Source: a virus (lineage: Duplodnaviria > Caudoviricetes). From it: a stretch of DNA of 64,000 bases. The notes beneath the pieces are model-generated. The model was not told the origin of the DNA. It worked only from the letters and a program-made list of their open reading frames with translations, and did no database searches. The position numbers were made by a program, and so were the translations under genes. The stretch covers positions 32,001 through 96,000 of IMG/VR virus record IMGVR_UViG_3300020576_006930. The stretch is one strand, 5' to 3'. Below, piece after piece: positions 1-64,000 of the stretch. Numbering within the stretch: position 1 is the stretch's first letter; every line of letters starts with the position of its first letter.

Positions 1-231
1 ACCTGGCGTGAGGATGGGATTAATGTCTCTTATGACTATGAAGCCGATGGTTTCGGTTTTATGGATGGTCCGGAAAAACGCTCGGAATACTTCCATTTGA
101 ACTACAAAGATGTTTTTGGCTGGGAAGTTGATTTCACCAAGGGCATTTCCGCCAAATGGGGCTTTGGTTATATTGACAACCTGATCAACAGCTTCCGCCC
201 ACAACCACCCGCAATAAATTTTGATATATGA
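1..231 (+). CDS. hypothetical protein, 3' part (runs in from window start)
   Basis: Frame 1 is open from base 1 to TGA at 229-231 and overlaps the next ATG (ATGA). Confidence 0.7.
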   Translation, partial: TWREDGINVSYDYEADGFGFMDGPEKRSEYFHLNYKDVFGWEVDFTKGISAKWGFGYIDNLINSFRPQPPAINFDI

Positions 232-440
232 TTGATTACCGCAAGAAATACAACTACCTGATTAAGGCCCTAAAAGCCTATAGGTTCGTGACTTACGGAC
301 AATTCGATCAGGAAGATCGACATGAAGTCGAAGAAACCCAGGACGGAGCAAGGGCAATTGAAGATTTGCTGGAGGTGGTTGAGAGCCAAGCTACTGAGAT
401 TGAAGCTCTTAGGCAACAGCTGATGGTATTGAGAGATTAA
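228..440 (+). CDS. hypothetical protein
   Basis: 70-aa ORF translationally coupled to the upstream ORF. Confidence 0.7.
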   Translation: MIDYRKKYNYLIKALKAYRFVTYGQFDQEDRHEVEETQDGARAIEDLLEVVESQATEIEALRQQLMVLRD

Positions 441-486
441 TTAAATAAAGCTTGACGGTATCCTAAAATCTGATAATATATAACCA

Positions 487-681
487 ATGAATAACAAAAT
501 CATTCGCACCGACGGCAACATCTACCGCATCATCCAGGTCCGCTTGGGTGGCAAACTTCTCACCAGTGTGGAATGTATCGCTGGCCCGGAGAAGGGTCAG
601 GAAATCCTCAATCTCAACGCCGCTCGTTCCCGCCGGGCGAAGATCATCAAAAACGCCATCAAATTGGGCTTGGTATCCTAA
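487..681 (+). CDS. small basic hypothetical protein
   Basis: 64-aa ORF just downstream of a TTGACG-N17-TGATAAT promoter (452-477). Confidence 0.65.
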   Translation: MNNKIIRTDGNIYRIIQVRLGGKLLTSVECIAGPEKGQEILNLNAARSRRAKIIKNAIKLGLVS

Positions 682-799
682 CTCTATGAATATGATTATC
701 GCAACTATTACTACTTGGCCTGAAGCCTTCGCATTCTCAGTCGGCGCCATTTGCGCCGCGGCAGTAATGATTATTTTTATCAAAGAATAAGACTAATTT

Positions 800-1012
800 A
801 TGACCATCGCAACTCTCATTGACCGTCTAAAAGACTATCCGGCCGACCAGGAAGTAATGCTTTTGGATGGTTTTAACGGCGGGGGCGAACCCCGTGAAAT
901 CAACGTCGGGCCTTATGCTCGGGTCATTACCAAGCAAAACGCTAACAACGGGGCTGATTGTGAAGATAAGGTCGGCCAAACCGTGGTGGTAATGGGCTTC
1001 GGTTGTTACTAA
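800..1012 (+). CDS. hypothetical phage protein
   Basis: The MTIATLIDRLKDYPADQEV N-terminus is typical of small phage proteins. Confidence 0.7.
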   Translation: MTIATLIDRLKDYPADQEVMLLDGFNGGGEPREINVGPYARVITKQNANNGADCEDKVGQTVVVMGFGCY

Positions 1013-1018
1013 TAAAAT

Positions 1019-1207
1019 ATGACCTTTGAAGAATACTGGGCTACCCAACGGGAAAGCAAAGTCAACCAACTCAACCCCAGCAGCCAAGCACAACACTTTA
1101 AAGAAGTTGCTGAAGCCGCATGGGTCGAGGCGATGAATGAAGGCTACAAGTGGGGTGTAAAAGACACGGAAGTAGGACAATACGACCGTGGCCATCTGAA
1201 TCCCTAA
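1019..1207 (+). CDS. hypothetical phage protein
   Basis: 62-aa ORF (MTFEEYW...AEAAW). Confidence 0.65.
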   Translation: MTFEEYWATQRESKVNQLNPSSQAQHFKEVAEAAWVEAMNEGYKWGVKDTEVGQYDRGHLNP

Positions 1208-1271
1208 CCTATTTAAAAAGCATATGAACGATCCTCCGGCCTAACGGTTAATTGTTAAATATTATATTGAA

Positions 1272-1312
1272 GCCCCTGCTCCGCCAGAACAAAAGCGGAC
1301 AGGGGCATTTGT
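1272..1312 (+). terminator. probable intrinsic terminator
   Basis: GCCCCTGCTCCGC/GCGGACAGGGGC hairpin followed by ATTTGTTT. Confidence 0.5.
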
Positions 1313-1526
1313 TTGCCCCTACGGCAGGGGAGCTTTGGTGAAGGGCTAAAGCTGCCCCCTATGGTGGGGAGCATAATGGGGTTTAAATGGGGGTAAAAAG
1401 GGGGGCCTCCACCCCCAGTACCGCCGTCCGAAATGGTCAGCTTCTGGTCATTAAATGGGGGGGTCCAAGGGGCTGCCCTAAGCTGCTTTTCTATCCGGGA
1501 GTATTTTTTGGGCCCAGTTCTTTAAT

Positions 1527-1625
1527 ATGTGTGTAAGTATAAGATGTGTGTAAGTATAAGATGTGTGTAAGTATAAGATGTGTGTAAGTATAAGATGTGT
1601 GTAAGTATAAGATGTGTGTAAGTAT
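1527..1625. repeat. 17-bp perfect tandem repeat ATGTGTGTAAGTATAAG x5.8
   Basis: Units start at 1527, 1544, 1561, 1578, 1595 and 1612 (partial). They are flanked by direct repeat GCCCAGTTCTTTAATA at 1512 and 1640. Confidence 0.95.
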
Positions 1626-1835
1626 CATCTTGCGCTTGAGCCCAGTTCTTTAATAATATGCGGTTTTGGATAGCCAGTTTTAGCCCAATTTTAGCTCACC
1701 TTGAAAAATCCGGGAAAAATTTTTGGGTCGGTTTGGAAACAAATCCATATCGTGTTTTGTTTCTAAAAATGGAGGTTTAGTCGGCCCAAGTGCTTGCGGT
1801 AGTGGTTATTGGGGTTATTTTAACGGTTTGGGGGG

Positions 1836-2483
1836 TCACCAGAGCAGGACATCGGACTCGTAGACATTAAGTTGGTGCCCAGGAGGGAGACGACCCAGGT
1901 GGTTCGGGTTTTTCTGCCAATTATGTAGGCCGGCGTTGAGGTGGACATCGGAGGTTATCAGTTGCGCATAGAGCCGTTTGGGGGTCAGGCCCTGGAGACA
2001 ATGGTAGGTCCAGTTGTAGCGGTAGGTACCGGTTAAAATTAGCCATAATTGGGGCCGGTCGCTTAAATAGGATAAGCGACTATCCCGCTCATACTGATTC
2101 TCTGCCTTAGCTTCCAGGAAGCGGGAAACATAAGAGGAACGGCCGGTTGGTTGATGTTTAAAATCTTGTTGAAAGACAATGGTATCATAGGCGGCGTAAT
2201 AGCTTTCCACCCCCTGGGAGACCGTATACTGGCTATGGGGTTTTAAATCCCCTGCCGCGGCGAAGGTTTCGTGGTGGATTTGCCCTTCAACCTCAAGCGG
2301 TAAATTTATGCGGAAGCCTGCGAAGCGGTCTAATTCCCTTTGGAGTTGGATGTGGAACACAGGACTATAAAAAATTCCGGTATGATACTTGCCCTGGCCG
2401 TCCTTTGTTATCTGGAGTTTTTGGGGAATATTTAAAACCAAATCCAAGGTGATCATAATAACTGGCCGCCGTTTTCCCACCAC
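1836..2483 (-). CDS. hypothetical protein
   Basis: ~210-aa ORF, last of three coupled minus-strand genes. The true start is possibly MITLDL. Confidence 0.7.
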   Translation of the reverse strand: MVGKRRPVIMITLDLVLNIPQKLQITKDGQGKYHTGIFYSPVFHIQLQRELDRFAGFRINLPLEVEGQIHHETFAAAGDLKPHSQYTVSQGVESYYAAYDTIVFQQDFKHQPTGRSSYVSRFLEAKAENQYERDSRLSYLSDRPQLWLILTGTYRYNWTYHCLQGLTPKRLYAQLITSDVHLNAGLHNWQKNPNHLGRLPPGHQLNVYESDVLLW

Positions 2484-3184
2484 TCAATGTGGTCCGGTTC
2501 AATTTTAACAATGGTATCCCGTTTAATACTGAGCTTGCCCTTGAGTTTTATCTCCAATGGTGATTGCTGCGGATCGGGATGTTGGTACATTTGTTTTAAT
2601 TGGTCTACCGTTTGGGCAATGGTGTTGTTTTTCTTGGCCCGCACTAGGAAGCGGGCCTGAAAAAATATGCGGTCGGGGGCGCAGAGTAAAAGCGGGCCAT
2701 TGCTCTGGCACGTCCAGAGCGTGACATATAGGGGGTCGGGCCGCCAGATTGCGGTGGTTAATAGGACATCCAGCGTCCCGAAAATATCATAGACACAATG
2801 GGTTAGTTCGGCATTTAATTGTTCCAGGGTCTGGTCGTAGACCAAGCGGGATAGTAAAAGGCCGTTCGGATAGCGTTGCGCAAAATCCGGAATGGCATCG
2901 GTGCTAAAATTAACGGGGAATTCGATGGTGTTTTCGGAGTTTACTCCGGTGAGGGTTGTCGTCTGGACGAGCGGGATGTACGGGGCATAGATAATTCCGC
3001 CGTTCAAGGTTCCGGTTGCGCATGGTTGATTAGGGACATTGGGGATATTGGGGAGGGTATGGGCCGTCCGGCCATTAATGGTGACGGATCGACACTGCCG
3101 GCCATTGGGGAGTTGGCTGAAATGGGTTTTTATGGTCGGGATTTTAGTTCCGCCGTAGAAACTACTGGAGGGTGGGGTAGGCAT
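2453..3184 (-). CDS. hypothetical protein
   Basis: 243-aa ORF coupled to its neighbours. Confidence 0.75.
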   Translation of the reverse strand: MPTPPSSSFYGGTKIPTIKTHFSQLPNGRQCRSVTINGRTAHTLPNIPNVPNQPCATGTLNGGIIYAPYIPLVQTTTLTGVNSENTIEFPVNFSTDAIPDFAQRYPNGLLLSRLVYDQTLEQLNAELTHCVYDIFGTLDVLLTTAIWRPDPLYVTLWTCQSNGPLLLCAPDRIFFQARFLVRAKKNNTIAQTVDQLKQMYQHPDPQQSPLEIKLKGKLSIKRDTIVKIEPDHIEWWENGGQLL

Positions 3185-3819
3185 TATTTTTTAAGTTCGT
3201 ATTTGCCGGCGACGACATCGATGCCTTCAAGTTGGACGGAGAATAAACTATCGGGATCATTTTTGGCCACCTTCATTGTCCCCCGGAAAACAAAATCGTA
3301 ATCTTCCAGGTCGACGGCTTTAGTTTGTGGTTTTTGTTGGAGGGTGCCGATGGGCAGAATGGCGATCTTTTCGGTTAGGACGCCGTTGCTTTCGATGGGG
3401 ACGCTATCCACGACGATATTTAAAAAGGTCAGAGTGACACCGGTTAATTCGGGTAGGTCAAGCCCACCATTCGTCCAATTTTTATTATTTAGCCACCACG
3501 CATGAATACCCTTCCCAATGATTTTGCCGTTGGCTAGGCTTTTGCGTTTATCGCAAAAAATGTCGGTGAAGCGATACATTTTCCACGGGATCTTTATGCG
3601 CCGGGTATAAGTGTTCGGAGTTTCATTTGTGATACTATCGCTATCCGCGAAAAGCGAGGAAGTACCCATCGTGTATGGCGCAAAGCCTCCGGAAATAGTA
3701 TTATAAGAACCGGTTATAATATAAGAGGATGACGCAGTTGCGATGGGACTGGTATTGCCAAACAAACCGGAAAAAGGATTTTTTTTGCTTGCCATAAAAT
3801 TGTGGTAATAGGTTATCAT
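3184..3819 (-). CDS. hypothetical protein
   Basis: 211-aa ORF. Confidence 0.75.
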   Translation of the reverse strand: MITYYHNFMASKKNPFSGLFGNTSPIATASSSYIITGSYNTISGGFAPYTMGTSSLFADSDSITNETPNTYTRRIKIPWKMYRFTDIFCDKRKSLANGKIIGKGIHAWWLNNKNWTNGGLDLPELTGVTLTFLNIVVDSVPIESNGVLTEKIAILPIGTLQQKPQTKAVDLEDYDFVFRGTMKVAKNDPDSLFSVQLEGIDVVAGKYELKK

Positions 3820-3888
3820 TTATCAATTTCACGCACAACATATTATATTTGATTGACAACGGAAAAATCTGTGATAAAATATGGTGGT

Positions 3889-4497
3889 ATGATTCAAAAA
3901 CCGGATGACATGGAGGACCTGTATCAGAGGATGGCAGAGATTCTTGAAGCACGCAAGGCTTCTAATTATATGAAAAATAATGGTATTCATATTGATTCCA
4001 TTGATAGATACAAATCGGAGTATGACATCAATGGCGATCTGAAAGACCTATACAATTCTTACTCTGATTATACAAAAAAGCTAAAAGAGAAAGTCGGACA
4101 TTTCTATCCTGTGACATTGCCTGTTTCCGTTACACGTCGTGCGATTCACGCCACGGAAGAAAAAATCGTGCGCGACGCAGTTAAGGTGTTTAATCAAACA
4201 ATTCCGACACCGGGGATAAACTTCGACCCCCGGGCGGTCTATTCTGCGAGCTCCATTTTGCGCCGGGCCACCTTTTGGGATTTGAATTGGAACTGGTTCG
4301 GTTCCAATACCTTCAATGTCACGGCACGTATAAGTAGTCCGGATGGCAAGGTCGAAGAAATCCCCGAAATTAAAGTGGCGGGGTCCCTAAAATTAAAAAA
4401 ATCCGCAGATCGTATCATTCAATGCGTTATTGAACGGGTTTATTTTCCAACGACAAGCCGGAACGGTTCTGAAATGACTTTACACGAAATTATATGA
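3889..4497 (+). CDS. hypothetical protein
   Basis: The TTG at 3853 is better read as the -35 box (TTGACA...TAAAAT), so the start is moved to ATG 3889. Confidence 0.75.
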   Translation: MIQKPDDMEDLYQRMAEILEARKASNYMKNNGIHIDSIDRYKSEYDINGDLKDLYNSYSDYTKKLKEKVGHFYPVTLPVSVTRRAIHATEEKIVRDAVKVFNQTIPTPGINFDPRAVYSASSILRRATFWDLNWNWFGSNTFNVTARISSPDGKVEEIPEIKVAGSLKLKKSADRIIQCVIERVYFPTTSRNGSEMTLHEII

Positions 4498-5093
4498 GCA
4501 AAACTGATAATAAACCTGATACGATGGTATTTGATAAATGGCGGAAGGCTTTGAAAAAGAAAGACGTGAAGTTGTTTAACGTACTGCCGCCGGTAACGAA
4601 GCCCGTATTTTCCTCTGATGTTTTTACTTTTTCGGAACCACCCATCAATAAAACCACCCACACGCATGTCCAGGAATGGTGGAAGATTAATTTTCCAAAA
4701 ATCGCGGAGGATTTAATTGAACCCGGAGAATTTCGGAAAAATGTCGGTCGCGCGGTATCATTGTTTATGCGGATTAATTTTCCGCTCGACATTAATCTGC
4801 CCGCCGGCGTGGTTTTCTCCGCATCAAGTATGTCCGTAAATGAGAGTGGTTATAATGTTTACCCCGTCGTCATGCTCCAGCCCACGATCACCGGCCCATA
4901 CGTCCGGGTCCAAGAATTTCTCAAACCATTTAAAACGTGGTCAGGCTTCGAACTTTATTGGAAGGGCTCATTTCTTAAAAATAAAACCACGGGAAAAATT
5001 TCCGGTATGCGTTTAACCGATTTGGCTTATAATATTCCCGATAAAATGGTTGGCGGCCAACCTGCTTCCTATACCGAGCATACTCTATTATGA
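4494..5093 (+). CDS. hypothetical protein
   Basis: 199 aa, ATGA overlap with the upstream gene. Confidence 0.75.
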   Translation: MSKTDNKPDTMVFDKWRKALKKKDVKLFNVLPPVTKPVFSSDVFTFSEPPINKTTHTHVQEWWKINFPKIAEDLIEPGEFRKNVGRAVSLFMRINFPLDINLPAGVVFSASSMSVNESGYNVYPVVMLQPTITGPYVRVQEFLKPFKTWSGFELYWKGSFLKNKTTGKISGMRLTDLAYNIPDKMVGGQPASYTEHTLL

Positions 5094-5578
5094 GTAACTC
5101 TCCGAAAAAATCACATTGGAACCCCACCTGGGAAACGAATTACCCACCTTATTCTTCTCAGGAATCCTACTCCAAATTCAAGGCCGCTCTGGAGGAACTT
5201 GTTTTACAATCTTGTTTGGAAACGTGTACATTACCCATCGGTTTTAAAAAGCCTATGATTTTATCGGCCAGTGAAGAGAAGGTCATCCGACGTTCTCTTG
5301 AGAAGATGTTGAAAAAAATTGATGCGAAAGATTTTAAACTTGCTCCGAATTTCAAATTGGTAAAAATAGAATATACGGCCGGAGAACAAAAAGATTTACC
5401 GTTTCCCCTAATGAAATTGACGATTGGTTATCCGAAGGGTTTTAAACCGGTCAGTGGATTTTATCTATCGGGTATTTTTCAAAAAGAGCGCGCCATGCGT
5501 GAAATTGTTAAAGCCAAGATTAATTATATTGTCTACACCCTTGAGAATGGCAATGAAGTAACTTTGCTGGAGTTATAA
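5090..5578 (+). CDS. hypothetical protein
   Basis: 162 aa, ATGA overlap with the upstream gene. Confidence 0.75.
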   Translation: MSNSPKKSHWNPTWETNYPPYSSQESYSKFKAALEELVLQSCLETCTLPIGFKKPMILSASEEKVIRRSLEKMLKKIDAKDFKLAPNFKLVKIEYTAGEQKDLPFPLMKLTIGYPKGFKPVSGFYLSGIFQKERAMREIVKAKINYIVYTLENGNEVTLLEL

Positions 5579-5653
5579 AAATATTTTCTAATTGACAATT
5601 TTACTCTGGTCAGCGATACTTATGTCAACACTGGTATCAGTGGTAATAAAATT

Positions 5654-6232
5654 ATGACTATGAATAAAATAACTAAATTGCTCGCCGGCGGCCTGTGTGC
5701 CCTGGCGCTTACAACCATTGCGGCCTCTGCGGCAACGGTAAATCTAACAACTCCCACCGTTACTCCCACTTCCTTTTATAATGCTAAGGAATTTGGTTTG
5801 ACCGTCGGATCAGGTTATACGCTTGGTGGCGCCGATACTATTGGTGCGGCTACTTTTCAACAACCCTACTCATTCAATTTGAATGCCGGGGCCTTTTACT
5901 TTCCGTGGCGCAATCTTGGTTTTGAAGCCAGTGTGCCTTTCTATCAAACCAAAGGCGTATCCGTCAGTGAAGTCCAAGCGGGCCTGCTTTTTCGTCTGCC
6001 GCTCGCTAAAGAAACCGCGATCTTGAAGGACCTGTCTCCCTATGTTGGAGCCGGGGGAGTTTATAATTGGAACTCGGCGCAAGAATGGGCTTATATCGGC
6101 AAAGTTGGATTGGAATTCCGGATTAATAAGAAATGGGGTACATTTGTCGAAGGACAGTACCGTAATTCTGAATTTAAGAACTGGGGTTCTGGCCAATGTT
6201 CGCTCGTCGGTGGTCTACATCTAGTATTCTAA
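5654..6232 (+). CDS. outer-membrane beta-barrel protein (8-stranded OmpA/OmpW-like)
   Basis: Signal peptide, amphipathic strands (SPYVGAGGVY, KVGLEFR, FVEGQY) and a C-terminal Phe BAM signal (GGLHLVF). Confidence 0.75.
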   Translation: MTMNKITKLLAGGLCALALTTIAASAATVNLTTPTVTPTSFYNAKEFGLTVGSGYTLGGADTIGAATFQQPYSFNLNAGAFYFPWRNLGFEASVPFYQTKGVSVSEVQAGLLFRLPLAKETAILKDLSPYVGAGGVYNWNSAQEWAYIGKVGLEFRINKKWGTFVEGQYRNSEFKNWGSGQCSLVGGLHLVF

Positions 6233-6275
6233 TTTGCTGAATAAGCAATGGTGGAAGGGCTAACCGCCCCCATAA

Positions 6276-6305
6276 AACCCCGCTCTTCGGAGTGGGGTTT
6301 TTTCT
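6276..6305 (+). terminator. intrinsic terminator
   Basis: AAACCCCGCTC-TTCG-GAGTGGGGTTT followed by a T tract. Confidence 0.85.
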
Positions 6306-6368
6306 TATGCGGTGAATATGCGGTGAATATGCGGTGAATAGTTAATGGGCAACATGCGTCTAATCTAT

Positions 6369-6584
6369 ATGAAACTGAAATATTTAATGGGCGGTTTAAG
6401 TTTGTTAATTTTAACGGGCTGCGCAACCGGTGGTTATGTTGCGCCCGTCGTTTATTATGACCCCTATCCCTATTGGATTGTTCCGCCGCCTGTGGTGGTT
6501 TATCGACCGTATTATCATCCACCCCATTATCGGCCTGGTCCAATTTTGCCTGCGCCCCGCGGCCGCCCGCCAATTCGGCATTGA
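6369..6584 (+). CDS. Pro/Tyr-rich lipoprotein
   Basis: Lipobox LILTGC after a basic/hydrophobic leader. Confidence 0.7.
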   Translation: MKLKYLMGGLSLLILTGCATGGYVAPVVYYDPYPYWIVPPPVVVYRPYYHPPHYRPGPILPAPRGRPPIRH

Positions 6585-6608
6585 CATTCTCAATTTTTCC
6601 TGTATACT
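6581..6608 (+). promoter_or_regulatory. sigma70-type promoter of tmRNA
   Basis: TTGACA...TATACT. Confidence 0.7.
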
Positions 6609-6623
6609 TATTACTTAACGGTT

Positions 6624-7026
6624 GGGGCTGTAATGGTTTCGACCAAGTTCTTTGAGTGTTAGGAGCATGTAGAGGATGATTACTTGGCCTCTTAAAAAAT
6701 GTAATTGAAAAATCAAATGCCAAATCTCTAAACAGACTGGCCAACCTTGGATTCGCATTCAATCTGAATGCGACTGAAGTTGCTGTAGCGGCCTAATTCG
6801 GCCGTTCCGTGTTGGGTGATAATTCTCACTAATTATCCAATGCGCAATTTAGTGAGACGACTGGATGTGGTTGTAATACATTCCTGATAGGCGCCTCTGA
6901 TAGGCGCATATATTCTTCAACGACTTGTTGATTCATCCGGAGAATGAAATTCTGAATTAACTAAACATGTAGGGCTTGATACACTAAAAATTTGGCACCC
7001 GGGTTCGACTCCCGGCAGCTCCACCA
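6624..7026 (+). ncRNA. ssrA: tmRNA
   Basis: 5' GGGGCTGTAATGGTTTCGAC; 3' T-arm GGGTTCGACTCCC followed by CAGCTCCACCA (G3:U70). Tag frame 6719-6796 reads AKSLNRLANLGFAFNLNATEVAVAA*. Confidence 0.95.
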
Positions 7027-7028
7027 CT

Positions 7029-7211
7029 TCAATCTTTGTAAGCCCCCTTCAAATATCTTTCCCAAACCGTGCGTATTTCTTGGGCTTGTTTATTGATTAT
7101 CACGCCCGATGCGGATAACTTACCATTTTCTGATTTACACCAATCAAATGATTCGTTGAGAATTTCTTTTAAGGCCTCATCAATAATTTCAAGAGCTTGT
7201 TTCTTATTCAT
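7029..7211 (-). CDS. small hypothetical protein
   Basis: 60-aa ORF ending next to the tmRNA 3' end. Confidence 0.55.
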   Translation of the reverse strand: MNKKQALEIIDEALKEILNESFDWCKSENGKLSASGVIINKQAQEIRTVWERYLKGAYKD

Positions 7212-7265
7212 TCCTGTAAATATTACTCACCAATGTCTTTTGTTTATATTTATTTGTGGATCATT

Positions 7266-7682
7266 ATGATTAAACTTACTGAAATATGCGAATCGTTGGG
7301 AGCGGACCGGCTGGTTGCGTTGGATAAAGAATTTGCCGCCAAACCAAAAATTCCGGATTTGACCCCGGCGGAAATTCAACAAACGGTTCAACAATTTAAA
7401 ATTTTGCCAAGTGAGAAACGCCGGCAAATTGTTCGGGCTATTCAACGACCGTGTGCGTATTGTGAAAAGGAATTTAAACTGCCAACGACCGGAAAATCGC
7501 ATGGTATTTGTTTACGGCATTTTGAAGAACAATTTAAAGCTATGGGTATGAAAGCGCCAACAAAAAACGTAAAAGACGCTTCCGCTGATCTTAAAGAATT
7601 GTCTGATGCGGAAAGAAAACTGGTAGTAAATCTCTTCGCCATCTCCCGCAAACGAAAACAAAATCCGTCACCTGCGAAATAA
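7266..7682 (+). CDS. hypothetical protein with CxxC/CxxH zinc site
   Basis: MIKLTEI start after TATTTAT; CAYC...HGICLRH. Confidence 0.7.
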   Translation: MIKLTEICESLGADRLVALDKEFAAKPKIPDLTPAEIQQTVQQFKILPSEKRRQIVRAIQRPCAYCEKEFKLPTTGKSHGICLRHFEEQFKAMGMKAPTKNVKDASADLKELSDAERKLVVNLFAISRKRKQNPSPAK

Positions 7683-7774
7683 CCAATTTCTATTTTGTTG
7701 GTAATGAATAGGTTATAACTAAAATGAAAAAAGGCTTGACCTTTTCCAAAAGTATGAGATAATTATTCCCGTAA

Positions 7775-8720
7775 TCAAGATAGTGAATTGATTATTTGAG
7801 GAACGCATCTTCAAAAAAAGAATTTTAGTTTTTGATCTTTGTAGCATAGAATTTACGGGGGGTATGGCCTCCATTATCATCCGCAAGGGTGGTATAAAGA
7901 TAAACCGTGGCGACACGGCCAAAGGGACACTCCCTAACGGGTGCCCACCAATTCGCAAGGATTGGACAACTATACAACTAACAAGGTCTTTAAACATCGC
8001 CCAAAAGGTTGGTGTTATGTCTGAAGTTGGGGAGAAAAATGCTGGCCCAGGGTAACTCCGCAAGCTGGCTACTAACGACGCCGACGAGCTCTATCTCCCG
8101 CTAAGCGCAACAATTAAGAATGAGACTTCAAGTTAAACATCAATGGTATGACCCGCAAGGAAACGCTTTGATGTAGTTTGAGAGAAACCGGGCACGGCTT
8201 ATACTGAGCACGGAATCTTGAAAGACGGAACGAGTACCGCAAGGAAAGGTCAGGACTGGTGTTGGATTTTGTAGACCGAAAGGCTTACGAAACAACAAGC
8301 ACCGCACCAGTTTGTTAGGTTCGAAAATAGCTCAAAAGTAGAGCAATTGTCTTTAGAACAATAGGTTGTGGTGTCAAAGCCACTTTCATTAAAAGCAAAG
8401 CCGGTGCTAATTATACTTGAAAAGGTATTAATACAGAGGCTCGCAAGAGTAACTTTGTCAATCGTAGCCCGCAAGGCGAAAGTTGTTCGTGTAGAAGTGA
8501 ACGGTGTGGTTAGCGCCACTTGTTGCTCGCAAGGTAAACGTTTGAAGAAACGCGGAATAAGGTATAGTTATGATGGAAAGGCCACCATCTAAAAATAGGC
8601 ATACCTATCAGATTCATCTTACGAGCCCCGTGTTCGGAGAATGAGGATGAAGAGGAAGGCGATCTCGCAAGGTCGTGATAATCTCTGACGGCTGATACGC
8701 AACGGTGTAATCTCAACCGA
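7775..8720 (+). ncRNA. giant ornate ncRNA, GOLLD-like (~950 nt)
   Basis: No credible ORF. It has its own promoter (TTGACC...GATAAT 7736-7763), ~9 CGCAAG-capped hairpins and a 3' end CGGTGTAATCTCAACCG, in a phage tRNA-island context. Family assignment is by resemblance only. Confidence 0.65.
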
Positions 8721-8869
8721 AGCACCTTCAATTTCCTGTAAAGAAGACATTTGGAACTTTTAGTGAAATCCTTTACTTGACATTGAAATTTTCCTACCAA
8801 ATTTAGTTTTTGTGTTTTTGAACATATACTTATCATTATAAATGGTATTATATGGTGGAGGTTCAAATT

Positions 8870-9520
8870 ATGTATTGTGAATTATGTAAAAAAACACACG
8901 ACGGAAATTATGGAAGTGGAAGGTTCTGCTCACCTCAATGTTCTAGGTCGTTTTCAACCAGATATAAACGGGATGAAATTAATAAAAAAACATCAGCTAC
9001 TTTATGTCAAAAATTCGCGTGTGGAGAAATTAAACCAACGGTCGGTGGATTTAAAAAAGGATTCGACGTACGCCGTCATAAATTTTCTAAAGAAGACAAA
9101 CAAAAAAAATTACACGCTTTAAAGGAATATTATAGAAATAAAGAGTTGTCGACTCCGTTTGAATCAATGGGAATCGGAAAAAAAAGAAAATTGATTATCG
9201 TTTCACAGAACGGAAAATGTGATATGTGTGGAATTTCAAAATGGAATAACAAATGCCTAACTCTTCAGTTGGATCATATAGATGGAAATAGAAATAATAA
9301 TATACGGAAAAATTTAAGAGCATTATGCCCAAATTGTCATTCTCAGACAGATACATATTGTTCAAAAAACAAAGCGCGTTTCACTAGAAAGATATCAGAT
9401 GAACAATTGATTGGAGCATTGAAACAATCAAACGGAAATATTCACAAATCACTGAATTTGGTTGGCTTAAACAAGCGAGGGCATTACAGAGCAAAAAAAC
9501 TTTTAGATAAAATAAATTGA
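8870..9520 (+). CDS. HNH homing endonuclease
   Basis: LQLDHIDGNRNNNIRKNLRALCPNCH; N-terminal FCSPQC zinc finger. Confidence 0.9.
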   Translation: MYCELCKKTHDGNYGSGRFCSPQCSRSFSTRYKRDEINKKTSATLCQKFACGEIKPTVGGFKKGFDVRRHKFSKEDKQKKLHALKEYYRNKELSTPFESMGIGKKRKLIIVSQNGKCDMCGISKWNNKCLTLQLDHIDGNRNNNIRKNLRALCPNCHSQTDTYCSKNKARFTRKISDEQLIGALKQSNGNIHKSLNLVGLNKRGHYRAKKLLDKIN

Positions 9521-9571
9521 ATTTTTTGTATCGGTGATGTACTATTCCTGAAATCAGATATCTTTATACAT

Positions 9572-10171
9572 ATGAAAAAACTAATTCTTATCGTTCTCAC
9601 CGCAGTATCGTTATTCACAATCTCCGCCGCGGGTCAATCAACGCTTGGTGTGGTCTGGAACAGTGGTACGGGCTGGAACACAAACAGCACGATGACTTAT
9701 CTATATGTTTCCTCCAATGAGGTGTCACGGCTCAGTCCCCGAATCACTAATGCGCCTTTGGTTACGACTTACACCAATATCCCGATCACTACGAATCAGT
9801 TATATTCCATGTTCGTAACCGGAGCCGAAACGAATGCGCCCACTATTGAAAGCGATGTTTCCAATCAAATCCGGTTTCAACTGCTACCTTATGTGCGGGG
9901 GACGGCCAGCAAAACATTTACTATGTTGAGTTATACAAATGTTTCCTGGGCTAGTTTCCAACTTATCCAAGCGCCGACCAATGGTGTTCTTTCCGGAACG
10001 CCTCCCAACATTACTTACACCCCAACCAATGGCACGGGTTTCAATCGGGATCGTTTTGTTTACAAGTCTCCTGAAATGGCCGGTGGGACAAATATCACTT
10101 ACAATTACGGCATATATTTCTATTGGTTCAATTCTGCGCCGGCCCTCAGGGACGCGTTCCAGGTAAACTAA
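9572..10171 (+). CDS. secreted Thr-rich protein with Ig/cadherin-like segment
   Basis: Signal peptide; PTNGVLSGTPPNITYTP...DRFVY resembles Big_9-type repeats. Confidence 0.6.
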   Translation: MKKLILIVLTAVSLFTISAAGQSTLGVVWNSGTGWNTNSTMTYLYVSSNEVSRLSPRITNAPLVTTYTNIPITTNQLYSMFVTGAETNAPTIESDVSNQIRFQLLPYVRGTASKTFTMLSYTNVSWASFQLIQAPTNGVLSGTPPNITYTPTNGTGFNRDRFVYKSPEMAGGTNITYNYGIYFYWFNSAPALRDAFQVN

Positions 10172-10396
10172 GGTTGTTGGGTTGGACATCATCCGGCTTT
10201 GTTTTAATATGATTATATCCGTGAACCCCAAATGTCCCCGGTGTAATATAGAAATGTCATATATCACTGAGGTTTATCCGTGGAGCGATGAACACTGGCA
10301 ATGCTCGGAATGTGATGGGACATATTGTATTTTTCAATTCTGTCCGGAGTGTGGGAAAGAACTGACGGCTCCGTGGGAATGTGATTGTGACAAAGT

Positions 10397-10606
10397 ATGA
10401 AACCTGATAATAGAAAAGAATTGCGTGATGCCTTGCTCGGCCAGCAAATTACGGATGTGGTTTTCCATGACTCTCATGGATTGGTTATTGACATTGTATT
10501 AGAGGATGGCCACAAAATGTCGGTTTGTACCTATGAGGGCGATGACGCTATTCGTTCAGGATTGTTTGGGGATTTTTATGTATCACTGGATGGAAAGGAA
10601 TTATGA
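10397..10606 (+). CDS. hypothetical protein
   Basis: One of a run of coupled small ORFs (10.2-11.3 kb). Confidence 0.65.
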   Translation: MKPDNRKELRDALLGQQITDVVFHDSHGLVIDIVLEDGHKMSVCTYEGDDAIRSGLFGDFYVSLDGKEL

Positions 10607-10800
10607 AAAAGAAATGGTGTAAACATATCACATGGACAACAAATAATAGCGTAGGTGTCTCATGGTGGAGATTCCATACCGTCAATAATTGTATAACGGT
10701 AGAGAATCATTGGAAGGTATGCCCGATTTGCGAGGCGGAACGCCCTACCAAGTCCAATATCGCATCGGCACGGTTGCGAGCGGCTATGGATAATGATTAA
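10603..10800 (+). CDS. small zinc-binding protein
   Basis: WCKHI...WKVCPIC. Confidence 0.65.
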   Translation: MKKKWCKHITWTTNNSVGVSWWRFHTVNNCITVENHWKVCPICEAERPTKSNIASARLRAAMDND

Positions 10801-10802
10801 TT

Positions 10803-11078
10803 ATGAAAGCAAGTATTCATTGTTGGGAAGAAATTAGCGCGGTTGCCTCCGTGAAGGTGACGAAGAAAGCCAAATTAAAAAGGGTAAAAGACAAGGTGGT
10901 TGGACCACATGGCATGTCTTGGCCATCAAATCCAAGAGTTTGTCAGCACAATTTTGTCCACCCAGACGACTGGGAATTTTTTAGTCTTGAAGAGGGAACC
11001 AAAACTGAGTTTGATGAATTTCTCTGTCCCCATGGTTGCTTTGAGATAAATATCAAATACAAAGGCAAATTAAAATAA
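10803..11078 (+). CDS. hypothetical protein
   Basis: 91-aa ORF. Confidence 0.6.
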   Translation: MKASIHCWEEISAVASVKVTKKAKLKRVKDKVVGPHGMSWPSNPRVCQHNFVHPDDWEFFSLEEGTKTEFDEFLCPHGCFEINIKYKGKLK

Positions 11079-11115
11079 CTTACCAATTTCTGAAATTCAG
11101 GTACAATGATTAGAA

Positions 11116-11298
11116 ATGACATTTCCCGATTACACATTATTCAATGACGATCTGGTCGATTTTGAACATTTGTGGTTGGATGAAATCCAATACTTCAAGG
11201 AAGTGCCTTATCATAACAATGTCCGCTCCAAAAAAGCAAAAGAATTTGCGGCAAGGGTATACGCTCTTGCCATCGAAAAACAAAAAAACAAAAACTAA
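11116..11298 (+). CDS. hypothetical protein
   Basis: 60-aa ORF. Confidence 0.55.
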   Translation: MTFPDYTLFNDDLVDFEHLWLDEIQYFKEVPYHNNVRSKKAKEFAARVYALAIEKQKNKN

Positions 11299-11301
11299 AC
11301 T

Positions 11302-11727
11302 ATGAGTAAAATCGCCATCGATGAAGTTGAAAGTGTTCTATTACAGCAAAAAGTTGATCCCTCCAAGGTCAACCAAATCGTAAAAGATTTGGAAAAGATT
11401 GTGGAAGAATTGACGGAGGAACGCAAGGCCAATGCGGAAGATCGCCAGAAATGGGAACATGTTATTATCTTGAATGACAAGGAAGGTCTGCTGAAGGGGA
11501 AGGAAATCGCCGGGTGGGTGGTCCAGCAACCTGAAGGTGAGGATGCCAATACCATTATCGCCAAGATTGAGAAGGCGGCCAAAACGCAGAATGAGGCGTC
11601 TAAACGTAAAAAGAATTGCGTCAATACTCTCATCGAAATCTTTGAAGGTCTCAAGGCAAAGTATTTGGAAAAAAAGATCCGCATCAAGACCAAGGAGTTG
11701 ACCCGGGTTGTAATCGTCAATCAATAA
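11302..11727 (+). CDS. hypothetical protein
   Basis: 141-aa charged ORF. Confidence 0.75.
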   Translation: MSKIAIDEVESVLLQQKVDPSKVNQIVKDLEKIVEELTEERKANAEDRQKWEHVIILNDKEGLLKGKEIAGWVVQQPEGEDANTIIAKIEKAAKTQNEASKRKKNCVNTLIEIFEGLKAKYLEKKIRIKTKELTRVVIVNQ

Positions 11728-11738
11728 CCTAACCAAGT

Positions 11739-11972
11739 ATGGATGAAGAAGTTATCGCCCAAAAAATCCTTATGGCATGTGATAAACATGAACTTCGTTG
11801 TGAAGATAAGGAAACGATTATCAACTGGGCGGATCATGCCATACTGGAATATGGTTTATTGAAAAACATTGAAATGGACTTGGTGGAGATTTGTGGAATC
11901 CGCGATGGGGAAGTATTGTTTCAGTTGACTGAGACAGGTAAGCAGCACGCCTCTGAGATATTTAAAAAATAA
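11739..11972 (+). CDS. hypothetical protein
   Basis: 77 aa, coupled to the ATPase gene. Confidence 0.7.
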   Translation: MDEEVIAQKILMACDKHELRCEDKETIINWADHAILEYGLLKNIEMDLVEICGIRDGEVLFQLTETGKQHASEIFKK

Positions 11973-13123
11973 TGAACATATCGAAATACTTTGGTACTTT
12001 AGCGGAGTTATTTGACAGCGATCCCCACCAAGTCCGGGCGGAAATGTACCGCTCATTTTTCGGAGGCTATTCCACTCATGCGGCGGAATACACGAAAATT
12101 CTTGTAAAAAATTTGGGTGAAGTAATTGCCGCCGTTGAGAAACGTGGGTATGTCCAGATTCATGTCCGGGATTCGGGATTTACCGATGGGCATGAAAAAC
12201 GAATCTTATATCTTATCAATCGTGAAAAACAAGCAATGGTTTGCGCGATGATCCAGGAAAAAGATATTGTGCGGGCGAAGATCTCTGATCCATTTTTTGA
12301 TCTTGACGATGAAAGAGAATATGATGGCCGGCGCTTTAATTTTTTAGCGATCCAATCTTCCTCTGTGGAAGAATACATCTGGTTCAAAAAGTTTGTTCAC
12401 GATTCAAAATTGGTGGAAGATACCAAGAACAAACTTTTTATGATGAAGAGCACGGAATACTCCGGAATCGAACTAGACCCCTTTCCGATGGAGAATGTGG
12501 TTTGTGATATTGCCTTAAACTATGGCTCGAATTTTGTAAATATTCATAACAAAGTCGTGGAGAATCTCAAAGAGAAAAACTCCGGATTATACATTTTTCA
12601 CGGCCCTCCAGGAACAGGTAAAACCTCTTATATCAAATACCTGACGACCCAGGTATCCAATCGCAGATTTATTTTGGTACCCAATGGTCTGGTGGCCTCT
12701 CTATTTTCTCCGAAGATGATCCAAAGCATTTACACTTTTAAGGATAGTGTCTTGATATTGGAAGATGCTGAGCTCTGTGTTTTTAAACGGGATGGTCAAA
12801 ATAATGAATTGGTTTCAGGAATATTAAATATAACCGATGGGCTGTTAAAAGACTTACTGAACATTTCTATCTTTGTTACTTTCAATTCCAGTAAGATTGA
12901 CGAATTGGATAAAGCTCTCTTGCGTAAGGGGCGATTGAAAACGATGTACAAGTTCGACGCGTTGGCCACCGCCGATGCGCAAAAACTGTTGAACCAACTT
13001 GGTAAAAAGCACATTGCGTCTGGTCCGATGACCTTGGCGGAAATTTATAATATTGACGAAGAAGTGGATTTGGGTGGCGAAACGGTGCCCACGGATAAGA
13101 TTATCGGTTTTGGAAAGGCGTAA
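11972..13123 (+). CDS. AAA+ ATPase
   Basis: Walker A GPPGTGKT, Walker B LILEDAE, SRH DKALLRKGRL. Confidence 0.9.
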   Translation: MNISKYFGTLAELFDSDPHQVRAEMYRSFFGGYSTHAAEYTKILVKNLGEVIAAVEKRGYVQIHVRDSGFTDGHEKRILYLINREKQAMVCAMIQEKDIVRAKISDPFFDLDDEREYDGRRFNFLAIQSSSVEEYIWFKKFVHDSKLVEDTKNKLFMMKSTEYSGIELDPFPMENVVCDIALNYGSNFVNIHNKVVENLKEKNSGLYIFHGPPGTGKTSYIKYLTTQVSNRRFILVPNGLVASLFSPKMIQSIYTFKDSVLILEDAELCVFKRDGQNNELVSGILNITDGLLKDLLNISIFVTFNSSKIDELDKALLRKGRLKTMYKFDALATADAQKLLNQLGKKHIASGPMTLAEIYNIDEEVDLGGETVPTDKIIGFGKA

Positions 13124-13124
13124 T

Positions 13125-13406
13125 ATGTATTATACGATGCGCCCAGATTTATATCTCAATTCTTCTCGCCGAAATGTCATAGACGGTTATTACGACATAA
13201 TTAACGAAAAGTTTGGTTCTCTTAAAGACGCCGCTGTTTTTGCAAAATTGACTCGTGTGGCATTAAGAGAATGTAATTGGCAAGTTCACGAACATCGATT
13301 CTTAACAAAGGTGAGAATTCCGTTAAAAACTATGTTTGATATGGGACTATTTTCTGATAAAATTAGTAAGGATAATTTAGGGGAATACTATCATTGGAAA
13401 GATTAA
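13125..13406 (+). CDS. hypothetical protein
   Basis: ATG immediately after the ATPase stop. Confidence 0.6.
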   Translation: MYYTMRPDLYLNSSRRNVIDGYYDIINEKFGSLKDAAVFAKLTRVALRECNWQVHEHRFLTKVRIPLKTMFDMGLFSDKISKDNLGEYYHWKD

Positions 13407-13473
13407 TATCGGATTGTCAAAATAACCATTGACACTTTTCTTTTCTCCTGTATACTTATTTGTAGTTAGTGAT

Positions 13474-13547
13474 GGCAGCGTAGTTCAATAGTAGAACAAT
13501 GGTTTCATAAGCCGAAGACGGCGGGGCAGTACCGCCCGTTGCTACCA
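13474..13547 (+). tRNA. tRNA-Met/Ile2 (CAT)
   Basis: Cloverleaf, loop TTCATAA, atypical T-loop, encoded CCA. Confidence 0.8.
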
Positions 13548-13556
13548 ATTTTTAAT

Positions 13557-13634
13557 GGCGCTGTAGCCCAATTGGCAGGAGGCATCTGACTTAGGATCAG
13601 AGCAGTGAGGGTTCGACTCCCTTCGGCGCTACCA
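13557..13634 (+). tRNA. tRNA-Leu (TAG), short variable loop
   Basis: Loop CTTAGGA; CCA. Confidence 0.9.
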
Positions 13635-13648
13635 ATTTTAGTTAGAAT

Positions 13649-13725
13649 GGCATCGTAGCCCAACGGCAGGAGGCGCTTCACTCAAAACGAAGACAGTGCT
13701 GGTTCAAATCCAGTCGATGCTACCA
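13649..13725 (+). tRNA. tRNA-Leu (CAA), short variable loop
   Basis: Loop CTCAAAA; CCA. Confidence 0.9.
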
Positions 13726-13734
13726 AATTTTCAA

Positions 13735-13808
13735 GCCGGTGTAGTATAGTGATATTATAACGCATTGGTAATGCGATGACGGGAGTTTGATTCTCCCCGC
13801 TGGCTCCA
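13735..13808 (+). tRNA. tRNA-Thr (GGT)
   Basis: Loop TTGGTAA; CCA. Confidence 0.85.
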
Positions 13809-13815
13809 ATTTTAA

Positions 13816-13891
13816 GCCGCTGTGGCTCGACCGACAAGGCGCCTCATTTGTAATGAGGTTTATGCGGGTTTAATTCCTGCCAGCGGCTCCA
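13816..13891 (+). tRNA. tRNA-Thr (TGT)
   Basis: Loop TTTGTAA; CCA. Confidence 0.85.
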
Positions 13892-13895
13892 ATTT

Positions 13896-13970
13896 GCCTC
13901 TTTGGTGATAATGGCAGCATTTCTGTTTCGTACTCAGAAGGTATTAGTTCGATTCTAATAAGAGGCTCCA
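13896..13970 (+). tRNA. tRNA-Thr (CGT)
   Basis: Loop TTCGTAC; CCA. Confidence 0.85.
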
Positions 13971-13975
13971 ATTTT

Positions 13976-14049
13976 CGTTCGTTAGTTCACGGTAGAATAC
14001 CTAGTCGAAAGACTGGGAGAAGGTGGCTCTAACCCATCACGAACGACCA
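13976..14049 (+). ncRNA. tRNA-like RNA with a GAAA tetraloop in place of the anticodon loop
   Basis: Acceptor CGTTCGT/ACGAACG-A-CCA, D-arm, CCTAGTC-GAAA-GACTGGG arm, degenerate T-loop. Confidence 0.65.
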
Positions 14050-14051
14050 AC

Positions 14052-14127
14052 GTACCGTTAGGCAAATGGGAAGTCGGCAGTCTGCAAAACTGCTTTTGAG
14101 TTGGTTCGATTCCAACACGGTACTCCA
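14052..14127 (+). tRNA. tRNA-Cys (GCA)
   Basis: Loop CTGCAAA; U73; CCA. Confidence 0.9.
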
Positions 14128-14151
14128 ATTTTATTTTACCCTATATGAAGT

Positions 14152-14802
14152 ATGATTAAACTCAAACGAGTTATAGAAGAAAGTAAATACGATCTCCATC
14201 AAGCGAAGGAACTGACTTTCATTACTTACGGTGGCTTATCCGCCACCAAACAATTGGGTTATTCCAATGGAAAAGACCCAACTTTCCACGCTCCGCCGGC
14301 TAAACGGGGAATTTACGCCTTCGTCTGGCCTTACATAGAAAAATTTTTGTTAAGCGGTGGTCTCCCTGACCCGAAGAAGAGAAAAAAAGGTCAGCGGCAA
14401 CGGGCATCATATTTAAAAGATAAACACGGAAATGTAATTGCTTCCGGCCATCCAGATTTTGAGAAATTTTCAGACCGGAAACCTAGTTTTGCCAGGACCA
14501 AGAGCAATGAACCGTGGGATCCTGAAAAACACGATTGGCAAAAGGACACTCCGGTTCATGTATTATACAATCACGCAAACCGAAAAAAGTTTAAATACAG
14601 CGGAGAAATTTGGCACCATCTGGGTGAATTCTGTCCTGAGTGGACGATTTTTAATCGTCACGGTTCTTGGGTAAAAACGGATATGAATACTTTTGCTATG
14701 GCCTTTAAAAAGGAAATCGCCTTATCTCAGATACCCTCAGAGAGGCACCCGTTTACTTCGACGATGGACCACTTAGAAGTGTTTATTGATGAAAAAATAT
14801 GA
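14152..14802 (+). CDS. hypothetical phage protein
   Basis: 216 aa; FHAPPAKRGIYAF...HLEVFI. Confidence 0.75.
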   Translation: MIKLKRVIEESKYDLHQAKELTFITYGGLSATKQLGYSNGKDPTFHAPPAKRGIYAFVWPYIEKFLLSGGLPDPKKRKKGQRQRASYLKDKHGNVIASGHPDFEKFSDRKPSFARTKSNEPWDPEKHDWQKDTPVHVLYNHANRKKFKYSGEIWHHLGEFCPEWTIFNRHGSWVKTDMNTFAMAFKKEIALSQIPSERHPFTSTMDHLEVFIDEKI

Positions 14803-15005
14803 AAATGTTAATTACGCAATGGTTATCGGCTCTGTTCGCATTAGTGTTCGTGGTAGGTCTTACAATTTTTTTCTTATCCCATCCCAAGATTATAGCGATT
14901 ACGTTATCGATTTCTTTTATATGGGTGGTCGTGTGGAAGATCAAGTGTTTCATATTTGACCCTCCCGAGCCATAATAAAATGATTGCGTCATTCTCATCA
15001 CTATT

Positions 15006-15395
15006 ATGAGTTTTATGAAAACCCCCGACTTTACGGTACCTGAAATTCACCCGAAGGGGTGGGGTTACGAATTATGGTTGGTGAATAACAACAAGTATTG
15101 CGGTAAAATTCTTCATTTCAATAACGGCAAGCGATGTTCCTTTCATTACCATAAATTGAAAGAGGAACATTTTTATTGTTCTTCTGGGTCTTTCCTATTA
15201 AAATTGTCCTGGGGCGATGATATTACCAAGGCAGAAGAACGATTATTTGAATCGGGGCAAGTGGTAGAAATTCCCATAGGGTTAAGACATCAGATGATTG
15301 CTTTGCAAGATGGTAGTCAATTGATTGAAATATCCACCCAACATCTTGAGGATGATTCGTATCGGGTGGCTCCGGGAGATAGTCAGAAAGTATGA
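15006..15395 (+). CDS. cupin (mannose-6-phosphate isomerase-like)
   Basis: KGWGYE, SFHYHKLKEEHF, HQM, EISTQH..DDSYRV..GDSQ. Confidence 0.85.
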   Translation: MSFMKTPDFTVPEIHPKGWGYELWLVNNNKYCGKILHFNNGKRCSFHYHKLKEEHFYCSSGSFLLKLSWGDDITKAEERLFESGQVVEIPIGLRHQMIALQDGSQLIEISTQHLEDDSYRVAPGDSQKV

Positions 15396-15419
15396 GTTGC
15401 CATTCTATATTTATAGAAT

Positions 15420-15725
15420 ATGCCACTATTCAAAAAAATATCCGAAAACTGCTTTGAGGTGAATGAGGTCAAAGACTCATTATTGAAACAATTAGAAGCA
15501 AAGATCAAACAAAAATATCCCAATGTCGTGACATCGATTGATACTGATAGTGAGGGGAATCCAATTTTGGATATTGATACCGGCGAAACGAATTTTTATG
15601 TCAGTCAAGGACCAAATGAAAAATTTTCAGTTAGTGCGGTTTGGTCAAAAGATGAAAAAGGTAAAAAGAATTTAGATACGGATTCGATGGTGAAAGCAGT
15701 ATCGAGCATACCGGGAATGACTTAG
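15420..15725 (+). CDS. hypothetical protein
   Basis: 101 aa, after a TATTTAT motif. Confidence 0.7.
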   Translation: MPLFKKISENCFEVNEVKDSLLKQLEAKIKQKYPNVVTSIDTDSEGNPILDIDTGETNFYVSQGPNEKFSVSAVWSKDEKGKKNLDTDSMVKAVSSIPGMT

Positions 15726-15744
15726 AAATAAATTTTCAAAAAGC

Positions 15745-15910
15745 TTGACAAAAACAGGAAGTATGAGATACTTATTCCTGTAAGTGAGAAATAACAATAT
15801 GAACAATCGCTGGTTTAATAATATTCGTAGAAGGAATGGCGGAGGCTGAATAAGCCTACCGATAGCGAAAGCTTTCGCCCGCCACTCCAAAAGGGTGGCG
15901 GGCTTTTTGT
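15745..15910 (+). promoter_or_regulatory. promoter + leader peptide (MNNRWFNNIRRRNGGG, 15799-15849) + terminator: candidate attenuator of a tRNA operon
   Basis: TTGACA...GAGATACT promoter; terminator GCCCGCCACTC/GGGTGGCGGGC-TTTTT. Confidence 0.7.
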
Positions 15911-15929
15911 TTGTTCTTTGTCAATTTAT

Positions 15930-16003
15930 ATGTAGTTCGTATAATGGTATTACCTTCCTCTCCAAAAGGAAAGACAGGGGTTCGATTCCTCTACTACATG
16001 CCA
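15930..16003 (+). tRNA. tRNA-Trp (CCA)
   Basis: Loop CTCCAAA; CCA. Confidence 0.85.
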
Positions 16004-16013
16004 ATTTTTAGAT

Positions 16014-16088
16014 GCTCTTATAGTGAAATGGACATCACGGGACCCTGCGAAGGTCTAATTCCAAGTTCGAATCTTGGTAAGAGCGCCA
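16014..16088 (+). tRNA. tRNA-Arg (GCG)
   Basis: Loop CTGCGAA; CCA. Confidence 0.9.
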
Positions 16089-16097
16089 AATTTAAAT

Positions 16098-16174
16098 GCA
16101 CCCGTGGCGCAACTGGACAGCGCAAACGGCTTCTATCCGTAAGGTTGGGGGTTCGACTCCCTCCGGGTGTACCA
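16098..16174 (+). tRNA. tRNA-Arg (TCT)
   Basis: Loop CTTCTAT; CCA. Confidence 0.9.
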
Positions 16175-16179
16175 ATTTT

Positions 16180-16265
16180 GAGTGTGTGACCGATAAAGCT
16201 TAGTGGTAGATCGGCCTTGAACTGAGGCTCGGAACACATAGGTTCAAATCCTATCGCGCTCACCA
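16180..16265 (+). tRNA. atypical tRNA, anticodon uncertain (loop CCTTGAA)
   Basis: Acceptor, T-arm and CCA are clear; D-loop and variable region are enlarged. Confidence 0.55.
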
Positions 16266-16355
16266 ATTTCAGATGAACGAAAGTTCCCTAGTCTTGTGTA
16301 TTGGGCCGGTAAAAACTTTAGATTCCGGTATCTGATAAGAATTTTGTTTTAGGAT

Positions 16356-16431
16356 TCCTCTTTAGCATAACTGGTAATGCAGCACACTGTTAATGTGCCC
16401 TATGTTGGTTCAAATCCAACGGGAGGAGCCA
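16356..16431 (+). tRNA. tRNA-Asn (GTT)
   Basis: Loop CTGTTAA; CCA. Confidence 0.9.
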
Positions 16432-16492
16432 ATTTTAATAGCATAAAAAGTAGTAATTTTTCACAGGTAGTATATACTTATACTTGTGTGCT

Positions 16493-17089
16493 ATGAATAA
16501 AATATTACTAAAAAGATATGTTGATGAAGGACTTTCTATAAATGACATTTGTAAGAAGGTAGGTAAGGGAAACACCAGTATAAGATACTGGTTAAAAAAA
16601 TATAAACTAAAAACAAATTGGAAAGGTTCATTGGAAAGGAAAGTGCCAGATAATGAATTACTAAAAATAGCAAAAAATTCAAAAAGTTTTACTGATTGTT
16701 TGTTGAGAGTGAACGGAAATGCTGGCGGAGGTTCGTATTACTTTTACAAGAAAAGATTAGAAAAATTAAATTTTGATTTTTCAATATACAAAAATTTAAA
16801 CAGAATACCACTTTTTTTGGTTAGAAGCAATCAAGAAGCTATACAAAGAAAAAGAGGGTATAGGATCAGAAGAGAAAAATTACATTTGTATTTAAAATAC
16901 AATAATGTGGAATATAAATGTAGTAAATGCGGAATCTGTGAGTGGGAAGGGAAAAATTTGTTATTACATATTCATCATAAAGATGAAAATTCACAGAATA
17001 ATAAATTGGACAATTTATGTTATCTTTGCCCAAATTGTCATAATATACATCATTATAATGATGGTAAATTGGCTAACAAACTAATCTAG
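16493..17089 (+). CDS. HNH homing endonuclease with N-terminal HTH
   Basis: LHIHHKDENSQNNKLDNLCYLCPNCH; the stop lies inside tRNA-Phe. Confidence 0.9.
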   Translation: MNKILLKRYVDEGLSINDICKKVGKGNTSIRYWLKKYKLKTNWKGSLERKVPDNELLKIAKNSKSFTDCLLRVNGNAGGGSYYFYKKRLEKLNFDFSIYKNLNRIPLFLVRSNQEAIQRKRGYRIRREKLHLYLKYNNVEYKCSKCGICEWEGKNLLLHIHHKDENSQNNKLDNLCYLCPNCHNIHHYNDGKLANKLI

Positions 17090-17146
17090 TGAAAGTGCAT
17101 CCCTGAAGAGGATGAAAGCTCCGGGCAGAACGGAGGTTAGCCACCA
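17071..17146 (+). tRNA. tRNA-Phe (GAA)
   Basis: Loop CTGAAGA; atypical T-loop; CCA. Confidence 0.75.
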
Positions 17147-17156
17147 ATTTTTAAAT

Positions 17157-17231
17157 CCCGGGATAGTGTTAATGGAAGCACGTTAGATTGAAACCCTAAC
17201 AGAGACGGTTCGAATCCGTTATCCGGGACCA
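17157..17231 (+). tRNA. tRNA-Phe (GAA), second copy
   Basis: Loop TTGAAAC, with mismatches; CCA. Confidence 0.65.
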
Positions 17232-17295
17232 ATTACGTAGTTTTTCTACTTTCTACGACCCCAGCGTAACGGCTGAATCAAATAAAGTGGAATAT

Positions 17296-17370
17296 GCACC
17301 CATAGTGAAATGAATATCACGTTGCGCTTCGAACGCAACATTTCGGGTTTGAATCCTGATGGGTGTACCA
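17296..17370 (+). tRNA. tRNA-Arg (TCG)
   Basis: Loop CTTCGAA; CCA. Confidence 0.9.
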
Positions 17371-17374
17371 ATTT

Positions 17375-17499
17375 AGTAATGTAGTTAAAAGGTAGAATAT
17401 GGTCCGTGGAGGATAATAAGTTGCAACTTAATTCATTGACTATGCCGGCGGCGGGTTTGTCTGCTAATCGGTTGTGAGGTTCAAATCCACACCATTACT
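17375..17499 (+). ncRNA. tRNA scaffold with ~55-nt insert in the anticodon arm
   Basis: AGTAATG/CATTACT acceptor, D-arm and GGTTCAAATCC T-loop; no CCA. Confidence 0.55.
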
Positions 17500-17506
17500 T
17501 TAATTT

Positions 17507-17713
17507 ATGACCGAAGACGATGAGATACTGATTGAATGTAGTTGTTGCCATGACCTGTTCGATTTGGAACAGATGCGGATGAATGAAAATGGAAAATCGG
17601 TATCTTGTGATGAGTGTCGATCTGAAAATGGTAGTGTAGCTCAGTTGGCAGAGCGTAGTCTTGATAAGGCTCGGGTCGGGGGTTCGACTCCCTCCACTAC
17701 CACCAATTTTTAA
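17507..17713 (+). CDS. small zinc-finger protein reading through tRNA-Ile
   Basis: CSCC...CDEC; the last ~27 codons are tRNA sequence. Confidence 0.5.
   Translation: MTEDDEILIECSCCHDLFDLEQMRMNENGKSVSCDECRSENGSVAQLAERSLDKARVGGSTPSTTTNF
17630..17705 (+). tRNA. tRNA-Ile (GAT)
   Basis: Loop TTGATAA; CCA. Confidence 0.9.
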
Positions 17714-17717
17714 AAAC

Positions 17718-17794
17718 GCAACGGTAGCTCAATTGGATAGAGCGTTAGCCTCCGAAGCTAAAGGTTGTGGGTTCGACTCCCGCTCGTTGCACCA
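17718..17794 (+). tRNA. tRNA-Arg (CCG)
   Basis: Loop CTCCGAA; CCA. Confidence 0.92.
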
Positions 17795-17801
17795 AAATAA
17801 A

Positions 17802-18041
17802 ATGAAATTGGAATTAATCAAGCAAAAAAACAAAATATCATCGTATAAAATTAATGGCGAACACACTGAGTATGAGGTAGAGGGTCATGTTTTTTATGTA
17901 AAAGGGTACCCAGCATTTATGATTTTGGAGAATGGCGAAATCAATCCCATTACACCTAATGGAATGGTTATCTATTATGATAATAAAAAAGAATGCGATG
18001 AATGGTTGAAAAATGAAGCAATTAACTACCGAACAATTTAA
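17802..18041 (+). CDS. hypothetical protein
   Basis: ATG just after the tRNA. Confidence 0.6.
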   Translation: MKLELIKQKNKISSYKINGEHTEYEVEGHVFYVKGYPAFMILENGEINPITPNGMVIYYDNKKECDEWLKNEAINYRTI

Positions 18042-18222
18042 AAAATACATGTCGAACCCATTGACCAATGACGAAAAAGTTCGAAGTTGGTGTTCATTGC
18101 CGGACAATCGTTACTACACAGTTTCGGTTTGGCCTGAGGCAAGAGCGGGGCAGGTAAGAGTTTCAGAAAACTTGTTTCGGGATGTAAAAGTAAAGAAGAT
18201 ATCCAAATCGGATCAACCATAA
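18013..18222 (+). CDS. hypothetical protein
   Basis: 69 aa. Confidence 0.6.
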   Translation: MKQLTTEQFKKYMSNPLTNDEKVRSWCSLPDNRYYTVSVWPEARAGQVRVSENLFRDVKVKKISKSDQP

Positions 18223-18227
18223 AAGTT

Positions 18228-19262
18228 ATGAACATTCTATTGGACAGAGACACATTCCGCAATGGGGTGTTCATGCGTGACAAAAACAAATGTGTCATTT
18301 GTGGGCAACCGGCTCAGGATGCGCATCACATTATTGAACGTAGATTATTTGACGATGGTGGTTATTATCTTGACAATGGCGCTTCATTATGTGCGACGTG
18401 TCATATTAAGGCCGAATCTACTGAGATTAGTTGCGAAGCTATCAGAGCAGGAGCTGGAATCGTGGACATTGTTTTGCCGCTTCACTTATATCGGGATAAT
18501 GTTTACGATAAGTGGGGCAACATAATCAATGTCAATGGCACGCGGCTGAAAGGCGAATTATTCGGTGATGTCAGTGTTCAGAAGATTTTGAAACAGGGTG
18601 GAGTTCTTAGCAAGTTTGTGGATTATGTAAAATATCCCCGCACTTACCATTTACCTTGGAGTGACGGTTTGACGAATGATGATCGGGTAATGACTCCGGA
18701 GGATTTAAAATTTTTAGAAGATAGTTCGGTGGTCGCTACGGAAAAAATGGATGGAGAAAATACCACCATTTATACCGATTACATTCACGCTCGTTCGGTG
18801 GATAGTCGTTCACATTGGACACAATCATATGTGCGCCAATTACAAAGTAAAATTGGACATGATATCCCAAAGGGTTGGCGGATTTGTGGTGAGAATCTTT
18901 ATGCCAAACATTCCATCAAGTATGATAAATTGGAAGATTTCTTTCTGATGTTTTCGATTTGGGATGACAAAAATCAGTGTTTGAGTTGGTTGGAAACCGT
19001 GGAATGGGCAAAGTTGTTGGGATTAAAAGTGGTAGACGTGTTCTTTGTCGGGCCGTGTTGGAAAGACACGGTACATAAGCTATATGAGGGCAATTCAAAA
19101 CATAAGCCCATTGAAGGTTATGTGGTCAGGACATTGAACGGTTTCTCTTATGGTAATTTTAGAAAATGTACTGGTAAATTTGTTAGAAAAAACCACGTCC
19201 AGACCAGTCACCACTGGCGGTTTGAGAAGATCGAAAAGAATGAGTTATCGTCCGTAGGGTGA
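18228..19262 (+). CDS. HNH domain-ATP-dependent RNA ligase fusion
   Basis: N-terminal CVIC..DAHHI...NGASLCATCH; C-terminal KYPRTYHLPWS, motif I EKMDGEN, GENLYA, EGYVVR, KFVR. Confidence 0.88.
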   Translation: MNILLDRDTFRNGVFMRDKNKCVICGQPAQDAHHIIERRLFDDGGYYLDNGASLCATCHIKAESTEISCEAIRAGAGIVDIVLPLHLYRDNVYDKWGNIINVNGTRLKGELFGDVSVQKILKQGGVLSKFVDYVKYPRTYHLPWSDGLTNDDRVMTPEDLKFLEDSSVVATEKMDGENTTIYTDYIHARSVDSRSHWTQSYVRQLQSKIGHDIPKGWRICGENLYAKHSIKYDKLEDFFLMFSIWDDKNQCLSWLETVEWAKLLGLKVVDVFFVGPCWKDTVHKLYEGNSKHKPIEGYVVRTLNGFSYGNFRKCTGKFVRKNHVQTSHHWRFEKIEKNELSSVG

Positions 19263-19380
19263 ATTTTAAATAAACTAATCGTAAAAAAGTTTCGAAAGTT
19301 GTTGACGAAAAGTTAAAATGGTATATACTTATTCTTGAGTTGAGACGGCATCGGTAAAGACAACGAATAAAAAACGGTGC

Positions 19381-19550
19381 TTGACAACAAAGAATTTCGG
19401 TGTACAATATACACCATAAGAAAATGAATATTAGTTCAAAACATCAATATAAGGATAGTGAACCAGCAGGAGGCGGTGCATAAAGCACATCCTGAAGCGT
19501 AAAGCTTTATGACCGCCATCCTCTAATACAGGGTGGCGGTTTTTTATTTT
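19381..19550 (+). promoter_or_regulatory. promoter + leader peptide (MNISSKHQYKDSEPAGGGA, 19424-19483) + terminator: second candidate attenuator
   Basis: TTGACA...TACAAT promoter; terminator ACCGCCATCCT/AGGGTGGCGGT-TTTTT. Confidence 0.7.
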
Positions 19551-19763
19551 TAAGAGTAGTAAAGTCAAGCTGGACTTAAAACGGAGTATGAGATAGCACT
19601 CAAGAAACGCTGTTCGTTGAAACCGAAAGGTAGTGAACGATAAATCCATAAAGCAGACGGCTCACGCGATTCCGTCGTTTATGGCTTCAAAAAGAAGGCG
19701 TGATTGAGTGAAAGCCCACCCGGAAGTAGGCTTGACGTTAGCGGAGAGACGCTTTTTAATTTC

Positions 19764-19849
19764 GCGAGTATGCGCCGAGCTGGCCGATGGCACCGGACTT
19801 TTAATCCGGTATATAAACACCGTGGGTTCGAATCCCACTGCTCGCACCA
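19764..19849 (+). tRNA. tRNA-Lys (TTT) with long variable region
   Basis: CCGGA-CTTTTAA-TCCGG, 12-nt variable region; CCA. Confidence 0.8.
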
Positions 19850-19902
19850 TTTTACTTTTAAGATTTTTTGTATTTTAAAAGTCATTCATGATATTTATAT
19901 GT

Positions 19903-20370
19903 ATGAAGAAATGCTATACATGCCAACAAGAAAAAGAAACGGTGGAATTTAACAAAAGTAAATGTCGTAAAGACGGGTTGAATTCTATTTGTAAAGAATG
20001 TTCTAAAAAACGGAGTAAACAATATTACAAGGAAAATACCGAATATCATAGAAAAGCGGTCTATCGAAATAAACAACAGTACGGAGAACAATTGAGGGGC
20101 TGGATATCCGATTTAAAATCGGGAGGGTGTTGTATATGTGGTGAGAAAGAGATATGTTGTTTGGATTTTCATCATATCGATTCAAAAACAAAAGATTTTG
20201 CTATTTCAAGTTTGGTATACAATCTATCCAGAAAAAAACTAGGGAATGAATTGACTAAGTGTGCAATAGTGTGCTCAAATTGTCACAGAAAAATTCACAT
20301 AGGCGTTTTAAAAAACCCTATTGATAAAAAACTAGAAAACATATCCATACCGAATTTAACAGTGAATTAA
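19903..20370 (+). CDS. HNH endonuclease
   Basis: CYTC/CKEC finger; LDFHHID...KCAIVCSNCHRKIH. Confidence 0.88.
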   Translation: MKKCYTCQQEKETVEFNKSKCRKDGLNSICKECSKKRSKQYYKENTEYHRKAVYRNKQQYGEQLRGWISDLKSGGCCICGEKEICCLDFHHIDSKTKDFAISSLVYNLSRKKLGNELTKCAIVCSNCHRKIHIGVLKNPIDKKLENISIPNLTVN

Positions 20371-20399
20371 TTTTCAAACGAATTCAAAACAATTTTAAT

Positions 20400-20476
20400 G
20401 CAGTTGAAGCCATGATGGACCGGCACCCGGCTTTTACCCGGATATGGAGTGGGTTCGATTCTCACCGACTGCACCA
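20400..20476 (+). tRNA. tRNA-Lys (TTT)
   Basis: Loop CTTTTAC; CCA. Confidence 0.85.
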
Positions 20477-20485
20477 ATTTTAAAC

Positions 20486-20562
20486 GCGCTCGATGCTACA
20501 GTGGATCGGCACCCGGCTCTTACCCGGATATGATGAGGTTTCAACTACCTCCGAGCGCACCA
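20486..20562 (+). tRNA. tRNA-Lys (CTT)
   Basis: Loop CTCTTAC; CCA. Confidence 0.75.
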
Positions 20563-20918
20563 ATTTCTGATTCCCCCATATCAACAATCACCGTTTTTCC
20601 CAACGGTTCAAATTTGTTGACCAAATCCGGATTTATTTCCCGTGGGGGAATCAATTTTAATTTAACAATTTTGCCTCAGTCCAGACGGCCTACTTCTAGT
20701 TAAGCACAGACGAAGTAATGAAGAAATGGAGTCTGGGTGCTCTGAGTGCAAATTCATTCGCCAGTTATCTAATCTGGTGCCAACAGCAATCAGGAAAATT
20801 AAAACATTCGTAGGAAGCTATGCTGACCGCAAGAGTGTTTTGGTTGGAATGGTTGGGCCGCTGTTCTGAAAACAAAATTATACGGGGCCGTTCACACCCC
20901 GTTGACAAAGTGAACAAT

Positions 20919-21005
20919 GGTAGGGTATCCAAATGGCTAAAGGACACGGTCTGTAAAACCGCCGCTCAAAAGGCTTTGTGAGTTCGAATCTCATCCCTAC
21001 CACCA
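20919..21005 (+). tRNA. tRNA-Tyr (GTA)
   Basis: Loop CTGTAAA, long variable arm; CCA. Confidence 0.9.
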
Positions 21006-21010
21006 ATTTA

Positions 21011-21065
21011 AAGATGCCAACAGCAAACAAAAATTCAATTATAATGAAAAAAAGATGGCATCTTG
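21011..21065 (+). repeat. ACAGCAA RNA module (related copies at 20776, 23193, 25053, 33767)
   Basis: AAGATGCCA-ACAGCAA...TGGCATCTT-G closing helix. Confidence 0.75.
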
Positions 21066-21103
21066 TTTTAGAACCCTCTATTTATATGGGAGAGGTCTAA
21101 TTT

Positions 21104-21529
21104 ATGAAAAAATTTAATTGTTTATATTGTAAAAAAGAAAAAACACACCAATCGTCTCAGTCTATGGGGAAATATTGTTCGGCAAAATGTCAACAAAATT
21201 TTCAAATAGAGAAAAAAATGGAAAGTGGAAATTGTTTGTATACTCCGGGAATAAGAAATTGGTGTTATAATAATTTAAAACAGGTATGTGATGTGTGTGA
21301 TACGGGATTAATATGGAATAATAAACCGCTGAGATTACAAGTCGATCACAGAAATGGAAATTCCAGAGATAACCGTAGAAATAATTTAAGAATGATTTGT
21401 CCCAATTGTCACACCCAAACCGAAAATTGGGGGATAAAAAACGCATCTCCTGAGGGAGTTGAAAAAATGGTAGTTGCGGGGAAATTAACACAAAAGAATT
21501 TTTGGTCATATAAAGTAATAGTAACCTAA
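21104..21529 (+). CDS. HNH homing endonuclease
   Basis: LQVDHRNGNSRDNRRNNLRMICPNCH; the stop lies inside tRNA-Asp. Confidence 0.9.
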   Translation: MKKFNCLYCKKEKTHQSSQSMGKYCSAKCQQNFQIEKKMESGNCLYTPGIRNWCYNNLKQVCDVCDTGLIWNNKPLRLQVDHRNGNSRDNRRNNLRMICPNCHTQTENWGIKNASPEGVEKMVVAGKLTQKNFWSYKVIVT

Positions 21530-21577
21530 CGCACTGTCTATGCGAAGTCCGGGGAGCGTAACCCCGTATGACCGCCA
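21504..21577 (+). tRNA. tRNA-Asp (GTC)
   Basis: Loop CTGTCTA; atypical T-loop; CCA. Confidence 0.75.
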
Positions 21578-21763
21578 TTTTGATCTGTTGGCTAATCCAC
21601 CTTGCTACGCATTGAGTATGGATCGTAGAGCACGCGGACGGTTTGAATGAATCCCGAACAAGTAGGCTACTAACCGAAAAGTAAGGCTGAGTGAGAAAAC
21701 CGGTGCTTGAAACTGATGATTGGCTTAGTAACCAATAAGCGTTCTGACAGATTAATTTTTTAT

Positions 21764-21837
21764 ACCCCTTTGTTGTAGTGGTAGCAAAGTTCTCTTTGAA
21801 AGAAAAAGTGGTGGTTCGATTCCATCAAGGGGTGCCA
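21764..21837 (+). tRNA. tRNA-Gln (TTG)
   Basis: Loop CTTTGAA; CCA. Confidence 0.85.
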
Positions 21838-22041
21838 ATTTAATGGGTGTACAGTAGTTCAATAAATGGGATAGACATAAAAAGTCTGGGTAGCGCCTCA
21901 GTCCAATTATGGAACCAGTATGAAATCCCCTAGTCGTTGAGAATCTGAGAACACAGAATGAGATAGACGTTCACGCTGAACGGAATATTGTGAAATCCTC
22001 TAGTAAGTGATACGCTGTAAATCAGCGGCCCCATATTTTAT

Positions 22042-22115
22042 GTTCCGGTCGATTAATGGTAGGTCACTGCCCTTTCAAGGCGGGAGCGGGAGTTCGATTC
22101 TCCCTCGGAACACCA
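22042..22115 (+). tRNA. tRNA-Glu (TTC)
   Basis: Loop CTTTCAA; CCA. Confidence 0.9.
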
Positions 22116-22123
22116 TTTTTAAT

Positions 22124-22196
22124 GCTCCTATGATGTAATGCAACATCTTCGGCCGATTACCGAAGCTTGGTGGTTCAAGTCCACCTGGGAGTACCA
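22124..22196 (+). tRNA. tRNA-Ile (GAT), C33 variant
   Basis: Loop CCGATTA; CCA. Confidence 0.7.
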
Positions 22197-22202
22197 ATTT
22201 AC

Positions 22203-22279
22203 GGCCCCATCGTCTATATGTGTTAGGACATCATGTTCTCAACATGAAAAATAGGGTTCAAATCCCAATGGGGCTACCA
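22203..22279 (+). tRNA. tRNA-Glu (CTC)
   Basis: Loop TTCTCAA; CCA. Confidence 0.85.
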
Positions 22280-22361
22280 ATTTCGAATTCCCTGAGTGAG
22301 TCCGCAATTCTATACCGTGATATTCGACGGTGAATGTGGGTTAAACACACCGGGCATTTAC

Positions 22362-22437
22362 GGCCCCGTCGTCTAGAGGACAAGGATTGCGGATTCTCAA
22401 TTCGCGGAACTCGGTTTGATCCCGAGCGGGGCTACCA
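22362..22437 (+). tRNA. tRNA-Glu (CTC), second copy
   Basis: Loop TTCTCAA; CCA. Confidence 0.8.
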
Positions 22438-22439
22438 AT

Positions 22440-22670
22440 TTACATGGGCTTTTTCCATTCCTCAGACTCTTTCAATTCTTTTATAAATTGTTCGTGACGA
22501 TTAAGCCCGACAAGATTTTCATATAATTTTAAGGCTTCAGCGGACATACAATTTACTGACGCATTTTGGATTTTCTTTTGGGTGGTGTATTTTGATGAAT
22601 TTGTAATCATAATTTTTTCAGTGATATTCCGTTTACGGGATGTAATATCAAGGTGGGAAGTATATCTCAT
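22440..22670 (-). CDS. hypothetical protein (antisense within the tRNA island)
   Basis: AT-rich 76-aa ORF filling the gap between tRNAs. Confidence 0.5.
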   Translation of the reverse strand: MRYTSHLDITSRKRNITEKIMITNSSKYTTQKKIQNASVNCMSAEALKLYENLVGLNRHEQFIKELKESEEWKKPM

Positions 22671-22848
22671 TCTTGAAAAGAAGATATGGGGTTAAACCCC
22701 ATTAGGTAATACCCTACTAATCCAATTTCCATAAGCTATGAACCAACAAATAAACAACGGCATTAGATGGTTGTAACGGGTGCGAAGTCCGACCCAATGA
22801 ACATAATTCATTGGTGTAAGCCAGACATAGTAAAGTGGAAAGATTTAT

Positions 22849-22923
22849 TCCAGAGTAGTGTCAAAGTAGCACACGCGGCTGTTAACCGTGTTAGTGTTGG
22901 TGCGAGTCCAACTTCTGGAGCCA
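22849..22923 (+). tRNA. tRNA-Asn (GTT)
   Basis: Loop CTGTTAA; CCA. Confidence 0.85.
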
Positions 22924-23192
22924 ATTTTTGTTGCGCTAACGGGCTAGAGTAAAGTAACTCAGTCGCCTTTATAAGCGAAAGATAGTAGGTTAACGCCCTA
23001 TATGACCCGCAGGTATCTCTAAGACATGAGGTCGCAACAAAACGATTTTCAACACCGATAAATAACGATGCTGTTATATTTCCGGACCAACGGTTGACCG
23101 ACAAAAACAGCATCGGTTTTGAACCTATTAGTTCAACGCATGATGAATGTGAGGATGAGAAGTTAGCTCACGATAAAATCTTCTCCACTTTT

Positions 23193-23248
23193 AAGATGCC
23201 AACAGCAACCAAATCACTTGCCTGTTAAGCAAAAAAGATGGCATCTTG
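23193..23248 (+). repeat. ACAGCAA RNA module carrying an Asn-type anticodon stem-loop
   Basis: TTGC-CTGTTAA-GCAA inside the AAGATGCCA/TGGCATCTT helix. Confidence 0.75.
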
Positions 23249-23486
23249 TTTTTATGGTCGGCGTCTGAATCTGCTGGTGAGGTTAGCTTCATAGGATGAT
23301 AATAATGACGAGTTAACCCGGCCGCCGATTTTTTGAAGGAACTGGCGGACTGAGATGTGTATAGTTGAGGTCCGATAGACAATGCCAGCCTTCAATTTTA
23401 TGGTGATATTCATTTGATTTTTTTGTTTTGGTGATGATATTTATCAGCAAATACGTCGTATTTACGATGTCAAAACAAAGGTTTAA

Positions 23487-23711
23487 ATGAAAAAATATCA
23501 AGAAATTAGTCATTATATCAAATTTAAAGCTCGTAATGGAGATGGAGAAGTGATATCGATAGTAGAGGATGTAGATAAAGCGAAATTTATTTATGATTCT
23601 TTAGAAGAAATCCCCCCGTTCGGTCCAGATAAAATTATGGTAGAAAATAATAGAATGTGGAAAGTAATTAAACAAGACGGATTAACTATTCTAGCCAAAA
23701 CTCTAAAATAA
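23487..23711 (+). CDS. hypothetical protein
   Basis: 74 aa. Confidence 0.6.
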   Translation: MKKYQEISHYIKFKARNGDGEVISIVEDVDKAKFIYDSLEEIPPFGPDKIMVENNRMWKVIKQDGLTILAKTLK

Positions 23712-23772
23712 TTTAGTAAAAAATACGGATTCAAATCGGTTTTTCCTCCCCATCGATAATACTTATTGGCAT

Positions 23773-24678
23773 ATGAAAATGGGAGTCGTAAAATGTAGTC
23801 GGTGTCGTAAAGAATTCGAAAAACCCCAATCTGAGATTAAGAGAATGGTAAAAAGAAAATGGGTAAACCATTTTTGTGGTACCAAATGTCTTTCTGAATT
23901 CGGCGTGGTGTTTCGGAAGAAACTTTCCGATGAAAGAATAAAATCGTATTATCTTTCTCCTAAGAAATGTCCAAATTGTGATTCAGTCATTCCACACGAA
24001 GACAAATCACAAAAAACATATTGTTCATCAAAATGTTTCGGTATCCATTCTCAAAAAAACGGTGGCCATTGTCATTGGTCAGATGAAGATAAAGAACGCT
24101 TACGGCAACAAGCCAAAAACAATCCCAAATTTGTTCCGGGGTGGAATAGAGGGAAACGGTATGCTCCAACAATTACATTAAAATGTAGAAATTGTGGGGG
24201 TGATTTTATACAAACAATTTCCAAAATAAATTCTAATAAAACGCAAACTTGCGGAAAAGAATGTAGAAGAAAATTACAATCTATCAATTTACTTAACCAG
24301 TACAAAAATGGGAAGAAAGTATATGGCGGAACAACCAAGTGGTTAAAATACAAAGATATAAAAGTTCAGGGCTCATATGAATATAGAACTTGTCAAATCT
24401 TAGACCGTTGGCAACAGGTCAATAAAATTAAAAAATGGGAATATACAAACGATAGATTTGAGTATATAGGAACTGACGGGAATAACCACAATTACTTGAT
24501 GGATTTCAAGATATGGAATAACGATGGTTCTTTTTATTATCTAGAAACTAAAGGATATGAAAAAGAAAATGATAGGTTGAAATGGAAATCTGTCGTGGAT
24601 GCCGGATACAAATTGGATGTGTGGTTTGATCCTGATATTAGACAGAGAGAAAAAGAATTTATGGAGGTTGTAGCATAA
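23773..24678 (+). CDS. homing endonuclease: Cys-finger repeats + TnsA-like PD-(D/E)xK domain
   Basis: Repeated CxxC...(F/Y)CxxxC; GSYE...YLMDF...YLETKG; the stop lies inside tRNA-His. Confidence 0.8.
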   Translation: MKMGVVKCSRCRKEFEKPQSEIKRMVKRKWVNHFCGTKCLSEFGVVFRKKLSDERIKSYYLSPKKCPNCDSVIPHEDKSQKTYCSSKCFGIHSQKNGGHCHWSDEDKERLRQQAKNNPKFVPGWNRGKRYAPTITLKCRNCGGDFIQTISKINSNKTQTCGKECRRKLQSINLLNQYKNGKKVYGGTTKWLKYKDIKVQGSYEYRTCQILDRWQQVNKIKKWEYTNDRFEYIGTDGNNHNYLMDFKIWNNDGSFYYLETKGYEKENDRLKWKSVVDAGYKLDVWFDPDIRQREKEFMEVVA

Positions 24679-24741
24679 CTGGTTAATGTCCTAGGTTGTG
24701 AACCTAGTTTTATGCGGATTCGAATTCCGTCAACCTCCCCA
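24663..24741 (+). tRNA. tRNA-His (GTG) with encoded G-1
   Basis: Loop TTGTGAA; G-1:C73; CCA. Confidence 0.9.
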
Positions 24742-25052
24742 ATTTCAGCGGACTCAGTCGCATAGCTACGACTGGATACAACACAACTGAGCCACGACGC
24801 GGAGATGAAGCTCGAGCTTTAATAAGTCAATGTGATCGCAGTTGAAACCGCTGTCGTATTTCCAATGGAATGAGTATCTGATTAAAAACACAAGGAGAGA
24901 GATTGTTCCGCTGCAGCGGACAGACCTCCGTGAAATCCTCCCGAAGTTTAGGAGAAAGTTCCTTTTTAGTTTACGCCAGGTTAGGGATGGATTATTCCTC
25001 ACGGAAGTCTCAATTGACAAGCGAGCGTCCAGAAACCCACTGGCTGAAATTT

Positions 25053-25166
25053 TAGATGCGGACAGCAAGCAATCGATTATGTCAAACTCTTAGTGTGGGT
25101 TCGAATCCCATGTATGGTGTAATGGTAGCACAGGAGTCCCGCAAGGGAATCAAAAAACGCATCTAG
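25053..25166 (+). ncRNA. ACAGCAA module containing a circularly permuted tRNA elbow (YrlA/Y-RNA-like)
   Basis: The T-arm GTGGG-TTCGAAT-CCCAT precedes the D-arm GTGT-AATGGTA-GCAC; both are closed by ACTCT/GGAGT. Confidence 0.7.
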
Positions 25167-25351
25167 TTTTTCGAGTAGTAATAATAGGAAGTGACCAATC
25201 GGTATCCGCCTCATGAATGTAACCCAGGACTGGTAGCCTGTCGTGCGAGCAAGTTAATCCCTCGCTGGTGAAAGGGTAGGACAAGTTGATACCGGCGTAT
25301 TATTATGAGCGGTAGTTGGGACCTGATAAGTTCACAAACCATTCGATTTAT

Positions 25352-25425
25352 GGCCCATTCGTCTATCAGCAGGACCACTCGTTTTCAGCGAGAAGAGGCC
25401 GGAGCGTCACCGGCATGGGCTACCA
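25352..25425 (+). tRNA. tRNA-Glu (TTC)
   Basis: Loop TTTTCAG; atypical T-loop; CCA. Confidence 0.75.
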
Positions 25426-25779
25426 CTTTCGGCAGTCATAGGGAGTCATGACCTTAGAACACTCATGTTGTGTTATGCTCTGAAATAAAGTCACATTAAA
25501 AATTAAGATAAATACATGTATAATCAAAATAAGTAGATGTGATGGACACGTAAGAGAGACTGCGACCATTTCGGGTATGTCTTGGGAGAGTTATCGGGTT
25601 CAATTCCCGAATAGTCCACCATACGGGCTATGGGATGGTCCTGTCGCTAGCGACAAAAGCGGGTTCGATCCCCGTCATATCCATTGATTTGACCCGGAGA
25701 ATATCCGATAAATACGACACTTGGTTGGGTGCTATTCCAGAAGCTTAAAATACCCTTCAAAAGACGGGTCACCAATTTC

Positions 25780-25854
25780 GCAGTATTGATGCTAGTGGCA
25801 ACATGCGGCTTTCCCAAAGCTGATTCGTCAGTTCGATTCTGATATACTGCTCCA
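25780..25854 (+). tRNA. tRNA-Gly (CCC)
   Basis: Loop TTCCCAA; U73; CCA. Confidence 0.88.
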
Positions 25855-25858
25855 TTTC

Positions 25859-25956
25859 GCCGGTTTGGTCTAACCACCTCTTAATCGGGGACGGACGGTT
25901 TGGAAAGACGGCCGGGTTAGCCCCGGACAACGTAGGTTCAAATCCTACAATCGGCT
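25859..25956 (+). ncRNA. tRNA scaffold with D-loop insert
   Basis: GCCGGTT/AATCGGC acceptor, canonical T-arm, ~30-nt helix within the D-loop. Confidence 0.55.
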
Positions 25957-26130
25957 CGAATTTACGGGGTTACAAGGAAAGGTTCGGTAAACGAAAACTA
26001 GGCCCATTTCAACAAACGCAAGCTCCGGAATAATGTACAACCCTTGCCTGAGATGGATTGGTGGTGAACACCATTTAAGTAGACCGTTACTGATCAGCGG
26101 TTCGATTCCGCTTATCTCCACCATTTATAA

Positions 26131-26206
26131 CGGAGTGTCGCCTAGTGGTATGGCGCTTGTTTCGGGAACAAGAATAACGGGAGTTCGATTCTCCCCACTC
26201 CGACCA
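26131..26206 (+). tRNA. tRNA-Pro (CGG)
   Basis: Loop TTCGGGA; CCA. Confidence 0.9.
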
Positions 26207-26212
26207 GTTTAT

Positions 26213-26289
26213 CGCCTGATCGTTTAAAAAACTAAGACACCGACCCTTGGGGTCGGAAATGCCAAGGTAAAGTCTGGCAAAGGCGACCA
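26213..26289 (+). tRNA. atypical/pseudo tRNA (loop CCTTGGG)
   Basis: Cloverleaf with degenerate T-loop; CCA. Confidence 0.5.
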
Positions 26290-26446
26290 TTTATGCCATC
26301 CAGGATCGGGTGCAATTCCCTTTACACAGAGTACTCTAGCGTGAATCTGTGGGTGGCCCATTTTAACGGACTTGTCTTTTGATAAGGATGTAATGTAACC
26401 AGACACCAAATCGTGGGCCTGATAATCCCGTTCCGTTTTACTATTT

Positions 26447-26878
26447 ATGAATATGGAGTACAAATCGTTTTTCAATTATCTAAAAGAAGGTGTGGAAAAA
26501 TATCTCATTTGGCAGCCGACCGGAATTTTCCGGGCGATGGTTGATTATTTAGATACTTTAACCTCATCAAACAACGAGGTCTATCGGGGAGCCTCCGATA
26601 AGGAAATTTCTATATTGAAAAATACCAAAGTTTTTAAATCCAACGGCAAAGGTAATACCCGGGATAATGCCGGGACATATGTTTCCGCAGATATCCATTT
26701 AGCCGCCGCTTTTGCGCTGAGATATTACCGGGATGGCCACGGAGGTTCGGTGCTCGTTTTAGAAAAGAGCAAATTACCTGAATTAGTCGCCCGCGATCCT
26801 GGAAATTTTACCGTGGACCATGTTCCACTGGAAGCGGTAAAACGCATCATCAATTTAAAAGACTTTACCGGTCGATGA
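26447..26878 (+). CDS. hypothetical protein, possible ADP-ribosyltransferase-like fold
   Basis: VYRG ... GTYVSADIHLAAAFA ... GGSVLVLE pattern. Confidence 0.45.
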   Translation: MNMEYKSFFNYLKEGVEKYLIWQPTGIFRAMVDYLDTLTSSNNEVYRGASDKEISILKNTKVFKSNGKGNTRDNAGTYVSADIHLAAAFALRYYRDGHGGSVLVLEKSKLPELVARDPGNFTVDHVPLEAVKRIINLKDFTGR

Positions 26879-27137
26879 AGGAAAGACAATACTGGCTGGG
26901 GTGAGATTCCCCTCATAAGGCCAATTATTGGAAAGAGAAGCACCTTCCAGGGTGTGATGGTACGACGGTACCGTAGTGAAATCCCTTCGTCAAATGTAAA
27001 AATGAGAGAGATAATAGATGGGAACCTGATGTGGTGTAATTGGCAGCACAGCCTTTAAAGGCAGGTTGAGGTTCAATTCCTCACGACTAGGCCATCTTAA
27101 TGAACATTCGTGAAATCCTCATCTAATTTTTTAGTTC

Positions 27138-27214
27138 GGGGTGGTAGCTTAATTGGTTAAAGCGGCAGCCTGTCACGTTGTAGACTGGGGGTTCGAGTCC
27201 CCTTCATCCCGCCA
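27138..27214 (+). tRNA. tRNA-Asp (GTC)
   Basis: Loop CTGTCAC; CCA. Confidence 0.9.
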
Positions 27215-27545
27215 TTTTATGATTGAGTCCGGAGCCATCGTCCGCGGTGATGGCCGGAGAGTTCCAAACTGAACACTCAATCGCCACTTTAGTTACAAAG
27301 AGAAGATGGAGCTGGTAATAATTATTGTCATTATATTACCCCTCTCCGTGAAAGATGATTCCTGTGTAGAAAGCCAGGACAGATTGTAGTTGCACTGGTA
27401 AATGGTGCAATCGATTGGTTTGACAACCAAAGCAAAGAATACCTTGCATAAAGGTCGGAAACTATAACAACACCTAACTAATGTTGTAGGAGGTTCCCGT
27501 AAAGGTGCTTGTAATATAGCCTAGCAATCCTTTGTAACTTATTTT

Positions 27546-27682
27546 GCCATGCTAGTTCAATGTAGAACCCATCTCTTAAAAAGCCGATAGTCTCCCTGAA
27601 CGGAGAAGTTAGTGGGGTGTTTGCCCTGCGATGTAATTAGGCCAGATGAACTGCTAGTGCCAAGTCTAGCGCATGGCTCCCA
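27546..27682 (+). ncRNA. tRNA scaffold with ~60-nt insert in the anticodon loop (CT-TAA-AA)
   Basis: GCCATGC/GCATGGC acceptor, D-arm, and CATCT/AGATG stem enclosing the insert. Confidence 0.65.
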
Positions 27683-27883
27683 TTTTGGACAACCCTGGCC
27701 TTTGACGCCGGGGGCTGATGAAGGACGAGTCTCTCCGATTGAATATCGCAGGTGTTAGACCACTTAGATATTCGTTTCAGTGTCCGATCTTTTTTCCAAA
27801 TTTTTTATTGATTAGTTTAAAGTATATAACTCAATTCATACTTGAACTATTACGATAATCCTAATCAATTGATTTAACAAATT

Positions 27884-28732
27884 ATGTATAAAACCAACCG
27901 TGCCTTTACGCTCATCGAACTTTTAGTCGTCATTGCCATAATAGGCATCCTGGCGGTCATGCTGCTGCCCACCTTGACCAGGAGCAAGAATACCGCTAAT
28001 GGTATAATCTGTATGAATAATGGGCGCCAACTTTCTCTGGGTTGGTTAATGTATGCACACGATAACAACGAACGAATTGTCTATGCGAGTGATGATGGTC
28101 TGGGTCCAGTTAATCCACTAAATCAATTTGCCTGGACACAGAGTCATATGGATTATGACCCAAACAACCAAGCAAACTGGGATATCACCATTGATATTAT
28201 GGTCGGCCCCCTGTGGAGTTACAATCGTAACGCTAAAATTTACAAATGTCCTGGAGATAAATCCGTCGTCTTGGTAGATGGGGTAGAAAAGCCACGTGTA
28301 CGTAGCATCTGTATGAATTTGTATATGGGAGGTTATGCTGGAACCGACGGTGGATCGTGGTATGTCCGGCAAAACTATGTTTATTTGAAAACCACCGATT
28401 TAAATCTACGCACCTCCCCCGGCCCAGCTAAAACCTTTTTGTTTTTGGATCAGCGTGAAGATACAATCAACTGGGGAAATTTTCAAGTTCATATGATTGG
28501 TTACATTAACCATAATGGTAGTATGTATGGTTTTTATCAAGATATGCCTGGAATGTATCATAATAACGCAGCCGGGATAAGTTTTGCGGATGGGCACTCG
28601 GAAATTCACAAATGGAAAGATCCCCGGACGACGCCGCCCATTCAGAAAAACATCGCCGTAATTGGATATGTGGAATCCCAATATAACAAAGATGTTGAGT
28701 GGCTACAAGAACGAGCCACTAGGCCAAAATAA
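27884..28732 (+). CDS. prepilin-type N-methylation / H-X9-DG domain protein (PVC-type pseudopilin)
   Basis: AFTLIELLVVIAIIGILAVMLLP, CMNNGRQL, YKCPGD, HNNAAGISFADGH. Confidence 0.9.
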   Translation: MYKTNRAFTLIELLVVIAIIGILAVMLLPTLTRSKNTANGIICMNNGRQLSLGWLMYAHDNNERIVYASDDGLGPVNPLNQFAWTQSHMDYDPNNQANWDITIDIMVGPLWSYNRNAKIYKCPGDKSVVLVDGVEKPRVRSICMNLYMGGYAGTDGGSWYVRQNYVYLKTTDLNLRTSPGPAKTFLFLDQREDTINWGNFQVHMIGYINHNGSMYGFYQDMPGMYHNNAAGISFADGHSEIHKWKDPRTTPPIQKNIAVIGYVESQYNKDVEWLQERATRPK

Positions 28733-28738
28733 TTTTAT

Positions 28739-28894
28739 GCTCGTGAGTAAGGAACTACCCGTTGAACTCCCAGATCGTGCCCAAGCTAAGATCTTCGAAT
28801 CTGGTGGTGGACTGCTGCTAATCCCAGTGAAGTTACCATTTTGGAGGAATGCCTCATGCACGGATTGTCAGTTCGATTCTGACTGCGAGCTCCA
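28739..28894 (+). ncRNA. tRNA acceptor/T-arm shell with ~120-nt non-tRNA interior
   Basis: GCTCGTG/TGCGAGC-T-CCA, GTCAG-TTCGATT-CTGAC. Confidence 0.6.
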
Positions 28895-29052
28895 TTTCTT
28901 TTATATTTATATAAAGTCAAGAGAATAATTTATGGAAAGTGAAATGACAGGATCATTAACAAAACCGAAGCGTGAAATACCGTGGTATGATCCAGAGTGG
29001 TATCAGGAATGGCTTCGGCAACAAAGACAAAAAAACATTTCCATCAATCAAA

Positions 29053-29130
29053 CAGAATGTAGTGTAGCTTGGCCAACACGCTAGTCTGGGGGACTAGAAA
29101 CCGGGAGTTCAAATCTCCCCATTCTGACCA
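29053..29130 (+). tRNA. tRNA-Pro (GGG)
   Basis: Loop CTGGGGG; CCA. Confidence 0.9.
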
Positions 29131-29134
29131 TTTT

Positions 29135-29347
29135 ATGAAGCAGAAAACACATAAGAAAAACCGGTTCCATCTAGTCGCTTTTTTAAAAGATATTGTCCGG
29201 CAGCCCATTGTAAAAAAAGCCTTGGGTTATCTTGTGGTCGCGTTGATCGGCTATGTTGTCAATCACATCCAGACCGATTCGACTATTAATAAGTTAAAAA
29301 CGGATAATACCGATTTAACATGGGCAGTGGACTATTTTCGTAAGTAA
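29135..29347 (+). CDS. small membrane protein
   Basis: Basic N-terminus plus one transmembrane helix. Confidence 0.6.
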   Translation: MKQKTHKKNRFHLVAFLKDIVRQPIVKKALGYLVVALIGYVVNHIQTDSTINKLKTDNTDLTWAVDYFRK

Positions 29348-29354
29348 CATTTAC

Positions 29355-29429
29355 GGACCTATGGTGAAATGAATATCACTGGGATTTCCTAAATCTCTAT
29401 TTCCGGTTTGACTCCGGATAGGTCTACCA
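29355..29429 (+). tRNA. tRNA-Arg (CCT)
   Basis: Loop TTCCTAA; CCA. Confidence 0.85.
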
Positions 29430-29480
29430 ATTTACCATTGACTTTATGTCGTGGTTCATATATACTTATTTGTTGAATAT

Positions 29481-29568
29481 GGAAGGTTGTCAGAGTGGTA
29501 ATGAGACGGTCTTGAAAATCGTAGCCAGGGTAAAACCTGCGGGGGTTCGATCCCCTCACCTTCCGCCA
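29481..29568 (+). tRNA. tRNA-Ser (TGA)
   Basis: Loop CTTGAAA, long variable arm; CCA. Confidence 0.92.
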
Positions 29569-29625
29569 ATACACGGTTCGAATATTATTTTTAATTTTTT
29601 TCGAACCCCTCTTATACTTATTGAC

Positions 29626-30129
29626 ATGAAAGAAAACATTTTAAAGTTAAGAGCGGATGGCAAATCTTACAACGAAATACGAAAAATATTGGGATGTTCA
29701 AAAGGAACGATAGCATATCATTGTGGATTTGGTCAAAAAGAAAAATTAAAAAGTAGAGTTAAAAACTATAAAAAAACTCTTCCGGGAATTTTAAAGAGAA
29801 AAAAGGATAATTTTTCTTTTTCAAATGGAAAGAGAGTTGGGAGAGGGAGACGAGTACATCTGGCATTCTCTCTTAGAGATTTTGTAAAAAAATTACAACT
29901 CAACTCTAAATGTTATTTAACCGGAAGAAAAATTGATTTATATCAACCAAAAACATATCAATGTGACCATATTATTCCTGTCAGCAAGGGGGGAAAATCT
30001 ACATTAGATAATCTGGGATTGGTGTGTAGAGACGCAAATATGTCTAAATCTGATATGACGGTTGATGAATTTTTTTCTTTATGTAAAGAAATTTTGACCA
30101 ACAATGGATTCAAGGTTGAAAAAATTTAA
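29626..30129 (+). CDS. HNH endonuclease with N-terminal HTH
   Basis: GKSYNEI..LGCSKGTIAYH; CDHIIPVSKGGKSTLDNL...ANMSK. Confidence 0.88.
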   Translation: MKENILKLRADGKSYNEIRKILGCSKGTIAYHCGFGQKEKLKSRVKNYKKTLPGILKRKKDNFSFSNGKRVGRGRRVHLAFSLRDFVKKLQLNSKCYLTGRKIDLYQPKTYQCDHIIPVSKGGKSTLDNLGLVCRDANMSKSDMTVDEFFSLCKEILTNNGFKVEKI

Positions 30130-30135
30130 TAGTTT

Positions 30136-30223
30136 GGAGGGTTGCTAGAGCGGTAATAGGATGGCTTGCTAAGCCATAGCCTGGGTAAAACCAGCACAGG
30201 TTCGATTCCTGTACCCTCCGCCA
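30136..30223 (+). tRNA. tRNA-Ser (GCT)
   Basis: Loop TTGCTAA, long variable arm; CCA. Confidence 0.92.
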
Positions 30224-30231
30224 CTTTATAA

Positions 30232-30305
30232 GGTCGCTTAGTTTATCGGCAGAATAATTCATTCACACTGAATAGAGAATGGTTCAATTCCATTAGTGAC
30301 CACCA
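30232..30305 (+). tRNA. tRNA-Val (CAC)
   Basis: Loop TTCACAC; CCA. Confidence 0.85.
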
Positions 30306-30307
30306 AT

Positions 30308-30381
30308 GGGTGATTAGTATAAAAGAAAAACAATTCACTGACACTGAATAGTCGATGGAGCGTTACCATCATCGCCCACCA
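30308..30381 (+). tRNA. tRNA-Val (GAC)
   Basis: Loop CTGACAC; atypical D and T loops; CCA. Confidence 0.75.
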
Positions 30382-30395
30382 ATTTTAAAAAAGTT

Positions 30396-30626
30396 ATGAA
30401 ACCAAACAAAAAAGTTATGAAACGTTACTTGGGTACGGAAGAGATCAATGCCCAGTGTTATCCTTTTGATAAATCCAAAAATCTACGACTTCTTTCTCAC
30501 GACGAATTAAAGCGTTGTAAGAAGGGAGTCGTTTTGTTTTCGGTAGGCGGTAAAAAGATTGTCGTTGGAACGGATGTTATAGACACCGACACTACGGTTT
30601 TCGGCAAATCCAAATATGGTCAGTAA
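30396..30626 (+). CDS. hypothetical protein
   Basis: 76 aa. Confidence 0.6.
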   Translation: MKPNKKVMKRYLGTEEINAQCYPFDKSKNLRLLSHDELKRCKKGVVLFSVGGKKIVVGTDVIDTDTTVFGKSKYGQ

Positions 30627-30882
30627 AATCAAGACACGTTACAAATATGTAATTGCGTTTGCTTCCGGAATTTTAACCGGAGGATCGACTTTATTTTTCT
30701 GTTATTATTACCAATTCATTAACTATCCCGCAGTCGCTTTTGTCCATTGGCCAAATCTCATCGCCTTGGGAGTGGTGTGTTTGTTTATTTGGAGCATAAT
30801 ATTTTTATACAATCGCACGAAGATCGTCAAATCTTATGAAAACCATAACTATCGCTTCCATTGCCGGCAACAAGATAAATGA
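30616..30882 (+). CDS. small membrane protein (two TM helices)
   Basis: Two hydrophobic segments. Confidence 0.6.
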   Translation: MVSKIKTRYKYVIAFASGILTGGSTLFFCYYYQFINYPAVAFVHWPNLIALGVVCLFIWSIIFLYNRTKIVKSYENHNYRFHCRQQDK

Positions 30883-31567
30883 ACATGCGGAGGCGATTTT
30901 AAAGACCGCTTCGAAAATTCCCCACCCCTGTCAAATGCTTTTGTTTTCGCCTCAGAGGCCAACAATTGACATGCCGTGGGTGTTTATTCCTGACTGGGGA
31001 ACGGATCGTCAATTATTTTTTGAAGAAATTGGATTGTTTACTCTTTACAAGTTACCCAATTATATTCACACGGATGTTTGTATTATTGTTCAAGCGGACG
31101 GTTATGGGGTGAACAAAACTGCTTGGTCGGATGAATTTTTGGATTGGGACTATATCGGAGCACCCTGGCCATTATGGGAAACCTTGTCTTTGAAAGGCAA
31201 TCCTTTGCGCCGGGTTGGTAGTGGGGGTTTTAATCTGCGCACTAAAAAATTTTTGAACACCTCACTAACTTCTCCGAAACCAGCCATTGGGGTTGGTGAA
31301 GACATATCAACCCCACGCATCCAGTATAAACATTTCGAATCCTGTGGTTGTCGTTTTGCTCCTGTCCCCGTCGCGTTAAAGTGGTGTATGGAACATAAAT
31401 TGGAAGATTATCCCCGTTGGAAGCCAGAAAACAGCTTCGGGCAACACGGATTTTATCACGGCGTGCCAATGGCGGAAGTATCACCTTTAAAAGCATTTTA
31501 CTTCGCATGTCGCAAATCCCTAAAACAGGGCCGTCTAAAACGTTTCAATCCTCTAAAAAAGATATGA
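30836..31567 (+). CDS. DUF5672-like (GT-A-related) protein
   Basis: VQADGY...FLDWDYIGAPW...VGSGGFNLRTKK...GED...FGQHG. Confidence 0.75.
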   Translation: MKTITIASIAGNKINEHAEAILKTASKIPHPCQMLLFSPQRPTIDMPWVFIPDWGTDRQLFFEEIGLFTLYKLPNYIHTDVCIIVQADGYGVNKTAWSDEFLDWDYIGAPWPLWETLSLKGNPLRRVGSGGFNLRTKKFLNTSLTSPKPAIGVGEDISTPRIQYKHFESCGCRFAPVPVALKWCMEHKLEDYPRWKPENSFGQHGFYHGVPMAEVSPLKAFYFACRKSLKQGRLKRFNPLKKI

Positions 31568-31953
31568 CCAACACCAATAAACTTTCAATAATCAATGTCA
31601 TTTTAACCTGGACGACACTAATATTAGTATTCATAATGCTCATTGCTCAGGCTACAGCTATTCAACACGAAAGAACCATAAACAACCAATTGTCCAAACG
31701 GTTGTCAGAATTGGAAACGAATCAGTTAGCTATTGTCATTACCTGGGAAAAACTTTCCAAGGAAAACGATCAATTTAACAAGCTATTTATTGAAAAAGTG
31801 AAGCAAGCGGATGATATTCTTGACAAAAAAATCTCTCAATTACAGGAATTCGATTTCGTTGTGGTTGAACGACTTAAAGCGGTTTCTGAAGCGCAAAACG
31901 CGGTGATAAAAACAATAATCGGGCTATCAATCACAAATAGTGTTGACAAATGA
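31564..31953 (+). CDS. membrane-anchored coiled-coil protein
   Basis: N-terminal TM helix followed by coiled coil. Confidence 0.65.
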   Translation: MTNTNKLSIINVILTWTTLILVFIMLIAQATAIQHERTINNQLSKRLSELETNQLAIVITWEKLSKENDQFNKLFIEKVKQADDILDKKISQLQEFDFVVVERLKAVSEAQNAVIKTIIGLSITNSVDK

Positions 31954-32059
31954 CCCGGCGTAATATATATTGTACACATAAATGAAGAACAATCTTCCAA
32001 CTTAGGTTCACGGCGAAAGCGAAAACATCGCTGACGCATTCATTTTATTTCCCCCCCTT

Positions 32060-32135
32060 GGCCTGTTAGCTCAATTGGTAGAGCACGACTCTCTAAAAGT
32101 TTTTGTTGCGGGTTCGAGCCCCGCACAGGCCTCCA
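32060..32135 (+). tRNA. amber suppressor tRNA (CTA)
   Basis: Canonical D and T arms, loop CTCTAAA, U73, CCA; weak top of the anticodon stem. Confidence 0.8.
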
Positions 32136-32140
32136 TTTTC

Positions 32141-32195
32141 GGGCGCAATAACAATTTACTTGTTTCTCTAGGTGTGAGTCCTAGTGCGCCCACCA
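32141..32195 (+). ncRNA. 55-nt D-armless mini-tRNA
   Basis: GGGCGCA/TGCGCCC-A-CCA, one hairpin, CTAGG-TGTGAGT-CCTAG. Confidence 0.7.
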
Positions 32196-32200
32196 TTTTC

Positions 32201-32390
32201 GCGAAGGTATCCATAATGAAGGGCATGGATCCGGTTAGTAGGTTTCATACATCAAGCGCTTGGTGTTTTGAAGGAACCCCGGTGAAGTGTGCGATGGAAG
32301 CAAATCCCTATTGGCTTCCCGTCGGTGACGACGAATGGAGCTACAACGCAAGTTGTAGACATGCGGGTTTAAGTCCCGCCCCGAGCACCA
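32201..32390 (+). ncRNA. tRNA-like shell with multi-helix insert
   Basis: T-arm GCGGG-TTTAAGT-CCCGC and ACCA end; imperfect acceptor. Confidence 0.5.
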
Positions 32391-32395
32391 ATTTT

Positions 32396-32594
32396 GCCGG
32401 TGTAGCTCAACTGGATGACGAACTGGGGTAAGAAAGAGTATGGCTTGACCCGTTTCACACCCTGCAGGAAGGTGAACGGCAATAGCCAAAAGATATTTTA
32501 CTCAGTAGTAGTCAGATGTGAAAACATTAGAGAGCCAATCGTTGGAACCAATACGGTTGGTTGGTTGGAGGTTCAAATCCTCCCGCCGGCGTCA
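32396..32594 (+). ncRNA. tRNA scaffold with ~115-nt D-loop insert
   Basis: GCCGGTG/CGCCGGC acceptor, AGCTC...AGAGC D-stem, canonical T-arm. Confidence 0.7.
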
Positions 32595-32600
32595 ATTTAT

Positions 32601-32703
32601 AACAGCGTATCGAATTGTAAAACGAAAGGCAGAGTTCGACTCTATTAGCAAGTCCTGTAGCGTGCTAACTACTTTGTGGGTTTGATTCCTACCGCTGTTA
32701 CCA
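32601..32703 (+). ncRNA. tRNA-like RNA with expanded anticodon arm
   Basis: AACAGCG/CGCTGTT-A-CCA; T-arm. Confidence 0.6.
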
Positions 32704-32709
32704 ATTTAT

Positions 32710-32888
32710 ACGGGGTTAGCTCAGTGGTAATGTGAAAGCAAAAATAACGATAGGGTTAGAAGCTAGACTATAATCCGAAAATAATTCGCGGGAGTAGCAT
32801 TTATGTATCGTTGGATGACGGTCTTACGATCAAGAGCAACGGACTAATAATCCGTGGGTCGCTGGTTCGAATCCATCACCCCGTACCA
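32710..32888 (+). tRNA. tRNA (AAT, Ile-type) with ~100-nt D-loop insert
   Basis: ACGGA-CTAATAA-TCCGT, T-arm, CCA; insert lies between AGTGG and AGAGC. Confidence 0.75.
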
Positions 32889-32894
32889 ATTTAT

Positions 32895-33045
32895 GGGTAG
32901 GACGATGAGCGCCGTGAGAGTCGGCAGGAAAGACGTAGTGGAAGGTGGGGATGTAGTAATGGAAGTGTACATCACCAAAATGAGATAACCATTGAGTAAC
33001 TACGTTGAGTATAAAACTTTGGTTCGAGTCCGAAGCTACCCACCA
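32895..33045 (+). ncRNA. tRNA acceptor/T-arm shell with ~115-nt interior
   Basis: GGGTAG/CTACCC-A-CCA; TTCGAGT T-loop. Confidence 0.6.
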
Positions 33046-33051
33046 ATTTAT

Positions 33052-33193
33052 GGAGTTATAGCTCAGTGAGCCAAACGAATGGGGCATGAGTAGAATGTGA
33101 GGCTAACATTTGAAAGTTCTCGGTAGGGAGGCATAGTAGAGCGTCGGATTTTAGATCCGAAGGTCGGTGGGTAAATACCACTTAGCTCCACCA
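33052..33193 (+). tRNA. ochre-anticodon (TTA) tRNA with ~65-nt D-loop insert
   Basis: TCGGA-TTTTAGA-TCCGA; GGAGTTA/TAGCTCC-A-CCA. Confidence 0.7.
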
Positions 33194-33532
33194 ATTTATG
33201 GACAATGCTACATGGAAGATGGGTCGCGCTCAAAGCCATGTGGGTTTCGTGGTGAAAATCCACCTCTGTCCACCAATTTACCTGTAAGGGAAACACCTTA
33301 TTGATAACCACTGCGATTTAACCTACACTATAATCATAGAATGAAATGATGTGGTTGAAACGACTACGGTTCATTTTTAAGAATGGAATAATATGTTAAA
33401 TATATCTACATTGGGTGCGGTTTTTCTGAGCGGCGGTTCTGGTTTATATCTAGGCGGCGGTTTGGGTTTGATACTACTAATAATAGTAATCGTTGTATTG
33501 TTTCGTAGATAATTATATACAGACACTTTCTT

Positions 33533-33676
33533 GACAACGTGGCGGAATGTAAATACGCACCTATCGATGGGTGAAGTGGGCCTAGAGGCAAGGCGAAAAG
33601 CGGTGACGCTCCGAGCCAATGTGGTGTCGAACCCGATAAGCTTCACAAATTGCAGGTTCAAATCCTGCCGTTGTCG
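33533..33676 (+). ncRNA. tRNA scaffold with ~70-nt anticodon-loop insert
   Basis: GACAACG/CGTTGTC acceptor, Leu-like D-arm, GCAGG-TTCAAAT-CCTGC. Confidence 0.65.
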
Positions 33677-33965
33677 TCTTCTTCAAAAAATAAATTAAGA
33701 CTTGACCTTTTTACAAAAATGTGAGATACTTATCTCCAGATGGAGGTGAGGAACCTCTATTCGGTAAGATACGCACAGCAAAAAATAAAAAATAATACAA
33801 GCAAACAACCAAATAACCTATCAATTGGTCATTGGTAAGTTGGTCGAAAGCCAACTCTAAAAAAGTTTTCCGTGATGTAGCGAACACGTAACCTGAATGC
33901 TCGGAGTTGGTGCGTCCGTCAAAACATAACCCGGAGACAACCGTATAATCCGTATCTAGTAAACC

Positions 33966-34040
33966 GCGAGTTTAGCTCAGTGGAAGAGCGTTTGATTTAC
34001 ACTCAAAATGTCGGGGGTTCAATCCCCTCAACTCGCACCA
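33966..34040 (+). tRNA. tRNA-Val (TAC)
   Basis: Loop TTTACAC; CCA. Confidence 0.9.
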
Positions 34041-34046
34041 ATTTAT

Positions 34047-34124
34047 CACTCCGTCGCCTAGCTTGGTATGGCACTTGCTTTGGGAGCAAGCACAACGTCG
34101 GTTCAAATCCGACCGGGGTGACCA
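34047..34124 (+). tRNA. tRNA-Pro (TGG)
   Basis: Loop TTTGGGA; CCA. Confidence 0.9.
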
Positions 34125-34134
34125 AAATTCCAAT

Positions 34135-34209
34135 GGGGTCATCTGTATAATGGTAGTACGGCAGCTTTGCAAGCTGTAGGCCGGGGTTCGACTCCCCGTG
34201 GCTCCACCA
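34135..34209 (+). tRNA. tRNA-Ala (TGC)
   Basis: G3:U70, loop TTTGCAA; CCA. Confidence 0.9.
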
Positions 34210-34372
34210 ATTTATGACGAAGAAGAATAGTCGTAAAATTTTAGAGTTGTTGGAAGAAATGAAAGTCTGTAATAGTTTTCGATCTGCTCGCATTGCCATT
34301 GTCATTAATCGGATGTTGCATCGTTATTACAAACCAACACCAGAACCAACAGATAGAAAACGATTTAATTAA

Positions 34373-34450
34373 GGTGCTTTAGACCAACTGGCAGGAGTCG
34401 TTGCCCTGAGAAGGCAAAATGTATCGGTTCAAATCCGTTAGGCACCACCA
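34373..34450 (+). tRNA. tRNA-Leu (GAG), short variable loop
   Basis: Loop CTGAGAA; CCA. Confidence 0.88.
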
Positions 34451-34454
34451 AAAT

Positions 34455-34637
34455 ATGCGTCGGCAAACGGTAAAAATGTCAGGTTTTGACCCTTGCGGCC
34501 AAAAGCGGTTTTTTTCTTCTAAAAATGAGGCTTGGAAAGAAGCCGAACGGCAAGCTAGAGAGAGTGCCGGAGCCGTTTTTAAAAAACCATACCGCTGCAA
34601 GTATTGTAAGGGATTTCATTTTACCTCTGTGGATTAG
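34455..34637 (+). CDS. small zinc-finger phage protein
   Basis: CGQKRFF...YRCKYCKGFHFTS. Confidence 0.65.
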   Translation: MRRQTVKMSGFDPCGQKRFFSSKNEAWKEAERQARESAGAVFKKPYRCKYCKGFHFTSVD

Positions 34638-34692
34638 GTCGATATTATTATATTGACAAACCACCGCTGATCTGATATTATATAGGCTGAAA

Positions 34693-35004
34693 GTTTGTCG
34701 TAAGTGACTCTACGCTGGGGAGAAATCCTTAGAGGAAGTTCGCTGGTGAATAGCAGATATGGGAGAATCATCCTGAGCCCTTGTAAAACTCGGATAAGTT
34801 CAGCAGGAAGGGCGAAATAAAGGGGTTTTAGAATAAGCCTGTGATTCGTTTGAACCAAAAATTATCACTAATCCTAAATTGTCAAAGAGTAGTGCTACTC
34901 ATTGTAAAGACAAGGTTGGAGCAGTTACCCTTAACGGGTGACCAGTCGCAAGACTGAGATAAATGTAGGGATAAAACAGGACAGCGGCTACGGCTGCGGC
35001 AAAC
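34693..35004 (+). ncRNA. rnpB: RNase P RNA (phage-encoded, reduced)
   Basis: P1 GTTTGTCGTA/TGCGGCAAAC; GAGGAAGTTCGCTG pairs with AACAGGACAGCGGCTA (P4); AGATAAATG junction; own promoter at 34653-34679. Confidence 0.8.
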
Positions 35005-35070
35005 ATCTTGTATAGGTTTTAACAGAACCTTTAGTGACAAGCTGTCGTGAATAACTATAAATCTGTTAAT

Positions 35071-35144
35071 GGGGCTATAGTATAATGGTATCACATTTCC
35101 CTCGCACGGAAAAAATTCCGGTTCGATCCCGGATAGCTCCACCA
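35071..35144 (+). tRNA. tRNA-Ala (CGC)
   Basis: G3:U70, loop CTCGCAC; CCA. Confidence 0.88.
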
Positions 35145-35148
35145 ATTT

Positions 35149-35367
35149 ATGTTTATCAAAACAAAACTAACAGTGGAAGTTGAAGTCGAGACCCAATTCG
35201 GACCCGCCGATGCTGTAAATTTGATTGAAAATTTGACACGTCATGTTTCCGCTGTGAAATCGATGAAAATAGTTGGGATTAAAACTGACTATGAATATTC
35301 TGATAAGTTTCCTGATGATTTGAATTTTAAAGCGATAAATAATATCCCTTACATTATTAAGGATTGA
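35149..35367 (+). CDS. hypothetical protein
   Basis: 72 aa. Confidence 0.6.
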   Translation: MFIKTKLTVEVEVETQFGPADAVNLIENLTRHVSAVKSMKIVGIKTDYEYSDKFPDDLNFKAINNIPYIIKD

Positions 35368-35407
35368 CTTTTTTCTTTTATCGCCTATAATTATAGGCAG
35401 TTAGTAT

Positions 35408-35495
35408 CGCGGGAACAGGCCGGAAGATGCCATCGACGCTCATAACGTCGGTCTGAAAAGACTATGGTTGGTGTAACTCCAACTCTCCGCAACCA
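35408..35495 (+). tRNA. initiator-like tRNA-Met (CAT) with long variable arm
   Basis: C1:A72 mismatch, loop CTCATAA, variable arm GTCT-GAAA-AGAC; CCA. Confidence 0.75.
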
Positions 35496-35501
35496 ATTTT
35501 T

Positions 35502-35575
35502 GGGGTCATAGTATAATGGTATTACATCAGGCTGGCAGTCTGGTCATCAGAGTTCGATTCTCTGTGGCTCCACCA
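35502..35575 (+). tRNA. tRNA-Ala (GGC)
   Basis: G3:U70, loop CTGGCAG; CCA. Confidence 0.88.
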
Positions 35576-35584
35576 TTTTTATAT

Positions 35585-35658
35585 TGGGGATTGTTGTAAT
35601 GGAAGCAAAGTGCTCTCTGAAAGCAAAGGCGGTGGATCGATACCACCATCCCCAGCCA
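35585..35658 (+). tRNA. tRNA-Gln (CTG)
   Basis: U1:A72, loop CTCTGAA; CCA. Confidence 0.85.
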
Positions 35659-35822
35659 GTTTGTAACGGGCACGGTAAACATTCGGCGTCGTAAAGGATA
35701 CCAGCGCCAAAAACATCGGCAATAAGTAGGTTGTTAAGTTCAACTGAAGACGGTGGCAGGTTATCTCCGGCCTAAAGCGGAGTATGAGTTGGATATATTC
35801 CAACCCGTTGTTCGTTACATTT

Positions 35823-35910
35823 GGAAGGTTGCCAGACCGGTAATGGCTCAGCTTGGAAAGCTGATGGCTCCGTAACAGGAGAACAGGTTCAATTCCTGTA
35901 CCTTCCGCCA
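35823..35910 (+). tRNA. tRNA-Ser (GGA)
   Basis: Loop TTGGAAA, long variable arm; CCA. Confidence 0.9.
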
Positions 35911-35928
35911 ATTTGTAGTGGTAATTTT

Positions 35929-36016
35929 GGAAGGTTGGCTGAGTGGTAAAGCAATAGTTTCGAAAGCTATAGTCTCCGTAACAGGAGCGGGGGTTCGATC
36001 CCCTCACCTTCCGCCA
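35929..36016 (+). tRNA. tRNA-Ser (CGA)
   Basis: Loop TTCGAAA, long variable arm; CCA. Confidence 0.9.
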
Positions 36017-36021
36017 TTTTA

Positions 36022-36375
36022 ATGAAAAAATTACTAACCATTTCTTTTTTGATGATTATAACGTTCGTGGTTATGTCATCCAACGTCTTTGTCAATTGGG
36101 ATCACAGCGGCCTTCCTGATACCGTTTCGGGGTATAACATCTACTACGGGCCAAGTAATCATTACTATACCAATTTCGTAACCGTCGGTTATGTAACGAA
36201 TGTGGTTATTTCCAACATTCCAACCCCCGCTTATTTCTCAGGAAAAACCATTGCGCCGGATGGTTCGGAGTCGGCTTTCGGCAATGAGATTCGTTCCACT
36301 CCAATCCCAGCTAATACCTTACCCAGTATGGTTAGAGATTTTAGCATAAGCAAAGTCGCCGTAACTATTTATTGA
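36022..36375 (+). CDS. secreted fibronectin type III-like protein
   Basis: Signal peptide; WD...VSGYNIYYG...ES.F.NE. Confidence 0.75.
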   Translation: MKKLLTISFLMIITFVVMSSNVFVNWDHSGLPDTVSGYNIYYGPSNHYYTNFVTVGYVTNVVISNIPTPAYFSGKTIAPDGSESAFGNEIRSTPIPANTLPSMVRDFSISKVAVTIY

Positions 36376-36376
36376 T

Positions 36377-36733
36377 ATGAAGAAATTATTTTATGTTTTT
36401 GGTATATTGTTAATCGTGGCTGTCGCCATTGCGCAAACAGCTACTTACGATCTTTGGCTTACTTGGACGCCTAATCCGCCCCAGGAATTAGTCAGTGGTT
36501 ATCGTATTGAATATCAGAAAGCGCCTGTGGTTAATGCGTGGACATATTTTACGTGGGTACCGTCTTCAACGAACGGGATTGTAATCAAAAATCTTTCTCC
36601 GGGATATGTCTACAAATTCCGTGCCTTTGCTGTCAATGCGATAGGTGTCGGCACAAATCTTTCCAGCGTGGTTCAAATCCCAACTGAAATTCCCGGTTCC
36701 GTAATTAATTTTTCAAACAAAACCTCCCTTTAA
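36377..36733 (+). CDS. secreted fibronectin type III protein
   Basis: Signal peptide; LTWTP...GYRIEY...NLSPGYVYKFRAFAVN. Confidence 0.8.
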   Translation: MKKLFYVFGILLIVAVAIAQTATYDLWLTWTPNPPQELVSGYRIEYQKAPVVNAWTYFTWVPSSTNGIVIKNLSPGYVYKFRAFAVNAIGVGTNLSSVVQIPTEIPGSVINFSNKTSL

Positions 36734-36749
36734 TTGTTAAAAACAAGTT

Positions 36750-37037
36750 ATGTCTTCACCAAAAAGTTCTCTCTGTAGTTTAACGGTTGAAATTCAAAAC
36801 GAAATGGGCTTACACGCACGTCCCTCTGCGTCATTCGTCAAGGCAGCGAATGAGTTTAAGTCAGATATTTTCGTTGAAGTCGATGGGGAAAAGGTTAATG
36901 GTAAGAGCATCGTCGGACTATTAACCTTGGGCGCCGCGTGCGGAACCAAATTGACGATTTCCGCTGACGGGCCTGATGCTTTAGACGCATTAAAAAATCT
37001 TGAATCGTTAGTCAATAATAAGTTCAATGGGGTTTAA
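36750..37037 (+). CDS. ptsH: phosphocarrier protein HPr
   Basis: NEMGLHARPSA (His15) and NGKSIVGLLTLGA (Ser46). Confidence 0.92.
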   Translation: MSSPKSSLCSLTVEIQNEMGLHARPSASFVKAANEFKSDIFVEVDGEKVNGKSIVGLLTLGAACGTKLTISADGPDALDALKNLESLVNNKFNGV

Positions 37038-37081
37038 ATTAAATTGAGTATCTATTGGAAATAGACTACACTCTCTTTACT

Positions 37082-37750
37082 ATGATCGAAAAACCCAATC
37101 TCACCGAAGACGAATTAAAGCAAAATTACGACGAATTCATAAAGTTCATCGACGACACATTTACAGGAGAACGGCGTGAACGGTTAAAAAAGATGTATGC
37201 GGAAGAAGGTGGCTACGGCATTACAACTTTGATTGCTCCAGCTTCGATGGCCGAGCATTTCCACTACGCACATCCGGGAGGTTACTTACAACACATCATG
37301 CGGGTTATTAAATGCGCTCGGGGCATGAAAAAACTTTATCTTGTAATGGGCGGCACGGTTGATTTTACCGATGAGGAAATGGACTTCGCTGCGATGCATC
37401 ACGATCTTGGCAAATTGGGTGACCCGGAACTGGGAGAGTATTATGTTCGGGAGGACCAGGATTGGAAACGCCGCCGGGGTGAAATCTACAAGCTTAATCC
37501 CGAAATTCAGTATATGGATGCGGCCGACAGGTCAGTTTATGTTCTCCAACGATTCGGAATTACTTATACGTGGAAAGAATATCTTGGGATTAAACTAGCG
37601 GATGGTATGTACAAAGACGCTAACCAATCTTATCTCAAAACTTACAACAAAGATTTTTATCTCCGAACTAGCCTACCCAAGATTGTCCACGCGGCTGATT
37701 ATATGAGTTGCGCAGCGGAAATTGATCAATGGCGGAAATCCAGCGAGTAA
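37082..37750 (+). CDS. HD-domain phosphohydrolase
   Basis: APAS...H.AHPGG..QH; MHHDLGKLG; HAAD. Confidence 0.85.
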   Translation: MIEKPNLTEDELKQNYDEFIKFIDDTFTGERRERLKKMYAEEGGYGITTLIAPASMAEHFHYAHPGGYLQHIMRVIKCARGMKKLYLVMGGTVDFTDEEMDFAAMHHDLGKLGDPELGEYYVREDQDWKRRRGEIYKLNPEIQYMDAADRSVYVLQRFGITYTWKEYLGIKLADGMYKDANQSYLKTYNKDFYLRTSLPKIVHAADYMSCAAEIDQWRKSSE

Positions 37751-37752
37751 AT

Positions 37753-37935
37753 ATGGAACAGATTGTATACATAACACTATTGATTTCCGCAATTATCGTT
37801 TTGGCGATAATCGGCGGCAGAACAGGGGATGAAAAAATAAAGCAATTCCAAACCGAAGCGGTTGCATTAAATTTCGCAGAATACAATTCCACCAATGGTG
37901 TCTGGCAATGGAAAGCAGTTACAAACAAACCGTAA
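37753..37935 (+). CDS. small membrane protein
   Basis: N-terminal TM helix. Confidence 0.6.
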   Translation: MEQIVYITLLISAIIVLAIIGGRTGDEKIKQFQTEAVALNFAEYNSTNGVWQWKAVTNKP

Positions 37936-37944
37936 ATAAAAATT

Positions 37945-38211
37945 ATGTCAAAGAAAACCCCTAATGTATCAAAACCACCCGGCGCAGAGAGTTCTCCGTC
38001 GGAATTTCGTAATGAACCACGGTTTGAAGATCCTGTAAAATACGTTGTTGTTCGGAATGACCAACGGGTTTCGGATAACGAATACTCCGACCCCGACGAC
38101 TTCCGCGCCGATGATGAAAAGATCTTTTGGCAACGGGTAGTGACGAATTGGTCCCCTGGAGAAAAAGTGGAAATCGTCAAATTCAATAAAAAGAAACATC
38201 GCAACTGGTAA
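37945..38211 (+). CDS. hypothetical protein
   Basis: 88 aa. Confidence 0.7.
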   Translation: MSKKTPNVSKPPGAESSPSEFRNEPRFEDPVKYVVVRNDQRVSDNEYSDPDDFRADDEKIFWQRVVTNWSPGEKVEIVKFNKKKHRNW

Positions 38212-38213
38212 TT

Positions 38214-38480
38214 ATGAACACTGAGGAAAATTATACGACTACCAATCGGGAGGGGCAATCCGTCGCATATGCAGTTCCCGTCATTCGCCACGTTTGGAAA
38301 AGGAATAAAAAAGATTTGGTTTCAGAAATTCGTGGTAAAATTCGCAACGCACGGACCATTGCTGAAGTGAATGCATTTTTGGAAAAGAGTATCGCCGCTG
38401 CCCAATCTGCTACGCCGGCCGTTATCGCAAAATGGAAACGTGCCGCACAAATTCGTGTAGACGAACTTTTCGAAAAGTAA
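38214..38480 (+). CDS. hypothetical protein
   Basis: 88 aa. Confidence 0.7.
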   Translation: MNTEENYTTTNREGQSVAYAVPVIRHVWKRNKKDLVSEIRGKIRNARTIAEVNAFLEKSIAAAQSATPAVIAKWKRAAQIRVDELFEK

Positions 38481-38511
38481 AAAATAATTCAAATTTTTAA
38501 AAATAAAAAAC

Positions 38512-38540
38512 GAGCCGGACCGAAAGGTCCGGCTCTTTTG
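38512..38540 (+). terminator. intrinsic terminator
   Basis: GAGCCGGACC-GAAA-GGTCCGGCTC-TTTT. Confidence 0.85.
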
Positions 38541-38572
38541 TTTTGCTTCCTGATATTTATTGTTGTAGGGCT

Positions 38573-38920
38573 ATGGCACAAAAAAAGAAACAAGTCGAAC
38601 CCGTTCTTCAAAGCTATCCGCTCCCTTCAGCGGATGTGGAATTGAGAACATTTATCGATTCTAAAAAAGTCGATATGATGCAACAAACCGTTGCCTCCAT
38701 TGAATACGCACTTGATAACAATCTTCCTGTCGTCGAAATTTTCCAATTCACAGGATCGGAATTCGTCGTTATGCTTTCCGATAAAGATTTTCTTCCCAAC
38801 CTTGAACACATATACAATTATTATCTCAATCACGAGATGTATGAATTTTGTGGCAAGGTTTTGGGCTTGAAAAATAGATTAGGTCACACCATAAAACTTA
38901 ATGAAACGAAAACACATTGA
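38573..38920 (+). CDS. hypothetical protein
   Basis: Ends in a ...EMYEFC motif seen in large-phage proteins. Confidence 0.7.
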   Translation: MAQKKKQVEPVLQSYPLPSADVELRTFIDSKKVDMMQQTVASIEYALDNNLPVVEIFQFTGSEFVVMLSDKDFLPNLEHIYNYYLNHEMYEFCGKVLGLKNRLGHTIKLNETKTH

Positions 38921-39632
38921 ACCAGGTTCGGCGGAGGACAATAGTCCTCTGATTCCTCAAAGGTCAAAACTCCGTTGTCCGTTATCCATATATAAAAGGG
39001 AATTTACTCCAAAACAAAAAGAGTTTCTGAGCATTGCCTGTGACAAAAACACTAAACTAATGTTTGTCACAGGGCCTGCCGGAACATCTAAAACCTATCT
39101 ATCCGTATTTGTGGCTCTGACGCTTATCTCCGAGCGCCGTGTCAGCGATCTGGTTTATGTCCGAAGCATCGTCGAAAGTTCTGATTCCAAAATGGGTTAT
39201 CTTCCGGGAGAAACAAACGAAAAGCTTGCGCCTTATTTACAACCTTTAGTCGATAAAATGACGGAGTTGTTGCCGAAAACTGACATTGATCTTCTTAAAA
39301 AAGAAGAAAGAGTGTGTGGATTGCCAGTTGGGTTTTTGCGAGGGTTGAACTGGAATGCCAAGGCAATCATCTCTGACGAATCCCAGAACTTGACGATGAA
39401 GGAGCTTATAACCCTCTTAACAAGAATCGGAGAGTTTTCCAAGGTTTTTATAATTGGGGATCCCGAGCAATCGGATATCAACGGAAAAAGTGGATTTGTC
39501 AAAATGGTAAGTATCTTTGACGATGAAGAAAGTAAAAAGGAAGGAATTCACGTCTTTCGCTTTACCGACGACGATAATGTTCGTAGTGCTCTTTCCCGGT
39601 TTATTAACAAAAAGATTAAGAAAGCTAATTGA
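38901..39632 (+). CDS. phoH: PhoH-like ATPase
   Basis: GPAGTSKT, GYLPG, FLRG, DESQN, LTRIGE, GDPEQSDI. Confidence 0.92.
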   Translation: MKRKHIEPGSAEDNSPLIPQRSKLRCPLSIYKREFTPKQKEFLSIACDKNTKLMFVTGPAGTSKTYLSVFVALTLISERRVSDLVYVRSIVESSDSKMGYLPGETNEKLAPYLQPLVDKMTELLPKTDIDLLKKEERVCGLPVGFLRGLNWNAKAIISDESQNLTMKELITLLTRIGEFSKVFIIGDPEQSDINGKSGFVKMVSIFDDEESKKEGIHVFRFTDDDNVRSALSRFINKKIKKAN

Positions 39633-39667
39633 ACACTCTATTTATGATTATGCTACCCGCATAGTCT

Positions 39668-40876
39668 ATGAGCAATAAGAGGATAACCGAATTAGTTACA
39701 ATAAATCGAGCTGAAATTTCTGGAGATGACAGAGTGCCCTTGGCTGATGTCAGTGTTCCAGAAACAAAACAGATGACAATGACGGATCTGGCAAGCTGGG
39801 TCGCATACAGCGCCAGCCTGACCGTTCAATCCGCATCCTATTCTAATTCGGCGTCATTTCTTATTTTTAGAGGTATGGGTGCCAATTCAAATGGCACGGC
39901 CTCTTTCTCAATCTCATCAAGCTGGGCCTATTTAGCCTATAGCGCATCGTTTGTTATTTCCGCTTCCCGAGCGACGACTTCCTCCTATGCTTTGACCTGT
40001 TCTTATTTCGATGGAACGATTAGTGGGGCGTTTAGTGTAGCGTCGGCGAACACCTCATCTTTCTTGTCTTACGGCGGTTATCCCAACGGCACCGCCTCTT
40101 CCGCAATCAGCTCATCCCGCGCTTTACAAGCCGACACCGCTTCGTATGTTTCGTGGTTCGGTAACAATGTGGATAACGGTACTGTTTATCGTTCCGTTTC
40201 CGCTTCCTTCGCCTCCACCGCGTCTGTGTTGGTTGGTAGCGGCGGTACAATCTCCGCAACCGCGTCTTGGGCCGGACGGGCAGTATCCGCTTCCTTTTTA
40301 ACTTTCACCTCTGATTTTGGGGCGGGGAACAATGGCACAGCTTCGCATGCGCGTTACGCTTATTCCGCCAGCACTGCTGCGGCGGTTACCAACGTCGTCA
40401 ACTCAAACATTTATCGTGAATGGGGTCCAATAACCTCTAGCATAATCGGCACCGCAACCATAGCGACCACCGCTTCTTTTGGTTATATTCAGGTTAGCGG
40501 TTCTGGCGCAAAGATTGTTGTCGAAGCCTGGGGCGATGTCAATGTGCCAATGTCCAGTAGCATTAATTATAGCGGCTCTATTCGTTTGGATTTGTCGGAG
40601 AGTTTTTCAGCTTATTATCAATTGGATGAATCGAAATTTCAAAATTACTACACGGGTTCGGATGTTGGGTTGGCTAGCCATTTCAATACAGGATCTGTCA
40701 TCCGCCGTTTCTATTTAAAGGGCTATACCACTAATGCTGCTTCTGCGGGAGGCCTACACCGTTATCAAATTGGCGCATATGTTAGTAATGGTTTATCATT
40801 CGTCACCGGCAGTAATGTTTGGTCGGGCGTGAGATGTAGCCTCAAGGTTAATACTGACAATGTCGTAACCGAATAA
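39668..40876 (+). CDS. Ser/Ala-rich tail fibre-like virion protein
   Basis: KRITEL N-terminal attachment motif; repeated SASF/NGTAS motifs. Confidence 0.65.
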   Translation: MSNKRITELVTINRAEISGDDRVPLADVSVPETKQMTMTDLASWVAYSASLTVQSASYSNSASFLIFRGMGANSNGTASFSISSSWAYLAYSASFVISASRATTSSYALTCSYFDGTISGAFSVASANTSSFLSYGGYPNGTASSAISSSRALQADTASYVSWFGNNVDNGTVYRSVSASFASTASVLVGSGGTISATASWAGRAVSASFLTFTSDFGAGNNGTASHARYAYSASTAAAVTNVVNSNIYREWGPITSSIIGTATIATTASFGYIQVSGSGAKIVVEAWGDVNVPMSSSINYSGSIRLDLSESFSAYYQLDESKFQNYYTGSDVGLASHFNTGSVIRRFYLKGYTTNAASAGGLHRYQIGAYVSNGLSFVTGSNVWSGVRCSLKVNTDNVVTE

Positions 40877-40883
40877 TAAATTT

Positions 40884-42500
40884 ATGCCATCTGTAAAAAT
40901 AAGCCAACTGCGTGACCTACCGTTGATTTCCAGCGATGATTTTTTCCCACTTGTTGACAGCGGTTCGTTAACAACCTATCACGCCGATTTCAATGATGTC
41001 AATGCTTGGTTAAAACTTTATGGTTCTGCTTCTTGGGCCACCAGCTCAATTAGCTCATCCTACGCACGGACCTCAAGTTTTTCTATATCCTCTTCGTGGG
41101 CGCCGGCGGGAGCAATCCAGACAACCGTCTTGTCTGCTTCCTGGGCATCTAGCTCAATCAGCGCTTCATTCGCATTAACCGCCAGCAATCTAAAAGGTTT
41201 TGGTACGTCTAGTGAACAGACGATGATCATCAGCACCTCACTGGTCCTGGCCGCGGACGCTGGAATGTTATTGCCCAGAAAGAGTTATATTCTACAAAGT
41301 CAGGAAGGCCTTGCGGCAAATTCATTGTTTTTTAATAAAAATTATGGTATCGAATCTTCAGTCATTTCCAATGACTTTGGTCGAATATTTTACATTGAAA
41401 ATCCAGTGGATTCAGGTCGATTGGTCATCGAATTGGGAGATAATACCGATTCGACTGCTTCCATGGGCCCAAGCATCGATGTTATTTCTAGAACCAACCC
41501 TGGATTTTTATTTTCCACCCAAAATATCAATATCACCGCCGCGACTTCAAGTTTGTTGTTTTTGAGAACGGATGGGACATTATACGGTAGGGTGTTCGAA
41601 GGTCGTGAATTTTCTGCGAGCTTCCTAGCCAACCGCGTTGGGTTTTATGGCACGGCAAGTTGTGCGGTTACGGCTTCATATGTGGCTAATCTACCAACCG
41701 CTGCGGCGAATGTCACCCCAGCTTTTGTCAAGAATTTGTCAATTCGGCCTAACTGGACACCATACGACGCAAGCAATGTTCCAATTAGTATTGCCCTTGA
41801 TGAAGTCATTGTGCGGGATACCTCATCACCCTCCAATACCAAACGTTTATCCTCCGATAGTTATACGCTTACCTTTACCAATAATCGTGGTTCATCAGGT
41901 GCGGGTGGCATAATTGGAGCGTTCACCCAAAATCTGTGGTATGATATTTGGATTATTTACAATTCCGGCACGGACACCGTATCCTCCGCCATTATTTCTA
42001 GTGGCGCAACACCAAAAGCCAGCGCATTAGCCACGGTGTTAGCCGGCGCTGCGGGATATGATTACGGAATACGGATCGGTTCGGTGTTGGACGAAAATTC
42101 CATCGCTTGGCGTCAGTGGTATGAATATGGCTTCCAGACAATGTGGGCATATCGTAAACCTATGCCAACTGCCATCGGAGTTGCGAATGGGTTTAATGTC
42201 ACACATTATTTAAATACCGCGCCAAGGAATGTCCAAGTCAAACTTAAAGTGAAATCGATGGATTCGACGATGGTTAGTAACGGTTTCGCTGTTGGTGACG
42301 AAGTAAGTTCAGACGATTTTATCAATGACTATAATGGCGGTGACGTGGAAATTCAGTCATTCTTGACGATGACGACGGATTCAACCCTCAAGTTTAGCTG
42401 GGTTTATCAGGAAAACGGTTGGAAAGTATCTTCGCCGACTGGATATTGGTTCGCCACTTCACCCAGCTATTGGGATGTGTTGATTTATTCTTGGATATAA
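40884..42500 (+). CDS. tail fibre-like virion protein
   Basis: VKISQL...DDFFPLVDS N-terminus; SASWAS repeats. Confidence 0.65.
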   Translation: MPSVKISQLRDLPLISSDDFFPLVDSGSLTTYHADFNDVNAWLKLYGSASWATSSISSSYARTSSFSISSSWAPAGAIQTTVLSASWASSSISASFALTASNLKGFGTSSEQTMIISTSLVLAADAGMLLPRKSYILQSQEGLAANSLFFNKNYGIESSVISNDFGRIFYIENPVDSGRLVIELGDNTDSTASMGPSIDVISRTNPGFLFSTQNINITAATSSLLFLRTDGTLYGRVFEGREFSASFLANRVGFYGTASCAVTASYVANLPTAAANVTPAFVKNLSIRPNWTPYDASNVPISIALDEVIVRDTSSPSNTKRLSSDSYTLTFTNNRGSSGAGGIIGAFTQNLWYDIWIIYNSGTDTVSSAIISSGATPKASALATVLAGAAGYDYGIRIGSVLDENSIAWRQWYEYGFQTMWAYRKPMPTAIGVANGFNVTHYLNTAPRNVQVKLKVKSMDSTMVSNGFAVGDEVSSDDFINDYNGGDVEIQSFLTMTTDSTLKFSWVYQENGWKVSSPTGYWFATSPSYWDVLIYSWI

Positions 42501-42626
42501 AAAATAGACATTATTGTAGAAGTTTTGTATATTTATTTCCAGACGATGATCGTCTAGGTAATTGTCTCTTATGAGAAATTGCCATTTTTAACAGACAACT
42601 TTTGTTGTTAAAATAAGGAGTAACAT

Positions 42627-43100
42627 ATGAACAATAATGTAATCAGATATAGCCCCCAATCCCTTAACCGTGAAGAATTCTTGACCCCATTTTCATCATT
42701 ATTTGATGAATTTTTTAACAGTTCTTTTCCAGATTTTACTTTGGGAAAAGAGTTTTTTGAAAGTGGAGCATACCCAAAAGTTGACGTGCGCAATGAAGAT
42801 ACGCAGATTGTCATTGAAGCGGAAGTTCCTGGAGTCAAAAAAGAACAACTTTCCATTGAACTAAAAAATGGAATCCTCTCCATTAAAGGAGATAAACAAG
42901 ACTCTTCGGGAAAATCTTCAAAGAATTATATTCACAAAGAATTGAAACGTTCTGCTTTTTGTCGTTCGTTTACTCTCGGAGACATTGTTGATGGAGAAAG
43001 TATTAATGCAAAATTTGAAAATGGGATTCTTGAAATAACCTTAAAGAAATTAAATCCGACTCCGCTGGAGGAAGGGATAAAGAAAATAGAAATAAAATAA
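42627..43100 (+). CDS. Hsp20/alpha-crystallin small heat-shock protein
   Basis: PKVDV...AEVPGV...FCRSFTL...AKFENGILEITL. Confidence 0.92.
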   Translation: MNNNVIRYSPQSLNREEFLTPFSSLFDEFFNSSFPDFTLGKEFFESGAYPKVDVRNEDTQIVIEAEVPGVKKEQLSIELKNGILSIKGDKQDSSGKSSKNYIHKELKRSAFCRSFTLGDIVDGESINAKFENGILEITLKKLNPTPLEEGIKKIEIK

Positions 43101-43120
43101 TCTGTAGTTTGAAGTAGTGT

Positions 43121-43150
43121 AGAGCCCCATCGAAAGGTGGGGCTCTTTAT
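43121..43150 (+). terminator. intrinsic terminator
   Basis: AGAGCCCCAT/GTGGGGCTCT followed by TTATTTT. Confidence 0.8.
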
Positions 43151-43173
43151 TTTTGCCGTCATATATATGTTTT

Positions 43174-44049
43174 ATGAAAGATAAACTACTACCACATACC
43201 CATTTTCCTATGATCGTGGGTCTCACCGCCTTGGCCATTGCGATTTGCGCCGCTGGGTTTTCCGTCTATGGAATCGCCACCTTATTTGCCGGAGCGGCCG
43301 TTTCCGTTGCGGTTATGGCTGGGACTTTGGAATTTGGAAAACTTGTGGTAACGACTTATTTATATCGTTACTGGAACAAGATTGGGTTTGGCTTTAAAAC
43401 CTATCTGACCCTTTCCGTTTTAATCCTAATGGTCATAACTTCGCTAGGTATTTTTGGGTTTTTAAGTTCCGCATATCAGGCCAGTTCTTTAGCGTATAAC
43501 CTAAATCAGAGCAAGATCCAACAGATTGAAACGCAGAAGTCTTTTCACAACGACACCATCACGGCAGCCAATTCAAGGATTGCTATTTTAAACCAAATCC
43601 GCAATGGGCAGGAAGCTAGGCTAAGTGAGGCCCAGACCAACGCTTTCATCAGTCGCAATCCGATTCAATTAGCTCAGTTACAAAATCAAACCGGAGAAAT
43701 GATCAAGCAAGCGAATGAGGAAATTAAGGAAAAAAACCAATTAATAGAAACGGAACGGAAAGCGTTACAAAACATTGATCAACAAACGACGGAGTTAAAA
43801 ATTGCGGCCAGTGGGAAAAAGGATATTCAAACTCTAAAATACGTCGCCGATCAACTTGGATGGGAATTGGATCGGGTCGCTTTTTGGTTTATGTTAGCGA
43901 TCATTTTTGTTTTTGACCCCCTTGCCATAGCTTTGATCCTGGCCTATAACGTCGCGATATTCCGACGGGAATCATTGGAGGTTTTAAAACCGGAAACTCC
44001 AAAACAGGAAAAAGAGCTATTATTGGATTCTGACTCAAAAAAAGCTTAA
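43174..44049 (+). CDS. multi-TM coiled-coil phage membrane protein; predicted -1 frameshift extension to 44243
   Basis: FSVYGIATLFAGA, LMVITSLGIFGFLS, IIFVFDPLAIAL; A-AAA-AAA at 44037 followed by a pseudoknot. Confidence 0.85.
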   Translation: MKDKLLPHTHFPMIVGLTALAIAICAAGFSVYGIATLFAGAAVSVAVMAGTLEFGKLVVTTYLYRYWNKIGFGFKTYLTLSVLILMVITSLGIFGFLSSAYQASSLAYNLNQSKIQQIETQKSFHNDTITAANSRIAILNQIRNGQEARLSEAQTNAFISRNPIQLAQLQNQTGEMIKQANEEIKEKNQLIETERKALQNIDQQTTELKIAASGKKDIQTLKYVADQLGWELDRVAFWFMLAIIFVFDPLAIALILAYNVAIFRRESLEVLKPETPKQEKELLLDSDSKKA

Positions 44050-44366
44050 CGCCGGAAACTCCGCCGGCGGTTATAAAAATTCCGGAGATGGTTGAAATGG
44101 AAGTAACAGGATCTTGTCCATTGATAGAAGATTCCTATGAAATGGACCCTACTTTAGAACCACCTGATGCCGGCGCGATGCAAAAATCTTCACAACCATT
44201 TCACGATCCGTTCTTTGACGCATATTTTAAAAGAAATAATTAATGAATAATGTCTTGACAACATTATCTAATAGTACTAAAATATATTCGTAATAATCAA
44301 ATTGTTTTGATTTTGCAGAGAAGAGAAACTATATATCGTATTGAATCCAAGACGGATTCGCAAATT

Positions 44367-44513
44367 ATGGATTTATCTGATATTCAATATCTAATAGAGT
44401 TGCTCGAATCTGCAATTCATAGTCAAGACTGGGATAATGTTCAAGAAGCTTTGGAGTTCCTTAAAGAAGCTAATGATGAAAATTCCTCCCTTGACGTGGA
44501 TGACAGAGATTAA
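44367..44513 (+). CDS. small acidic hypothetical protein
   Basis: MDLSDIQYLIELLE... Confidence 0.55.
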   Translation: MDLSDIQYLIELLESAIHSQDWDNVQEALEFLKEANDENSSLDVDDRD

Positions 44514-44518
44514 CAACT

Positions 44519-44821
44519 ATGCTAGCGACAATTATAATTCTATCAATTCTTCTCCTTATTTTTGCCACCGCGTTTGTATCCGTGTGTTTTATCGCCCGTG
44601 CCCAATATAATCGAGCGAAACAATACGCAGCGTTATTAGACGACTATGACGTGATACTAGATGAGTTCGGCGAAGATGTTTTGACGACTTACCAACATAT
44701 GAAAACCATTGACGATAAAAAATGGTTTGAATCGGACGACGATGTTGGGAATGTTTTTCAAGATTTGGTGAAAATTATTGAGAAGTTTAATGAGAAGACG
44801 CAAGCTAAACTAGAAAGATAA
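44519..44821 (+). CDS. membrane-anchored hypothetical protein
   Basis: N-terminal TM helix; ID..WFESDDDVG. Confidence 0.75.
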   Translation: MLATIIILSILLLIFATAFVSVCFIARAQYNRAKQYAALLDDYDVILDEFGEDVLTTYQHMKTIDDKKWFESDDDVGNVFQDLVKIIEKFNEKTQAKLER

Positions 44822-44832
44822 ACCCACTTCTT

Positions 44833-45666
44833 ATGAAGCGACTCAAAAAATCACCGAAGAACCATGTCCGAAAAAAATCCTCTCCCGCTCCTACGGTTAA
44901 ATCCCCCAAAAAGATAGACCCGCCTGTTGGTCCTAATATCGCACGTAATTGGCGACCACGAAAACCCCGCAGTAAAAAGTTCTCCATTGATAGAATGTAT
45001 TTCACCCAAGACACTGAGAATGCCATAGTTAAATATAATACCACCGAATGTCAGGAAACACGGAATAACATCTACAATACTCTTATCAAGTACGCTTTTG
45101 AAAAATTAGTAGAAAATGTTTTTAACACCTTCAAGTTCTCATATTTAGAAACCGGACCACTTGACGCCCAGAAAGAAACGGTTGCCCACCTTGTCGCGAA
45201 CATTAACAAGTTCGATCCAACCATCGGATTCAAAGCGTATTCGTATTTTTCTATCGTTGCGAAGAATTATCTCATCGCACTAAATAACAATAACTACAAG
45301 CGTTTCAATCAACACGTTGATATTGGGGAAGAGAGAGACGACCATACTATCCAGCTTCAGTCGGAGGATAAACATTATAAAGATTCAGAAACCGCTGAGT
45401 TCATGGATTTGATGGTTGATTTCTGGGAGAACAATGTCAATAAGATTTTCAACAAATCCCGTGACTTAAACATTGCCAATGCGATTATTGAGCTATTCCG
45501 AAACTCAGATCGGATCGACGCATATAATAAAAAAGCCTTGTATTTGTATATTCGGGAGATTTCTAGCTGTAAAACTCAACAGATAACTAAAATTATCAAT
45601 AAAATGAAGCAATACCAAAGGCAAATAACTCAGAGTTATGTTGAGGACGGAGTAGTGGAAGTATAA
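44833..45666 (+). CDS. phage sigma-factor-like protein
   Basis: YFTQDTENAIVKYN...INKFDP..GFKAYSYFSIVAKNYLI resembles sigma region 2. Confidence 0.6.
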   Translation: MKRLKKSPKNHVRKKSSPAPTVKSPKKIDPPVGPNIARNWRPRKPRSKKFSIDRMYFTQDTENAIVKYNTTECQETRNNIYNTLIKYAFEKLVENVFNTFKFSYLETGPLDAQKETVAHLVANINKFDPTIGFKAYSYFSIVAKNYLIALNNNNYKRFNQHVDIGEERDDHTIQLQSEDKHYKDSETAEFMDLMVDFWENNVNKIFNKSRDLNIANAIIELFRNSDRIDAYNKKALYLYIREISSCKTQQITKIINKMKQYQRQITQSYVEDGVVEV

Positions 45667-45723
45667 TCTAAGCATTTATTGGATAAAATGTCTAAATTGG
45701 GTTAAGTCGGTCTATTTATCCAT

Positions 45724-46119
45724 ATGGACCAAGATTTTGATATTTACGACGGAAAAACCTTTTCTCAACTCTGTAGCGATATTGTCGATAATCAGGAAGA
45801 AATGAAGGGTCAGATTGATATTCTGATCGGTGAGTTAAAACCCCTTATTAAAACCGTTAACGATGCGATGATTGTCGTTCCGTTGTTGAAGGATTATATT
45901 GACGTTGCGGTTAAGAATAACGAACACCTTATTAAATTGGCGGCTATAACCAATAAAGTAAAGGCTAAGTATTCAGACGCGGATGTGTCAGGAGCAGGTG
46001 GATTTGAGTCGGTGATGAGTGAGGAAGAAAAGTCGGAGATTGCCAAACATATCCGGGAAATTCAGGTTGGTCAAACCCAGATAAAGATTGAGAAATCGAA
46101 ACTGGGGGAGAAAGAGTAA
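45724..46119 (+). CDS. conserved large-phage hypothetical protein
   Basis: IVVPLLKDYIDVAVKNNEHLIKLA. Confidence 0.75.
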   Translation: MDQDFDIYDGKTFSQLCSDIVDNQEEMKGQIDILIGELKPLIKTVNDAMIVVPLLKDYIDVAVKNNEHLIKLAAITNKVKAKYSDADVSGAGGFESVMSEEEKSEIAKHIREIQVGQTQIKIEKSKLGEKE

Positions 46120-46121
46120 TT

Positions 46122-47714
46122 ATGCCATACTGGGAAAAGAAATCCCCCACCTCCAACAAATCGATGGATAACTACTCCACCGCGATTTCTGGACCAGCAA
46201 ATCCTCCGGAGTTTTATGAACTTGAACCCGCGGTAGTTTTAGATGTTATCATCGATAAGAACCACGAGATTTTTAAAAAGGGCAAAACCATTGGGGAAGA
46301 ACCTTGGGCGCCAGATCTTAACGGTCAGGCCGCCCTAAAAACGGATGTAGATTATACCTGGATTGGTCGGGTTCTTGTGCGTCCAGTGACTTCTGGTAAG
46401 CAAATTTCAAAAGAAAAATTGGTGTGGGCCATACCAATGGAATCAAATCTCTCCGAATACCCACTGGTTAATGAATTGGTGATTGTTGGAAAATATTTTG
46501 GAAAATATTATTACTCCAAAAAACTAAACCACTCCAATTTAGTCAATCACAATACGGATTTCTCCAAAGAACCTTACTTGGGCGGCGGAGAAAATACCGA
46601 ACTGGGTACTTCAGATTTATACCAAGGCCCATTATCGAAAACCACTCTTCAATCTGGATTTGGAGAAAAAGGAGTTGCGGGTAGGTATTTTTGGGTAAAC
46701 AAAAACATCCGTGCGTTACGTCGGCATGAAGGCGACCTCATCGTCGAAAGTCGTTTTGGCCAATCCATTAAATTTGCGGGGTATGATGACGAACGAAAGA
46801 ATGATTCGGGGCTTAAGAAAAACAAGGATTATTATGGGCCGGCGAACGGCGCATCGAAGAATCCTGTTAGCCAGGAAATGTCAGGCGGCGGAAATCCGAT
46901 GTTGATCATTCGTAATCGCCAGAGGCCGCTTTTAAAAAATGGCGAAACATTAATCTTAGCTCATAGCCCAAACCCCGGAACCATCCGGGGGACATCAGAA
47001 GAAAAAAACGTTGGTGGTTACGTTTCGGAGGATATCAATCACGACGGTTCTTCTATTCACATAACTTCAGGTCAGACGATTAGTTCCTGGGTGACCACTT
47101 GTTATAAAAAAATGTTTGGTTTGGGGGAGGAAGTTAAAGAGTTTTCTGGAATAACGACATTTACTTACCCCACTTTAGATGGTGATCAAATCGTAATTAA
47201 TTCCGACCGGCTGGTTTTATCGGCTCGTTACGGAGAACAATTTCACTATTCGAAAAAACGATATGCTATCGTCACCGATAACGAATATACCGTTGATGCG
47301 CATCAGCAGGTTGTTATAACCACCAATACCAAAGCGGTGATTAATGCGCCCGCGATTTATTTGGGGGAATACAACCAAACCAATGAACCTGTTTTGCTTG
47401 GCCAAACGTCCGTAAATTGGTTATACGATTTATGCGATTGGTTAAAAGCTCACACTCACTGGTATATTCATTCCCACGTTGATGCGGGCGAACAATCTCC
47501 GTCACAAACCCAATTGCCTGTCCAAATTCAACAATTGATTGCCTTACAGAACCGTCTGGAGAAGTTGTTAAGTCGCAGAGTGTTTGTTACGGGAGGTGGT
47601 TTGGCTCCAGGACAAAACGGAGGTTCAATAACTGATGGTACGGCACCTACCAATATCAATACCACCACCGGCGCTGGAGTTCCGGGAGGTTGGAAAGGCG
47701 CGAACAAGAGATAA
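46122..47714 (+). CDS. baseplate hub/central spike (gp5/gpV-like)
   Basis: EGDLIVESRFGQSI, GDQIVINSDRLVL, EPVLLG, terminal HTH..HSH metal-binding apex; sits upstream of gp25. Confidence 0.65.
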   Translation: MPYWEKKSPTSNKSMDNYSTAISGPANPPEFYELEPAVVLDVIIDKNHEIFKKGKTIGEEPWAPDLNGQAALKTDVDYTWIGRVLVRPVTSGKQISKEKLVWAIPMESNLSEYPLVNELVIVGKYFGKYYYSKKLNHSNLVNHNTDFSKEPYLGGGENTELGTSDLYQGPLSKTTLQSGFGEKGVAGRYFWVNKNIRALRRHEGDLIVESRFGQSIKFAGYDDERKNDSGLKKNKDYYGPANGASKNPVSQEMSGGGNPMLIIRNRQRPLLKNGETLILAHSPNPGTIRGTSEEKNVGGYVSEDINHDGSSIHITSGQTISSWVTTCYKKMFGLGEEVKEFSGITTFTYPTLDGDQIVINSDRLVLSARYGEQFHYSKKRYAIVTDNEYTVDAHQQVVITTNTKAVINAPAIYLGEYNQTNEPVLLGQTSVNWLYDLCDWLKAHTHWYIHSHVDAGEQSPSQTQLPVQIQQLIALQNRLEKLLSRRVFVTGGGLAPGQNGGSITDGTAPTNINTTTGAGVPGGWKGANKR

Positions 47715-47735
47715 CCCCACACTATTTATACACAT

Positions 47736-48305
47736 ATGAAAGCTGATGAACTTATTAAAGCCATACGAAAACTTGTCCGGGACGAAGTTAAAAAAGTTGT
47801 AACGGAAGAAGTGAATAAATCTATGACACGCCTCCTGGCCGAAGTCATTAACCGAAACCCAAATGAAGCTGCGGTAGCTATTAGAGAGGAAGCCCAGCCC
47901 CAGAAAACCTATACCAAGGACAATCGCTTAAATGAAGCTTTAAATTCAACGGTTACCAATCTGCGGCAACGTGAACCGCGTGCTCCGCATACATCTCCTA
48001 TGGTAAGTTTATCGGATATGTTTGATAAAATAGATGCTGGAGAGGATGTTATTACTCAACCAACCCCTTCGCCCATTGATACTTCCACGAAACTTGGAAT
48101 GTTAAAGAGTATTGTTAGTAACGGACCGATTAATCAACAAACTTCGGTCTTGGATCATGTCCACGCCACTCCGATTGCTAATGTGTTTAAAAAAGATTTT
48201 CGGTCTATGATGAAAAAAATCGACGAAAAACAGAAAAAAGGCGGAAGTTTCTTTGCGGGTTCTGTACCTCTGACTCCGACGATGGGTGGTTACGACTCCC
48301 AATAA
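47736..48305 (+). CDS. hypothetical virion-module protein
   Basis: 189 aa within the baseplate operon. Confidence 0.7.
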   Translation: MKADELIKAIRKLVRDEVKKVVTEEVNKSMTRLLAEVINRNPNEAAVAIREEAQPQKTYTKDNRLNEALNSTVTNLRQREPRAPHTSPMVSLSDMFDKIDAGEDVITQPTPSPIDTSTKLGMLKSIVSNGPINQQTSVLDHVHATPIANVFKKDFRSMMKKIDEKQKKGGSFFAGSVPLTPTMGGYDSQ

Positions 48306-48308
48306 TCT

Positions 48309-48725
48309 ATGATTCCGGCCTCCAAAACTCCAATTGGAATAACCATTCCAATAAGAAAGACCGCGTCCTCTTATTTTGATCAAACGTATGATACTTTGGG
48401 GCAGACTAGAGCAAATATCATAAATTTACTGAACACACGTCCTGGCGAGCGTAGAATGCAACCGACGTTTGGGAGCCGGTTGTGGATCCTGGCGTTCGAT
48501 CAGAACACGGAGATGTTGCCAGAAACCGCCCGGCGATTAATTGAAGAAGATATCTCAATGTGGGTTCCTGGAGTAAGCCTTAACTATACGGAGGTTGATC
48601 TTTTAAAAAGCGAACAAAGTCAAGACGACCGGGATATTTATAGATTACACATATCCGTTCAATTTACAATAAATTCAACGAAACAAACCGATACCATCGA
48701 ATTGAATGTGGATAGGGTACAATAA
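48309..48725 (+). CDS. baseplate wedge protein, gp25/GPW family
   Basis: NLLNTRPGERRMQPTFGSRL. Confidence 0.9.
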   Translation: MIPASKTPIGITIPIRKTASSYFDQTYDTLGQTRANIINLLNTRPGERRMQPTFGSRLWILAFDQNTEMLPETARRLIEEDISMWVPGVSLNYTEVDLLKSEQSQDDRDIYRLHISVQFTINSTKQTDTIELNVDRVQ

Positions 48726-48730
48726 CTAAT

Positions 48731-50707
48731 ATGTCAGCCACCACCCCCAAGTCATTCCAACCCCAATCTAAAGATGTGCGGTATGTTAATCGTGACTTCC
48801 CTCAGTTGAAGGAAGCCCTTATCCAATTTGCCAAATCTTATTTTCCCAACACCTATAAGGACTTTTCCGATTCTTCTCCAGGAATGATGTTCATTGAACA
48901 AGCGGCTTATGTCGGAGATGTGTTATCCTATTATACGGATTATATTTTCAAAGAATCCCTGATTGGTAATACCCAAGAACGCACTAATATCATCGCCTTG
49001 TCCCGGTACCTGGGTTATAAGGTTAAAGCTAGCCGGGGAGCAACGGCGGAGTTGGATTTATATCAAATAATACCCGCAGTTGAAATTAATGGTGAATATG
49101 TTCCGGATACCAGATTTGCTTTGGAAATCAAGGAGGGGGCACAGGTATCTAATAATGTTGGTTCTGCTTATTTGACAATGTTGCCAGTAAATTTCTCCGT
49201 TAATACTAACATTTCCCCGCGCACCGACTCCGTATACAGCCGCACCGACTCCGGTGTTCCTGAATATTTCCTCTGTAAAAAAAGCGTGCGCATTCGGGCT
49301 GGAAAAATTGTCGTTAAAAGTTTTTCGGTCAATGACCCAAGTTCATTTTTGCGATTATATCTGGATGAAACGAATGTATTGGAAATCCTTGAAGTAAAAG
49401 ACGCAGATAATAACAAATGGTATGAAGTTGATTATTTAGCTCAGGAGGTAGTATTGGATTCCGTGCCCAACGACGAATCCTATGAGGGTTTTTACACAAC
49501 TTACCGTGATCAGGTGCCTTATATTTTACAATATCTCCGAACCTCAAAACGATACACGACAAATGTGGATGAGAACAATCTCACCTATCTTGAATTCGGG
49601 GCTGGTCTGGAGGCGTTTTCCAATGAATTGGTGACGATGAATTCTCAATTGGTGGGCGTGGGTTTGAGTAATATTAATAAATTGAACATTCCCTACGATC
49701 CCTCAAACTTTTTAAAGAATGAAACCTACGGTTTAGCGCCTAACAATACCACCATCACCGTTAAATATTTGGTGGGCGGCGGTTATACGTCTAATGCTAG
49801 CGTCGATGAGATCATAAATATAGACTCTGTGGAATATGATAACTCAACTATTGGTTTGTTGCCGGATCAAATCACTAAAATTGATGATGCGAAGAGTTCG
49901 TTGCGGGTTACGAATCCCGTCCCGGCCACGGGAGGTAAGGATCCTGAAACAAATGACGAGATAAGACAAAACGCATTAGCCTTTTTCGCTGCTCAAAATC
50001 GATCAGTCACCAAAGATGATTACCTTGTGCGGGTTTATTCCATGCCGCCCAAATACGGTTCGCTTGCTAAAGTTCAAGTCGTTACCAATACCAGCCTAGA
50101 CGTCAACGTCAATCAAATTTTAACCGGCACCATCGATGCGAATAATATTGCGCAGGTGACCAACACCGACACCCAAACTTATTTTCGTAAATTGTCTTAT
50201 GACCGGTCCAATCCATTCGCCATCAACCTATACGTTTTATCTTACGATAATAACAAGAATTTAACGCCTGCGAATCAAGCACTGATCAATAATATGATCA
50301 ACTATTTGAAGCAATTTCGCATGATTACGGACGCGATAAATGTTGTGGATGGTTATGTGATAAACATTGGCCTTGAATTTACCATTTCCGTGTTCAAGGG
50401 TTACAATAAAAAAGAGGTTTTGTTGAATGCGATCACCGCGGTTCAGTATTTCTTTAACATTGATAATTGGAACTTTTCCCAAACCATCAATCTAAGCCAA
50501 CTGGAATTGGAAATTGCCAAAACCGATGGCGTTCAGTCGGTGCTTTCATTGGACATTTTCAATCTTAATGCCAACGATGGGAACTATTCCAAAGTTGAGT
50601 ATGATATCAATAGTGCCACCCGCAATAAAATTGTATACCCATCCGTTGACCCGTCTGTTTTTGAAATAAAATATCCCGATCAAGATATTAAAGGGACGGT
50701 GGTGTAA
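48731..50707 (+). CDS. baseplate wedge protein (T4 gp6 / baseplate J-like)
   Basis: NRDF..LK..L...YFP..YKDFS.SSPGMMFIE; ATGGKDPE...QNRSVTKDDY. Confidence 0.88.
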   Translation: MSATTPKSFQPQSKDVRYVNRDFPQLKEALIQFAKSYFPNTYKDFSDSSPGMMFIEQAAYVGDVLSYYTDYIFKESLIGNTQERTNIIALSRYLGYKVKASRGATAELDLYQIIPAVEINGEYVPDTRFALEIKEGAQVSNNVGSAYLTMLPVNFSVNTNISPRTDSVYSRTDSGVPEYFLCKKSVRIRAGKIVVKSFSVNDPSSFLRLYLDETNVLEILEVKDADNNKWYEVDYLAQEVVLDSVPNDESYEGFYTTYRDQVPYILQYLRTSKRYTTNVDENNLTYLEFGAGLEAFSNELVTMNSQLVGVGLSNINKLNIPYDPSNFLKNETYGLAPNNTTITVKYLVGGGYTSNASVDEIINIDSVEYDNSTIGLLPDQITKIDDAKSSLRVTNPVPATGGKDPETNDEIRQNALAFFAAQNRSVTKDDYLVRVYSMPPKYGSLAKVQVVTNTSLDVNVNQILTGTIDANNIAQVTNTDTQTYFRKLSYDRSNPFAINLYVLSYDNNKNLTPANQALINNMINYLKQFRMITDAINVVDGYVINIGLEFTISVFKGYNKKEVLLNAITAVQYFFNIDNWNFSQTINLSQLELEIAKTDGVQSVLSLDIFNLNANDGNYSKVEYDINSATRNKIVYPSVDPSVFEIKYPDQDIKGTVV

Positions 50708-50725
50708 ACCGATTTTAAGTAGATT

Positions 50726-52942
50726 ATGGCACACGTTTTCTATCCCAGAGTAGCGGATACTTACATCCGCGTAGTCAGCGGTTCTACCTTGAATGAATTT
50801 CACGTTGGGACTGGGGATAATTTTATTTTTTATTTGACGGGTTCGAATTTTGGGACAGCCTCATTGACGGCTAGCTATGCCATCTCCTCTTCCTATGCGC
50901 CAGGTTCTCCAAGTGTCAGTGCTTCTTATGCGTTAACCGCTTCCTACGCATTAAACGGAGGTAGTGTTGGATCAACTGCTAGCGCAGTCACCATTGCGGA
51001 TATCGGTAATCCCAACACCGAATACGGCGTCGTGTTCGACGCCGGTACGGGGATAAATTTAGCGAGAAATGGCGGCGGAACCAGTCTTTTTTCATTTAAC
51101 CCATCCACCGGTTCATTTAAAGCCGTAGTTTTCGTTGGCGATTTAACAGGGACCGCCAACGCAGCATCAACGGCATCTTATGCGTTGACCGCATCTTATG
51201 CGTTAAATGGTGGTGGTTCCGGCACAACTTTAAGTACCAGCAGTCTATATCCGGTAACTTCTTCCTGGGCTAAGACTTCAAGCGCAGTTACCGTGGTGGA
51301 TATAGGCAACCCCAACACTGAATACGGCGTCGTTTTCCTCAGCGATGGCAGTAACTTAGTGCGCAACGGCGGTGGGACCAGCCTATTTGCGTTTAATCCT
51401 TCCACCGGTTCATTTAAAGCCCTGGTTTTCATTGGTGACTTAACTGGCTCAGCCGCTAATGCGATATCAGCTTCGTATGCTTTAAGCGCAAGCTATGCGC
51501 TTTCAGCTTCGTATGCTTTAAGCGCAAGCTATGCGCGGACCGCTTCCTATGCGTTTACTTCCAGTTTTTCATTCACTTCCATTTCATCCGCCTTTGCGGA
51601 CTATTCCATCCAATCTTTAACAGCGTCTTATGCGCTTAATGGTGGAGCCGGAGGAACTTCAAGTTTTAGTATTTCGTCCAGTTGGGCCAGTCAATCCGCT
51701 TTTGCGCCGGTTATTTTTAGCAATGTCCAAGTTATTAATGGCCAGTTATTGATACTGAGCACCGACACCAATACTTGGTATTCGCTCGGCGTCAGTGATG
51801 ACGGGTCCGGTTCCTATACGACCAATCTAACCCCGACCACTAACACGGGTAGTTATTACGCCAGCGGCAGTTTTTATTACGCAACTATTACCAGTTCCGT
51901 GTCGGCTTCGTGGGCCACCGCTTCCATTAGCGCATCCTATGCTCGGACGGCGAGTTATGCGCTAAATGGGGGTTCAGGAGGCTCAACGATTTCGGCGTCC
52001 TGGGCTTCTAGTTCTTTAAGTTCCAGTTATGTTTTGCCCTATCAAAACTATACCGTCACGCCGACGGGTTCAGGAAATTGGATCACTTGTAGTTTTTCTC
52101 TGTCCAATCAACAAGTCAATCTGACTACGGCGTTGGTTTACAACTTTACTCATAGTAATTTACCAAGTTCCGGCCAAATTGCCGATCTAGCGGTTTTCAT
52201 AAGTCATTCCGCTAATAATACCAGCTCCTTGATCTTTCCTCCACAATGGAGAAATATTGGTTCGGGCTGGCCGACGACAATCGCCGCAAATACGGTCGGC
52301 GTGGTTTGGTTGCGGGCGATTGACACCAATGTTATTGTTGGAACTTACGGAGTATCCGGCAGCTCAGCTTCAGTAAACTCAGGTTCCGGAACTACTTTGA
52401 CCACGGGAAGTTTATACTCAATTACGGCTTCTTGGGCAATCAATTCAAATAGTTCTAGTTATTTAAATGCCTATCAAAATTTAGTGACGGTGGCGACCAG
52501 TTCTTTGAACTGGATAACTTGTAGCTTTTTATATCCCAGTCAACAAATCAGTCTTTCCGTTGCGCAAGTTTATAATTTTACGGCTAGTGGGCTGTCTAAT
52601 TCCGGACAAGTGTCTGATATTGCTTTGTTTATTAATCATTCGGCCGCTGGGTCTAGTTCTTTAGCCTTCCCCAACAACTGGAAAAATATCGGCGGGGGCT
52701 GGCCAAATACGATTTCCTCTAATACCGTCGGGGTTTTATGGTTACGTTCGTTGGACGCAAACACCATTATCGGATCGTTTAATGTGTCGGGAAGCATAAG
52801 TACTTCCGCAAGTTATGCGTTAAGTGCGTCGTATGCTCCCGGTGCGCCTAGTCTTTCCGCATCTTATGCGTTAACCTCCTCCTATGTATTGTCAACGAAC
52901 ACTTTGAAAAATTTTTCCGTGGCTATGGCGATTGCTCTATGA
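50726..52942 (+). CDS. Ser/Ala-rich tail fibre with internal duplications
   Basis: (S/T)ASYAL repeats; two duplicated modules; C-terminal VAMAIAL. Confidence 0.7.
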   Translation: MAHVFYPRVADTYIRVVSGSTLNEFHVGTGDNFIFYLTGSNFGTASLTASYAISSSYAPGSPSVSASYALTASYALNGGSVGSTASAVTIADIGNPNTEYGVVFDAGTGINLARNGGGTSLFSFNPSTGSFKAVVFVGDLTGTANAASTASYALTASYALNGGGSGTTLSTSSLYPVTSSWAKTSSAVTVVDIGNPNTEYGVVFLSDGSNLVRNGGGTSLFAFNPSTGSFKALVFIGDLTGSAANAISASYALSASYALSASYALSASYARTASYAFTSSFSFTSISSAFADYSIQSLTASYALNGGAGGTSSFSISSSWASQSAFAPVIFSNVQVINGQLLILSTDTNTWYSLGVSDDGSGSYTTNLTPTTNTGSYYASGSFYYATITSSVSASWATASISASYARTASYALNGGSGGSTISASWASSSLSSSYVLPYQNYTVTPTGSGNWITCSFSLSNQQVNLTTALVYNFTHSNLPSSGQIADLAVFISHSANNTSSLIFPPQWRNIGSGWPTTIAANTVGVVWLRAIDTNVIVGTYGVSGSSASVNSGSGTTLTTGSLYSITASWAINSNSSSYLNAYQNLVTVATSSLNWITCSFLYPSQQISLSVAQVYNFTASGLSNSGQVSDIALFINHSAAGSSSLAFPNNWKNIGGGWPNTISSNTVGVLWLRSLDANTIIGSFNVSGSISTSASYALSASYAPGAPSLSASYALTSSYVLSTNTLKNFSVAMAIAL

Positions 52943-52985
52943 CATTCTTCATATTTATATCCCAATCATTCTATTTATCTGTACA

Positions 52986-53552
52986 ATGAAACAACTCATT
53001 CCTAACTATACCTTTAATGCGGCTACCAATCAAGTGACGCTAACGGACTACCCAACCTTGGATTTGGAACGTTTATTGTTGATTACCAACGTCACCGATA
53101 ACATATTTTTATATAATTTTGCCGACCCAACCATTGGGGCAACGGTTGCGGGTAATACCATCACTTTAGCCTATAACACCACGGCAATGAGTGATACGGA
53201 CAAACTTCAGATTTTTTACGATGTGGCAAGTAATGCGCCGGCGTCGGAAGAAAGTTTACAATTATTGAAGGAGCAGGTTATTTTAACCCGCAAACTACTC
53301 AAAACCACCGAATGTTTGGCTACGGTCGATCTTAACCAGAGGATGAAGGTAGACCTGGACGGTTACCAAGGCGCAACTTTAACCGCGACGGGTTTAACGA
53401 CTCGGGTTTTGGATTCTGGCGGCTCGACGATGTATACTATCAATGGATCGACTTTGACTCTATTGTCAGCTATTCCAGAGTTATGGCGAACGATTGATCA
53501 AGCACGCATTTCTTACAATTCTGGTATCCGGGCAAATTTAACGTTTTCATAA
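52986..53552 (+). CDS. tail-associated protein
   Basis: YTFNAA...LLLITNVTDN..LYNFADP...DTDKLQIFYD. Confidence 0.65.
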   Translation: MKQLIPNYTFNAATNQVTLTDYPTLDLERLLLITNVTDNIFLYNFADPTIGATVAGNTITLAYNTTAMSDTDKLQIFYDVASNAPASEESLQLLKEQVILTRKLLKTTECLATVDLNQRMKVDLDGYQGATLTATGLTTRVLDSGGSTMYTINGSTLTLLSAIPELWRTIDQARISYNSGIRANLTFS

Positions 53553-53555
53553 TCT

Positions 53556-55964
53556 ATGGCTTTAACCAATACACTAAAACAAAAAGTTGATCTTCCAGTA
53601 TGGGAGTGGATGCGCCCTTGCCCTATCGCCACTGCCGCTGGCGGAACGCTTACAACAGCGGATGACGGTGCCCACCGTTATCTATATTATTTGGGCGCGA
53701 CTTTCTATCGTTACGACACCATATCCGATTCTTGGAATCAACTAACCACTCCACCCGTAGCTAACAGCGGTATCGCATCCATTAAATACACGGGGTATCG
53801 TGGTTATTATGGCCGCGCCATCTCTGCGCCCAGCGCTAATACTTTGCGCATCGCGGGATTATATGGCAAAGCCTTGTCCGGTTATCGCATTCGGATTATT
53901 AGCGGCACTGGCGCTGGTCAGGAACGAACGATAACTGATGTCGCTGATCCTATTATTTGGGAGCGGGGGGTAGTAACGGCGGTTTCAACGACCACCCCGT
54001 TGTCTCTGTCGGATAGCACCAAAACCTGGGCCTTTAATCGTTATCGGGATTATCAAGTACGCATTGTATTGGGAACAGGAGTAGCCACCCGACAAACTTT
54101 TAAAATTCAGTATAACAGCAATAACACCGTTTATGTCGCGGATGGTAACTATCAGGGTCTTGAACCGTTCGTGGGCGCATGGTATCGTGCGTGGACAACC
54201 AGTCCTGTTACGACTGGTGGTTCTCAGACTATTTTTCAGATTGAATCCAATGATATTACGGTTAATTCCAATTGGGATATTTTACCAAATAATACCTCAC
54301 GTTTTGTTGTCCTGAGCGGAGGGATATGGGCTTTGACCGGTGGCACGAACTTTGTGTTGATGTACTATGACATTCTGTCTGACGCATGGTATAGTAAAAC
54401 CTCCCAAGGCGCAACCGGGATTGGGCCAAGCGCAGCTTTAGCCACCGATGTAGTCTTAGAGAAGTTGGGTGAATACGCCGGCGCATTTTGGTCCGGATCA
54501 GCCACCAGTGGCAGTTTACGCAATTTAACCGATGCGACTTTGAATTTGTCAGAAAATCAATATGTCAATTACCGTGTTCGAATAACAAGTGGTTCCGGCT
54601 GGGGTCAGGAACGAACAATTATATCCAGCAGTGTCAATACTTTAACGGTTGCTCCGCCATTTTCGATTTCGCCACTATCTTCATCACAATACAAAATTTA
54701 CGGTGACACAGATAAGTTGTTATGGACCGGTGACGGTAAAGCATCTCTCTACAAATATTCTGCCGAAGCAGATATTCACGTTCAGTCAGATATCTTAGAT
54801 TACGGTTGCCCCGCTCAGTATTGTTTTACTTGGGCTGGGATGCCAACTGCTGCGCAACCAATTTCATCCATTACCAGGGTGGGAACTTTAGCGCAAGTCA
54901 CGACCTCCTATAACCACTGCCTATCTGCGAGTAATGTAGTTCAGATTTACGGAGCAAGCGATCCGCTTTACAACATTTCCGCTAGCGTCACTTCCGTCCC
55001 AACGCTTACTGGATTTACTTATGTTATGGCTGGTACTCCAGGTTCTAATGCGACGACGGCTATACCCGCGCTTTCCATTAACAATCTATCAGATCCCAGT
55101 AAAAACTGGATTACTAATGAACATAGTGGTAGCATTTGTATTTATCAAAGCGCAACCGTAGGCACATATAACCCTGTGTTTCGTGCGTTTCGCATTCAAA
55201 ATAATACTTCCCAGTCATTGACTCTCTTTTCATCCTCCGCTGCCCCAATTATCGGAGGAAAATACGCGATTTGTTCCCAACAAGCCTTTGGCACATATTA
55301 TTCCGCGTCTGTTCCTGTAATGGGCAGCGCCACAACTCTTGGATCGACCACAACAATTGTGGATAGCACTAAAACTTGGCCGGTTAATATTTTTGCGGGA
55401 TATCGTGTCAAAGTAATGGCCGGCGCCGGCCATGGCTCAGAAGTAGCCATCACCTCTAACACGGCTACAACTTTAACGGTCGGCACATTATTAGCCGCTT
55501 CCGATACTAGTTCAATGTATTGTGTCCTGGGATCTCCGGTTAAAGGATTATCCCACGGTTTACTTTGGGCCGGGTCTACTTCCGGATCATTATATTCCGG
55601 CTACGAAAAATATCTATACTCACCGGTCGGCGGCGCCTCTTCCCAATTGACAAGGTTTAACCTTCAAACGGATCAGTGGGAACTTATTGAGTGGTATCCA
55701 TTTATGGAAACCCTAACCACTGGCACTTGTTATGCTTACGACGGAACCAATGATATTTATTTCCAAAAGGATAATACTGGAAGAATTTATCGTTTGGATG
55801 TCGCAACCTTGGTGGTTGAACCCGCAGCGACGATCCCTTACGGCCATAGCACCGTGCTTCTGGGTAATCGTATGGAAATCATTCAAACCGAAGACGATCT
55901 CAAATACTTATACATTATGCGTAACACGGGTCAGGAGATGTGGCGCACGCTTTTGTTTTGGTAA
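53556..55964 (+). CDS. large beta-rich virion/receptor-binding protein
   Basis: Repeated (I/V)xIxSGxGxGQERxI modules with Kelch-like flanks. Confidence 0.65.
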   Translation: MALTNTLKQKVDLPVWEWMRPCPIATAAGGTLTTADDGAHRYLYYLGATFYRYDTISDSWNQLTTPPVANSGIASIKYTGYRGYYGRAISAPSANTLRIAGLYGKALSGYRIRIISGTGAGQERTITDVADPIIWERGVVTAVSTTTPLSLSDSTKTWAFNRYRDYQVRIVLGTGVATRQTFKIQYNSNNTVYVADGNYQGLEPFVGAWYRAWTTSPVTTGGSQTIFQIESNDITVNSNWDILPNNTSRFVVLSGGIWALTGGTNFVLMYYDILSDAWYSKTSQGATGIGPSAALATDVVLEKLGEYAGAFWSGSATSGSLRNLTDATLNLSENQYVNYRVRITSGSGWGQERTIISSSVNTLTVAPPFSISPLSSSQYKIYGDTDKLLWTGDGKASLYKYSAEADIHVQSDILDYGCPAQYCFTWAGMPTAAQPISSITRVGTLAQVTTSYNHCLSASNVVQIYGASDPLYNISASVTSVPTLTGFTYVMAGTPGSNATTAIPALSINNLSDPSKNWITNEHSGSICIYQSATVGTYNPVFRAFRIQNNTSQSLTLFSSSAAPIIGGKYAICSQQAFGTYYSASVPVMGSATTLGSTTTIVDSTKTWPVNIFAGYRVKVMAGAGHGSEVAITSNTATTLTVGTLLAASDTSSMYCVLGSPVKGLSHGLLWAGSTSGSLYSGYEKYLYSPVGGASSQLTRFNLQTDQWELIEWYPFMETLTTGTCYAYDGTNDIYFQKDNTGRIYRLDVATLVVEPAATIPYGHSTVLLGNRMEIIQTEDDLKYLYIMRNTGQEMWRTLLFW

Positions 55965-55982
55965 AGAAAATTCAATACATAT

Positions 55983-57197
55983 ATGAATATGACACGCAAA
56001 CTTTTAATTGGTTTTTTAATCTGGAGTATGACTCTGACAATGTTCGGCGCAACCGTATCTCTGATCTACGATTCTGTCACGGGAACAATATTGAGTCGCA
56101 AAGAGTTGATTTTTCCGTCCAATGCGACTTTTAACGCGCAGGTATCCATTTATAGCCAAACCAACTCCATTTTAAATGTGGGCATCCTGAACCTAACTAA
56201 TAGTCTAATCGTTAATGGTTCAGGTGTACTATCCCAACTTGCAGTCGGGGCAACCAACGCTTCCGGCGGAACCAATATTCTTGAGCTTTTGTATAATGGG
56301 GTGAAGTTGGGGCGTTTCGGAACAAATGGGATTTGGTATGGTAATTTCGCCGGGGCGACCAATCTGCCCATAAGCGCATTTTGGGGCTCGGGTGGCACGA
56401 ACACGGCAAATACAAACGGTACATTAGGACAAGCTCTGTTTAGTTCCGGCAATGGCGGTGTATATTTCGGAGCAAGTCAGACACCAGGTGTTTTGTTTGG
56501 TGACCGGGCCGTCTGGAATGGGACGGCGTGGGAAGACGACTCACGATGGACGCATTTTGAGAATGAGTTTTTTCTTGCGCAATCCGTTGGCTACCCAATG
56601 GCAGTTTTCGGTACCGGAACTGGGGCTGGGGTAAGCAGCGTAGATACGACGAGCAATCGCCTCGGCGTGGTTACTCTGTCGCCCGGAACAACTGCCAATG
56701 GCTATTATGGTGAGTGTATTGGCAGCGCAGCCATTCGAGCGTTTACCTGGGGACAAGGTGAAAAGATGATCACCGATCTGACTTGTTATGTGGACACCTT
56801 ATCCGACGATACAGAGAATTATTGTTTTCAATTTGGTTATAGCGATTCACAAACCACAAATAATCCAGCGGATACCTTGCTTGTACAATACTCTAACAAT
56901 ACCAACGCGGGGAAATGGGAAATTATGTCACGCAATTCTACAGGCAGCACAAATGTTTACGATATCGGCACGAATGTCGTCGCTAGACGTTGGTATGACA
57001 TTCGTCTTGTTACCGACACGGATGGCACAAGTTCTGCTTACCTGGACGGTGTTCTGGTTAAGTCTGGTATTCCCGCCACGTCAGGTCAAGTCATTCCGAT
57101 GTTTAGGGTAAATAAAGCCGCGGGGCTACTAGATCGGCCGATCCGGTTGGATTATTATCGTTGGTCTATCAAGCGGGCGACTACCAAATATCAATGA
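55983..57197 (+). CDS. signal-peptide protein with C-terminal lectin/beta-sandwich-like region
   Basis: Hydrophobic leader, Asn/Thr/Gly-rich stalk, WYDIRL...AYLDG. Confidence 0.55.
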   Translation: MNMTRKLLIGFLIWSMTLTMFGATVSLIYDSVTGTILSRKELIFPSNATFNAQVSIYSQTNSILNVGILNLTNSLIVNGSGVLSQLAVGATNASGGTNILELLYNGVKLGRFGTNGIWYGNFAGATNLPISAFWGSGGTNTANTNGTLGQALFSSGNGGVYFGASQTPGVLFGDRAVWNGTAWEDDSRWTHFENEFFLAQSVGYPMAVFGTGTGAGVSSVDTTSNRLGVVTLSPGTTANGYYGECIGSAAIRAFTWGQGEKMITDLTCYVDTLSDDTENYCFQFGYSDSQTTNNPADTLLVQYSNNTNAGKWEIMSRNSTGSTNVYDIGTNVVARRWYDIRLVTDTDGTSSAYLDGVLVKSGIPATSGQVIPMFRVNKAAGLLDRPIRLDYYRWSIKRATTKYQ

Positions 57198-60100
57198 GAT
57201 ACGCAATTTTTATATTTTTATTGTTATGCTTGGTGTTAAATTCTCCAGCGGAAAACCGCGTCCCCAATTCTGGATTTGAATTAGGACCTTCGCGTGGTTG
57301 GTTGTCGTGGGAAAATTTAAATAAACCGACGTTTAATGGCAACGGATCGCTCTACACATTCATGAACACGAATGCGAATTCCGGCGGTTATTCCTTTCGA
57401 TCCACTGGAAGGTTGCGTTCTCGCTTGTTTTGGTTAACCAATGGAAATTATGTTCTGACTTTTTCTGCCAAAGCAACTTCCGCCCATACTCATAAAGCGG
57501 GAATTTTAAACGAAACCGCAGGTGTAACTACCGTTGATCCGACAGATACGATTTCAGTCACTACCTCTTGGGCACGGTATACAAATACTTTCACGGCAAC
57601 CAGTGATGGTCTTTATTTTGTAAAATTTATTGATGTTAACGCGTCGGTTTTTTATGTGGATGATGTTCAGGTTGAGTCCGGCGTAACGGCGCATGACTAT
57701 GCGCCTTCAACTCCAGTTGAACTTGGTATTACGATTCCCCAGACAAATTCTATGTTTTTTGTTGGTCAAACGGCGCAGTTCACACTTAACTTTTGGAACA
57801 CAGGCCCGCCGACCAATGCCACGGCGCGGTATGATGTTTATGATTTCTGGAACTCAAATGTGTTGAGCGGAGTTACCTCCGTCGCCCTGGCGGCAGCAAC
57901 GAACACCACCACTAATATAAATATCCCCAATCTAACCGGCTGGTTTCGGGTAATGACTAGACTTGCGGATTATCCCGATTCGTGGGACGAAGCCACGTTA
58001 GTCGCATATCCGTTTGCGTCGAATATTACCTACAACGCAGCAACGGACTGGCTCGGCGGGCATCCACAAGATTCCACAAACAATATTAATCGTGAAATGA
58101 TGGCAGGGCGACACATCGGGAGAACTCTCGGGCCTGGATGGCAAGCCAATCGCTGGGGATTTGTGTCGGGTATTGAATATAATCAAGGGGTATTTGACTG
58201 GAACGATTACGCCATCACAAATTTGACGCAGCAAGGAATGTATGTGGTTGCGACCCTGACTCCGGAAGACGGAACGTGGCCGCATTACTTTACGAATAGC
58301 GAGGCGGTGAATCTGGGGCTGTGGAGTAACTACTGCTACAAGCTGGTTTACCGCTACAATGTCGAACTTGGACTCAGCAACAGCATCATTTATGAGGTTG
58401 GACCAAATGAACCACTACAATCCGGTCCGACTACACCCATCAATGTCCGGGACGCCGTGACCTACGCTAATGTTCTGACCTACGGCGTTTGGGGCGCAAC
58501 CAATGCGCATGGGAGCGCAAAACTAATCGGTATTGCCGGTGCGGCTGGAGCGGGTGAATGGGCTTGGTGGGTCTACACGAACTTACCAGCCGGAACAAAG
58601 GCAGCACTAACGGCGGTTTCCACCCACGTCTACCCACAGGATTCAGTGGGGGTTGCTTTAAACCCAAACGGAAGTTTTAACGCAGTAAGCTTCGTGAATA
58701 ATTCTTACGGTTATGCGACCAATTTTGCGGGGATCAAGCCTGTCTGGAATACGGAATCCGGAGTAGGAACTGTTTCAGGCTTCAAAGGTCAAAATACAAT
58801 GTGGACGAATTATTATTCATTGTTTAAAACCGATTACACTTATGAGAGCCAACGAATGGAACGGCAGAGCCGAAGTTTAACGGCGGTAATTACCAGCACT
58901 GAAGAAGCTCTCCGTGGTCTTGGCGCTGGTTTGGATAAGTTTTTATATTATGATTGTCGGAGATTTAACGATGCTTCATTTCAAACCGCTCAACCATACG
59001 GTCAAGATTATATGCAAGTTGATCACCCGCATCTAGTCTCCTTGTCCATCGCACAATATATGGTAACACACGGCTTTGGTCGGGTTGTCAATAGTGGAGA
59101 AACTAAAGTTGAAGCCTATTCTTTTACTAATTCCAGTGGCAATGCGGTAATAGCGGCGTGGAACTACGACCGCACCAACCGAACGGCGACGTTAACCAAT
59201 GCGTTTTTTGCCGCTTACGACGTAATGGGAAATCGGATTTCCACTAACTCAGCAAACATCGCACTAGACCGATTTCCAACCTACTTTGTGAGCAGCACGC
59301 TTTCGTTAGTTCAGATGAGCAATATGTTTTGTACAGCAACGTTTGTTAATGTTGCCGATACGATTCCACCTCAGGTTTCCTTCTCCGTTGCGCCGACTGG
59401 AGCGTGGAACGGTGATTCCGCCGGAACATTGGTTAAATGGGACGCGTTGGATAACCGGTGGTCGAATTATCCTGAGGGCTACGATTACACTAATATTCTC
59501 AGCAAATATTCACTAGACGGAGCTGCCTATACCACTTATTCCCAGAGCAATTACGTTTGGTTATCTGGGCTGTCAGCTGGCAACCACACAATTAAAGTTA
59601 CAGTTAAAGATAAAAATAACAATGCCGACGAATGGACATATGATTTTTTGGCTGGCGAAGACATCCCGGTTATTACCATCACCTCACCGACTAACAATCA
59701 ACCTTCCGTCGCGACATCAATAACGGTTACCGGAACAAGTTCTGATAATGATACGGTGAGTGGGGTTTCTTTAACTAACATATCAACTGGAGTCGGCGCA
59801 ACCGTAACCGGAACCACTTCTTGGAGCGCAACAATGACGTTGCGGCAAGGAACAAATACATTACAAGCCGTAGTCACAGATAATTTAAGTAATAAAGCAA
59901 CTAATTCAATTGATGTCATAGCGGTCAACCTGACAAACCGGAACACCGCCGTTAAATCTCCCTATTTAGGTGTACAGTATTTACAAATTCAGAATCCCGC
60001 TGCCCAGCATACTTTGATGTCTAATGTGCCCGCCACCTATGTCAATATGCCTATCACGTATGCGATCCTGACTGGCGGCGCATACGGGGGCCACGCAAAC

Positions 60101-61153
60101 GGAACAAATTATTACGATGCGACGTATGCCGCCAATACAAACGCGGGGTGGAATATCATTTTACAATTTTCTGATATGCCCACGAATCTTATTGCCACAT
60201 ATGTTCCTTATTTAGTTGCTAGGTACCCTTCGTGGATGGTGATCCCGTTGAATGAGAATGACAGCGCAGCGGAGTCGTCGGCGATCATCAAGTTGTTCCG
60301 GACGGCGTTACCGACGCAACGGCTCGGAGGTCCAGCTCTTTATCATATCGTCAACCCACCATATATTGATGCTTTGATCGCGAGCAACGCATTCCAATTA
60401 CTTGACAGCTTCGTCGCACACGATTACCTTGCGGTGCCGTTGAACGGGCTCTGCACGGCTGGCTGGTGGACGAATAGCTACTATCACCCGAGCAACACGC
60501 CGACGGGCTACCATCCGGAGTGGTCGGTTGGGAATCTGCCTAGCCGTTTAACGTGGATGAATAGCTACACGAACCAATTGCGGACGGATTATACCGATAC
60601 CCCGAAGGCAATTGTTTCAGAATATGGCATTTATCAAAATGATGTTCCTGATGGCGAATACGCAGGACGTATATTCCGTTCTATGCATATACCAGTTTTC
60701 GTCACGGCGAACTTCGCCACCACTAATCAGTGTCCATATAATAATGCTCTATACGATGGAGTTGGGGTTGGTTATTTCACCGAAAGTCAACAGGAATTTC
60801 TTTCCAGTGTAGAAATTACCAGTTCTTGTGCGGTTGCTTCTCCCGTCGTCGTGGCAAGTGGAGGCGCAGGTTTATATAGCACAAGTAGTAGTACAATTAA
60901 CGTATCAGGAACTTCAGATAATCCTGACGCGGTGATCTCGTGGAGTAATTCCCGAGGCGGCGCCGGATCGGCAACGGGCAATCTGACGTGGAGTAAGACG
61001 GGGATAACTCTTTATAGCGGTGGTAATACCTTAACTTTTACCGCAACATCAGGAGAGGATAGCACGTCTACTACATTAACGGTTACGTATACTCCGCCGC
61101 CTCCTGGTGGTTCGACGAACAATGTTTGGATATTAAATCTTTACAACCACTGA
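57194..61153 (+). CDS. large secreted glycoside-hydrolase-like protein (CBM-like + clan GH-A-like barrel + Ig repeats)
   Basis: Signal peptide; NSGFE CBM-like start; GVFDW, YEVGPNEP, STHVY, PVWNTESG; Ig-like repeats. Confidence 0.65.
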   Translation: MRYAIFIFLLLCLVLNSPAENRVPNSGFELGPSRGWLSWENLNKPTFNGNGSLYTFMNTNANSGGYSFRSTGRLRSRLFWLTNGNYVLTFSAKATSAHTHKAGILNETAGVTTVDPTDTISVTTSWARYTNTFTATSDGLYFVKFIDVNASVFYVDDVQVESGVTAHDYAPSTPVELGITIPQTNSMFFVGQTAQFTLNFWNTGPPTNATARYDVYDFWNSNVLSGVTSVALAAATNTTTNINIPNLTGWFRVMTRLADYPDSWDEATLVAYPFASNITYNAATDWLGGHPQDSTNNINREMMAGRHIGRTLGPGWQANRWGFVSGIEYNQGVFDWNDYAITNLTQQGMYVVATLTPEDGTWPHYFTNSEAVNLGLWSNYCYKLVYRYNVELGLSNSIIYEVGPNEPLQSGPTTPINVRDAVTYANVLTYGVWGATNAHGSAKLIGIAGAAGAGEWAWWVYTNLPAGTKAALTAVSTHVYPQDSVGVALNPNGSFNAVSFVNNSYGYATNFAGIKPVWNTESGVGTVSGFKGQNTMWTNYYSLFKTDYTYESQRMERQSRSLTAVITSTEEALRGLGAGLDKFLYYDCRRFNDASFQTAQPYGQDYMQVDHPHLVSLSIAQYMVTHGFGRVVNSGETKVEAYSFTNSSGNAVIAAWNYDRTNRTATLTNAFFAAYDVMGNRISTNSANIALDRFPTYFVSSTLSLVQMSNMFCTATFVNVADTIPPQVSFSVAPTGAWNGDSAGTLVKWDALDNRWSNYPEGYDYTNILSKYSLDGAAYTTYSQSNYVWLSGLSAGNHTIKVTVKDKNNNADEWTYDFLAGEDIPVITITSPTNNQPSVATSITVTGTSSDNDTVSGVSLTNISTGVGATVTGTTSWSATMTLRQGTNTLQAVVTDNLSNKATNSIDVIAVNLTNRNTAVKSPYLGVQYLQIQNPAAQHTLMSNVPATYVNMPITYAILTGGAYGGHANGTNYYDATYAANTNAGWNIILQFSDMPTNLIATYVPYLVARYPSWMVIPLNENDSAAESSAIIKLFRTALPTQRLGGPALYHIVNPPYIDALIASNAFQLLDSFVAHDYLAVPLNGLCTAGWWTNSYYHPSNTPTGYHPEWSVGNLPSRLTWMNSYTNQLRTDYTDTPKAIVSEYGIYQNDVPDGEYAGRIFRSMHIPVFVTANFATTNQCPYNNALYDGVGVGYFTESQQEFLSSVEITSSCAVASPVVVASGGAGLYSTSSSTINVSGTSDNPDAVISWSNSRGGAGSATGNLTWSKTGITLYSGGNTLTFTATSGEDSTSTTLTVTYTPPPPGGSTNNVWILNLYNH

Positions 61154-61172
61154 TTGATAGTTATGGCGTGAT

Positions 61173-61580
61173 ATGAAAAAGGTAAAAATAATCTGGTTTT
61201 GTCTTGGGTTTATTATAACCGGTCTATTATGGGCGGCGCCTTCCAAACAATTGTTGGGGCCAACCGCAAGTACAACCGCTAACGCATTGGCCCGATGGAC
61301 CGATACCACGGCTTCCCGCTTGACTAATTCCGTGGTGTTCGTGGATATCAATGGCAATCTCAGCGGAGTTAATACCCAGAATTTGAACCAAGCTAATATT
61401 AGTACAGGTATCACCACCAATGGTCTGATTTTTTTAAGCCGCAGTAGTTTACCTAGTGCCAGTGATGTAGGTGGAACTATCGGTTCCATCACGAATTATC
61501 TTATGACGGTAACTAACGGAATAACGACGGTGTTTTGGTCCGACGGCACCACTTTATACAGCAAACAAATCGCTCCTTAA
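61173..61580 (+). CDS. signal-peptide protein homologous to the C-terminal module of 62192-64000
   Basis: Ends WSDGTTLYSKQIAP versus WSDGNTLYSKQLIP. Confidence 0.7.
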   Translation: MKKVKIIWFCLGFIITGLLWAAPSKQLLGPTASTTANALARWTDTTASRLTNSVVFVDINGNLSGVNTQNLNQANISTGITTNGLIFLSRSSLPSASDVGGTIGSITNYLMTVTNGITTVFWSDGTTLYSKQIAP

Positions 61581-61586
61581 AACGAT

Positions 61587-62216
61587 ATGAAAAAAATACT
61601 AACATTCTTGCTGGCGATTCCATGGTTGGCATCGGCTCAAATCGGGATCACCGGCAACGCGGCGTTTGTTGGCGCGGCGGGCTTCTCGGTTGCGAGCACG
61701 GGCGGAGGCAGTTGCCCCGGCACGCCTACGGTGGCCCAAAATGTTTACAACGCAAATCAAGCATGTGGGCTTACGGATGGAATTGGACATTACCGAACGG
61801 GTTTAATCGGATACACCAACTCGGCGACGATCAACATTTGCGGGGCTGACTTTTTAATGACCTATGTGGCGGGTGACATTTCAGGGCTGACGTTTAAGGC
61901 TTATGTTTACTCGCTATCTGGAAACAACCTCGACACGTTGCTAGCAACATCCTCAACCACGATTTCTGGTAATAATAGCTGGTCCCATACCACCAATCAT
62001 TTCGATTTTTCAACGGCGGCTACCGTTAGTCCGGGAACGCGCGTAGCAGTTTTTGTGCAACCAACGCAGGCGGGGGATAATTCCAACTACGCTAGAATTG
62101 ACGTGCAAGACACAAATGTTTTGACCCCCGGAAACTTAGCGACTTGGAATAGCACGGGCGGAATTGAATTGAACGCAACCACGAATGACCCATGGATAAG
62201 CCTTTATTTTTATTGA
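61587..62216 (+). CDS. signal-peptide beta-sandwich protein
   Basis: MKKILTFLLAIPWLASA leader. Confidence 0.65.
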   Translation: MKKILTFLLAIPWLASAQIGITGNAAFVGAAGFSVASTGGGSCPGTPTVAQNVYNANQACGLTDGIGHYRTGLIGYTNSATINICGADFLMTYVAGDISGLTFKAYVYSLSGNNLDTLLATSSTTISGNNSWSHTTNHFDFSTAATVSPGTRVAVFVQPTQAGDNSNYARIDVQDTNVLTPGNLATWNSTGGIELNATTNDPWISLYFY

Positions 62217-64000
62217 TCGGTTTGCTGCTGGCATTGCAGGCGCAAGCGGCGACCAACATTGCAACGAGTGTGTCTCGCTCTGATGTTAACGCGGCAATGT
62301 CGGCCTGTTCCAACGGGGATACCCTTTCGATTCCCGCCGGGTCCGCAGTGTGGACTTCGGCGCTTACGGTGACGAAATCAATTTCAATCATCGGAGCTGG
62401 CACAAATGCAACCTTCATCACCAACGGGCAAGCTAGCGGGGTCTGCACCATTTTTGCGTTTGAACCCAGCGCGAACGCCCCGCAGCGGCTTAGTTCAATG
62501 GCTTTCATCCAGACCAACGGGTTTGCTCAGCAATATGTAATTACTGTCAAGGGGGCTATTAGCTCGTTTCGGCTCGACCGCTGTTTTTTTACTCAAGGCA
62601 AGACTATCATCCAAACGGCACTCGCGGCGGGAAGCGGGCCGGTTTTCGGCGTGATTGACCATAACCATTTCTATAATTGTTCACTGGAAATACAGTGCTT
62701 CAATTTCCGAACCGGAGACACGTTGGACGGCGACCAAATGTGGACAGCCTGGCGGGCCGCTCCGAGCAGCTATATCGGAACGACTAACAGCATGGTGGTA
62801 GAAAATAATGCGTTCCATGTGGACAACTCTTTGGCGGGTGACAATGACGAGCCAATGAGCGGAGGGCGTGGGGCAATTTACGCTTGGCGATTCAACACCC
62901 ATCGAAGCGACAACACCTCGCGGGCCTATGTGGGTGTTGATATGCATGGTGCGTTTGCGGGGGTTCGTGGGGGAACGCTGTATGAGATTTACTCCAACAA
63001 TTTTTACATTGCCACCACATACCGACTCACCAAACAGCGAGGCGGAAGCTGGATATCCTACGGCAACACCTATTGGAACACGAACACGGTGAGGGACTTC
63101 ATAAACTTGGGTGCGGAAACGGGCACCGAGCAAACGGCGAATGCGGCGACCGGCGACGGTTACACCAATTCTTTTTATTGGGGGAACATCTCAAACGGTT
63201 CGGAAAATACAACCGTTGTTAACGACAGTCTGCTGCCCGCAGTTGAGGGGACGCATTACTTTTTGCACGCCCCGGCTTCCACCAACAATTTTTACCCCTA
63301 CACCCCGCTTGTCTATCCGCATCCACTCGTGACGGCGCAGGATGGCGGCGGAGGCGGCGACGTAACCGCCCCGACCTGCGTGATCACATCGCCGGCCTCG
63401 GTATCGAGCGGGAGCAGCGGAAGCTACAGCACCAGCAGCAGCACGATCACGGTGAGCGGAACGAGCGACGATGCGACGGCGACGGTGACGTGGAGCAATT
63501 CACGCGGGGGAGCGGGTACGGCGACGGGAAGCACAAGCTGGTCCGCACCAGACATCGCTCTTTATTATGGTGGTAATACACTAACTATATCAGCGACGGA
63601 TTTGAATTCCAATATAACCTCCACCGTCCTGTATGTCATTTATATTAGTCCTTTTTCCACTGCGAAACAAATCACCGGTCCCTTAGCTTATTCCCGGGCG
63701 CAATCCGCGGCGACCTGGGCCGATACCAATGCTTATAAAGTACTGGATTCACCCGTTTTAATTGATAATATTGGGAATATCACTGGCGTAAATACTCAAC
63801 AGATGGTCCAAGCAAATGTCACGACTTTATATACCACCAATGGCTTCCTCTTACAACAGAAAGCAAGCCCACCGGAAGTGTCAACCATCGGCGGTTCAGT
63901 TGGTAGTATAACCAATGGTTTTTTATTGAATTATAATGGCAAAATTTATATGTATTGGAGTGACGGTAATACATTATATTCCAAACAATTAATCCCCTAA
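62192..64000 (+). CDS. secreted right-handed beta-helix (pectin-lyase-like) protein with Ig domain
   Basis: GDTLSIPAGS...KSISIIGAG; VIDHNHF, VVENNAF, YEIYSNNF; YTPLVYPHPL. Confidence 0.7.
   Translation: MDKPLFLLIGLLLALQAQAATNIATSVSRSDVNAAMSACSNGDTLSIPAGSAVWTSALTVTKSISIIGAGTNATFITNGQASGVCTIFAFEPSANAPQRLSSMAFIQTNGFAQQYVITVKGAISSFRLDRCFFTQGKTIIQTALAAGSGPVFGVIDHNHFYNCSLEIQCFNFRTGDTLDGDQMWTAWRAAPSSYIGTTNSMVVENNAFHVDNSLAGDNDEPMSGGRGAIYAWRFNTHRSDNTSRAYVGVDMHGAFAGVRGGTLYEIYSNNFYIATTYRLTKQRGGSWISYGNTYWNTNTVRDFINLGAETGTEQTANAATGDGYTNSFYWGNISNGSENTTVVNDSLLPAVEGTHYFLHAPASTNNFYPYTPLVYPHPLVTAQDGGGGGDVTAPTCVITSPASVSSGSSGSYSTSSSTITVSGTSDDATATVTWSNSRGGAGTATGSTSWSAPDIALYYGGNTLTISATDLNSNITSTVLYVIYISPFSTAKQITGPLAYSRAQSAATWADTNAYKVLDSPVLIDNIGNITGVNTQQMVQANVTTLYTTNGFLLQQKASPPEVSTIGGSVGSITNGFLLNYNGKIYMYWSDGNTLYSKQLIP

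Follow-up and report, generated by a model that had tools for sequence, protein, structure and literature searches.

We found that a tRNA operon of an uncultured large phage is preceded by a short leader gene whose codons match the tRNAs behind it and whose last codons mimic one arm of an intrinsic terminator, and predicted folds and codon statistics make it likely that this operon is controlled by codon-specific, ribosome-mediated (leader-peptide) transcription attenuation. This trp-style reading is supported computationally, because the leader unit (W1) shows both codon match and fold, because a second copy (W2) and seven analogues share its geometry, and because the leaders track their own arrays. 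The analysed stretch of DNA, hereafter the window, comprises 64,000 nt of a viral record that consists of one contig of 139 kb. It contains one tmRNA gene and over 40 genes for tRNAs, each of them on the plus strand; W1 and W2 (19381-19551) are the only copies in this genome. To our knowledge, leader-peptide attenuation is established for amino-acid and synthetase genes, not for tRNA genes. A full-text literature search found no published account of attenuation of tRNA genes, in agreement with the initial annotation of this DNA, which knew of no description for phage tRNA arrays.

W1 (15745-15913) consists of a promoter (P1), a 16-codon open reading frame (ORF), two small hairpins and an 11-bp terminator, all 5' of the tRNA-Trp gene (Table 1). 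Promoter, ORF, AGC-GAAA-GCT hairpin and the terminator before the tRNAs were each found where the initial annotation had placed them. P1 lies between the stop of the upstream gene (15725) and the leader ORF, which has its own start, 26 nt past the -10 of P1, and thus stands between the promoter and the regulated genes, an arrangement seen in nine of the nine units described below. The terminator ends 27 nt 5' of tRNA-Trp, whose start is at 15930. The Gly codons of the leader had been described as complementary to the terminator 5' arm; the pairing is real, but the segment involved is GGA-A-TGGCGG (15833-15842) and not the Gly codons alone. It is composed of the end of an AGG Arg codon, an Asn codon and the first 1.7 Gly codons, with CCGCCA-C-TCC as its partner, and the remaining AGGCT of the Gly codons goes into hairpin A (15843-15857). 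Both hairpins may act as pause signals, hairpin B as a pause or nucleation hairpin.

Table 1. Positions of predicted features in the window and of the conserved element in related phages
Feature	Position	Strand	Details
Promoter P1	15745..15772	+	TTGACA 15745-15750, 16-nt spacer, GATACT 15767-15772, TG extension; 10/12 score
W1 leader ORF	15799..15849	+	ATG 15799 to TGA 15847-15849, 16 codons + stop, peptide MNNRWFNNIRRRNGGG
W1 antiterminator 5' strand	15833..15842	+	GGAATGGCGG; inside last ORF codons, mimics terminator 3' arm
W1 hairpin A	15843..15857	+	AGGCU / AGCCU, stop codon UGA in loop; predicted fold
W1 hairpin B	15860..15877	+	AGC-GAAA-GCT core 15864-15873, extended by CGA/TCG, GNRA-type loop; predicted fold
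W1 intrinsic terminator	15877..15913	+	11-bp stem (9 G-C) 15877-15903, loop CAAAA, then TTTTTGTTTG; -22.3 kcal/mol
Promoter-like site after W1 terminator	15918..15945	+	TTGTCA-16-TATAAT, -10 is D-loop of tRNA-Trp; 11/12 score; a caveat, not a proven part
Array 1	15930..17794	+	Trp(cca), Arg(gcg), Arg(tct), Asn(gtt), Phe(gaa), Arg(tcg), Ile(gat), Arg(ccg)
HNH endonuclease gene	16484..17089	+	within array 1
HNH-RNA ligase gene	18228..19262	+	last of same-strand unit before next strong terminator
W2 tandem promoters	19302..19408	+	TTGACG-16-TATACT 19302-19329; TTGACA-16-TACAAT 19381-19408
W2 leader ORF	19424..19483	+	MNISSKHQYKDSEPAGGGA
W2 switch	19467..19551	+	antiterminator 19467-19486 with 19504-19522, overlapping terminator 19511-19541 + T run; predicted
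W2 tRNAs	19764..29429	+	Lys x3, Tyr, Ser, Glu, Ile, Glu x2, Asn, His, Gly, Pro, Asp, Pro, Arg(cct)
Recurrent promoter class	5590-5623, 6583-6611, 13429-13459, 15745-15775, 19302-19332, 29438-29469, 33700-33733		seven in window
Conserved post-terminator element (relatives)	L014:15290-15370, L022:11730-11800, L128:15090-15170, L104:3330-3400 (-), L124:14690-14760		

The W1 ORF has no Shine-Dalgarno sequence, which is normal here, because GGAG or GAGG stands upstream of only 4% of the long ORFs of this phage. Upstream of the long-ORF starts of the genome the sequence is G-poor, and T occupies position -1 in 72%. This suggests a host with Shine-Dalgarno-independent initiation, although the promoters are sigma-70-like. 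The opposite strand at W1 holds nothing but a 72-aa ORF (15672-15890), which runs across the promoter, the leader and the terminator; as PHROG gave no family match for it, we rejected this ORF as spurious, also in view of the overlap. Just upstream of the attenuator, at 15006-15395, lies an unexpected metabolic gene encoding a cupin protein (phrog_7851 'cysteine dioxygenase', 2.8e-45). For a 101-aa ORF upstream, the related-locus search found no relative.

The codon content of the leader fits the downstream tRNAs closely. All five amino acids of array 1 (N, R, W, F, I) are represented in the W1 leader, the complete set is already covered by N N R W F N N I R, the nine sense codons at its beginning, and 12 of its 15 residues, including 12 of 12 before GGG, belong to these five. 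With a background of 0.23, taken from this genome's amino-acid frequencies, 12/15 corresponds to a binomial p of 4e-6, and an equal or better match was seen in only 0.15% of 651 short decoy ORFs from the same genome. Each of the 12 codons ahead of the Gly codons is decodable by an array 1 anticodon. A leader rich in Arg, Asn, Trp, Phe and Ile codons that match the downstream tRNAs, as first described by eye, thus holds up statistically. Like the leader of an attenuator, which is enriched for the end product of the pathway, the W1 leader is enriched for its tRNA set, if that set is taken as the 'end product'.

The same leader is predicted to take part in a structural switch. When the nascent RNA was folded at full length, hairpins A and B and the terminator formed; when it was cut before the terminator 3' arm, the predicted structure was a three-way antiterminator domain (15833-15888) that encloses both hairpins, with hairpin B inside it. 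Here, GGAATGGCGG at 15833-15842 pairs with CCGCCACTCC at 15879-15888, that is, GGA-A-UGGCGG with CCGCCA-C-UCC, so that 9 of the 11 nt of the terminator 5' arm are sequestered. Folding of the alternative structures, which had been proposed as a check, thus yields an antiterminator of -26.7 kcal/mol and a terminator of -22.3 kcal/mol that use the 5' arm in a mutually exclusive manner. The simple duplex between the W1 mimic and the 5' arm reaches -13.5 kcal/mol, only the 14th percentile of control terminators, and in the model it is the complete three-way domain that makes the antiterminator strong. No pairing that sequesters 15833-15842, i.e. no anti-antiterminator of the 1:2 type, appeared when the 5' part was folded. 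In contrast to the trp leader, read-through would therefore be expected if the leader is not translated.

The effect of a translating ribosome was simulated by moving a masked footprint of 27 nt along the ORF, codon by codon. The W1 domain stayed intact (-28 kcal/mol) as long as the A site was at codons 1-8; at codon 9 (Ile) it was weakened to 7 of 11 arm nt and -23.0 kcal/mol, at codon 10 (CGU Arg) to 6 of 11 and -23.6 kcal/mol, and from codon 11 to the stop it dropped to between -18 and -9 kcal/mol, below the terminator's -22.3; when the mask covered the last codons or the stop, about -9 to -12 kcal/mol were left. All five amino-acid types are held by codons 2-9. Stalls at the last three sensor codons (AGA, AGG, AAT) mask the antiterminator and favour termination in the simulation, which is a weak point of the model. 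Folds and masks together bear out in silico the initial proposal that a ribosome that has finished the leader masks the antiterminator, and that a stalled or absent one allows it to form.

W2 repeats this design ahead of a second tRNA block. Of the 13 leader residues before the antiterminator part, 12 have a tRNA in 19764-29429 (p 0.011). This segment ends where the next leaderless promoter (29438) begins, and it is only against tRNAs delimited in this way that the match reaches significance (p 0.01-0.03). Compared with decoy ORFs, the W2 leader ranks at 0.5% for match plus coverage. Its predicted antiterminator has 18 bp, -25.6 kcal/mol and a fold z of -4.4, and in the mask simulation the domain was intact with the A site at codons 1-12 and lost from there to the stop. 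The counterpart of hairpin A, GUGC/GCAC with UAA in the loop, is a compensatory change relative to W1, and hairpin B has its counterpart in AAGC-GUAAA-GCUU. The proximal promoter leaves a 5' UTR of about 9 nt.

Neither W1 nor W2 has detectable homologues in IMG/VR or the JGI metagenomes. GenBank phages gave matches at the level of tRNAs only and no relative of the W1 region, and a terminator-based pattern retrieved 19 matches from IMG/VR, all of them unrelated ordinary terminators. A pattern of hairpin B plus 5' arm matched 3 times in IMG/VR and 6 times in JGI metagenomes, in each case by chance in coding DNA without tRNAs. Since homologues of W1 and W2 were not found, we looked for analogues in related phages. 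With the RNA ligase gene (18228-19262) as bait, 80 loci of 100-450-kb phages were collected from IMG/VR, and five records plus two further ones were extended. A blind scan then took terminators within 450 nt of a tRNA and sought an upstream complement of their 5' arm.

Seven further units in five other huge-phage records emerged, which brings the total to nine units in six records. They represent seven independent families: W1, W2, L006, B (L014, L022, L128), G003-A (L104:3469-3620:-), G004-1 (L107:5935-6129:-) and L012. Their geometry is shared and their sequences are unrelated, as the 3' end of the short ORF mimics the 3' arm of the unit's own terminator each time, with mimic sequences that differ by unit (GGCGG, CCGGAGGGTC, CCCTCAGT, CCCGAG, AGAGGGTC) and end 2-19 nt before the stop codon. 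Folds of the truncated RNAs pair the last ORF codons with the unit's own 5' arm over 8-18 bp, L012 having a weak helix of 5 bp. The duplex between upstream window and 5' arm amounts to -13.5 to -22.9 kcal/mol in the units, compared with a mean of -9.9 in 176 control terminators (Mann-Whitney p 2.6e-6). When match and coverage are scored together against decoy ORFs, each unit falls within the top 0-1%, the combined Fisher p for the match between leader and array is 7e-17 across the seven families and 4e-13 without this window, and the leader residues that do not match are concentrated in the antiterminator-forming part. As judged from these sequences, the predicted device recurs in several huge-phage lineages.

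Individual units illustrate how closely leaders and arrays correspond. The L006 leader, ending in MRREHREFDIIERPEGHRD, precedes an array of Phe, Asp, Ile, Glu, Glu, Arg, His and Arg tRNAs and matches it in 16 of 18 residues; p is 5e-8 for the short form and 0.02 for the longest ORF, and when the ORF is read from the first ATG the match is confined to the last 19 codons. Leaders of the B family (MRT.FRNITMK.WQ..CQRTVVRFER.HDNT...) stand before arrays of His, Thr, Glu, Lys, Asn ... Cys, Trp, Phe. Their frame is kept by in-frame indels and synonymous changes, and replacements remain within the array's amino-acid set; the leader of L014/G006 has Trp and Phe codons for which matching tRNAs were not found in its array. 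A back-translated CQRT.VRFE pattern retrieved the B family only, in the three known records and one new one. G003 has two leaders: G003-A, MLSLSTLSSLSYSPAVTLPGGIASAVGSTTRV, is made of L/S/T/Y/P/A/V/G/I and precedes Val-Tyr-Gly-Leu-Phe-Pro-Thr-Ile-Ser-Ala, with 30 of 31 residues matching, and the other, K/N/W/Q/D/C/R/T/V/F/E/H, precedes His-Thr-Glu-Lys-Asn-...-Cys-Trp-Phe, with 33 of 33 consecutive codons decodable. The two leaders of the G004 units (G004-1, L012) likewise split the amino acids as their arrays do.

The statistics do not include the A-type unit of G006, whose terminator and mimic are both weak, and no such leader was found in the related huge phages G005 and G008-G010. Three candidates, L019, L028 and G001b (oriented position 93047), were rejected as ordinary gene ends; they have no mimic, and a promoter stands between terminator and tRNAs. 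Between the attenuator terminator and the first tRNA, the relatives share a conserved element, AACAAAA..TGGACCGC, followed by a variable hairpin and GAGTGCGA(TAAAGGCAAGATTTTGG), which is present in exactly two copies in G006, one per attenuator. It could be a processing or protein-binding site, has no Rfam match and is not evident in this window.

Downstream of W1, the plus-strand terminator candidates from 15903 to 19511 are all weak: one lies within a tRNA (14076), and a candidate of 6 bp lies at 19248. The HNH-RNA ligase at the end of this unit fuses PF01844 to PF09414 (Pfam RNA_ligase 2.9e-29; phrog_24030 1e-128), and in many huge phages its homologues adjoin tRNA arrays; this suggests a role in tRNA repair. 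Between Arg(tct) and Asn of array 1, a tRNA-like sequence (16180-16265) with a good acceptor stem, T arm and CCA was called by relaxed ARAGORN as Gln(ttg) of 86 nt and has no Rfam match. If real, it would be the sole array 1 member without a codon in leader 1; CAA occurs in leader 2. As the relaxed ARAGORN runs gave many implausible intron-containing calls, we used only Gln(ctg) and Val(gac) from them, both supported by Rfam. A tRNA with anticodon CTA at 32060-32135 is an amber suppressor, labelled 'Pyl' by ARAGORN, with two copies each in G003 and G006; the relative G001 has a tRNA with anticodon TCA, and the leader stops in this window are TGA and TAA. Rfam searches of 12000-38000 at E up to 1 returned nothing but tRNAs and chance matches, none of them at the attenuators, and no match to the RNase P family, including at 34653-35004.

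P1 belongs to a promoter class of this genome with the form TTGACN, 16-17 nt, NATACTTAT, which heads the tmRNA, the W1 leader and two leaderless tRNA units. Its -10 plus discriminator, ATACTTAT, combined with a TTGAC -35, occurs at 5616, 6604 (tmRNA), 13452, 15768, 19325, 29462 and 33726. The class recurs at seven sites in the window, and P1 therefore looks like a regular phage promoter; taken together, these promoters look as if the host polymerase read them as a single temporal class. The two leaderless tRNA units have neither leader nor terminator ahead of their tRNAs, and in both the promoter stands directly before the first tRNA. One (13429-14127) encodes Met-like, Leu, Leu, Thr x3 and Cys, and the other (29438-30531), which is closed by a 19-bp terminator (30486-30531), encodes Ser, Ser, Val and Val. 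The amino acids L, T, C and V of these units are missing from both leaders. The tag of the phage tmRNA (6624-7026) is unusually long and ends in AVAA (EKSNAKSLNRLANLGFAFNLNATEVAVAA), and this tmRNA is served by a promoter of its own (6583-6610). A strong terminator upstream of it (6276-6299) was considered as a third attenuator and rejected, being the ordinary end of gene 5654-6232.

Promoters behind the terminators deserve particular attention, as an internal promoter driving the tRNAs had been named at the outset as an observation that would speak against attenuation. A promoter-like site is indeed present at 15918-15945, but it cannot make tRNA-Trp, because its -10 falls in the D-loop of this tRNA; the D-loop, TATAATGG, is shared with three other tRNAs, all without a -35. 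This removes the objection only in part, since the site could provide basal transcription of the later tRNAs. Consensus promoters also stand between terminator and first tRNA in both G004 units, and because such sites follow the terminators here and there, the tRNAs may not depend solely on read-through. The E. coli trp operon has an internal promoter, and by analogy attenuated read-through may add to a basal level in the phage.

The mechanism we propose would start with a host-type RNA polymerase that initiates at P1 and transcribes the 16-codon ORF. Slow decoding at a sampled codon, caused by a scarce aminoacyl-tRNA, or the absence of a ribosome would leave the last codons free to pair with the emerging 5' arm, so that the -26.7 kcal/mol domain forms in place of the terminator. 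Polymerase would then continue into the eight tRNA genes (Trp, Arg, Arg, Asn, Phe, Arg, Ile, Arg) and into that of the HNH-RNA ligase. With fast decoding, a ribosome at the Gly codons or the stop would cover the antiterminator strand, the terminator would form and transcription would stop at the T run. The outcome would be a negative feedback in which each tRNA set is made when its own codons are read slowly and switched off when the supply is sufficient, and W2 would exert equivalent control over the Lys/Tyr/Ser/Glu/Ile/Asn/His/Gly/Pro/Asp block.

Translation might also control the switch in a less specific way, if the attenuator is translation-coupled but senses general translation capacity, such as ribosome availability, host shut-off or infection stage, with codon choice being secondary. 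The antiterminator is predicted to form by default without a ribosome, no anti-antiterminator opposes it, and with short 5' UTRs lacking a Shine-Dalgarno sequence the efficiency of ribosome loading could be the controlled step. This reading is nevertheless improbable, as it leaves unexplained why each leader is confined almost entirely to amino acids and codons served by its own array, and why the amino acids are divided between two leaders of one phage in the same way as between their arrays (Fisher p 7e-17). The matching of amino acids and codons, highly significant as it is, would be altogether meaningless if the ORF were untranslated and P1 to terminator formed a short non-coding RNA gene or an insulating terminator, with the tRNAs arising from other promoters or constitutive leak. 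Small RNAs typically come from units that measure about 125 nt from promoter to terminator, and the missing Shine-Dalgarno sequence, the promoter-like site after the W1 terminator and the consensus promoters after the G004 terminators would all suit such a gene; we nevertheless give it a very low probability, since the B family keeps its frame by in-frame indels and synonymous changes, the -10 of 15918-15945 lies inside tRNA-Trp and no Rfam family matches. That W1 is merely the ordinary terminator of the upstream gene cluster, preceded by chance by a short ORF, is barely credible: short ORFs are common and the simple mimic score of W1 is unexceptional, but the upstream stop (15725) is separated from the ORF by P1, only 0.15% of decoys do as well as this ORF, and W2 and seven analogues share the geometry.

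Codon-specific attenuation, if it operates as modelled, bears on the reasons for the large tRNA sets of phages and on the regulation of these sets. The phage would measure the decoding speed of specific codons and feed the result back on tRNA production, the array would be the unit of regulation, and the leader sequence would tell which tRNAs share a transcription unit. Such a device would be a natural multi-codon sensor of tRNA availability. A more speculative extension, which we consider rather unlikely, is a modular self-tuning tRNA supply in which W1 perhaps serves as an inducible counter to host tRNA depletion or anticodon-nuclease defence. The W1 unit may be such a counter-measure because it also carries an RNA ligase: loss or cleavage of host Arg, Asn, Trp, Phe or Ile tRNAs would switch on replacement tRNAs together with a repair enzyme. 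A link of the tRNA arrays and RNA ligases of phages to counter-defence would follow if cleavage of host tRNAs is what triggers the switch. In a homeostatic role, the roster leader would audit codon by codon whether the infected cell still decodes the codons of the array.

Leader-peptide attenuators of amino-acid operons include trpL, hisL, pheL, leuL, thrL and the multivalent ilvL of E. coli and Salmonella. The pheL leader-peptide attenuator is covered in PMC3082878. Like W1, these attenuators combine a promoter, an ORF with the sensed codons, an intrinsic terminator and an exclusive antiterminator that uses the 5' arm, with the ribosome position deciding between them, and the phage units have the structural features of leader-peptide attenuators, the exceptions being the 1:2 element and the type of gene under control. 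In the trp attenuator, the terminator outweighs the single competing helix and the competitor forms first, an energy relation to which that predicted for W1 appears similar. The genes controlled are enzymes in the amino-acid operons and here would be eight tRNAs, an HNH endonuclease and an RNA ligase. Classical leaders contain a run of codons for one or three amino acids, whereas the phage leaders present a roster of up to 14, mostly with one or a few codons each. The antiterminator 5' strand, located downstream of the stop in classical leaders, lies inside the last ORF codons in the phage units, which are also without an evident 1:2 anti-antiterminator or pause hairpin. In mycobacteria, amino-acid-responsive attenuators with leaderless polycysteine short ORFs have been described (bioRxiv 10.1101/834739). 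They resemble W2 in their very short or absent 5' UTR and differ from the phage units in responding to one amino acid and controlling protein-coding operons.

Other systems that adjust the translation apparatus to its own supply offer further points of comparison. The E. coli pheST attenuator, with its Phe-rich pheM leader, controls phenylalanyl-tRNA synthetase and, like W1, ties a translation component to the supply of charged tRNA; pheST senses one amino acid and controls a synthetase, whereas W1 would sense several and control the tRNAs themselves. T-box riboswitches (RF00230) are also terminator/antiterminator switches that respond to the state of specific tRNAs, but they bind uncharged tRNA directly via a specifier codon and the T-box sequence, without translation. 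A T-box identity of W1 was rejected, with no match to the T-box model in the Rfam search of 12000-38000 at E up to 1 and an ORF in place of Stem I. Bacterial rRNA and tRNA operons are under stringent and growth-rate control at the promoter level (ppGpp/DksA, iNTP) and under Nus-factor antitermination, and their control, like that proposed for W1, fits tRNA output to translational demand. It acts on initiation or by processive antitermination and is global, whereas the control proposed for W1 would be specific for codons and tRNA sets.

Follow-up and report, generated by a model that had tools for sequence, protein, structure and literature searches.

The closest described systems are the multivalent attenuators of enterobacteria, namely thrL (Thr and Ile) and the leaders of ilvGMEDA and ilvBN (Ile, Val, and Leu), with trpL, hisL, pheL, and leuL as their single-amino-acid kin. 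Leader-peptide control also extends to the translation machinery, since in E. coli the pheST attenuator with its pheM leader governs phenylalanyl-tRNA synthetase. The purpose of the tRNAs that phages carry has been debated for about fifty years, with codon compensation set against escape from tRNA-targeting defence, and, to our knowledge, the regulation of phage tRNAs is essentially unknown. Full-text literature searches on whether tRNA genes are controlled by leader peptides or by attenuation yielded no description of such control. According to the abstract of one study, phage tRNA islands are viewed as codon compensation or as a counter-defence against tRNA-targeting nucleases (PMC10264068); that study concerns why phages carry tRNAs and how these tRNAs escape cleavage, and regulation is not mentioned in its abstract.

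Here, we analyzed a window of 64,000 nucleotides, which is part of a 139-kb contig from an uncultured huge phage (completeness estimate, 39%). The window carries over 40 tRNA genes, every one of them on the + strand, as well as a tmRNA and a GOLLD RNA. Two short elements in the window, referred to here as elements 1 and 2, each precede a block of tRNA genes, and our main subject is element 2. As in the thrL and ilv attenuators, a promoter-proximal short ORF with putative regulatory codons is followed by an intrinsic terminator, and more than one amino acid would be sensed; likewise, the antiterminator takes up the 5' arm of the terminator and would be masked by a ribosome finishing the leader, which in our case is a prediction. 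Unlike those attenuators, the phage elements would regulate tRNAs (together with an RNA ligase in the case of element 1) rather than biosynthetic enzymes, and their codon panels sample 5 to 13 amino acids, most of which are represented by one or a few codons and not by runs. Moreover, the phage product would act back directly on the decoding of the leader, and there is no evident protector hairpin like the 1:2 pairing of trp. The likeness to pheST and pheM is that a component of the translation apparatus would be controlled by reading the supply of charged tRNA, whereas that bacterial system regulates a synthetase in response to one amino acid and the phage elements would control tRNA genes. 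Like T-boxes, the phage elements would sense tRNA status through a terminator/antiterminator switch placed upstream of translation-related genes; however, a T-box binds a single uncharged tRNA without a ribosome, and the parts that it uses for this (Stem I, specifier codon, and T-box sequence) were not detected here. Large phage tRNA arrays beside tRNA repair functions are, as far as its abstract goes, a feature shared with the islands of PMC10264068, and a link to tRNA-targeting defences is plausible, as context and not as a result. Rfam revealed no sequence relation to the His, Thr, Trp, Leu, and Phe leader families, none of which was matched. Our reading is that the element would work like a leader-peptide attenuator but stands outside any described leader family.

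Table 1. Positions of the features of elements 1 and 2 and of their tRNA operons (window numbering)
Feature	Position	Strand	Details
Element 1, paralogous to element 2	15745-15909	+	Promoter 15745-15772; 16-codon leader 15799-15849
Element 1, predicted folds	15833-15903	+	Antiterminator, 15833-15842 with 15879-15888; terminator, 15877-15903 plus T-run
Element 1 operon	15930-19262	+	tRNAs 15930-17794, HNH-like ORF, HNH-RNA ligase gene 18228-19262
Element 2, upstream promoter	19302-19329	+	Phage's own consensus type; TTGACG, 16 nt, TATACT, then TATT
Element 2, proximal promoter	19381-19408	+	Sigma-70 type; TTGACA, 16 nt, TACAAT; 11 of 12 consensus positions
Element 2, leader ORF	19424-19483	+	19 codons; ATG 19424, TAA 19481-19483; composition as in the initial annotation
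Element 2, predicted antiterminator	19465-19524	+	19465-19486 pairs with 19504-19524; fold of 19415-19525
Element 2, two small hairpins (terminated conformer)	19471-19508	+	Fold of 19415-19550
Element 2, intrinsic terminator	19511-19550	+	12-bp GC-rich stem 19511-19541, 7-nt loop, T6-A-T5; -18.6 kcal/mol
Spacer, terminator to first tRNA	19551-19763	+	About 215 nt; mildly structured, fold z -2.3
tRNA operon 2, putatively controlled by element 2	19764-30381	+	Ends before a strong terminator-like hairpin at 30486

All the parts that the initial annotation had listed for element 2 were recovered, at most one base away from where it had placed them (Table 1). Transcription from the proximal promoter is predicted to start about 9 nt before the leader ATG, and the -10 context of the upstream promoter recurs at the tmRNA, cluster-0, and element-1 promoters. 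Neither window leader has a Shine-Dalgarno motif, which is no argument against translation because only 11% of the long ORFs of this phage (whole contig) have one. In fact, many of its genes begin 10-20 nt or less after a -10 box, which suggests, from sequence alone, that its mRNAs are short-leader or leaderless. Within the leader, codons 2-14 (Asn, Ile, Ser, Ser, Lys, His, Gln, Tyr, Lys, Asp, Ser, Glu, and Pro) are best read as a sensor panel, and codons 15-19 (Ala, Gly, Gly, Gly, and Ala), with the stop codon that follows, as a structural part. The terminator of element 2 is among the two strongest terminator-like sites within 12-31 kb, and its type, GGGTGGCGG, occurs in exactly 2 copies in the 139-kb contig, each ahead of a tRNA block. 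The spacer downstream of it contains no ORF and, according to a promoter scan, no usable promoter, and the operon 2 tRNAs, the first of which lies at 19764, therefore depend on readthrough. No Rfam family was found for the leader or for the spacer, whether the gathering threshold was applied or the limit relaxed to E<=5 (19300-30600). Two related phages that share a homologous leader (L066 and L224/L259, see below) have a spacer of like length at the same place, with blocks conserved between them, to which the window spacer could not be aligned convincingly. Both attenuator promoters also have an inverted repeat spanning the -10 box and the predicted start (19395-19416 and 15755-15782), which could be a repressor operator or a 5' hairpin of the transcript.

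Two mutually exclusive structures are predicted for the element 2 RNA. As a whole (19415-19550), it folds into the terminator form (-40.4 kcal/mol, z -4.8), in which one of the two small hairpins (19471-19493) has the stop codon in its loop and is followed by the second (19494-19508). Without the 3' arm of the terminator, it folds into the antiterminator form (-30.7 kcal/mol, z -4.7), whose 5' strand corresponds to the last five codons plus the stop and whose partner strand overlaps the terminator 5' arm. The pairing of the Gly codons claimed at the outset reappears in the predicted fold, in which the terminator 5' arm is the partner of these codons and of the stop. Mutually exclusive terminator and antiterminator folds are predicted for element 1, too. 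A clear upstream protector hairpin like the trp 1:2 pairing was not predicted, and the state of an untranslated leader is therefore uncertain. The coding part does contain a weak hairpin (19434-19463), and the hairpin at 19471-19493 partly sequesters the antiterminator strand, but neither is clearly of the trp 1:2 kind. Since the Glu and Pro end of the panel adjoins the antiterminator strand, a ribosome stalled there would probably mask that strand, and the last panel codons are probably too close to it to act.

The composition of the leader tracks that of the operon behind it. Up to 27214, operon 2 encodes tRNAs for Lys (three), Tyr, Gln(UUG), Glu, Ile, Glu (two more), Asn, His, Gly, Pro, and Asp, followed beyond this point by Pro, Arg, Ser (two), and Val (two); the tRNA genes are interspersed with ORFs that are homing-endonuclease-like or of unknown function. 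The Gln entry depends on a re-typing of the gene at 21764-21837, which ARAGORN typed as Ser(UGA) even though it is only 74 nt long and lacks a long variable arm. Read manually, it forms a canonical cloverleaf with a UUG anticodon, C32, U33, A37, and a 4-nt variable loop, and, judged on these features, it is most likely a tRNA-Gln(UUG) and not a tRNA-Ser. With this correction, all 10 amino acid types served by the tRNAs at 19.7-27.2 kb (Lys, Tyr, Gln, Glu, Ile, Asn, His, Gly, Pro, and Asp) are present in the leader, as had been claimed from the sequence. The Jaccard index between the leader and the tRNAs to 27.2 kb is then 0.83 (simulated P = 7e-5), which ranks the leader first among the 1447 short ORFs of the contig (counting ORFs of 12-60 codons that begin with ATG, on either strand of the 139 kb). 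If the operon is instead drawn to ~30.4 kb, the index is 0.79 (P = 0.004) and the binomial test on residue counts gives P ~0.05, and element 2 is then the statistically weakest of the set. With the boundary at the terminator-like hairpin at ~30.5 kb, the operon also includes Ser GCU and Ser UGA, which serve the AGT and TCA codons of the leader, and Arg and Val remain unsampled. At the codon level, the Pro CCA codon and the Gly and Ala codons of the leader are not read by the proximal operon 2 tRNAs, and the unmatched residues Ala and Gly fall in the antiterminator strand.

Element 1 is built from the same modules. Without its three terminal Gly residues, its leader contains only Asn, Arg, Trp, Phe, and Ile, and these are the amino acids served by its operon, whose eight tRNAs up to element 2 comprise Trp, Arg (four), Asn, Phe, and Ile. 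All 12 non-Gly residues fall within these five amino acids (simulated P ~5e-6), and this leader, too, ranks first among the 1447 short ORFs for matching its own tRNA set. Crossed pairings fail in both directions, i.e., the element 1 leader does not fit operon 2 and the reverse does not hold either. Since the promoter and terminator modules are common to elements 1 and 2 and only the codon panels differ, the two are paralogous, and the earlier view that they represent an independent recurrence of the design could not be upheld. The RNA ligase gene lies inside the element 1 unit, and a tRNA-repair function may therefore be co-regulated with the tRNAs. Not all tRNA blocks of this phage are gated in this way, since a first block at 13474-14127 (Leu, Leu, three Thr, Cys, and others) has neither leader nor terminator and is preceded by a plain promoter (13429-13456) located 18 nt ahead of the first tRNA.

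With the HNH-RNA ligase gene of the element 1 operon as a guide, we scanned the tRNA islands of phages that carry such a gene for strong terminators shortly before tRNA arrays. The same architecture, in unrelated sequence, was found in five other huge phages, of which three are uncultured (the L040 record; the L066/L048 record, with a homologous copy in L224/L259; and the L046 record, with two elements) and two are Salicola phage SCTP-2 (four elements) and Ralstonia phage RsoM2USA (one element). Neither "leader" nor "attenuat" occurs in the text of the RsoM2USA genome paper. The elements were picked by eye, by their architecture, from the terminator scan, and this was not a blind genome-wide screen. 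Strong terminators beside tRNAs in L155-L158 (two, in the other tRNA island of the L040 phage), L062, L053, and L194 end long protein genes and are followed by a promoter; they were excluded for lacking a short ORF, and not by an amino acid test. Xanthomonas phage XacN1 showed no clear element under the terminator criteria used. A sequence-pattern search of IMG/VR for close homologues of the window elements returned GC-rich chance matches only, the relatives of the cupin-like ORF upstream of element 1 carry no tRNAs, and the closest metagenome relatives of the RNA ligase (L169 and L240) have no tRNAs nearby. A covariance model was not built, as no relative close enough for nucleotide covariation was found and the likeness between elements of different phages is one of analogy and not of sequence homology.

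SCTP-2 offers a comparison within one genome. Its four operons serve Asp/His/Met/Ile, Lys/Phe/Trp/Val/Ser/Gly, Ser/Glu/Thr, and Leu/Pro/Tyr/Gln, and each leader is rich in the residues of its own operon. The promoter, 5' end, and terminator are conserved among the four elements and the codon panels differ, and the terminator motif is present in exactly 4 copies in the 440-kb genome, all 4 at tRNA blocks; the four terminators lie at ~296724, 303885, 308907, and 316339 of the SCTP-2 record. The first leader contains twelve Asn codons, and a default ARAGORN run reports no tRNA-Asn. It was this Asn-rich leader that led us to allow introns, and the same operon then proved to contain a tRNA-Asn(GUU) whose anticodon is followed by a predicted insert of 45 nt (L257:3729-3850; ~298729-298850 of the SCTP-2 record). 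The third leader has Arg codons, and a search for a hidden tRNA-Arg identified one in the neighbouring operon only. In the sole homologous leader pair at hand (L066 and L224/L259), the differences are in-frame indels and several synonymous changes only; tolerated frame-breaking changes, which the initial annotation had named as grounds for refutation, were thus not seen. The long conserved leader of this L066/L259 family fits its own operon weakly. In one related phage, a promoter lies 3' of the terminator in both elements, and attenuation there could therefore only modulate expression, and not gate it.

We next consider all 11 elements from the six phages under uniform rules, by which the leader is the longest ATG ORF that ends <=75 nt before the terminator and the operon comprises the tRNAs that precede the next terminator with -12.5 kcal/mol or better. 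Hardly any amino acid type of an operon is missing from its own leader in any of the 11. The true pairing of leaders and operons exceeded all 200,000 random re-pairings by each of three measures (fraction of residues in the set, Jaccard index, and summed z), which bears out the correlation between leader codons and downstream tRNAs that the attenuator proposal demands. Ten of the 11 leaders ranked their own operon first among the 11, and an earlier test with six elements had found the true pairing to be the best of all 720 permutations. Indeed, the fit extends to individual codons: under strict wobble rules, 153 of 171 informative codons can be read by the isoacceptors of their own operon, compared with 140.1 +/- 3.3 when same-amino-acid codons are shuffled among elements (P = 5e-5). 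Gly is the exception in this codon-level fit, which would be expected if the GGN codons serve pairing. In their own genomes, the leaders stand at or near the top among 547-1447 short ORFs. An antiterminator/terminator alternative is predicted for 11 of 11 elements, with the 5' strand inside the ORF, 6-18 nt before its end, and a ribosome at the stop codon would therefore cover that strand.

Our preferred reading, to which we assign a probability of about 0.7, is that element 2 gates a phage tRNA operon by ribosome-mediated (leader-peptide) attenuation of transcription. The attenuator interpretation put forward in the initial annotation is supported by the leader-operon statistics across six phages and by the predicted folds. 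We observe the sequence parts, two alternative folds (as predictions), the lack of another promoter, and the leader-operon match in six phages; we infer translation, stalling-dependent readthrough, feedback, and the trigger. Transcription would start from the promoter at 19381-19408, and possibly from that at 19302-19329 as well, and a ribosome would load at once on the short 5' end and translate the 19-codon leader, whose panel (codons 2-14) would offer roughly one codon per downstream tRNA species. Were all panel codons decoded fast, the ribosome would arrive at the Gly-rich end and the stop codon and cover 19465-19486, the terminator stem (19511-19541) would fold, and RNA polymerase would stop before the first tRNA. 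Were the ribosome to linger at any panel codon because the charged tRNA is scarce, 19465-19486 would be left free to pair with the terminator 5' arm, and the polymerase would read through the resulting antiterminator into the tRNA genes. The phage tRNAs thus made would speed up decoding of the leader and turn the operon off, i.e., a negative feedback with an OR gate over many tRNA species. Element 1 may act alike for the Trp/Arg/Asn/Phe/Ile block and the RNA ligase gene. As for the trigger, we can only conjecture that defence nucleases or shut-off deplete the host tRNAs, or that codon usage is mismatched.

The same parts might instead make up an ordinary short transcript or a boundary, in which case the element would yield a small RNA or a small peptide, or act as an insulator, and the tRNAs would be expressed by leaky readthrough without any codon sensing. 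The terminated product of ~125 nt would indeed be a stable, structured RNA, the promoter found after the terminator in one related phage agrees with this explanation, and small RNAs and peptides that derive from attenuators are known to have their own functions in Sinorhizobium (PMC6614838, PMC7968998). Such a transcript would, however, leave unexplained why leaders are written in the amino acids and codons of their own tRNAs in 11 elements from six phages, and between the operons of one genome, why the final codons of the ORF invariably contain the antiterminator strand, and why no promoter separates terminator and tRNAs in the window; we consider this explanation unlikely.

T-box riboswitches, too, deliver their output through alternative terminator and antiterminator folds, and the leader carries codons complementary to the anticodons of the downstream tRNAs, so that one could imagine a leader RNA that binds tRNAs by codon-anticodon pairing in the manner of a T-box, without a ribosome and with a reading frame that is incidental. 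Yet in every one of the 11 elements the matching triplets share a single frame, opened by ATG and closed by a stop whose distance from the antiterminator strand is fixed, and the homologous leader pair keeps its frame through indels. An RNA of 40-140 nt without a Stem I-like platform would, moreover, have to read up to 13 tRNA types, and no match to a T-box or other riboswitch family was obtained (gathering threshold for the window, E<=5 for 19300-30600), making such a sensor very unlikely in our judgment. A last concern is that the match reflects chance or composition, with any phage ORF being rich in the codons of phage-carried tRNAs. Operon 2 does cover more than half of amino acid usage, many residues would match by chance, and the binomial P of ~0.05 given above reflects this. 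Nevertheless, a general effect of codon usage is excluded by the within-genome contrasts, in which each window leader fails with the other's operon, while the leaders rank at or near the top of the 547-1447 short ORFs of their own genomes and 0 of 200,000 random re-pairings reach the true one. We therefore give this last explanation hardly any credence.

If ribosome-mediated attenuation is confirmed, these would be the first tRNA genes under attenuation control, with direct feedback of the product on decoding speed, and the leader would represent a natural multi-input (OR-gate) translational sensor. The question is testable, given that the architecture is present in two cultured phages, SCTP-2 and RsoM2USA. 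A wider proposition, which we offer only tentatively and hold to be possible rather than probable, is that multi-codon leader-peptide attenuators are in wide use among huge phages for sensing tRNA supply, with tRNA blocks (here also the tRNA-repair RNA ligase) induced by stalling on the codons they serve, e.g., once host anticodon nucleases or host shut-off have depleted the tRNAs in question. The tRNA island would then be an inducible, self-limiting counter-defence and not a constitutive codon supplement. Leader composition also proved useful as an annotation aid, since it pointed to one tRNA that default ARAGORN had missed (Asn in SCTP-2) and to one that it had mistyped (Gln at window position 21764).

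We also note several other features of the window. The tmRNA (6624-7026) has its own promoter of the same consensus type at ~6583-6610, and the GOLLD RNA (157 bits) is found at 8252-8719, 1.2 kb 3' of the tmRNA; both precede the tRNA island. Within the island, an ORF at 27884-28732 carries a pilin-like motif for prokaryotic N-terminal methylation. At relaxed thresholds only, weak or atypical tRNA-like genes appear at 21504-21577, 25352-25425, 27025-27094, 22941-23012, and 13976-14049, with anticodon loops for Asp GUC and Glu UUC, a UAA-loop, a UAU-loop, and an odd GAAA loop. The intron mode of ARAGORN gave long-insert tRNA candidates at 25887-26123, 27546-27680, 32395-32593, 32710-32888, and 33345-33676. 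Finally, a tRNA with a CUA anticodon, of the amber-suppressor type, is located at 32060-32135, and relatives also have suppressor-type tRNAs with CUA and UCA anticodons, which hints at stop-codon reassignment or readthrough in these phages.

What the first reader, a model, noticed from the sequence alone, without database searches (positions are those of the whole stretch)
20776..23248. Repeated ACAGCAA RNA cassette with interchangeable cargo, including bare anticodon stem-loops
Seen: five copies of helix-ACAGCAA-(A-rich)-cargo-helix at 20776 (weak), 21011, 23193, 25053 and 33767. Copies 21011 and 23193 share AAGATGCCAACAGCAA...AAAAAAGATGGCATCTTGTTTT. They differ in a central hairpin: TTCA-ATTATAA-TGAA versus TTGC-CTGTTAA-GCAA, the latter identical to the tRNA-Asn anticodon loop. 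The other copies carry a permuted tRNA elbow or several hairpins. Inference: a protein-bound handle displaying tRNA fragments as decoys or adaptors.
Basis: partly seen in the sequence, partly recalled or inferred. Interest (0 to 1): 0.75.

Follow-up and report, generated by a model that had tools for sequence, protein, structure and literature searches.

The report
Handle-tagged tRNA-mimic RNAs in phage
Four small RNA genes hidden in this giant phage's tRNA cluster share one conserved "handle" (a short helix plus ACAGCAA) joined to tRNA look-alike parts; in hundreds of other phages the same handle lies beside a gene for a Ro60-shaped RNA-binding protein, so they are most likely an uncatalogued kind of Y RNA used in the phage-host fight over tRNAs.

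Summary
Four of the five copies are real (21011-21065, 23193-23248, 25053-25166, 33766-33959). The copy at 20776 has the motif but no closing helix.

They belong to a large RNA family absent from Rfam 15 and from every paper I could search. It has a 7-bp covarying stem, two bases, an almost invariant ACAGCAA, variable cargo, the 3' strand and a conserved G.

The cargo is not random. Of 255 non-redundant cassettes, 92 carry a hairpin shaped like an anticodon loop (31.6 in shuffles), mostly Lys-UUU and Asn-GUU. Another 22 carry a T-arm (1.9 in shuffles).

In relatives the handle lies beside a ~500-aa DUF2828/DUF7788 gene whose model folds like Ro60. Of 80 loci chosen by that protein alone, 69 had same-strand cassettes. 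All five complete cassette-bearing phage records have the gene.

The main weakness is that this record (39% complete) and 16 fragments of its lineage show no such gene.

Best reading: these are Y-RNA-like partners of a phage Ro60 homologue that display tRNA mimics. A decoy or adaptor role is inferred, not shown.

The scan had already found this family on other DNA, in at least 85 genomes.

The parts
21011..21065 (+). Cassette 1. 5' stem AAGATGC 21011-21017, gap CA, ACAGCAA 21020-26. Cargo hairpin TTCA/ATTATAA/TGAA 21034-21048, whose loop reads as anticodon UAU with U33 and A37. 3' stem GCATCTT 21058-64, G 21065. It starts 5 nt after the CCA of tRNA-Tyr.
   Evidence: (R1 62.3 bits)
23193..23248 (+). 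Cassette 2. Same handle as cassette 1, with ACAGCAA at 23202-08. Cargo hairpin TTGC/CTGTTAA/GCAA 23218-23232, which equals the tRNA-Asn(GUU) anticodon loop. 3' stem 23241-47, G 23248.
   Evidence: (R1 62.5 bits)
25053..25166 (+). Cassette 3. Stem TAGATGC/GCATCTA, ACAGCAA 25062-68. The cargo is a T-arm (25095-25110), then a D-arm-like hairpin, then a GCAA-capped hairpin: a tRNA elbow in permuted T-before-D order.
   Evidence: family D9; R1 31.9 bits, E 0.004
33766..33959 (+). Cassette 4. AAGATAC-GC-ACAGCAA (33775-81) ... GTATCT 33952-57, A, G 33959. The outermost pair is an A.A mismatch. The ~170-nt cargo holds several hairpins of unknown kind. The cassette ends 7 nt before tRNA-Val.
   Evidence: the closing helix forms in the MFE fold; below the R1 threshold because of the long insert
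20776..20789 (+). GGTGCCAACAGCAA: the motif only, with no closing strand. Not a cassette; possibly a remnant.

Best explanation
The four elements are genes for small stable RNAs of a widespread, uncatalogued family. Each RNA has a constant handle: a 7-bp helix N-A-G-R-Y-N-C / G-N-R-Y-C-U-N, two bases, ACAGCAA on the 5' side, an A-rich 3' side, and a G after the helix. The handle encloses a swappable module that copies part of a tRNA, either an anticodon stem-loop or a T/D-arm elbow. In other phages the handle is instead grafted onto a whole tRNA body in place of the anticodon loop. By analogy with Ro60 and Y RNA, the handle is probably the docking site for a phage Ro60-like ring protein (DUF2828 + vWA). 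The tRNA-like module then presents a tRNA look-alike to a tRNA-recognising factor such as an anticodon nuclease, or a modification or repair enzyme, acting as decoy or tether. What is shown: the RNA helix by covariation, the conserved motif, the non-random tRNA-like cargo, the gene-RNA linkage in relatives, and the Ro60 fold of the model. What is inferred: physical binding, the presence of the protein in this phage (61% of the genome is unseen), and the decoy or adaptor role. Here the RNAs are probably co-transcribed with the tRNAs and cut out of the operon transcripts. Cassette 1 begins 5 nt after a CCA-ATTT tRNA end, and cassette 2 begins after a similar CCA-CTTTT.
For: The helix is real. 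In 115 distinct sequences 99.5% of cells pair, 160 cells carry changes on both sides, and all 7 pairs covary; slid controls pair at 30-48%. ACAGCAA is 94-100% conserved and the 3' G 98%. The pattern with closing strand hits 58 IMG/VR stretches against about 3 expected by my own estimate. My scanner finds 138 cassettes against 7 in shuffled DNA. Cargo: the best hairpin has a 7-nt loop in 42 of 105 cassettes (12.8 in shuffles), with C32 64%, U33 83%, A37 86% and A38 81%. This was replicated on loci chosen by protein alone: 46 of 115 against 13.4. The classes are 92 ASL-like, 22 T-arm and 141 other, against 31.6, 1.9 and 221.5 in shuffles. The same loop is closed by many different stems. Linkage: one ORF cluster occurs in 42 sources and abuts the cassettes. 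It matches DUF2828 + DUF7788 + weak VWA and PHROG 850 'RNA-binding protein'. The AF2 model has pLDDT 85.5, and the 12 matches ranked highest by Foldseek are all Ro60/TROVE entries aligned over the full length. Reverse test: 69 of 80 protein-selected viral loci have same-strand cassettes, 173 against 1 terminal and 72 against 3 grafted. In bacterial assemblies the figure is 60 of 80. All records at least 90% complete have the gene, 4 of 4 plus G002. The handle is modular: it also sits, capped by G-AAA, in the anticodon-loop position of tRNA bodies. A Ro60-like gene directly upstream of tRNAs in phage Bas63 counters the 'ppl' defence system (PMC11482910). A Felixounavirus has 4 cassettes in that position.
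Against: No DUF2828, DUF7788, TROVE or VWA gene lies in the 139 kb held for this phage. None lies in 16 fragments of its lineage either. The cassettes sit at least 50 kb from either contig end, further than the largest gene-cassette distance seen elsewhere, about 17 kb in G019. No binding, expression or processing data exist. 141 of 255 cargos fit no tRNA-like class. The displayed anticodons are mixed (Lys, Asn, Ser-UGA, Cys...), so no single target is evident. 11 of 80 protein-selected loci show no cassette.
Confidence: 0.65

Rival explanations
1. The RNAs are stand-alone tRNA-fragment decoys or sponges that work without any phage Ro60-like protein in this lineage. The handle would be recognised by a host factor, or would only stabilise the RNA.
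For: No Ro60-like gene lies in this record or in 16 related fragments. The cargo mimics anticodon loops of Lys-UUU and Asn-GUU, which are known targets of PrrC and of PARIS AriB (PMC12409363).
Against: Every complete cassette-bearing record has the gene. The handle is conserved to the base across very different phages that do have it. This record is only 39% complete.
Confidence: 0.15
2. The elements act in cis within the tRNA operons, as processing signals, terminators or attenuators, and are not trans-acting RNAs.
For: In this window three copies end in G+TTTT(T). They lie at junctions between tRNAs and ORFs.
Against: Across the family the 3' tail is not U-rich. Loops of 30-190 nt are unlike intrinsic terminators, and the terminator scan lists none of them. 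Cassettes occur in tandem like tRNA genes and as grafts inside tRNA bodies. Invariant ACAGCAA together with tRNA-like cargo is not explained by this reading.
Confidence: 0.08
3. The RNAs are minimal 'armless' tRNAs that are charged and used in decoding. The handle would be the acceptor stem with a G discriminator, and the cargo the anticodon arm.
For: The stem is 7 bp followed by one conserved unpaired base. The hairpins have 4-5 bp and canonical 7-nt anticodon loops.
Against: No CCA is encoded, although every tRNA of this phage encodes it. The discriminator-like G does not change with the anticodon. Many cargos have no anticodon hairpin at all, or are elbows or 170-nt inserts. In grafted forms the handle replaces the anticodon loop. 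Neither ARAGORN nor the Rfam tRNA model detects them.
Confidence: 0.03
4. The repeats act at the DNA level, for example as homing-endonuclease targets or recombination sites.
For: HNH and NUMOD3/endonuclease-I-like ORFs lie next to cassettes 1 and 2 and recur near cassettes elsewhere.
Against: The helix shows compensatory changes. Orientation follows the tRNAs and the Ro-like gene strictly, 173 against 1. Such endonuclease genes are common invaders of tRNA arrays.
Confidence: 0.02

Closest known systems
Ro60 (Rsr) with Y RNAs: bacterial and phage YrlA (Rfam RF02553; Chen et al. 2014, PMC4201824) and Thermus phage phiLo Ro60 with Yrl1/Yrl2 (PMC12135203; PDB 9KOP, 9L5Y)
   Same: The small RNAs are encoded next to a Ro60-fold ring + vWA protein. 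Each has a terminal helix with a conserved single-stranded motif as the presumed docking module, and a second module that mimics tRNA (T and D arms). Cassette 3 has that layout, with the ends in the handle and a closed tRNA elbow.
   Different: The protein is Pfam DUF2828/DUF7788, not TROVE, and shows only 10-16% identity to solved Ro60s. The motif is ACAGCAA, not GNCGAA(N)G or CGAA. No YrlA model match reaches threshold: the best is 16.8 bits against 69, and none is in the window. The cargo includes bare anticodon stem-loops. The handle can be grafted into full tRNA bodies. There are up to about 6-14 copies per phage.
Bas63 gp130, a Ro60-like protein upstream of the tRNA genes that counters the 'ppl' defence system (PhageMaP preprint, PMC11482910)
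   Same: The gene context matches that of the Felixounavirus family member, which lies directly upstream of the tRNA array. In HK3 that array holds 4 ACAGCAA cassettes. The authors guessed that some 'tRNAs' may be Y RNAs.
   Different: No RNA partner was identified there. I did not verify that gp130 itself belongs to DUF2828; that is inferred from genus and synteny.
tRNA-like stable RNAs of unknown function in the tRNA clusters of phages T4 and T5
   Same: They are small non-tRNA RNAs embedded in phage tRNA operons and presumably processed with the tRNAs.
   Different: No ACAGCAA handle is known for them, and I did not test it.
Phage tRNAs that evade anticodon nucleases (T5 tRNA-Lys/Thr/Asn against PARIS AriB, PMC12409363; T4 against PrrC)
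   Same: The same tRNA identities dominate the displayed loops: Lys-UUU, Asn-GUU and some Thr.
   Different: Those are complete, decoding tRNAs that replace cleaved host tRNAs. These are fragments on a handle and cannot decode.

Membership tests
ACAGCAA-handle RNA family (uncatalogued; defined here by model R1 and alignment A4) | A 7-bp covarying terminal helix with A-G at its base and C at its top, closed by G...C-U | tested here: met
   Copies 21011, 23193 and 25053 match R1 (62.3, 62.5 and 31.9 bits). Copy 33766 has 6 bp plus an A.A mismatch. Copy 20776 fails.
ACAGCAA-handle RNA family (uncatalogued; defined here by model R1 and alignment A4) | ACAGCAA two bases after the 5' strand, and an unpaired G right after the 3' strand | tested here: met
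   Present in all four copies. Family conservation is 94-100% for the motif and 98% for the G.
ACAGCAA-handle RNA family (uncatalogued; defined here by model R1 and alignment A4) | A DUF2828-type Ro60-like gene in the same genome, usually adjacent | tested here: not met
   None in the 139-kb record, which is 39% complete. The feature is met in 42 of the cassette-selected sources, in 69 of 80 protein-selected loci and in all complete records. For this phage the question stays open.
YrlA / Y RNA (Rfam RF02553) | A match to the Rfam covariance model at or above 69 bits | tested here: not met
   No hit in the window even at E <= 10. The best hit in a relative is 16.8 bits.
YrlA / Y RNA (Rfam RF02553) | The Rsr-binding motif GNCGAAN0-1G (or CGAA) in the stem or bulge (PMC4201824, PMC12135203) | tested here: not met
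   The conserved motif is ACAGCAA.
YrlA / Y RNA (Rfam RF02553) | Encoded beside a TROVE-domain Ro60 gene | tested here: not met
   PF05731 is absent from the record. The partner in relatives is DUF2828/DUF7788, which has a Ro60 fold but does not match the TROVE Pfam model.
YrlA / Y RNA (Rfam RF02553) | A tRNA-like module (T and D arms) joined to the protein-binding stem | tested here: met
   Cassette 3 carries a T-arm 16-mer identical to the one at 19822-19837 in tRNA-Lys 19764-19849, plus a D-arm-like hairpin. Cassettes 1 and 2 carry anticodon arms instead.
YrlA / Y RNA (Rfam RF02553) | Physical binding to the Ro60 protein | not testable with these tools
   Needs EMSA or co-purification.
tRNA | A cloverleaf detected by ARAGORN or Rfam RF00005 | tested here: not met
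   No call overlaps the cassettes.
Intrinsic terminator | A GC-rich hairpin with a 3-8 nt loop followed by a U-run, conserved across homologues | tested here: not met
   The scan does not list them. Loops are 30-190 nt. The tail is U-rich only in this window, not across the family.

The most novel reading that the evidence does not exclude
The ACAGCAA-handle RNAs and the DUF2828 Ro60-like ring form a second, very widespread class of Ro/Y-RNA particle in phages, from Felix O1-like phages and mycobacteriophages to jumbo phages. Its interchangeable cargo presents anticodon arms (chiefly Lys-UUU and Asn-GUU), tRNA elbows or whole tRNA bodies. This would capture or mislead host tRNA-targeting defence nucleases, or channel damaged tRNAs to repair. 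It would be a programmable RNA-display counter-defence.
Probability: 0.3. Interest if true: 0.85.

Novelty: new variant of a known kind. Interest (0 to 1): 0.68.

Why it matters
Ro60/Y-RNA particles are conserved from bacteria to humans, yet it is poorly understood what the variable part of a Y RNA does. This family has hundreds of natural variants with one constant handle and clearly readable cargo: specific anticodon loops, tRNA elbows and whole tRNA bodies. That makes the question of what the Y RNA module recruits directly testable. The protein occurs in 708 cultured phage records, including Felix O1-like, Listeria, Staphylococcus and mycobacterial phages. One published screen links a Ro60-like gene in this position to escape from a defence system. 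The RNAs are unannotated and absent from Rfam. Naming them would explain many 'empty' gaps in phage tRNA arrays and could reveal an RNA-based anti-defence strategy.

Tried and rejected
- **Rfam.** Searches at gathering and at E-value thresholds on the window and on five related loci found only tRNAs, tmRNA and GOLLD.
- **Canonical Ro60.** TROVE is absent from this record.
- **Sequence-only PDB searches.** Searches with the partner protein and with its profile found nothing relevant. Only the fold search showed Ro60.
- **t6A hypothesis.** I considered that all displayed anticodons end in U36. I dropped it when the protein-selected set gave Ser-UGA, Cys-GCA and Gln-UUG loops.
- **K-turn, CRISPR-repeat or tracrRNA mimicry, and known small ribozymes.** I considered these from memory and rejected them, because the 3' strand is not conserved and Rfam gave no match.
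- **The 301-aa ORF after cassette 2.** It recurs near cassettes in 7 sources but carries a NUMOD3 motif and weak phage endonuclease-I-like matches. It is probably a homing endonuclease, not the partner.
- **Partner gene in kin of this phage.** 16 fragments found through the baseplate protein contain none, but all are 6-48% complete.
- **Phage DNA search with the region.** It hit only tRNA genes.
- **Literature.** 'DUF2828' appears only in 5 papers on eukaryotes (mostly plants), none about its function or any RNA partner.
Full report
**Context.** The window is bases 32001-96000 of a 139-kb IMG/VR virus record estimated to be 39% complete, so it comes from a very large phage. It holds a tmRNA, a GOLLD RNA and 42 ARAGORN tRNA genes (Rfam adds a few more tRNA hits), all on the + strand, between about 13.4 and 36 kb. 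Each tRNA ends in an encoded CCA followed by ATTT.

**Observation.** The bare 7-mer ACAGCAA is not enriched: 11 matches against 7.1 expected. The composite architecture is specific, however. In the whole record, ACAGCAA preceded by a 6-mer whose reverse complement lies downstream occurs at four places on the + strand (window 21020, 23202, 25062, 33775), all in the tRNA array. The copy at 20776 shares GGTGCCAACAGCAA but has no closing strand within 1 kb and folds differently. Four of the five copies therefore stand.

**A real RNA family.** An exact-pattern scan of IMG/VR first gave about the number of hits expected by chance. A subset of those hits had a closing helix with a different, complementary sequence, such as AGACAC/GTGTCT or AGACCT/AGGTCT, and lay in tRNA arrays or in tandem.
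- A pattern that demands the closing strand hit 58 stretches, where I estimate about 3 by chance.
- My scanner found 138 distinct cassettes in the fetched DNA against 7 in shuffled DNA.
- Covariance model R1 found 128 matches in 1.1 Mb.
- On that alignment the helix pairs in 99.5% of cells. It has 160 cells changed on both sides, and all seven pairs covary. Slid controls pair at 30-48%.
- The consensus is N-A-G-R-Y-N-C, two bases, ACAGCAA (94-100% conserved), an A-rich 3' side, G-N-R-Y-C-U-N, then G (98%).
- The 3' tail is not U-rich across the family, and the terminator scan does not list the window copies.
- No Rfam 15 family matches, in the window or in relatives.

**Cargo.**
- Among 105 short-cargo cassettes, the best hairpin has a 7-nt loop in 42 (12.8 in shuffles). 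Those loops show C32 64%, U33 83%, A37 86% and A38 81%, against 18, 33, 47 and 44% in shuffles.
- This was reproduced on loci chosen by the partner protein alone: 46 of 115 against 13.4, with C32 85%, U33 83%, A37 89% and A38 87%.
- The commonest loops are CUUUUAA (Lys-UUU), CUGUUAA (Asn-GUU), CUUGAAA (Ser-UGA) and CUGCUAA (Ser-GCU). The same loop is closed by many different stems.
- Of 255 non-redundant cargos, 92 are anticodon-arm-like (31.6 in shuffles), 22 contain a T-arm (1.9 in shuffles) and 141 are unclassified.
- In a third layout the handle is a closed hairpin capped by G-AAA, placed where the anticodon loop of an otherwise complete tRNA body would be, as at L081 5654-5769 and 5777-5896. 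The handle therefore behaves as an independent module.
- The window's cassettes 1 and 2 carry anticodon arms, and the loop of cassette 2 equals that of both tRNA-Asn genes. Cassette 3 carries a T-arm followed by a D-arm. Cassette 4 has unclassified cargo.

**Partner protein.** All-against-all clustering of ORFs from the fetched loci gave one dominant cluster, present in 42 sources. It is about 500 aa long and abuts or is flanked by the cassettes.
- It matches Pfam DUF2828 + DUF7788 with a weak VWA signal and PHROG 850 'RNA-binding protein'.
- Sequence searches of the PDB found nothing.
- An AlphaFold model from 25 homologues (pLDDT 85.5, pTM 0.81) has Ro60/TROVE structures as its 12 highest-ranked Foldseek matches, aligned over the whole length. 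They include Thermus phage phiLo Ro60, Xenopus Ro and Deinococcus Rsr (E 2e-8 to 6e-5). vWA domains rank after them.
- The invariant D298/S300/S302, T370 and D402 fit a MIDAS site. That reading is my inference.

**Tests of the linkage.**
- I picked 80 viral loci by the protein alone. Of these, 69 carry cassettes on the gene's strand: 173 terminal-type on the gene's strand against 1 on the opposite strand, and 72 grafted-type against 3. They cluster within 500 nt of the gene's ends.
- In bacterial assemblies, probably prophages or binned phage contigs, the figure is 60 of 80, with 103 against 5 and 69 against 4.
- Among cassette-bearing records whose locus lacked the gene, every record at least 90% complete has it elsewhere (4 of 4), as does the complete G002. 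Only fragments at most 36% complete lack it.
- Cassettes can lie up to about 17 kb from the gene.
- The protein occurs in 708 cultured phage records. Escherichia phage HK3 (Felixounavirus) has four cassettes in the tRNA array just downstream of the gene. Mycobacterium phage Archie has three after its annotated 'Ro-like RNA binding protein'.

**The weak point for this window.** DUF2828, DUF7788, TROVE, VWA_2 and profile A3 find nothing in the 139 kb held. The same holds for 16 fragments of the same lineage found through the baseplate protein (42-62% identity, 6-48% complete). The gene may lie in the unseen 61% of the genome, or this lineage may use the RNAs differently.

**Comparison with what is known.** Ro60 binds Y RNAs through a terminal helix and motif, and bacterial and phage YrlA carry a tRNA-like second module (PMC4201824). 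phiLo Ro60 binds two upstream Y-like RNAs that carry CGAA motifs (PMC12135203). The present RNAs work like that on paper but fail YrlA membership. They have a different motif, no model match, and a partner that matches DUF2828/DUF7788, not the TROVE Pfam model. A preprint reports that Bas63 gp130, Ro60-like and directly upstream of the tRNAs, counters the 'ppl' defence system. It guesses that some of the tRNAs are Y RNAs (PMC11482910). No RNA partner was defined there. PARIS AriB cleaves tRNA-Lys(UUU), Thr(UGU) and Asn(GUU) (PMC12409363). That overlaps the commonest displayed loops and makes a decoy or tether role plausible, but it is untested.

**Literature.** My searches found no description of this RNA family.

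**Earlier notes of the scan.** After I had reached this reading, a look-up showed that other agents had reported the same handle and DUF2828 pairing on other DNA, in at least 85 genomes. Those notes agree with my results but are not independent evidence.

**Verdict.** The elements are members of an uncatalogued Y-RNA-like family. The link to a Ro60-like protein is strong in relatives and open for this phage. The mechanism is inferred.

Noticed in passing
window 8252-8719 and 6624-7026: A GOLLD RNA (157 bits; gathering score 150) and a phage tmRNA (tag ...ATEVAVAA) lie just upstream of the tRNA array. The end of the tmRNA tag ORF contains UUGCUGU, the complement of ACAGCAA, at 6780-6786. This is probably chance.
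   Followed up: no
window 18228-19262: An ORF that fuses an HNH endonuclease domain to an RNA-ligase domain (PF01844 + PF09414), inside the tRNA array.
   Followed up: partly
window 21530-21760, 21843-22040, 22690-22850, 22930-23190, 24745-25050, 25170-25780: Long non-coding gaps between tRNAs contain further tRNA-like 3' ends (T-arm plus CCA-ATTT, the repeat finder families D1-D6) that ARAGORN does not call. The array holds many more structured RNAs than the annotated tRNAs.
   Followed up: no
window 32060-32135: A tRNA with anticodon CUA (an amber suppressor, called 'Pyl' by ARAGORN).
   Followed up: no
window 21104-21529 and 23773-24678: An HNH ORF lies right after cassette 1. A 301-aa ORF with weak endonuclease matches lies after cassette 2, and its homologues in other phages carry a NUMOD3 motif and weak phage endonuclease-I-like matches. 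The second family recurs near cassettes in 7 sources and is probably a homing endonuclease.
   Followed up: partly
G002 (L060) 73491-73958 and 74741-75844: In a complete 148-kb phage the Ro60-like gene is split into two ORFs about 780 nt apart, which may be an intron or an inserted element. G019, G020 and G011 show single in-frame stops in the match, which may reflect another genetic code or a read-through.
   Followed up: no
L081 5654-5896; L093 4612-4977 (- strand); L112 1002-1116: Rfam tRNA hits of 113-120 nt next to Ro60-like genes are tRNA bodies whose anticodon loop is replaced by about 54 nt holding the ACAGCAA handle hairpin. Such 'tRNAs with introns' in phage annotations may be this RNA.
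   Followed up: partly
L383 (Escherichia phage HK3) 5200-6000 and L384 (Mycobacterium phage Archie) 3960-4230: Unannotated gaps in these GenBank records hold 4 and 3 ACAGCAA cassettes respectively. In HK3 the spacer before ACAGCAA is 3 nt.
   Followed up: partly

Follow-up and report, generated by a model that had tools for sequence, protein, structure and literature searches.

What is the split sequence motif that recurs, around unrelated inserts, in a phage tRNA array? Phage tRNA arrays are dense in RNAs other than tRNAs, such as GOLLD, theta ribozymes and tRNA-like stable RNAs. In a 64,000-nucleotide stretch of a 139-kb Caudoviricetes record (IMGVR_UViG_3300020576_006930, positions 32,001 to 96,000; hereafter the window), a sequence-only reading had noticed about six copies of such a motif between positions 21865 and 27122, and had taken them for a conserved internal loop. 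We confirmed that the six repeats in the window are genuine and represent one small folded RNA (Table 1).

A descriptor scan for helices whose 5' strand runs directly into A(N)AGAY and whose 3' strand directly follows TGAAATC retrieved exactly six units. The split motif was present where it had first been seen, but the boundaries differ from those drawn before: five units lie inside the range given above, and the sixth –unit F– lies outside it. Two stretches that had been counted separately, a variant at 26876-26914 and a copy at 26928-26988, both belong to unit D, as its halves, and are joined by an 8-bp helix.

Table 1. Units of the junction motif found by the descriptor scan, with their parts (window positions; paired strands separated by a slash; R2, covariance model described in the text)
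Unit	Extent	Strand	P1	A-N-AGA strand	P2 or cargo	GAAC block	Linker	UGAAAUC	Further support
F (minimal form)	8738-8776	+	8738-8743/8771-8776 (GUAAAG/CUUUAC)	8744-8747 (A-AGA)		8754-8757 (GAAC)	8758-8763	8764-8770	R2 21.5 bits, E 3.5e-4
A	21868-21930	+	21868-21870/21928-21930 (GGG/CCC)	21871-21875 (AUAGA)	P2 21876-21880/21907-21911 (CAUAA/UUAUG)	21912-21915 (GAAC)	21916-21920	21921-21927	R2 54.7 bits, but unit A was in the seed alignment
B	21960-22000	+	21960-21962/21998-22000 (GAG/CUC)	21963-21967 (AUAGA)	P2 21968-21973/21977-21982 (CGUUCA/UGAACG)	21983-21986 (GAAU)	21987-21990	21991-21997	R2 35.0 bits, E 2.8e-8; absent from seed
C	24894-24941	+	24894-24897/24938-24941 (GGAG/CUCC)	24898-24902 (AGAGA)	P2 hairpin 24904-24922	24923-24926 (GACC)	24927-24930	24931-24937	R2 18.5 bits, E 2.8e-3
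D	26874-26991	+	26874-26881/26984-26991 (GAUGAAGG/CCUUCGUC)	26882-26886 (AAAGA)	P2 26887-26891/26926-26930 (CAAUA/UAUUG)	26931-26934 (GAAA)	26935-26976	26977-26983	Unconstrained MFE retains P1 and P2
E	27002-27122	+	27002-27006/27118-27122 (AUGAG/CUCAU)	27007-27011 (AGAGA)	Cargo 27012-27101	27102-27105 (GAAC)	27106-27110	27111-27117	R2 18.1 bits, E 3.8e-3

All six share one layout: the closing helix P1, A-N-AGA, a cargo helix P2, GAAC, a linker, G-UGAAAUC and the 3' strand of P1. The junction strands are nearly invariant (G-A-[U/G/A]-A-G-A on the 5' side, G-A-A-C after P2, then G-U-G-A-A-A-U-C-C) and amount to some 19-20 core nucleotides, flanked by helices that vary freely. As noticed before, unrelated inserts are framed by a purine-rich 5' strand and a (G)UGAAAUCC 3' strand, both conserved, but the third block, GAAC, located 3-7 nt before (G)UGAAAUC, had been missed. 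Likewise, the RNA is structured as proposed, with covarying helices, but it is not a simple internal loop: the motif is the junction of a covarying P1 and a covarying P2, with GAAC as third conserved strand and an optional third arm.

Units are about 39-120 nt long and occur in several copies per genome, and their cargo ranges from none to a whole tRNA-like body. Unit F lacks a real P2, with CAUUUG in its place, and lies 19 nt downstream of a GOLLD RNA (8252-8719); another phage presented the same P2-less form (L274:12017-12073). In unit A, P2 encloses a hairpin. Unit C represents an AGAGAU...GACC subtype that is also found in other phages, e.g., L298:4123-4189. In unit D, the stop codon of an ORF (26447-26878) falls in the 5' strand of P1, and P2 encloses a T-arm-like hairpin, GGGG-UGAGAUU-CCCC. 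After GAAC, the linker is either 3-7 nt or carries extra hairpins: unit D has two of them there, and L291:6777-6920 carries its insert at the equivalent position. For unit E, the D-arm, mini-stem and T-arm described in the earlier reading were recognized as an anticodon-less tRNA-like element (27025-27091; Rfam tRNA, 29.7 bits), and a tRNA-Asp starts 15 nt past the unit.

At the statistical level, the pattern G[AG][AG]A[GT]AGA...TGAAATCC occurred five times on the plus strand and never on the minus strand of the 139-kb record, against a block-shuffle mean of 0.07; the joint pattern was written after the copies were seen, so their clustering is the real evidence. Cognate 5' and 3' strands formed 29 bp in total, compared to a mean of 17.2 when swapped, and only 4 of 720 permutations were equally good. 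Covariation had been proposed as a check, and P1 and P2 do covary in copies from other phages. We aligned 19 distinct sequences, of which 18 belong to other phages: 78.7% of the cells pair, and the covariation score of P1 plus P2 was 0.376, compared to 0.124 for shuffles (none of 500 reached the observed score) and 0.07-0.14 for slid partners. Among these sequences, the P1 pair 12-80 presented five pair types and no unpaired cell, and the P2 pair 21-57 presented six. The presence of G-U pairs fits an RNA read from this strand.

Since the junction strands are almost invariant, contacts within the junction are beyond the reach of covariation. Several arrangements were tried and rejected. A third helix pairing GAAC with GU..UC around a GAAA bulge had four uncompensated mismatches, and Watson-Crick pairing of the spacer base with the third position of GAAC –an idea that came from the C-type units– was refuted by five distinct AG...GAAC members. 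For kink-turn, loop E (sarcin-ricin), Shine-Dalgarno and mini-ORF readings, no register suited all copies.

To define the family, we scanned IMG/VR with the exact pattern GATAGACA..GGAAC..TGAAATCC and found the motif in 33 stretches of about 17 distinct types, corresponding to many unrelated uncultured phages and often lying among tRNA genes; 26 of the 35 matches also had a P1 of at least 4 bp and a P2 of at least 3 bp. The same pattern gave 28 matches in 596 Gb of prokaryote genomes. The only one with helices was a phage contig binned into a MAG, and the remaining ones are chance matches. R2, a covariance model whose sequences come nearly all from other phages and whose seed includes unit A, recovered units A, B, C, E and F of the window (B, F, C and E at E-values from 2.8e-8 to 3.8e-3), and missed unit D because of its long insert. 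It also detected further copies within the same arrays of other phages, and had no match in 1.44 Mb of unrelated huge-phage loci.

The ORFs of the array led to no relatives. No copies were retrieved in TerL relatives of 44-84% identity or in cultured and uncultured huge phages that encode the same HNH-RNA ligase (whole records or 2.46 Mb of loci), and a BLAST search of a common member against cultured phages gave no match. Thus, the distribution of the family does not track the TerL or HNH-RNA ligase phylogenies. The earlier statement that the motif belongs to no known family still stands, as no Rfam 15 family matched it at the gathering threshold or at E<=5; nor did we find a description of it in the literature searched. 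The junction motif is a new structured RNA family, apparently restricted to phages. Phage tRNA arrays gain a well-defined RNA class with covariation support, and a family covariance model would spare annotators from reading such stretches as empty spacer or small ORFs.

Regarding genomic context, the motif and the nearby tRNAs were on the same strand in loci where ARAGORN detected tRNAs, at about 6 to about 390 nt between the motif and the neighboring tRNA end. Around half of the checked loci outside the window contained no ARAGORN-detectable tRNA, so tRNA linkage is frequent and not obligatory. TTTT followed P1 in 17 of 44 members, compared to an 11% background; this excess was confined mostly to one subtype, and a role as intrinsic terminator was rejected on that account.

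For the role of the junction, the explanation that we consider best overall, and to which we give roughly an even chance, is that the units are genes, or domains of tRNA-operon transcripts, for a widespread phage RNA family whose junction would be a recognition handle. Judging from the sequence, the units would be transcribed together with the tRNAs in a polycistronic transcript, and the enzymes that process the flanking tRNAs would free them. The invariant junction would fold into one compact tertiary module, possibly of T-loop type, and may act as a surrogate of the T-arm or elbow, that is, a fixed handle presenting variable inserts to a partner. Candidate partners are the tRNA-handling machinery, a phage protein, or another RNA.

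The idea of a T-arm or elbow surrogate comes from the T-loop sequence form of the motif and from its occurrence at a T-arm position. By sequence, the 3' strand –UGAAA followed by two bases and the helix– takes the form of a T-loop; the same arrangement was read directly in the L1 stalk of E. coli 23S rRNA (U2167-GAAA-UA-CC). Compared with a T-arm (U-N-N-R-A, two bases and a G-C pair), UGAAAUC is followed by an invariant C, and the pair 13-79 is G-C in 19 of 19 sequences; the cargo and the remaining junction separate the G of this pair from the U of UGAAA. In one phage (IMGVR_UViG_3300050821_009835), a tRNA-like RNA with a normal acceptor 5' strand, D-arm and anticodon-like region continues into the motif and then into the acceptor 3' strand, which places the motif at the T-arm position.

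Short RNAs with about twenty invariant nucleotides have, in the past, turned out to be ribozymes, aptamers or specific protein handles. The junction could, as first suggested, be the site of a phage or host protein or of a small ligand, and the RNA would then serve as decoy, scaffold or sensor, in the manner of Y RNA with Ro60 or of riboswitch aptamers. Aptamers and protein sites typically have invariant junctions, and unit D abuts an ART-fold ORF. However, no conserved neighboring or partner protein family recurs beside the motif in the loci checked, and the units are not positioned upstream of ORFs as riboswitches are, so we regard this reading as unlikely. As in YrlA and other Y RNAs (RF02553; PMC4201824), a closing stem and a conserved motif frame a tRNA-like module in unit E; unlike them, most cargos are not tRNA-like. 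A Y RNA identity was rejected: the matches of RF02553 were confined to tRNA-like places, with no unit among them, the Rsr-binding motif of bacterial Y RNAs, GNCGAAN0-1G (PMC4201824), is absent from the frames, and no TROVE/Ro60 gene (PF05731) was found in the 139-kb record, whose completeness is only 39%. Less probable still, the junction (A-N-AGA / GAAC / G-UGAAAUC) might be the catalytic core of small self-cleaving ribozymes of a new class, which would process tRNA-array transcripts in many unrelated phages. The roughly 19 nearly invariant nucleotides of the junction would suit it, as would compact, multicopy, phage-restricted units inside polycistronic non-coding arrays, and there is the precedent of ribozymes at phage tRNAs (PMC10879173). 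Theta ribozymes, too, are small phage-specific RNAs that lie amid the tRNA genes of phages, and motif searches revealed them in viral metagenomes; they are HDV-like, with nested double pseudoknots and the catalytic C in J4/2, and cleave no more than 5 nt away from a tRNA 3' end (PMC10879173). The motif described here differs in topology and keeps no such fixed distance to tRNAs. Against the ribozyme reading, its topology is neither HDV-like nor hammerhead and no Rfam ribozyme family matched: cmscan over 21000-28000 at E<=5 and over 16 further loci at gathering reported tRNA and tmRNA only. An HDV-like theta ribozyme was rejected for lack of an HDV-type Rfam match and because the bases upstream of P1 did not pair with the segment after P2 (by eye, L279). 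Hammerhead (CUGANGA...GAAA...UH), twister, twister-sister, pistol and hatchet were rejected for lack of an Rfam match; in one subtype, CUGACGAG is a hairpin loop with its own covarying stem.

The T-loop likeness raises a more specific reading, which we consider improbable, that the motif is a double T-loop module docking on the elbow of neighboring or host tRNAs. Such modules have the signature AGNNA...UGNNA, whose six core residues are split between the two pentads as AG..A and UG..A (Lehmann 2013, PMC3664808). No member departs from UGAAA, units C and E and the whole AG subfamily carry AGAGA as 5' strand, and the motif is found among tRNAs. The topology of the L1 stalk is shared as well (helix, pentad 1, variable hairpin, pentad 2, helix), with UGAAA, two bases and a helix as in E. 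coli 23S 2167-2175 and a purine-rich A[G/U]AGA opposite. However, most members carry AUAGA, and thus lack the core G at position 2, unit D carries AAAGA, and the conserved GAAC block has no counterpart in known modules. The alternative register AGACA was excluded, since its final C and A take part in P2 pairing. Functional platforms of the L1 stalk and T-box leaders nearly always consist of R:R (Table 1 of PMC3664808), one partner being located two positions ahead of a pentad and the other at the center of the opposite pentad (PMC3664808). In our motif, the position two nucleotides ahead of pentad 1 belongs to P1, where it is Watson-Crick-paired and variable (G, U, A or C at column 12), and the position two nucleotides ahead of UGAAA is mostly C or U; the purine:purine platform that defines double T-loop modules is not conserved here. 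A structural descriptor for AGNNA...UGNNA closed by a helix gave 193 matches vs. 196 in the control. A repeat acting at the DNA level –a target or scar of an HNH homing endonuclease, a promoter or a small mobile element– seems barely credible. HNH homing endonucleases are common in these arrays, and HNH genes are indeed nearby (21104-21529 and 18228-19262; also in L295). However, this reading is disfavored because of the covariation: thanks to compensatory changes and G-U pairs, the helices remain paired. Besides, where tRNAs are present the copies are always on their strand, and the spacing between the two halves varies from 14 to 99 nt with unrelated sequence in between.

Phage tRNA clusters encode other stable small RNAs, namely T4 species 1 and 2 RNAs and T5 RNA1 and RNA2, whose function is unassigned. 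These are likewise small structured RNAs beside phage tRNA genes, some with tRNA-like parts, but they keep the tRNA acceptor end and T-arm, whereas the junction family has its own invariant junction, arbitrary cargo and a presence in many unrelated phage groups. Its minimal members –unit F, unit B with 41 nt, and a 43-nt member in L332– are about 40 nt long, and therefore cleavage, probing, tRNA-binding and structure work are directly feasible.

The repeated motif sits within the tRNA array of the window, whose 42 tRNA genes, tmRNA and GOLLD RNA all lie on the + strand; phage structural genes, terminase and portal are also present, and the source record, of which the window covers bases 32001-96000, is 139 kb long with an estimated completeness of 39%. 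The sequence-only reading had listed copies of a repeated module at 21865-27122, and these are visible on reading 21700-27300. In the whole record, the + strand has 10 occurrences of TGAAATCC, five of them inside 5.3 kb; jointly with the purine-rich block it was counted five times on the + strand and zero times on the - strand (shuffle mean, 0.07). Scanning with a unit descriptor, a helix immediately flanking A(N)AGAY (5') and TGAAATC (3'), gave six units. The copies listed earlier held up, and the scan added unit F, which was missing from that map. A "variant" and the copy next to it, previously taken as separate, instead form the ends of a single 118-nt unit, D, since GAUGAAGG at 26874-26881 pairs with CCUUCGUC, which lies 3' of the fourth TGAAATC. 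The cognate strands total 29 bp vs. a mean of 17.2 bp when swapped, and 4 of 720 permutations equal the cognate set.

A second frame-plus-cargo family is the ACAGCAA cassette of the sequence-only reading (for example, AAGAUGCCA-ACAGCAA-cargo-AAAAAAGA-UGGCAUCUU), with a frame unlike that of the A-N-AGA / GAAC / UGAAAUC motif.

Motif units and other features (window coordinates, or locus coordinates where an IMG/VR locus is named)
Feature	Position	Strand	Remarks
Unit F	8738-8776	+	without cargo; closed by a perfect 6-bp helix; 19 nt 3' of GOLLD
Unit A	21868-21930	+	
Unit B	21960-22000	+	
Unit C	24894-24941	+	
Unit D	26874-26991	+	
Unit E	27002-27122	+	
ACAGCAA cassettes	20783, 21020, 23202, 25062	+	example at ~21010-21075
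HNH endonuclease-RNA ligase fusion	18228-19262	+	full-length match to phrog_24030 (E 1e-128)
143-aa ORF	26447-26878	+	stop codon within the closing helix of unit D
L271, ~115-nt RNAs	7682-7859 and ~10310-10430	-	IMGVR_UViG_3300050821_009835, 164000-182000
L274, commonest subtype	1652-1716		near-identical: L276, L277, L280, L281, L284, L286, L287, L290, L291, L293, L297-L299, L302
L291, tRNA-like element and motif	9090-9150 and flanks	-	

An exact pattern built on units A and B had one match, IMGVR_UViG_3300050821_009835, whose tRNA array, read directly, holds two motif copies. GGAAC, located a few bases 5' of GUGAAAUCC, was recognized there as a third conserved block. A three-block pattern (GATAGACA N8-38 GGAAC N4-7 TGAAATCC) matched 33 stretches in IMG/VR, where we estimated a few by chance, and gave 28 matches in 596 Gb of prokaryote genomes, about our own chance estimate. 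Flanking helices were present in 26 of 35 IMG/VR matches vs. only one of the 28 prokaryote matches, and this one is the phage contig of another IMG/VR locus (L272), binned into a Paceibacterota MAG. Thus, the prokaryote scan is a control and also indicates that, in its three-block sequence form, the family is probably phage-restricted. An extra scan for the AG form added nine helix-validated matches of six distinct types.

At the structural level, P1 is formed in every member by the bases 5' of GAU-AGA and those 3' of UGAAAUC-C. P2, which encloses the variable cargo, opens with the terminal CA of AGACA paired to the initial UG of UGGAAC. Pair counts covered 19 distinct sequences, including 18 from other phages: 78.7% of the cells were paired, and the covariation score was 0.376 vs. 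0.124 when shuffled (none of 500 shuffles reached it) and 0.07-0.14 with slid partners. P1 positions 11-81 showed three pair types and 12-80 five, with no unpaired cells in either, and P2 positions 21-57 and 22-56 showed six and five.

The covariance model made from this alignment (R2) acts like a proper family model. It recovered four window units that were absent from the seed, B (35 bits), F (21.5), C (18.5), and E (18.1), as well as additional, more divergent copies in arrays already containing one motif; over 1.44 Mb of other huge-phage DNA it had no matches. In the divergent copies, P2 may be missing (as in unit F), U-A can replace C-G as the first P2 pair, GACC, GAAU or GAAA can take the place of GAAC, and the stretch from GAAC to G-UGAAAUC can accommodate big inserted hairpins (unit D). 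Thus, the core is a two-helix junction, three-helix when the linker holds hairpins, with the strands A-[U/G/A]-A-G-A, G-A-A-C, and (G)-U-G-A-A-A-U-C.

The commonest subtype (L274 and about 15 near-identical loci) carries a hairpin as cargo, with a covarying stem and a conserved UGACGA loop; GACG loops are also present in unit D and the L271 copies. This conserved cargo loop possibly provides a second functional site.

At the unit sites, Rfam returned no family at gathering score or E ≤ 5, apart from a weak tRNA match of the unit E cargo (29.7 bits), and full-text literature searches on the conserved words and on phage tRNA-array RNA motifs returned no paper describing the family. Relatives picked by gene content lack the motif: no copies were found in five TerL relatives, in phages sharing the HNH-RNA ligase (five whole GenBank and 49 whole IMG/VR records), or in 2.46 Mb of loci around this ligase. 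For the ORFs inside the tRNA array, no relatives were found. Window 34550-35100, where UGUAAAGACAAGG recalls GUAAAGAAGACA of unit F, had no Rfam family at E ≤ 1.

Where ARAGORN finds tRNAs nearby, the motif lies between them on the same strand, at a widely variable distance from the neighboring tRNA end. Detectable tRNAs were absent in 8 of 16 loci checked outside the window, including one (L300) whose match, embedded in a long ORF of the opposite strand, seems to be due to chance. No protein family recurring beside the motif was found in the loci checked. A U run 3' of P1 was seen in 17 of 44 members vs. 11% background, mostly in one abundant subtype.

Our best reading is of a compact junction module, perhaps of the T-loop type, that would act as a constant handle for RNAs with variable inserts, and these RNAs would be produced along with the phage tRNAs. 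The profile fits a candidate new self-cleaving ribozyme equally well: many junction bases are invariant while the helices vary freely, the units are small, apparently phage-restricted and present in several copies per genome, and theta ribozymes at phage tRNAs offer a precedent (PMC10879173).

Regarding the handle and its possible T-loop type, the 3' strand of the motif has the T-loop form, U-N-N-R-A, two bases, and then a helix starting with C. In the E. coli 23S rRNA L1 stalk, read directly, the second T-loop is U2167-GAAA-UA-CC and the first is AGGA(U)A at 2114-2119. The AGAGA...UGAAA units of the window match the paired T-loop signature AGNNA...UGNNA (Lehmann et al. 2013, PMC3664808). However, the family overall departs from it, with AUAGA in the majority of members and no conservation of the purine:purine platform, and we therefore do not assign the motif to the paired T-loop class.

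One context, IMGVR_UViG_3300050821_009835, speaks for a possible T-arm-like role. As read from its sequence, two ~115-nt RNAs between tRNA genes each carry a D-arm and the 5' strand of a normal tRNA acceptor; their anticodon regions are aberrant and have CAGUAG in common, and a CCA end is missing from both. The motif, with an extended P1, would replace the T-arm, since these elements precede it and a strand pairing with the acceptor 5' strand follows.

The 143-aa ORF ending in unit D had no Pfam or PHROG match; ESM Atlas groups it with ADP-ribosyltransferase-fold proteins (structural TM 0.52-0.76), with Tpt1/KptA RNA 2'-phosphotransferase, DUF952, Arr, and PARP as leads. The HNH-RNA ligase is common to many huge phages at 45-60% identity, among them Salicola SCTP-2, Caulobacter CcrBL9, Ralstonia RsoM2USA, and Acinetobacter ME3. 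Together, they hint at an RNA repair/modification set within the tRNA array.

Finally, directly 5' of the motif at L291 is a tRNA-like element that lacks the acceptor but has a D-arm, an anticodon-like arm, and a T-arm. Farther upstream, the 9-nt AAUACAUUA is able to pair with UAAUGUAUU, overlapping the extended P1 of the motif, which suggests alternative long-range helices.
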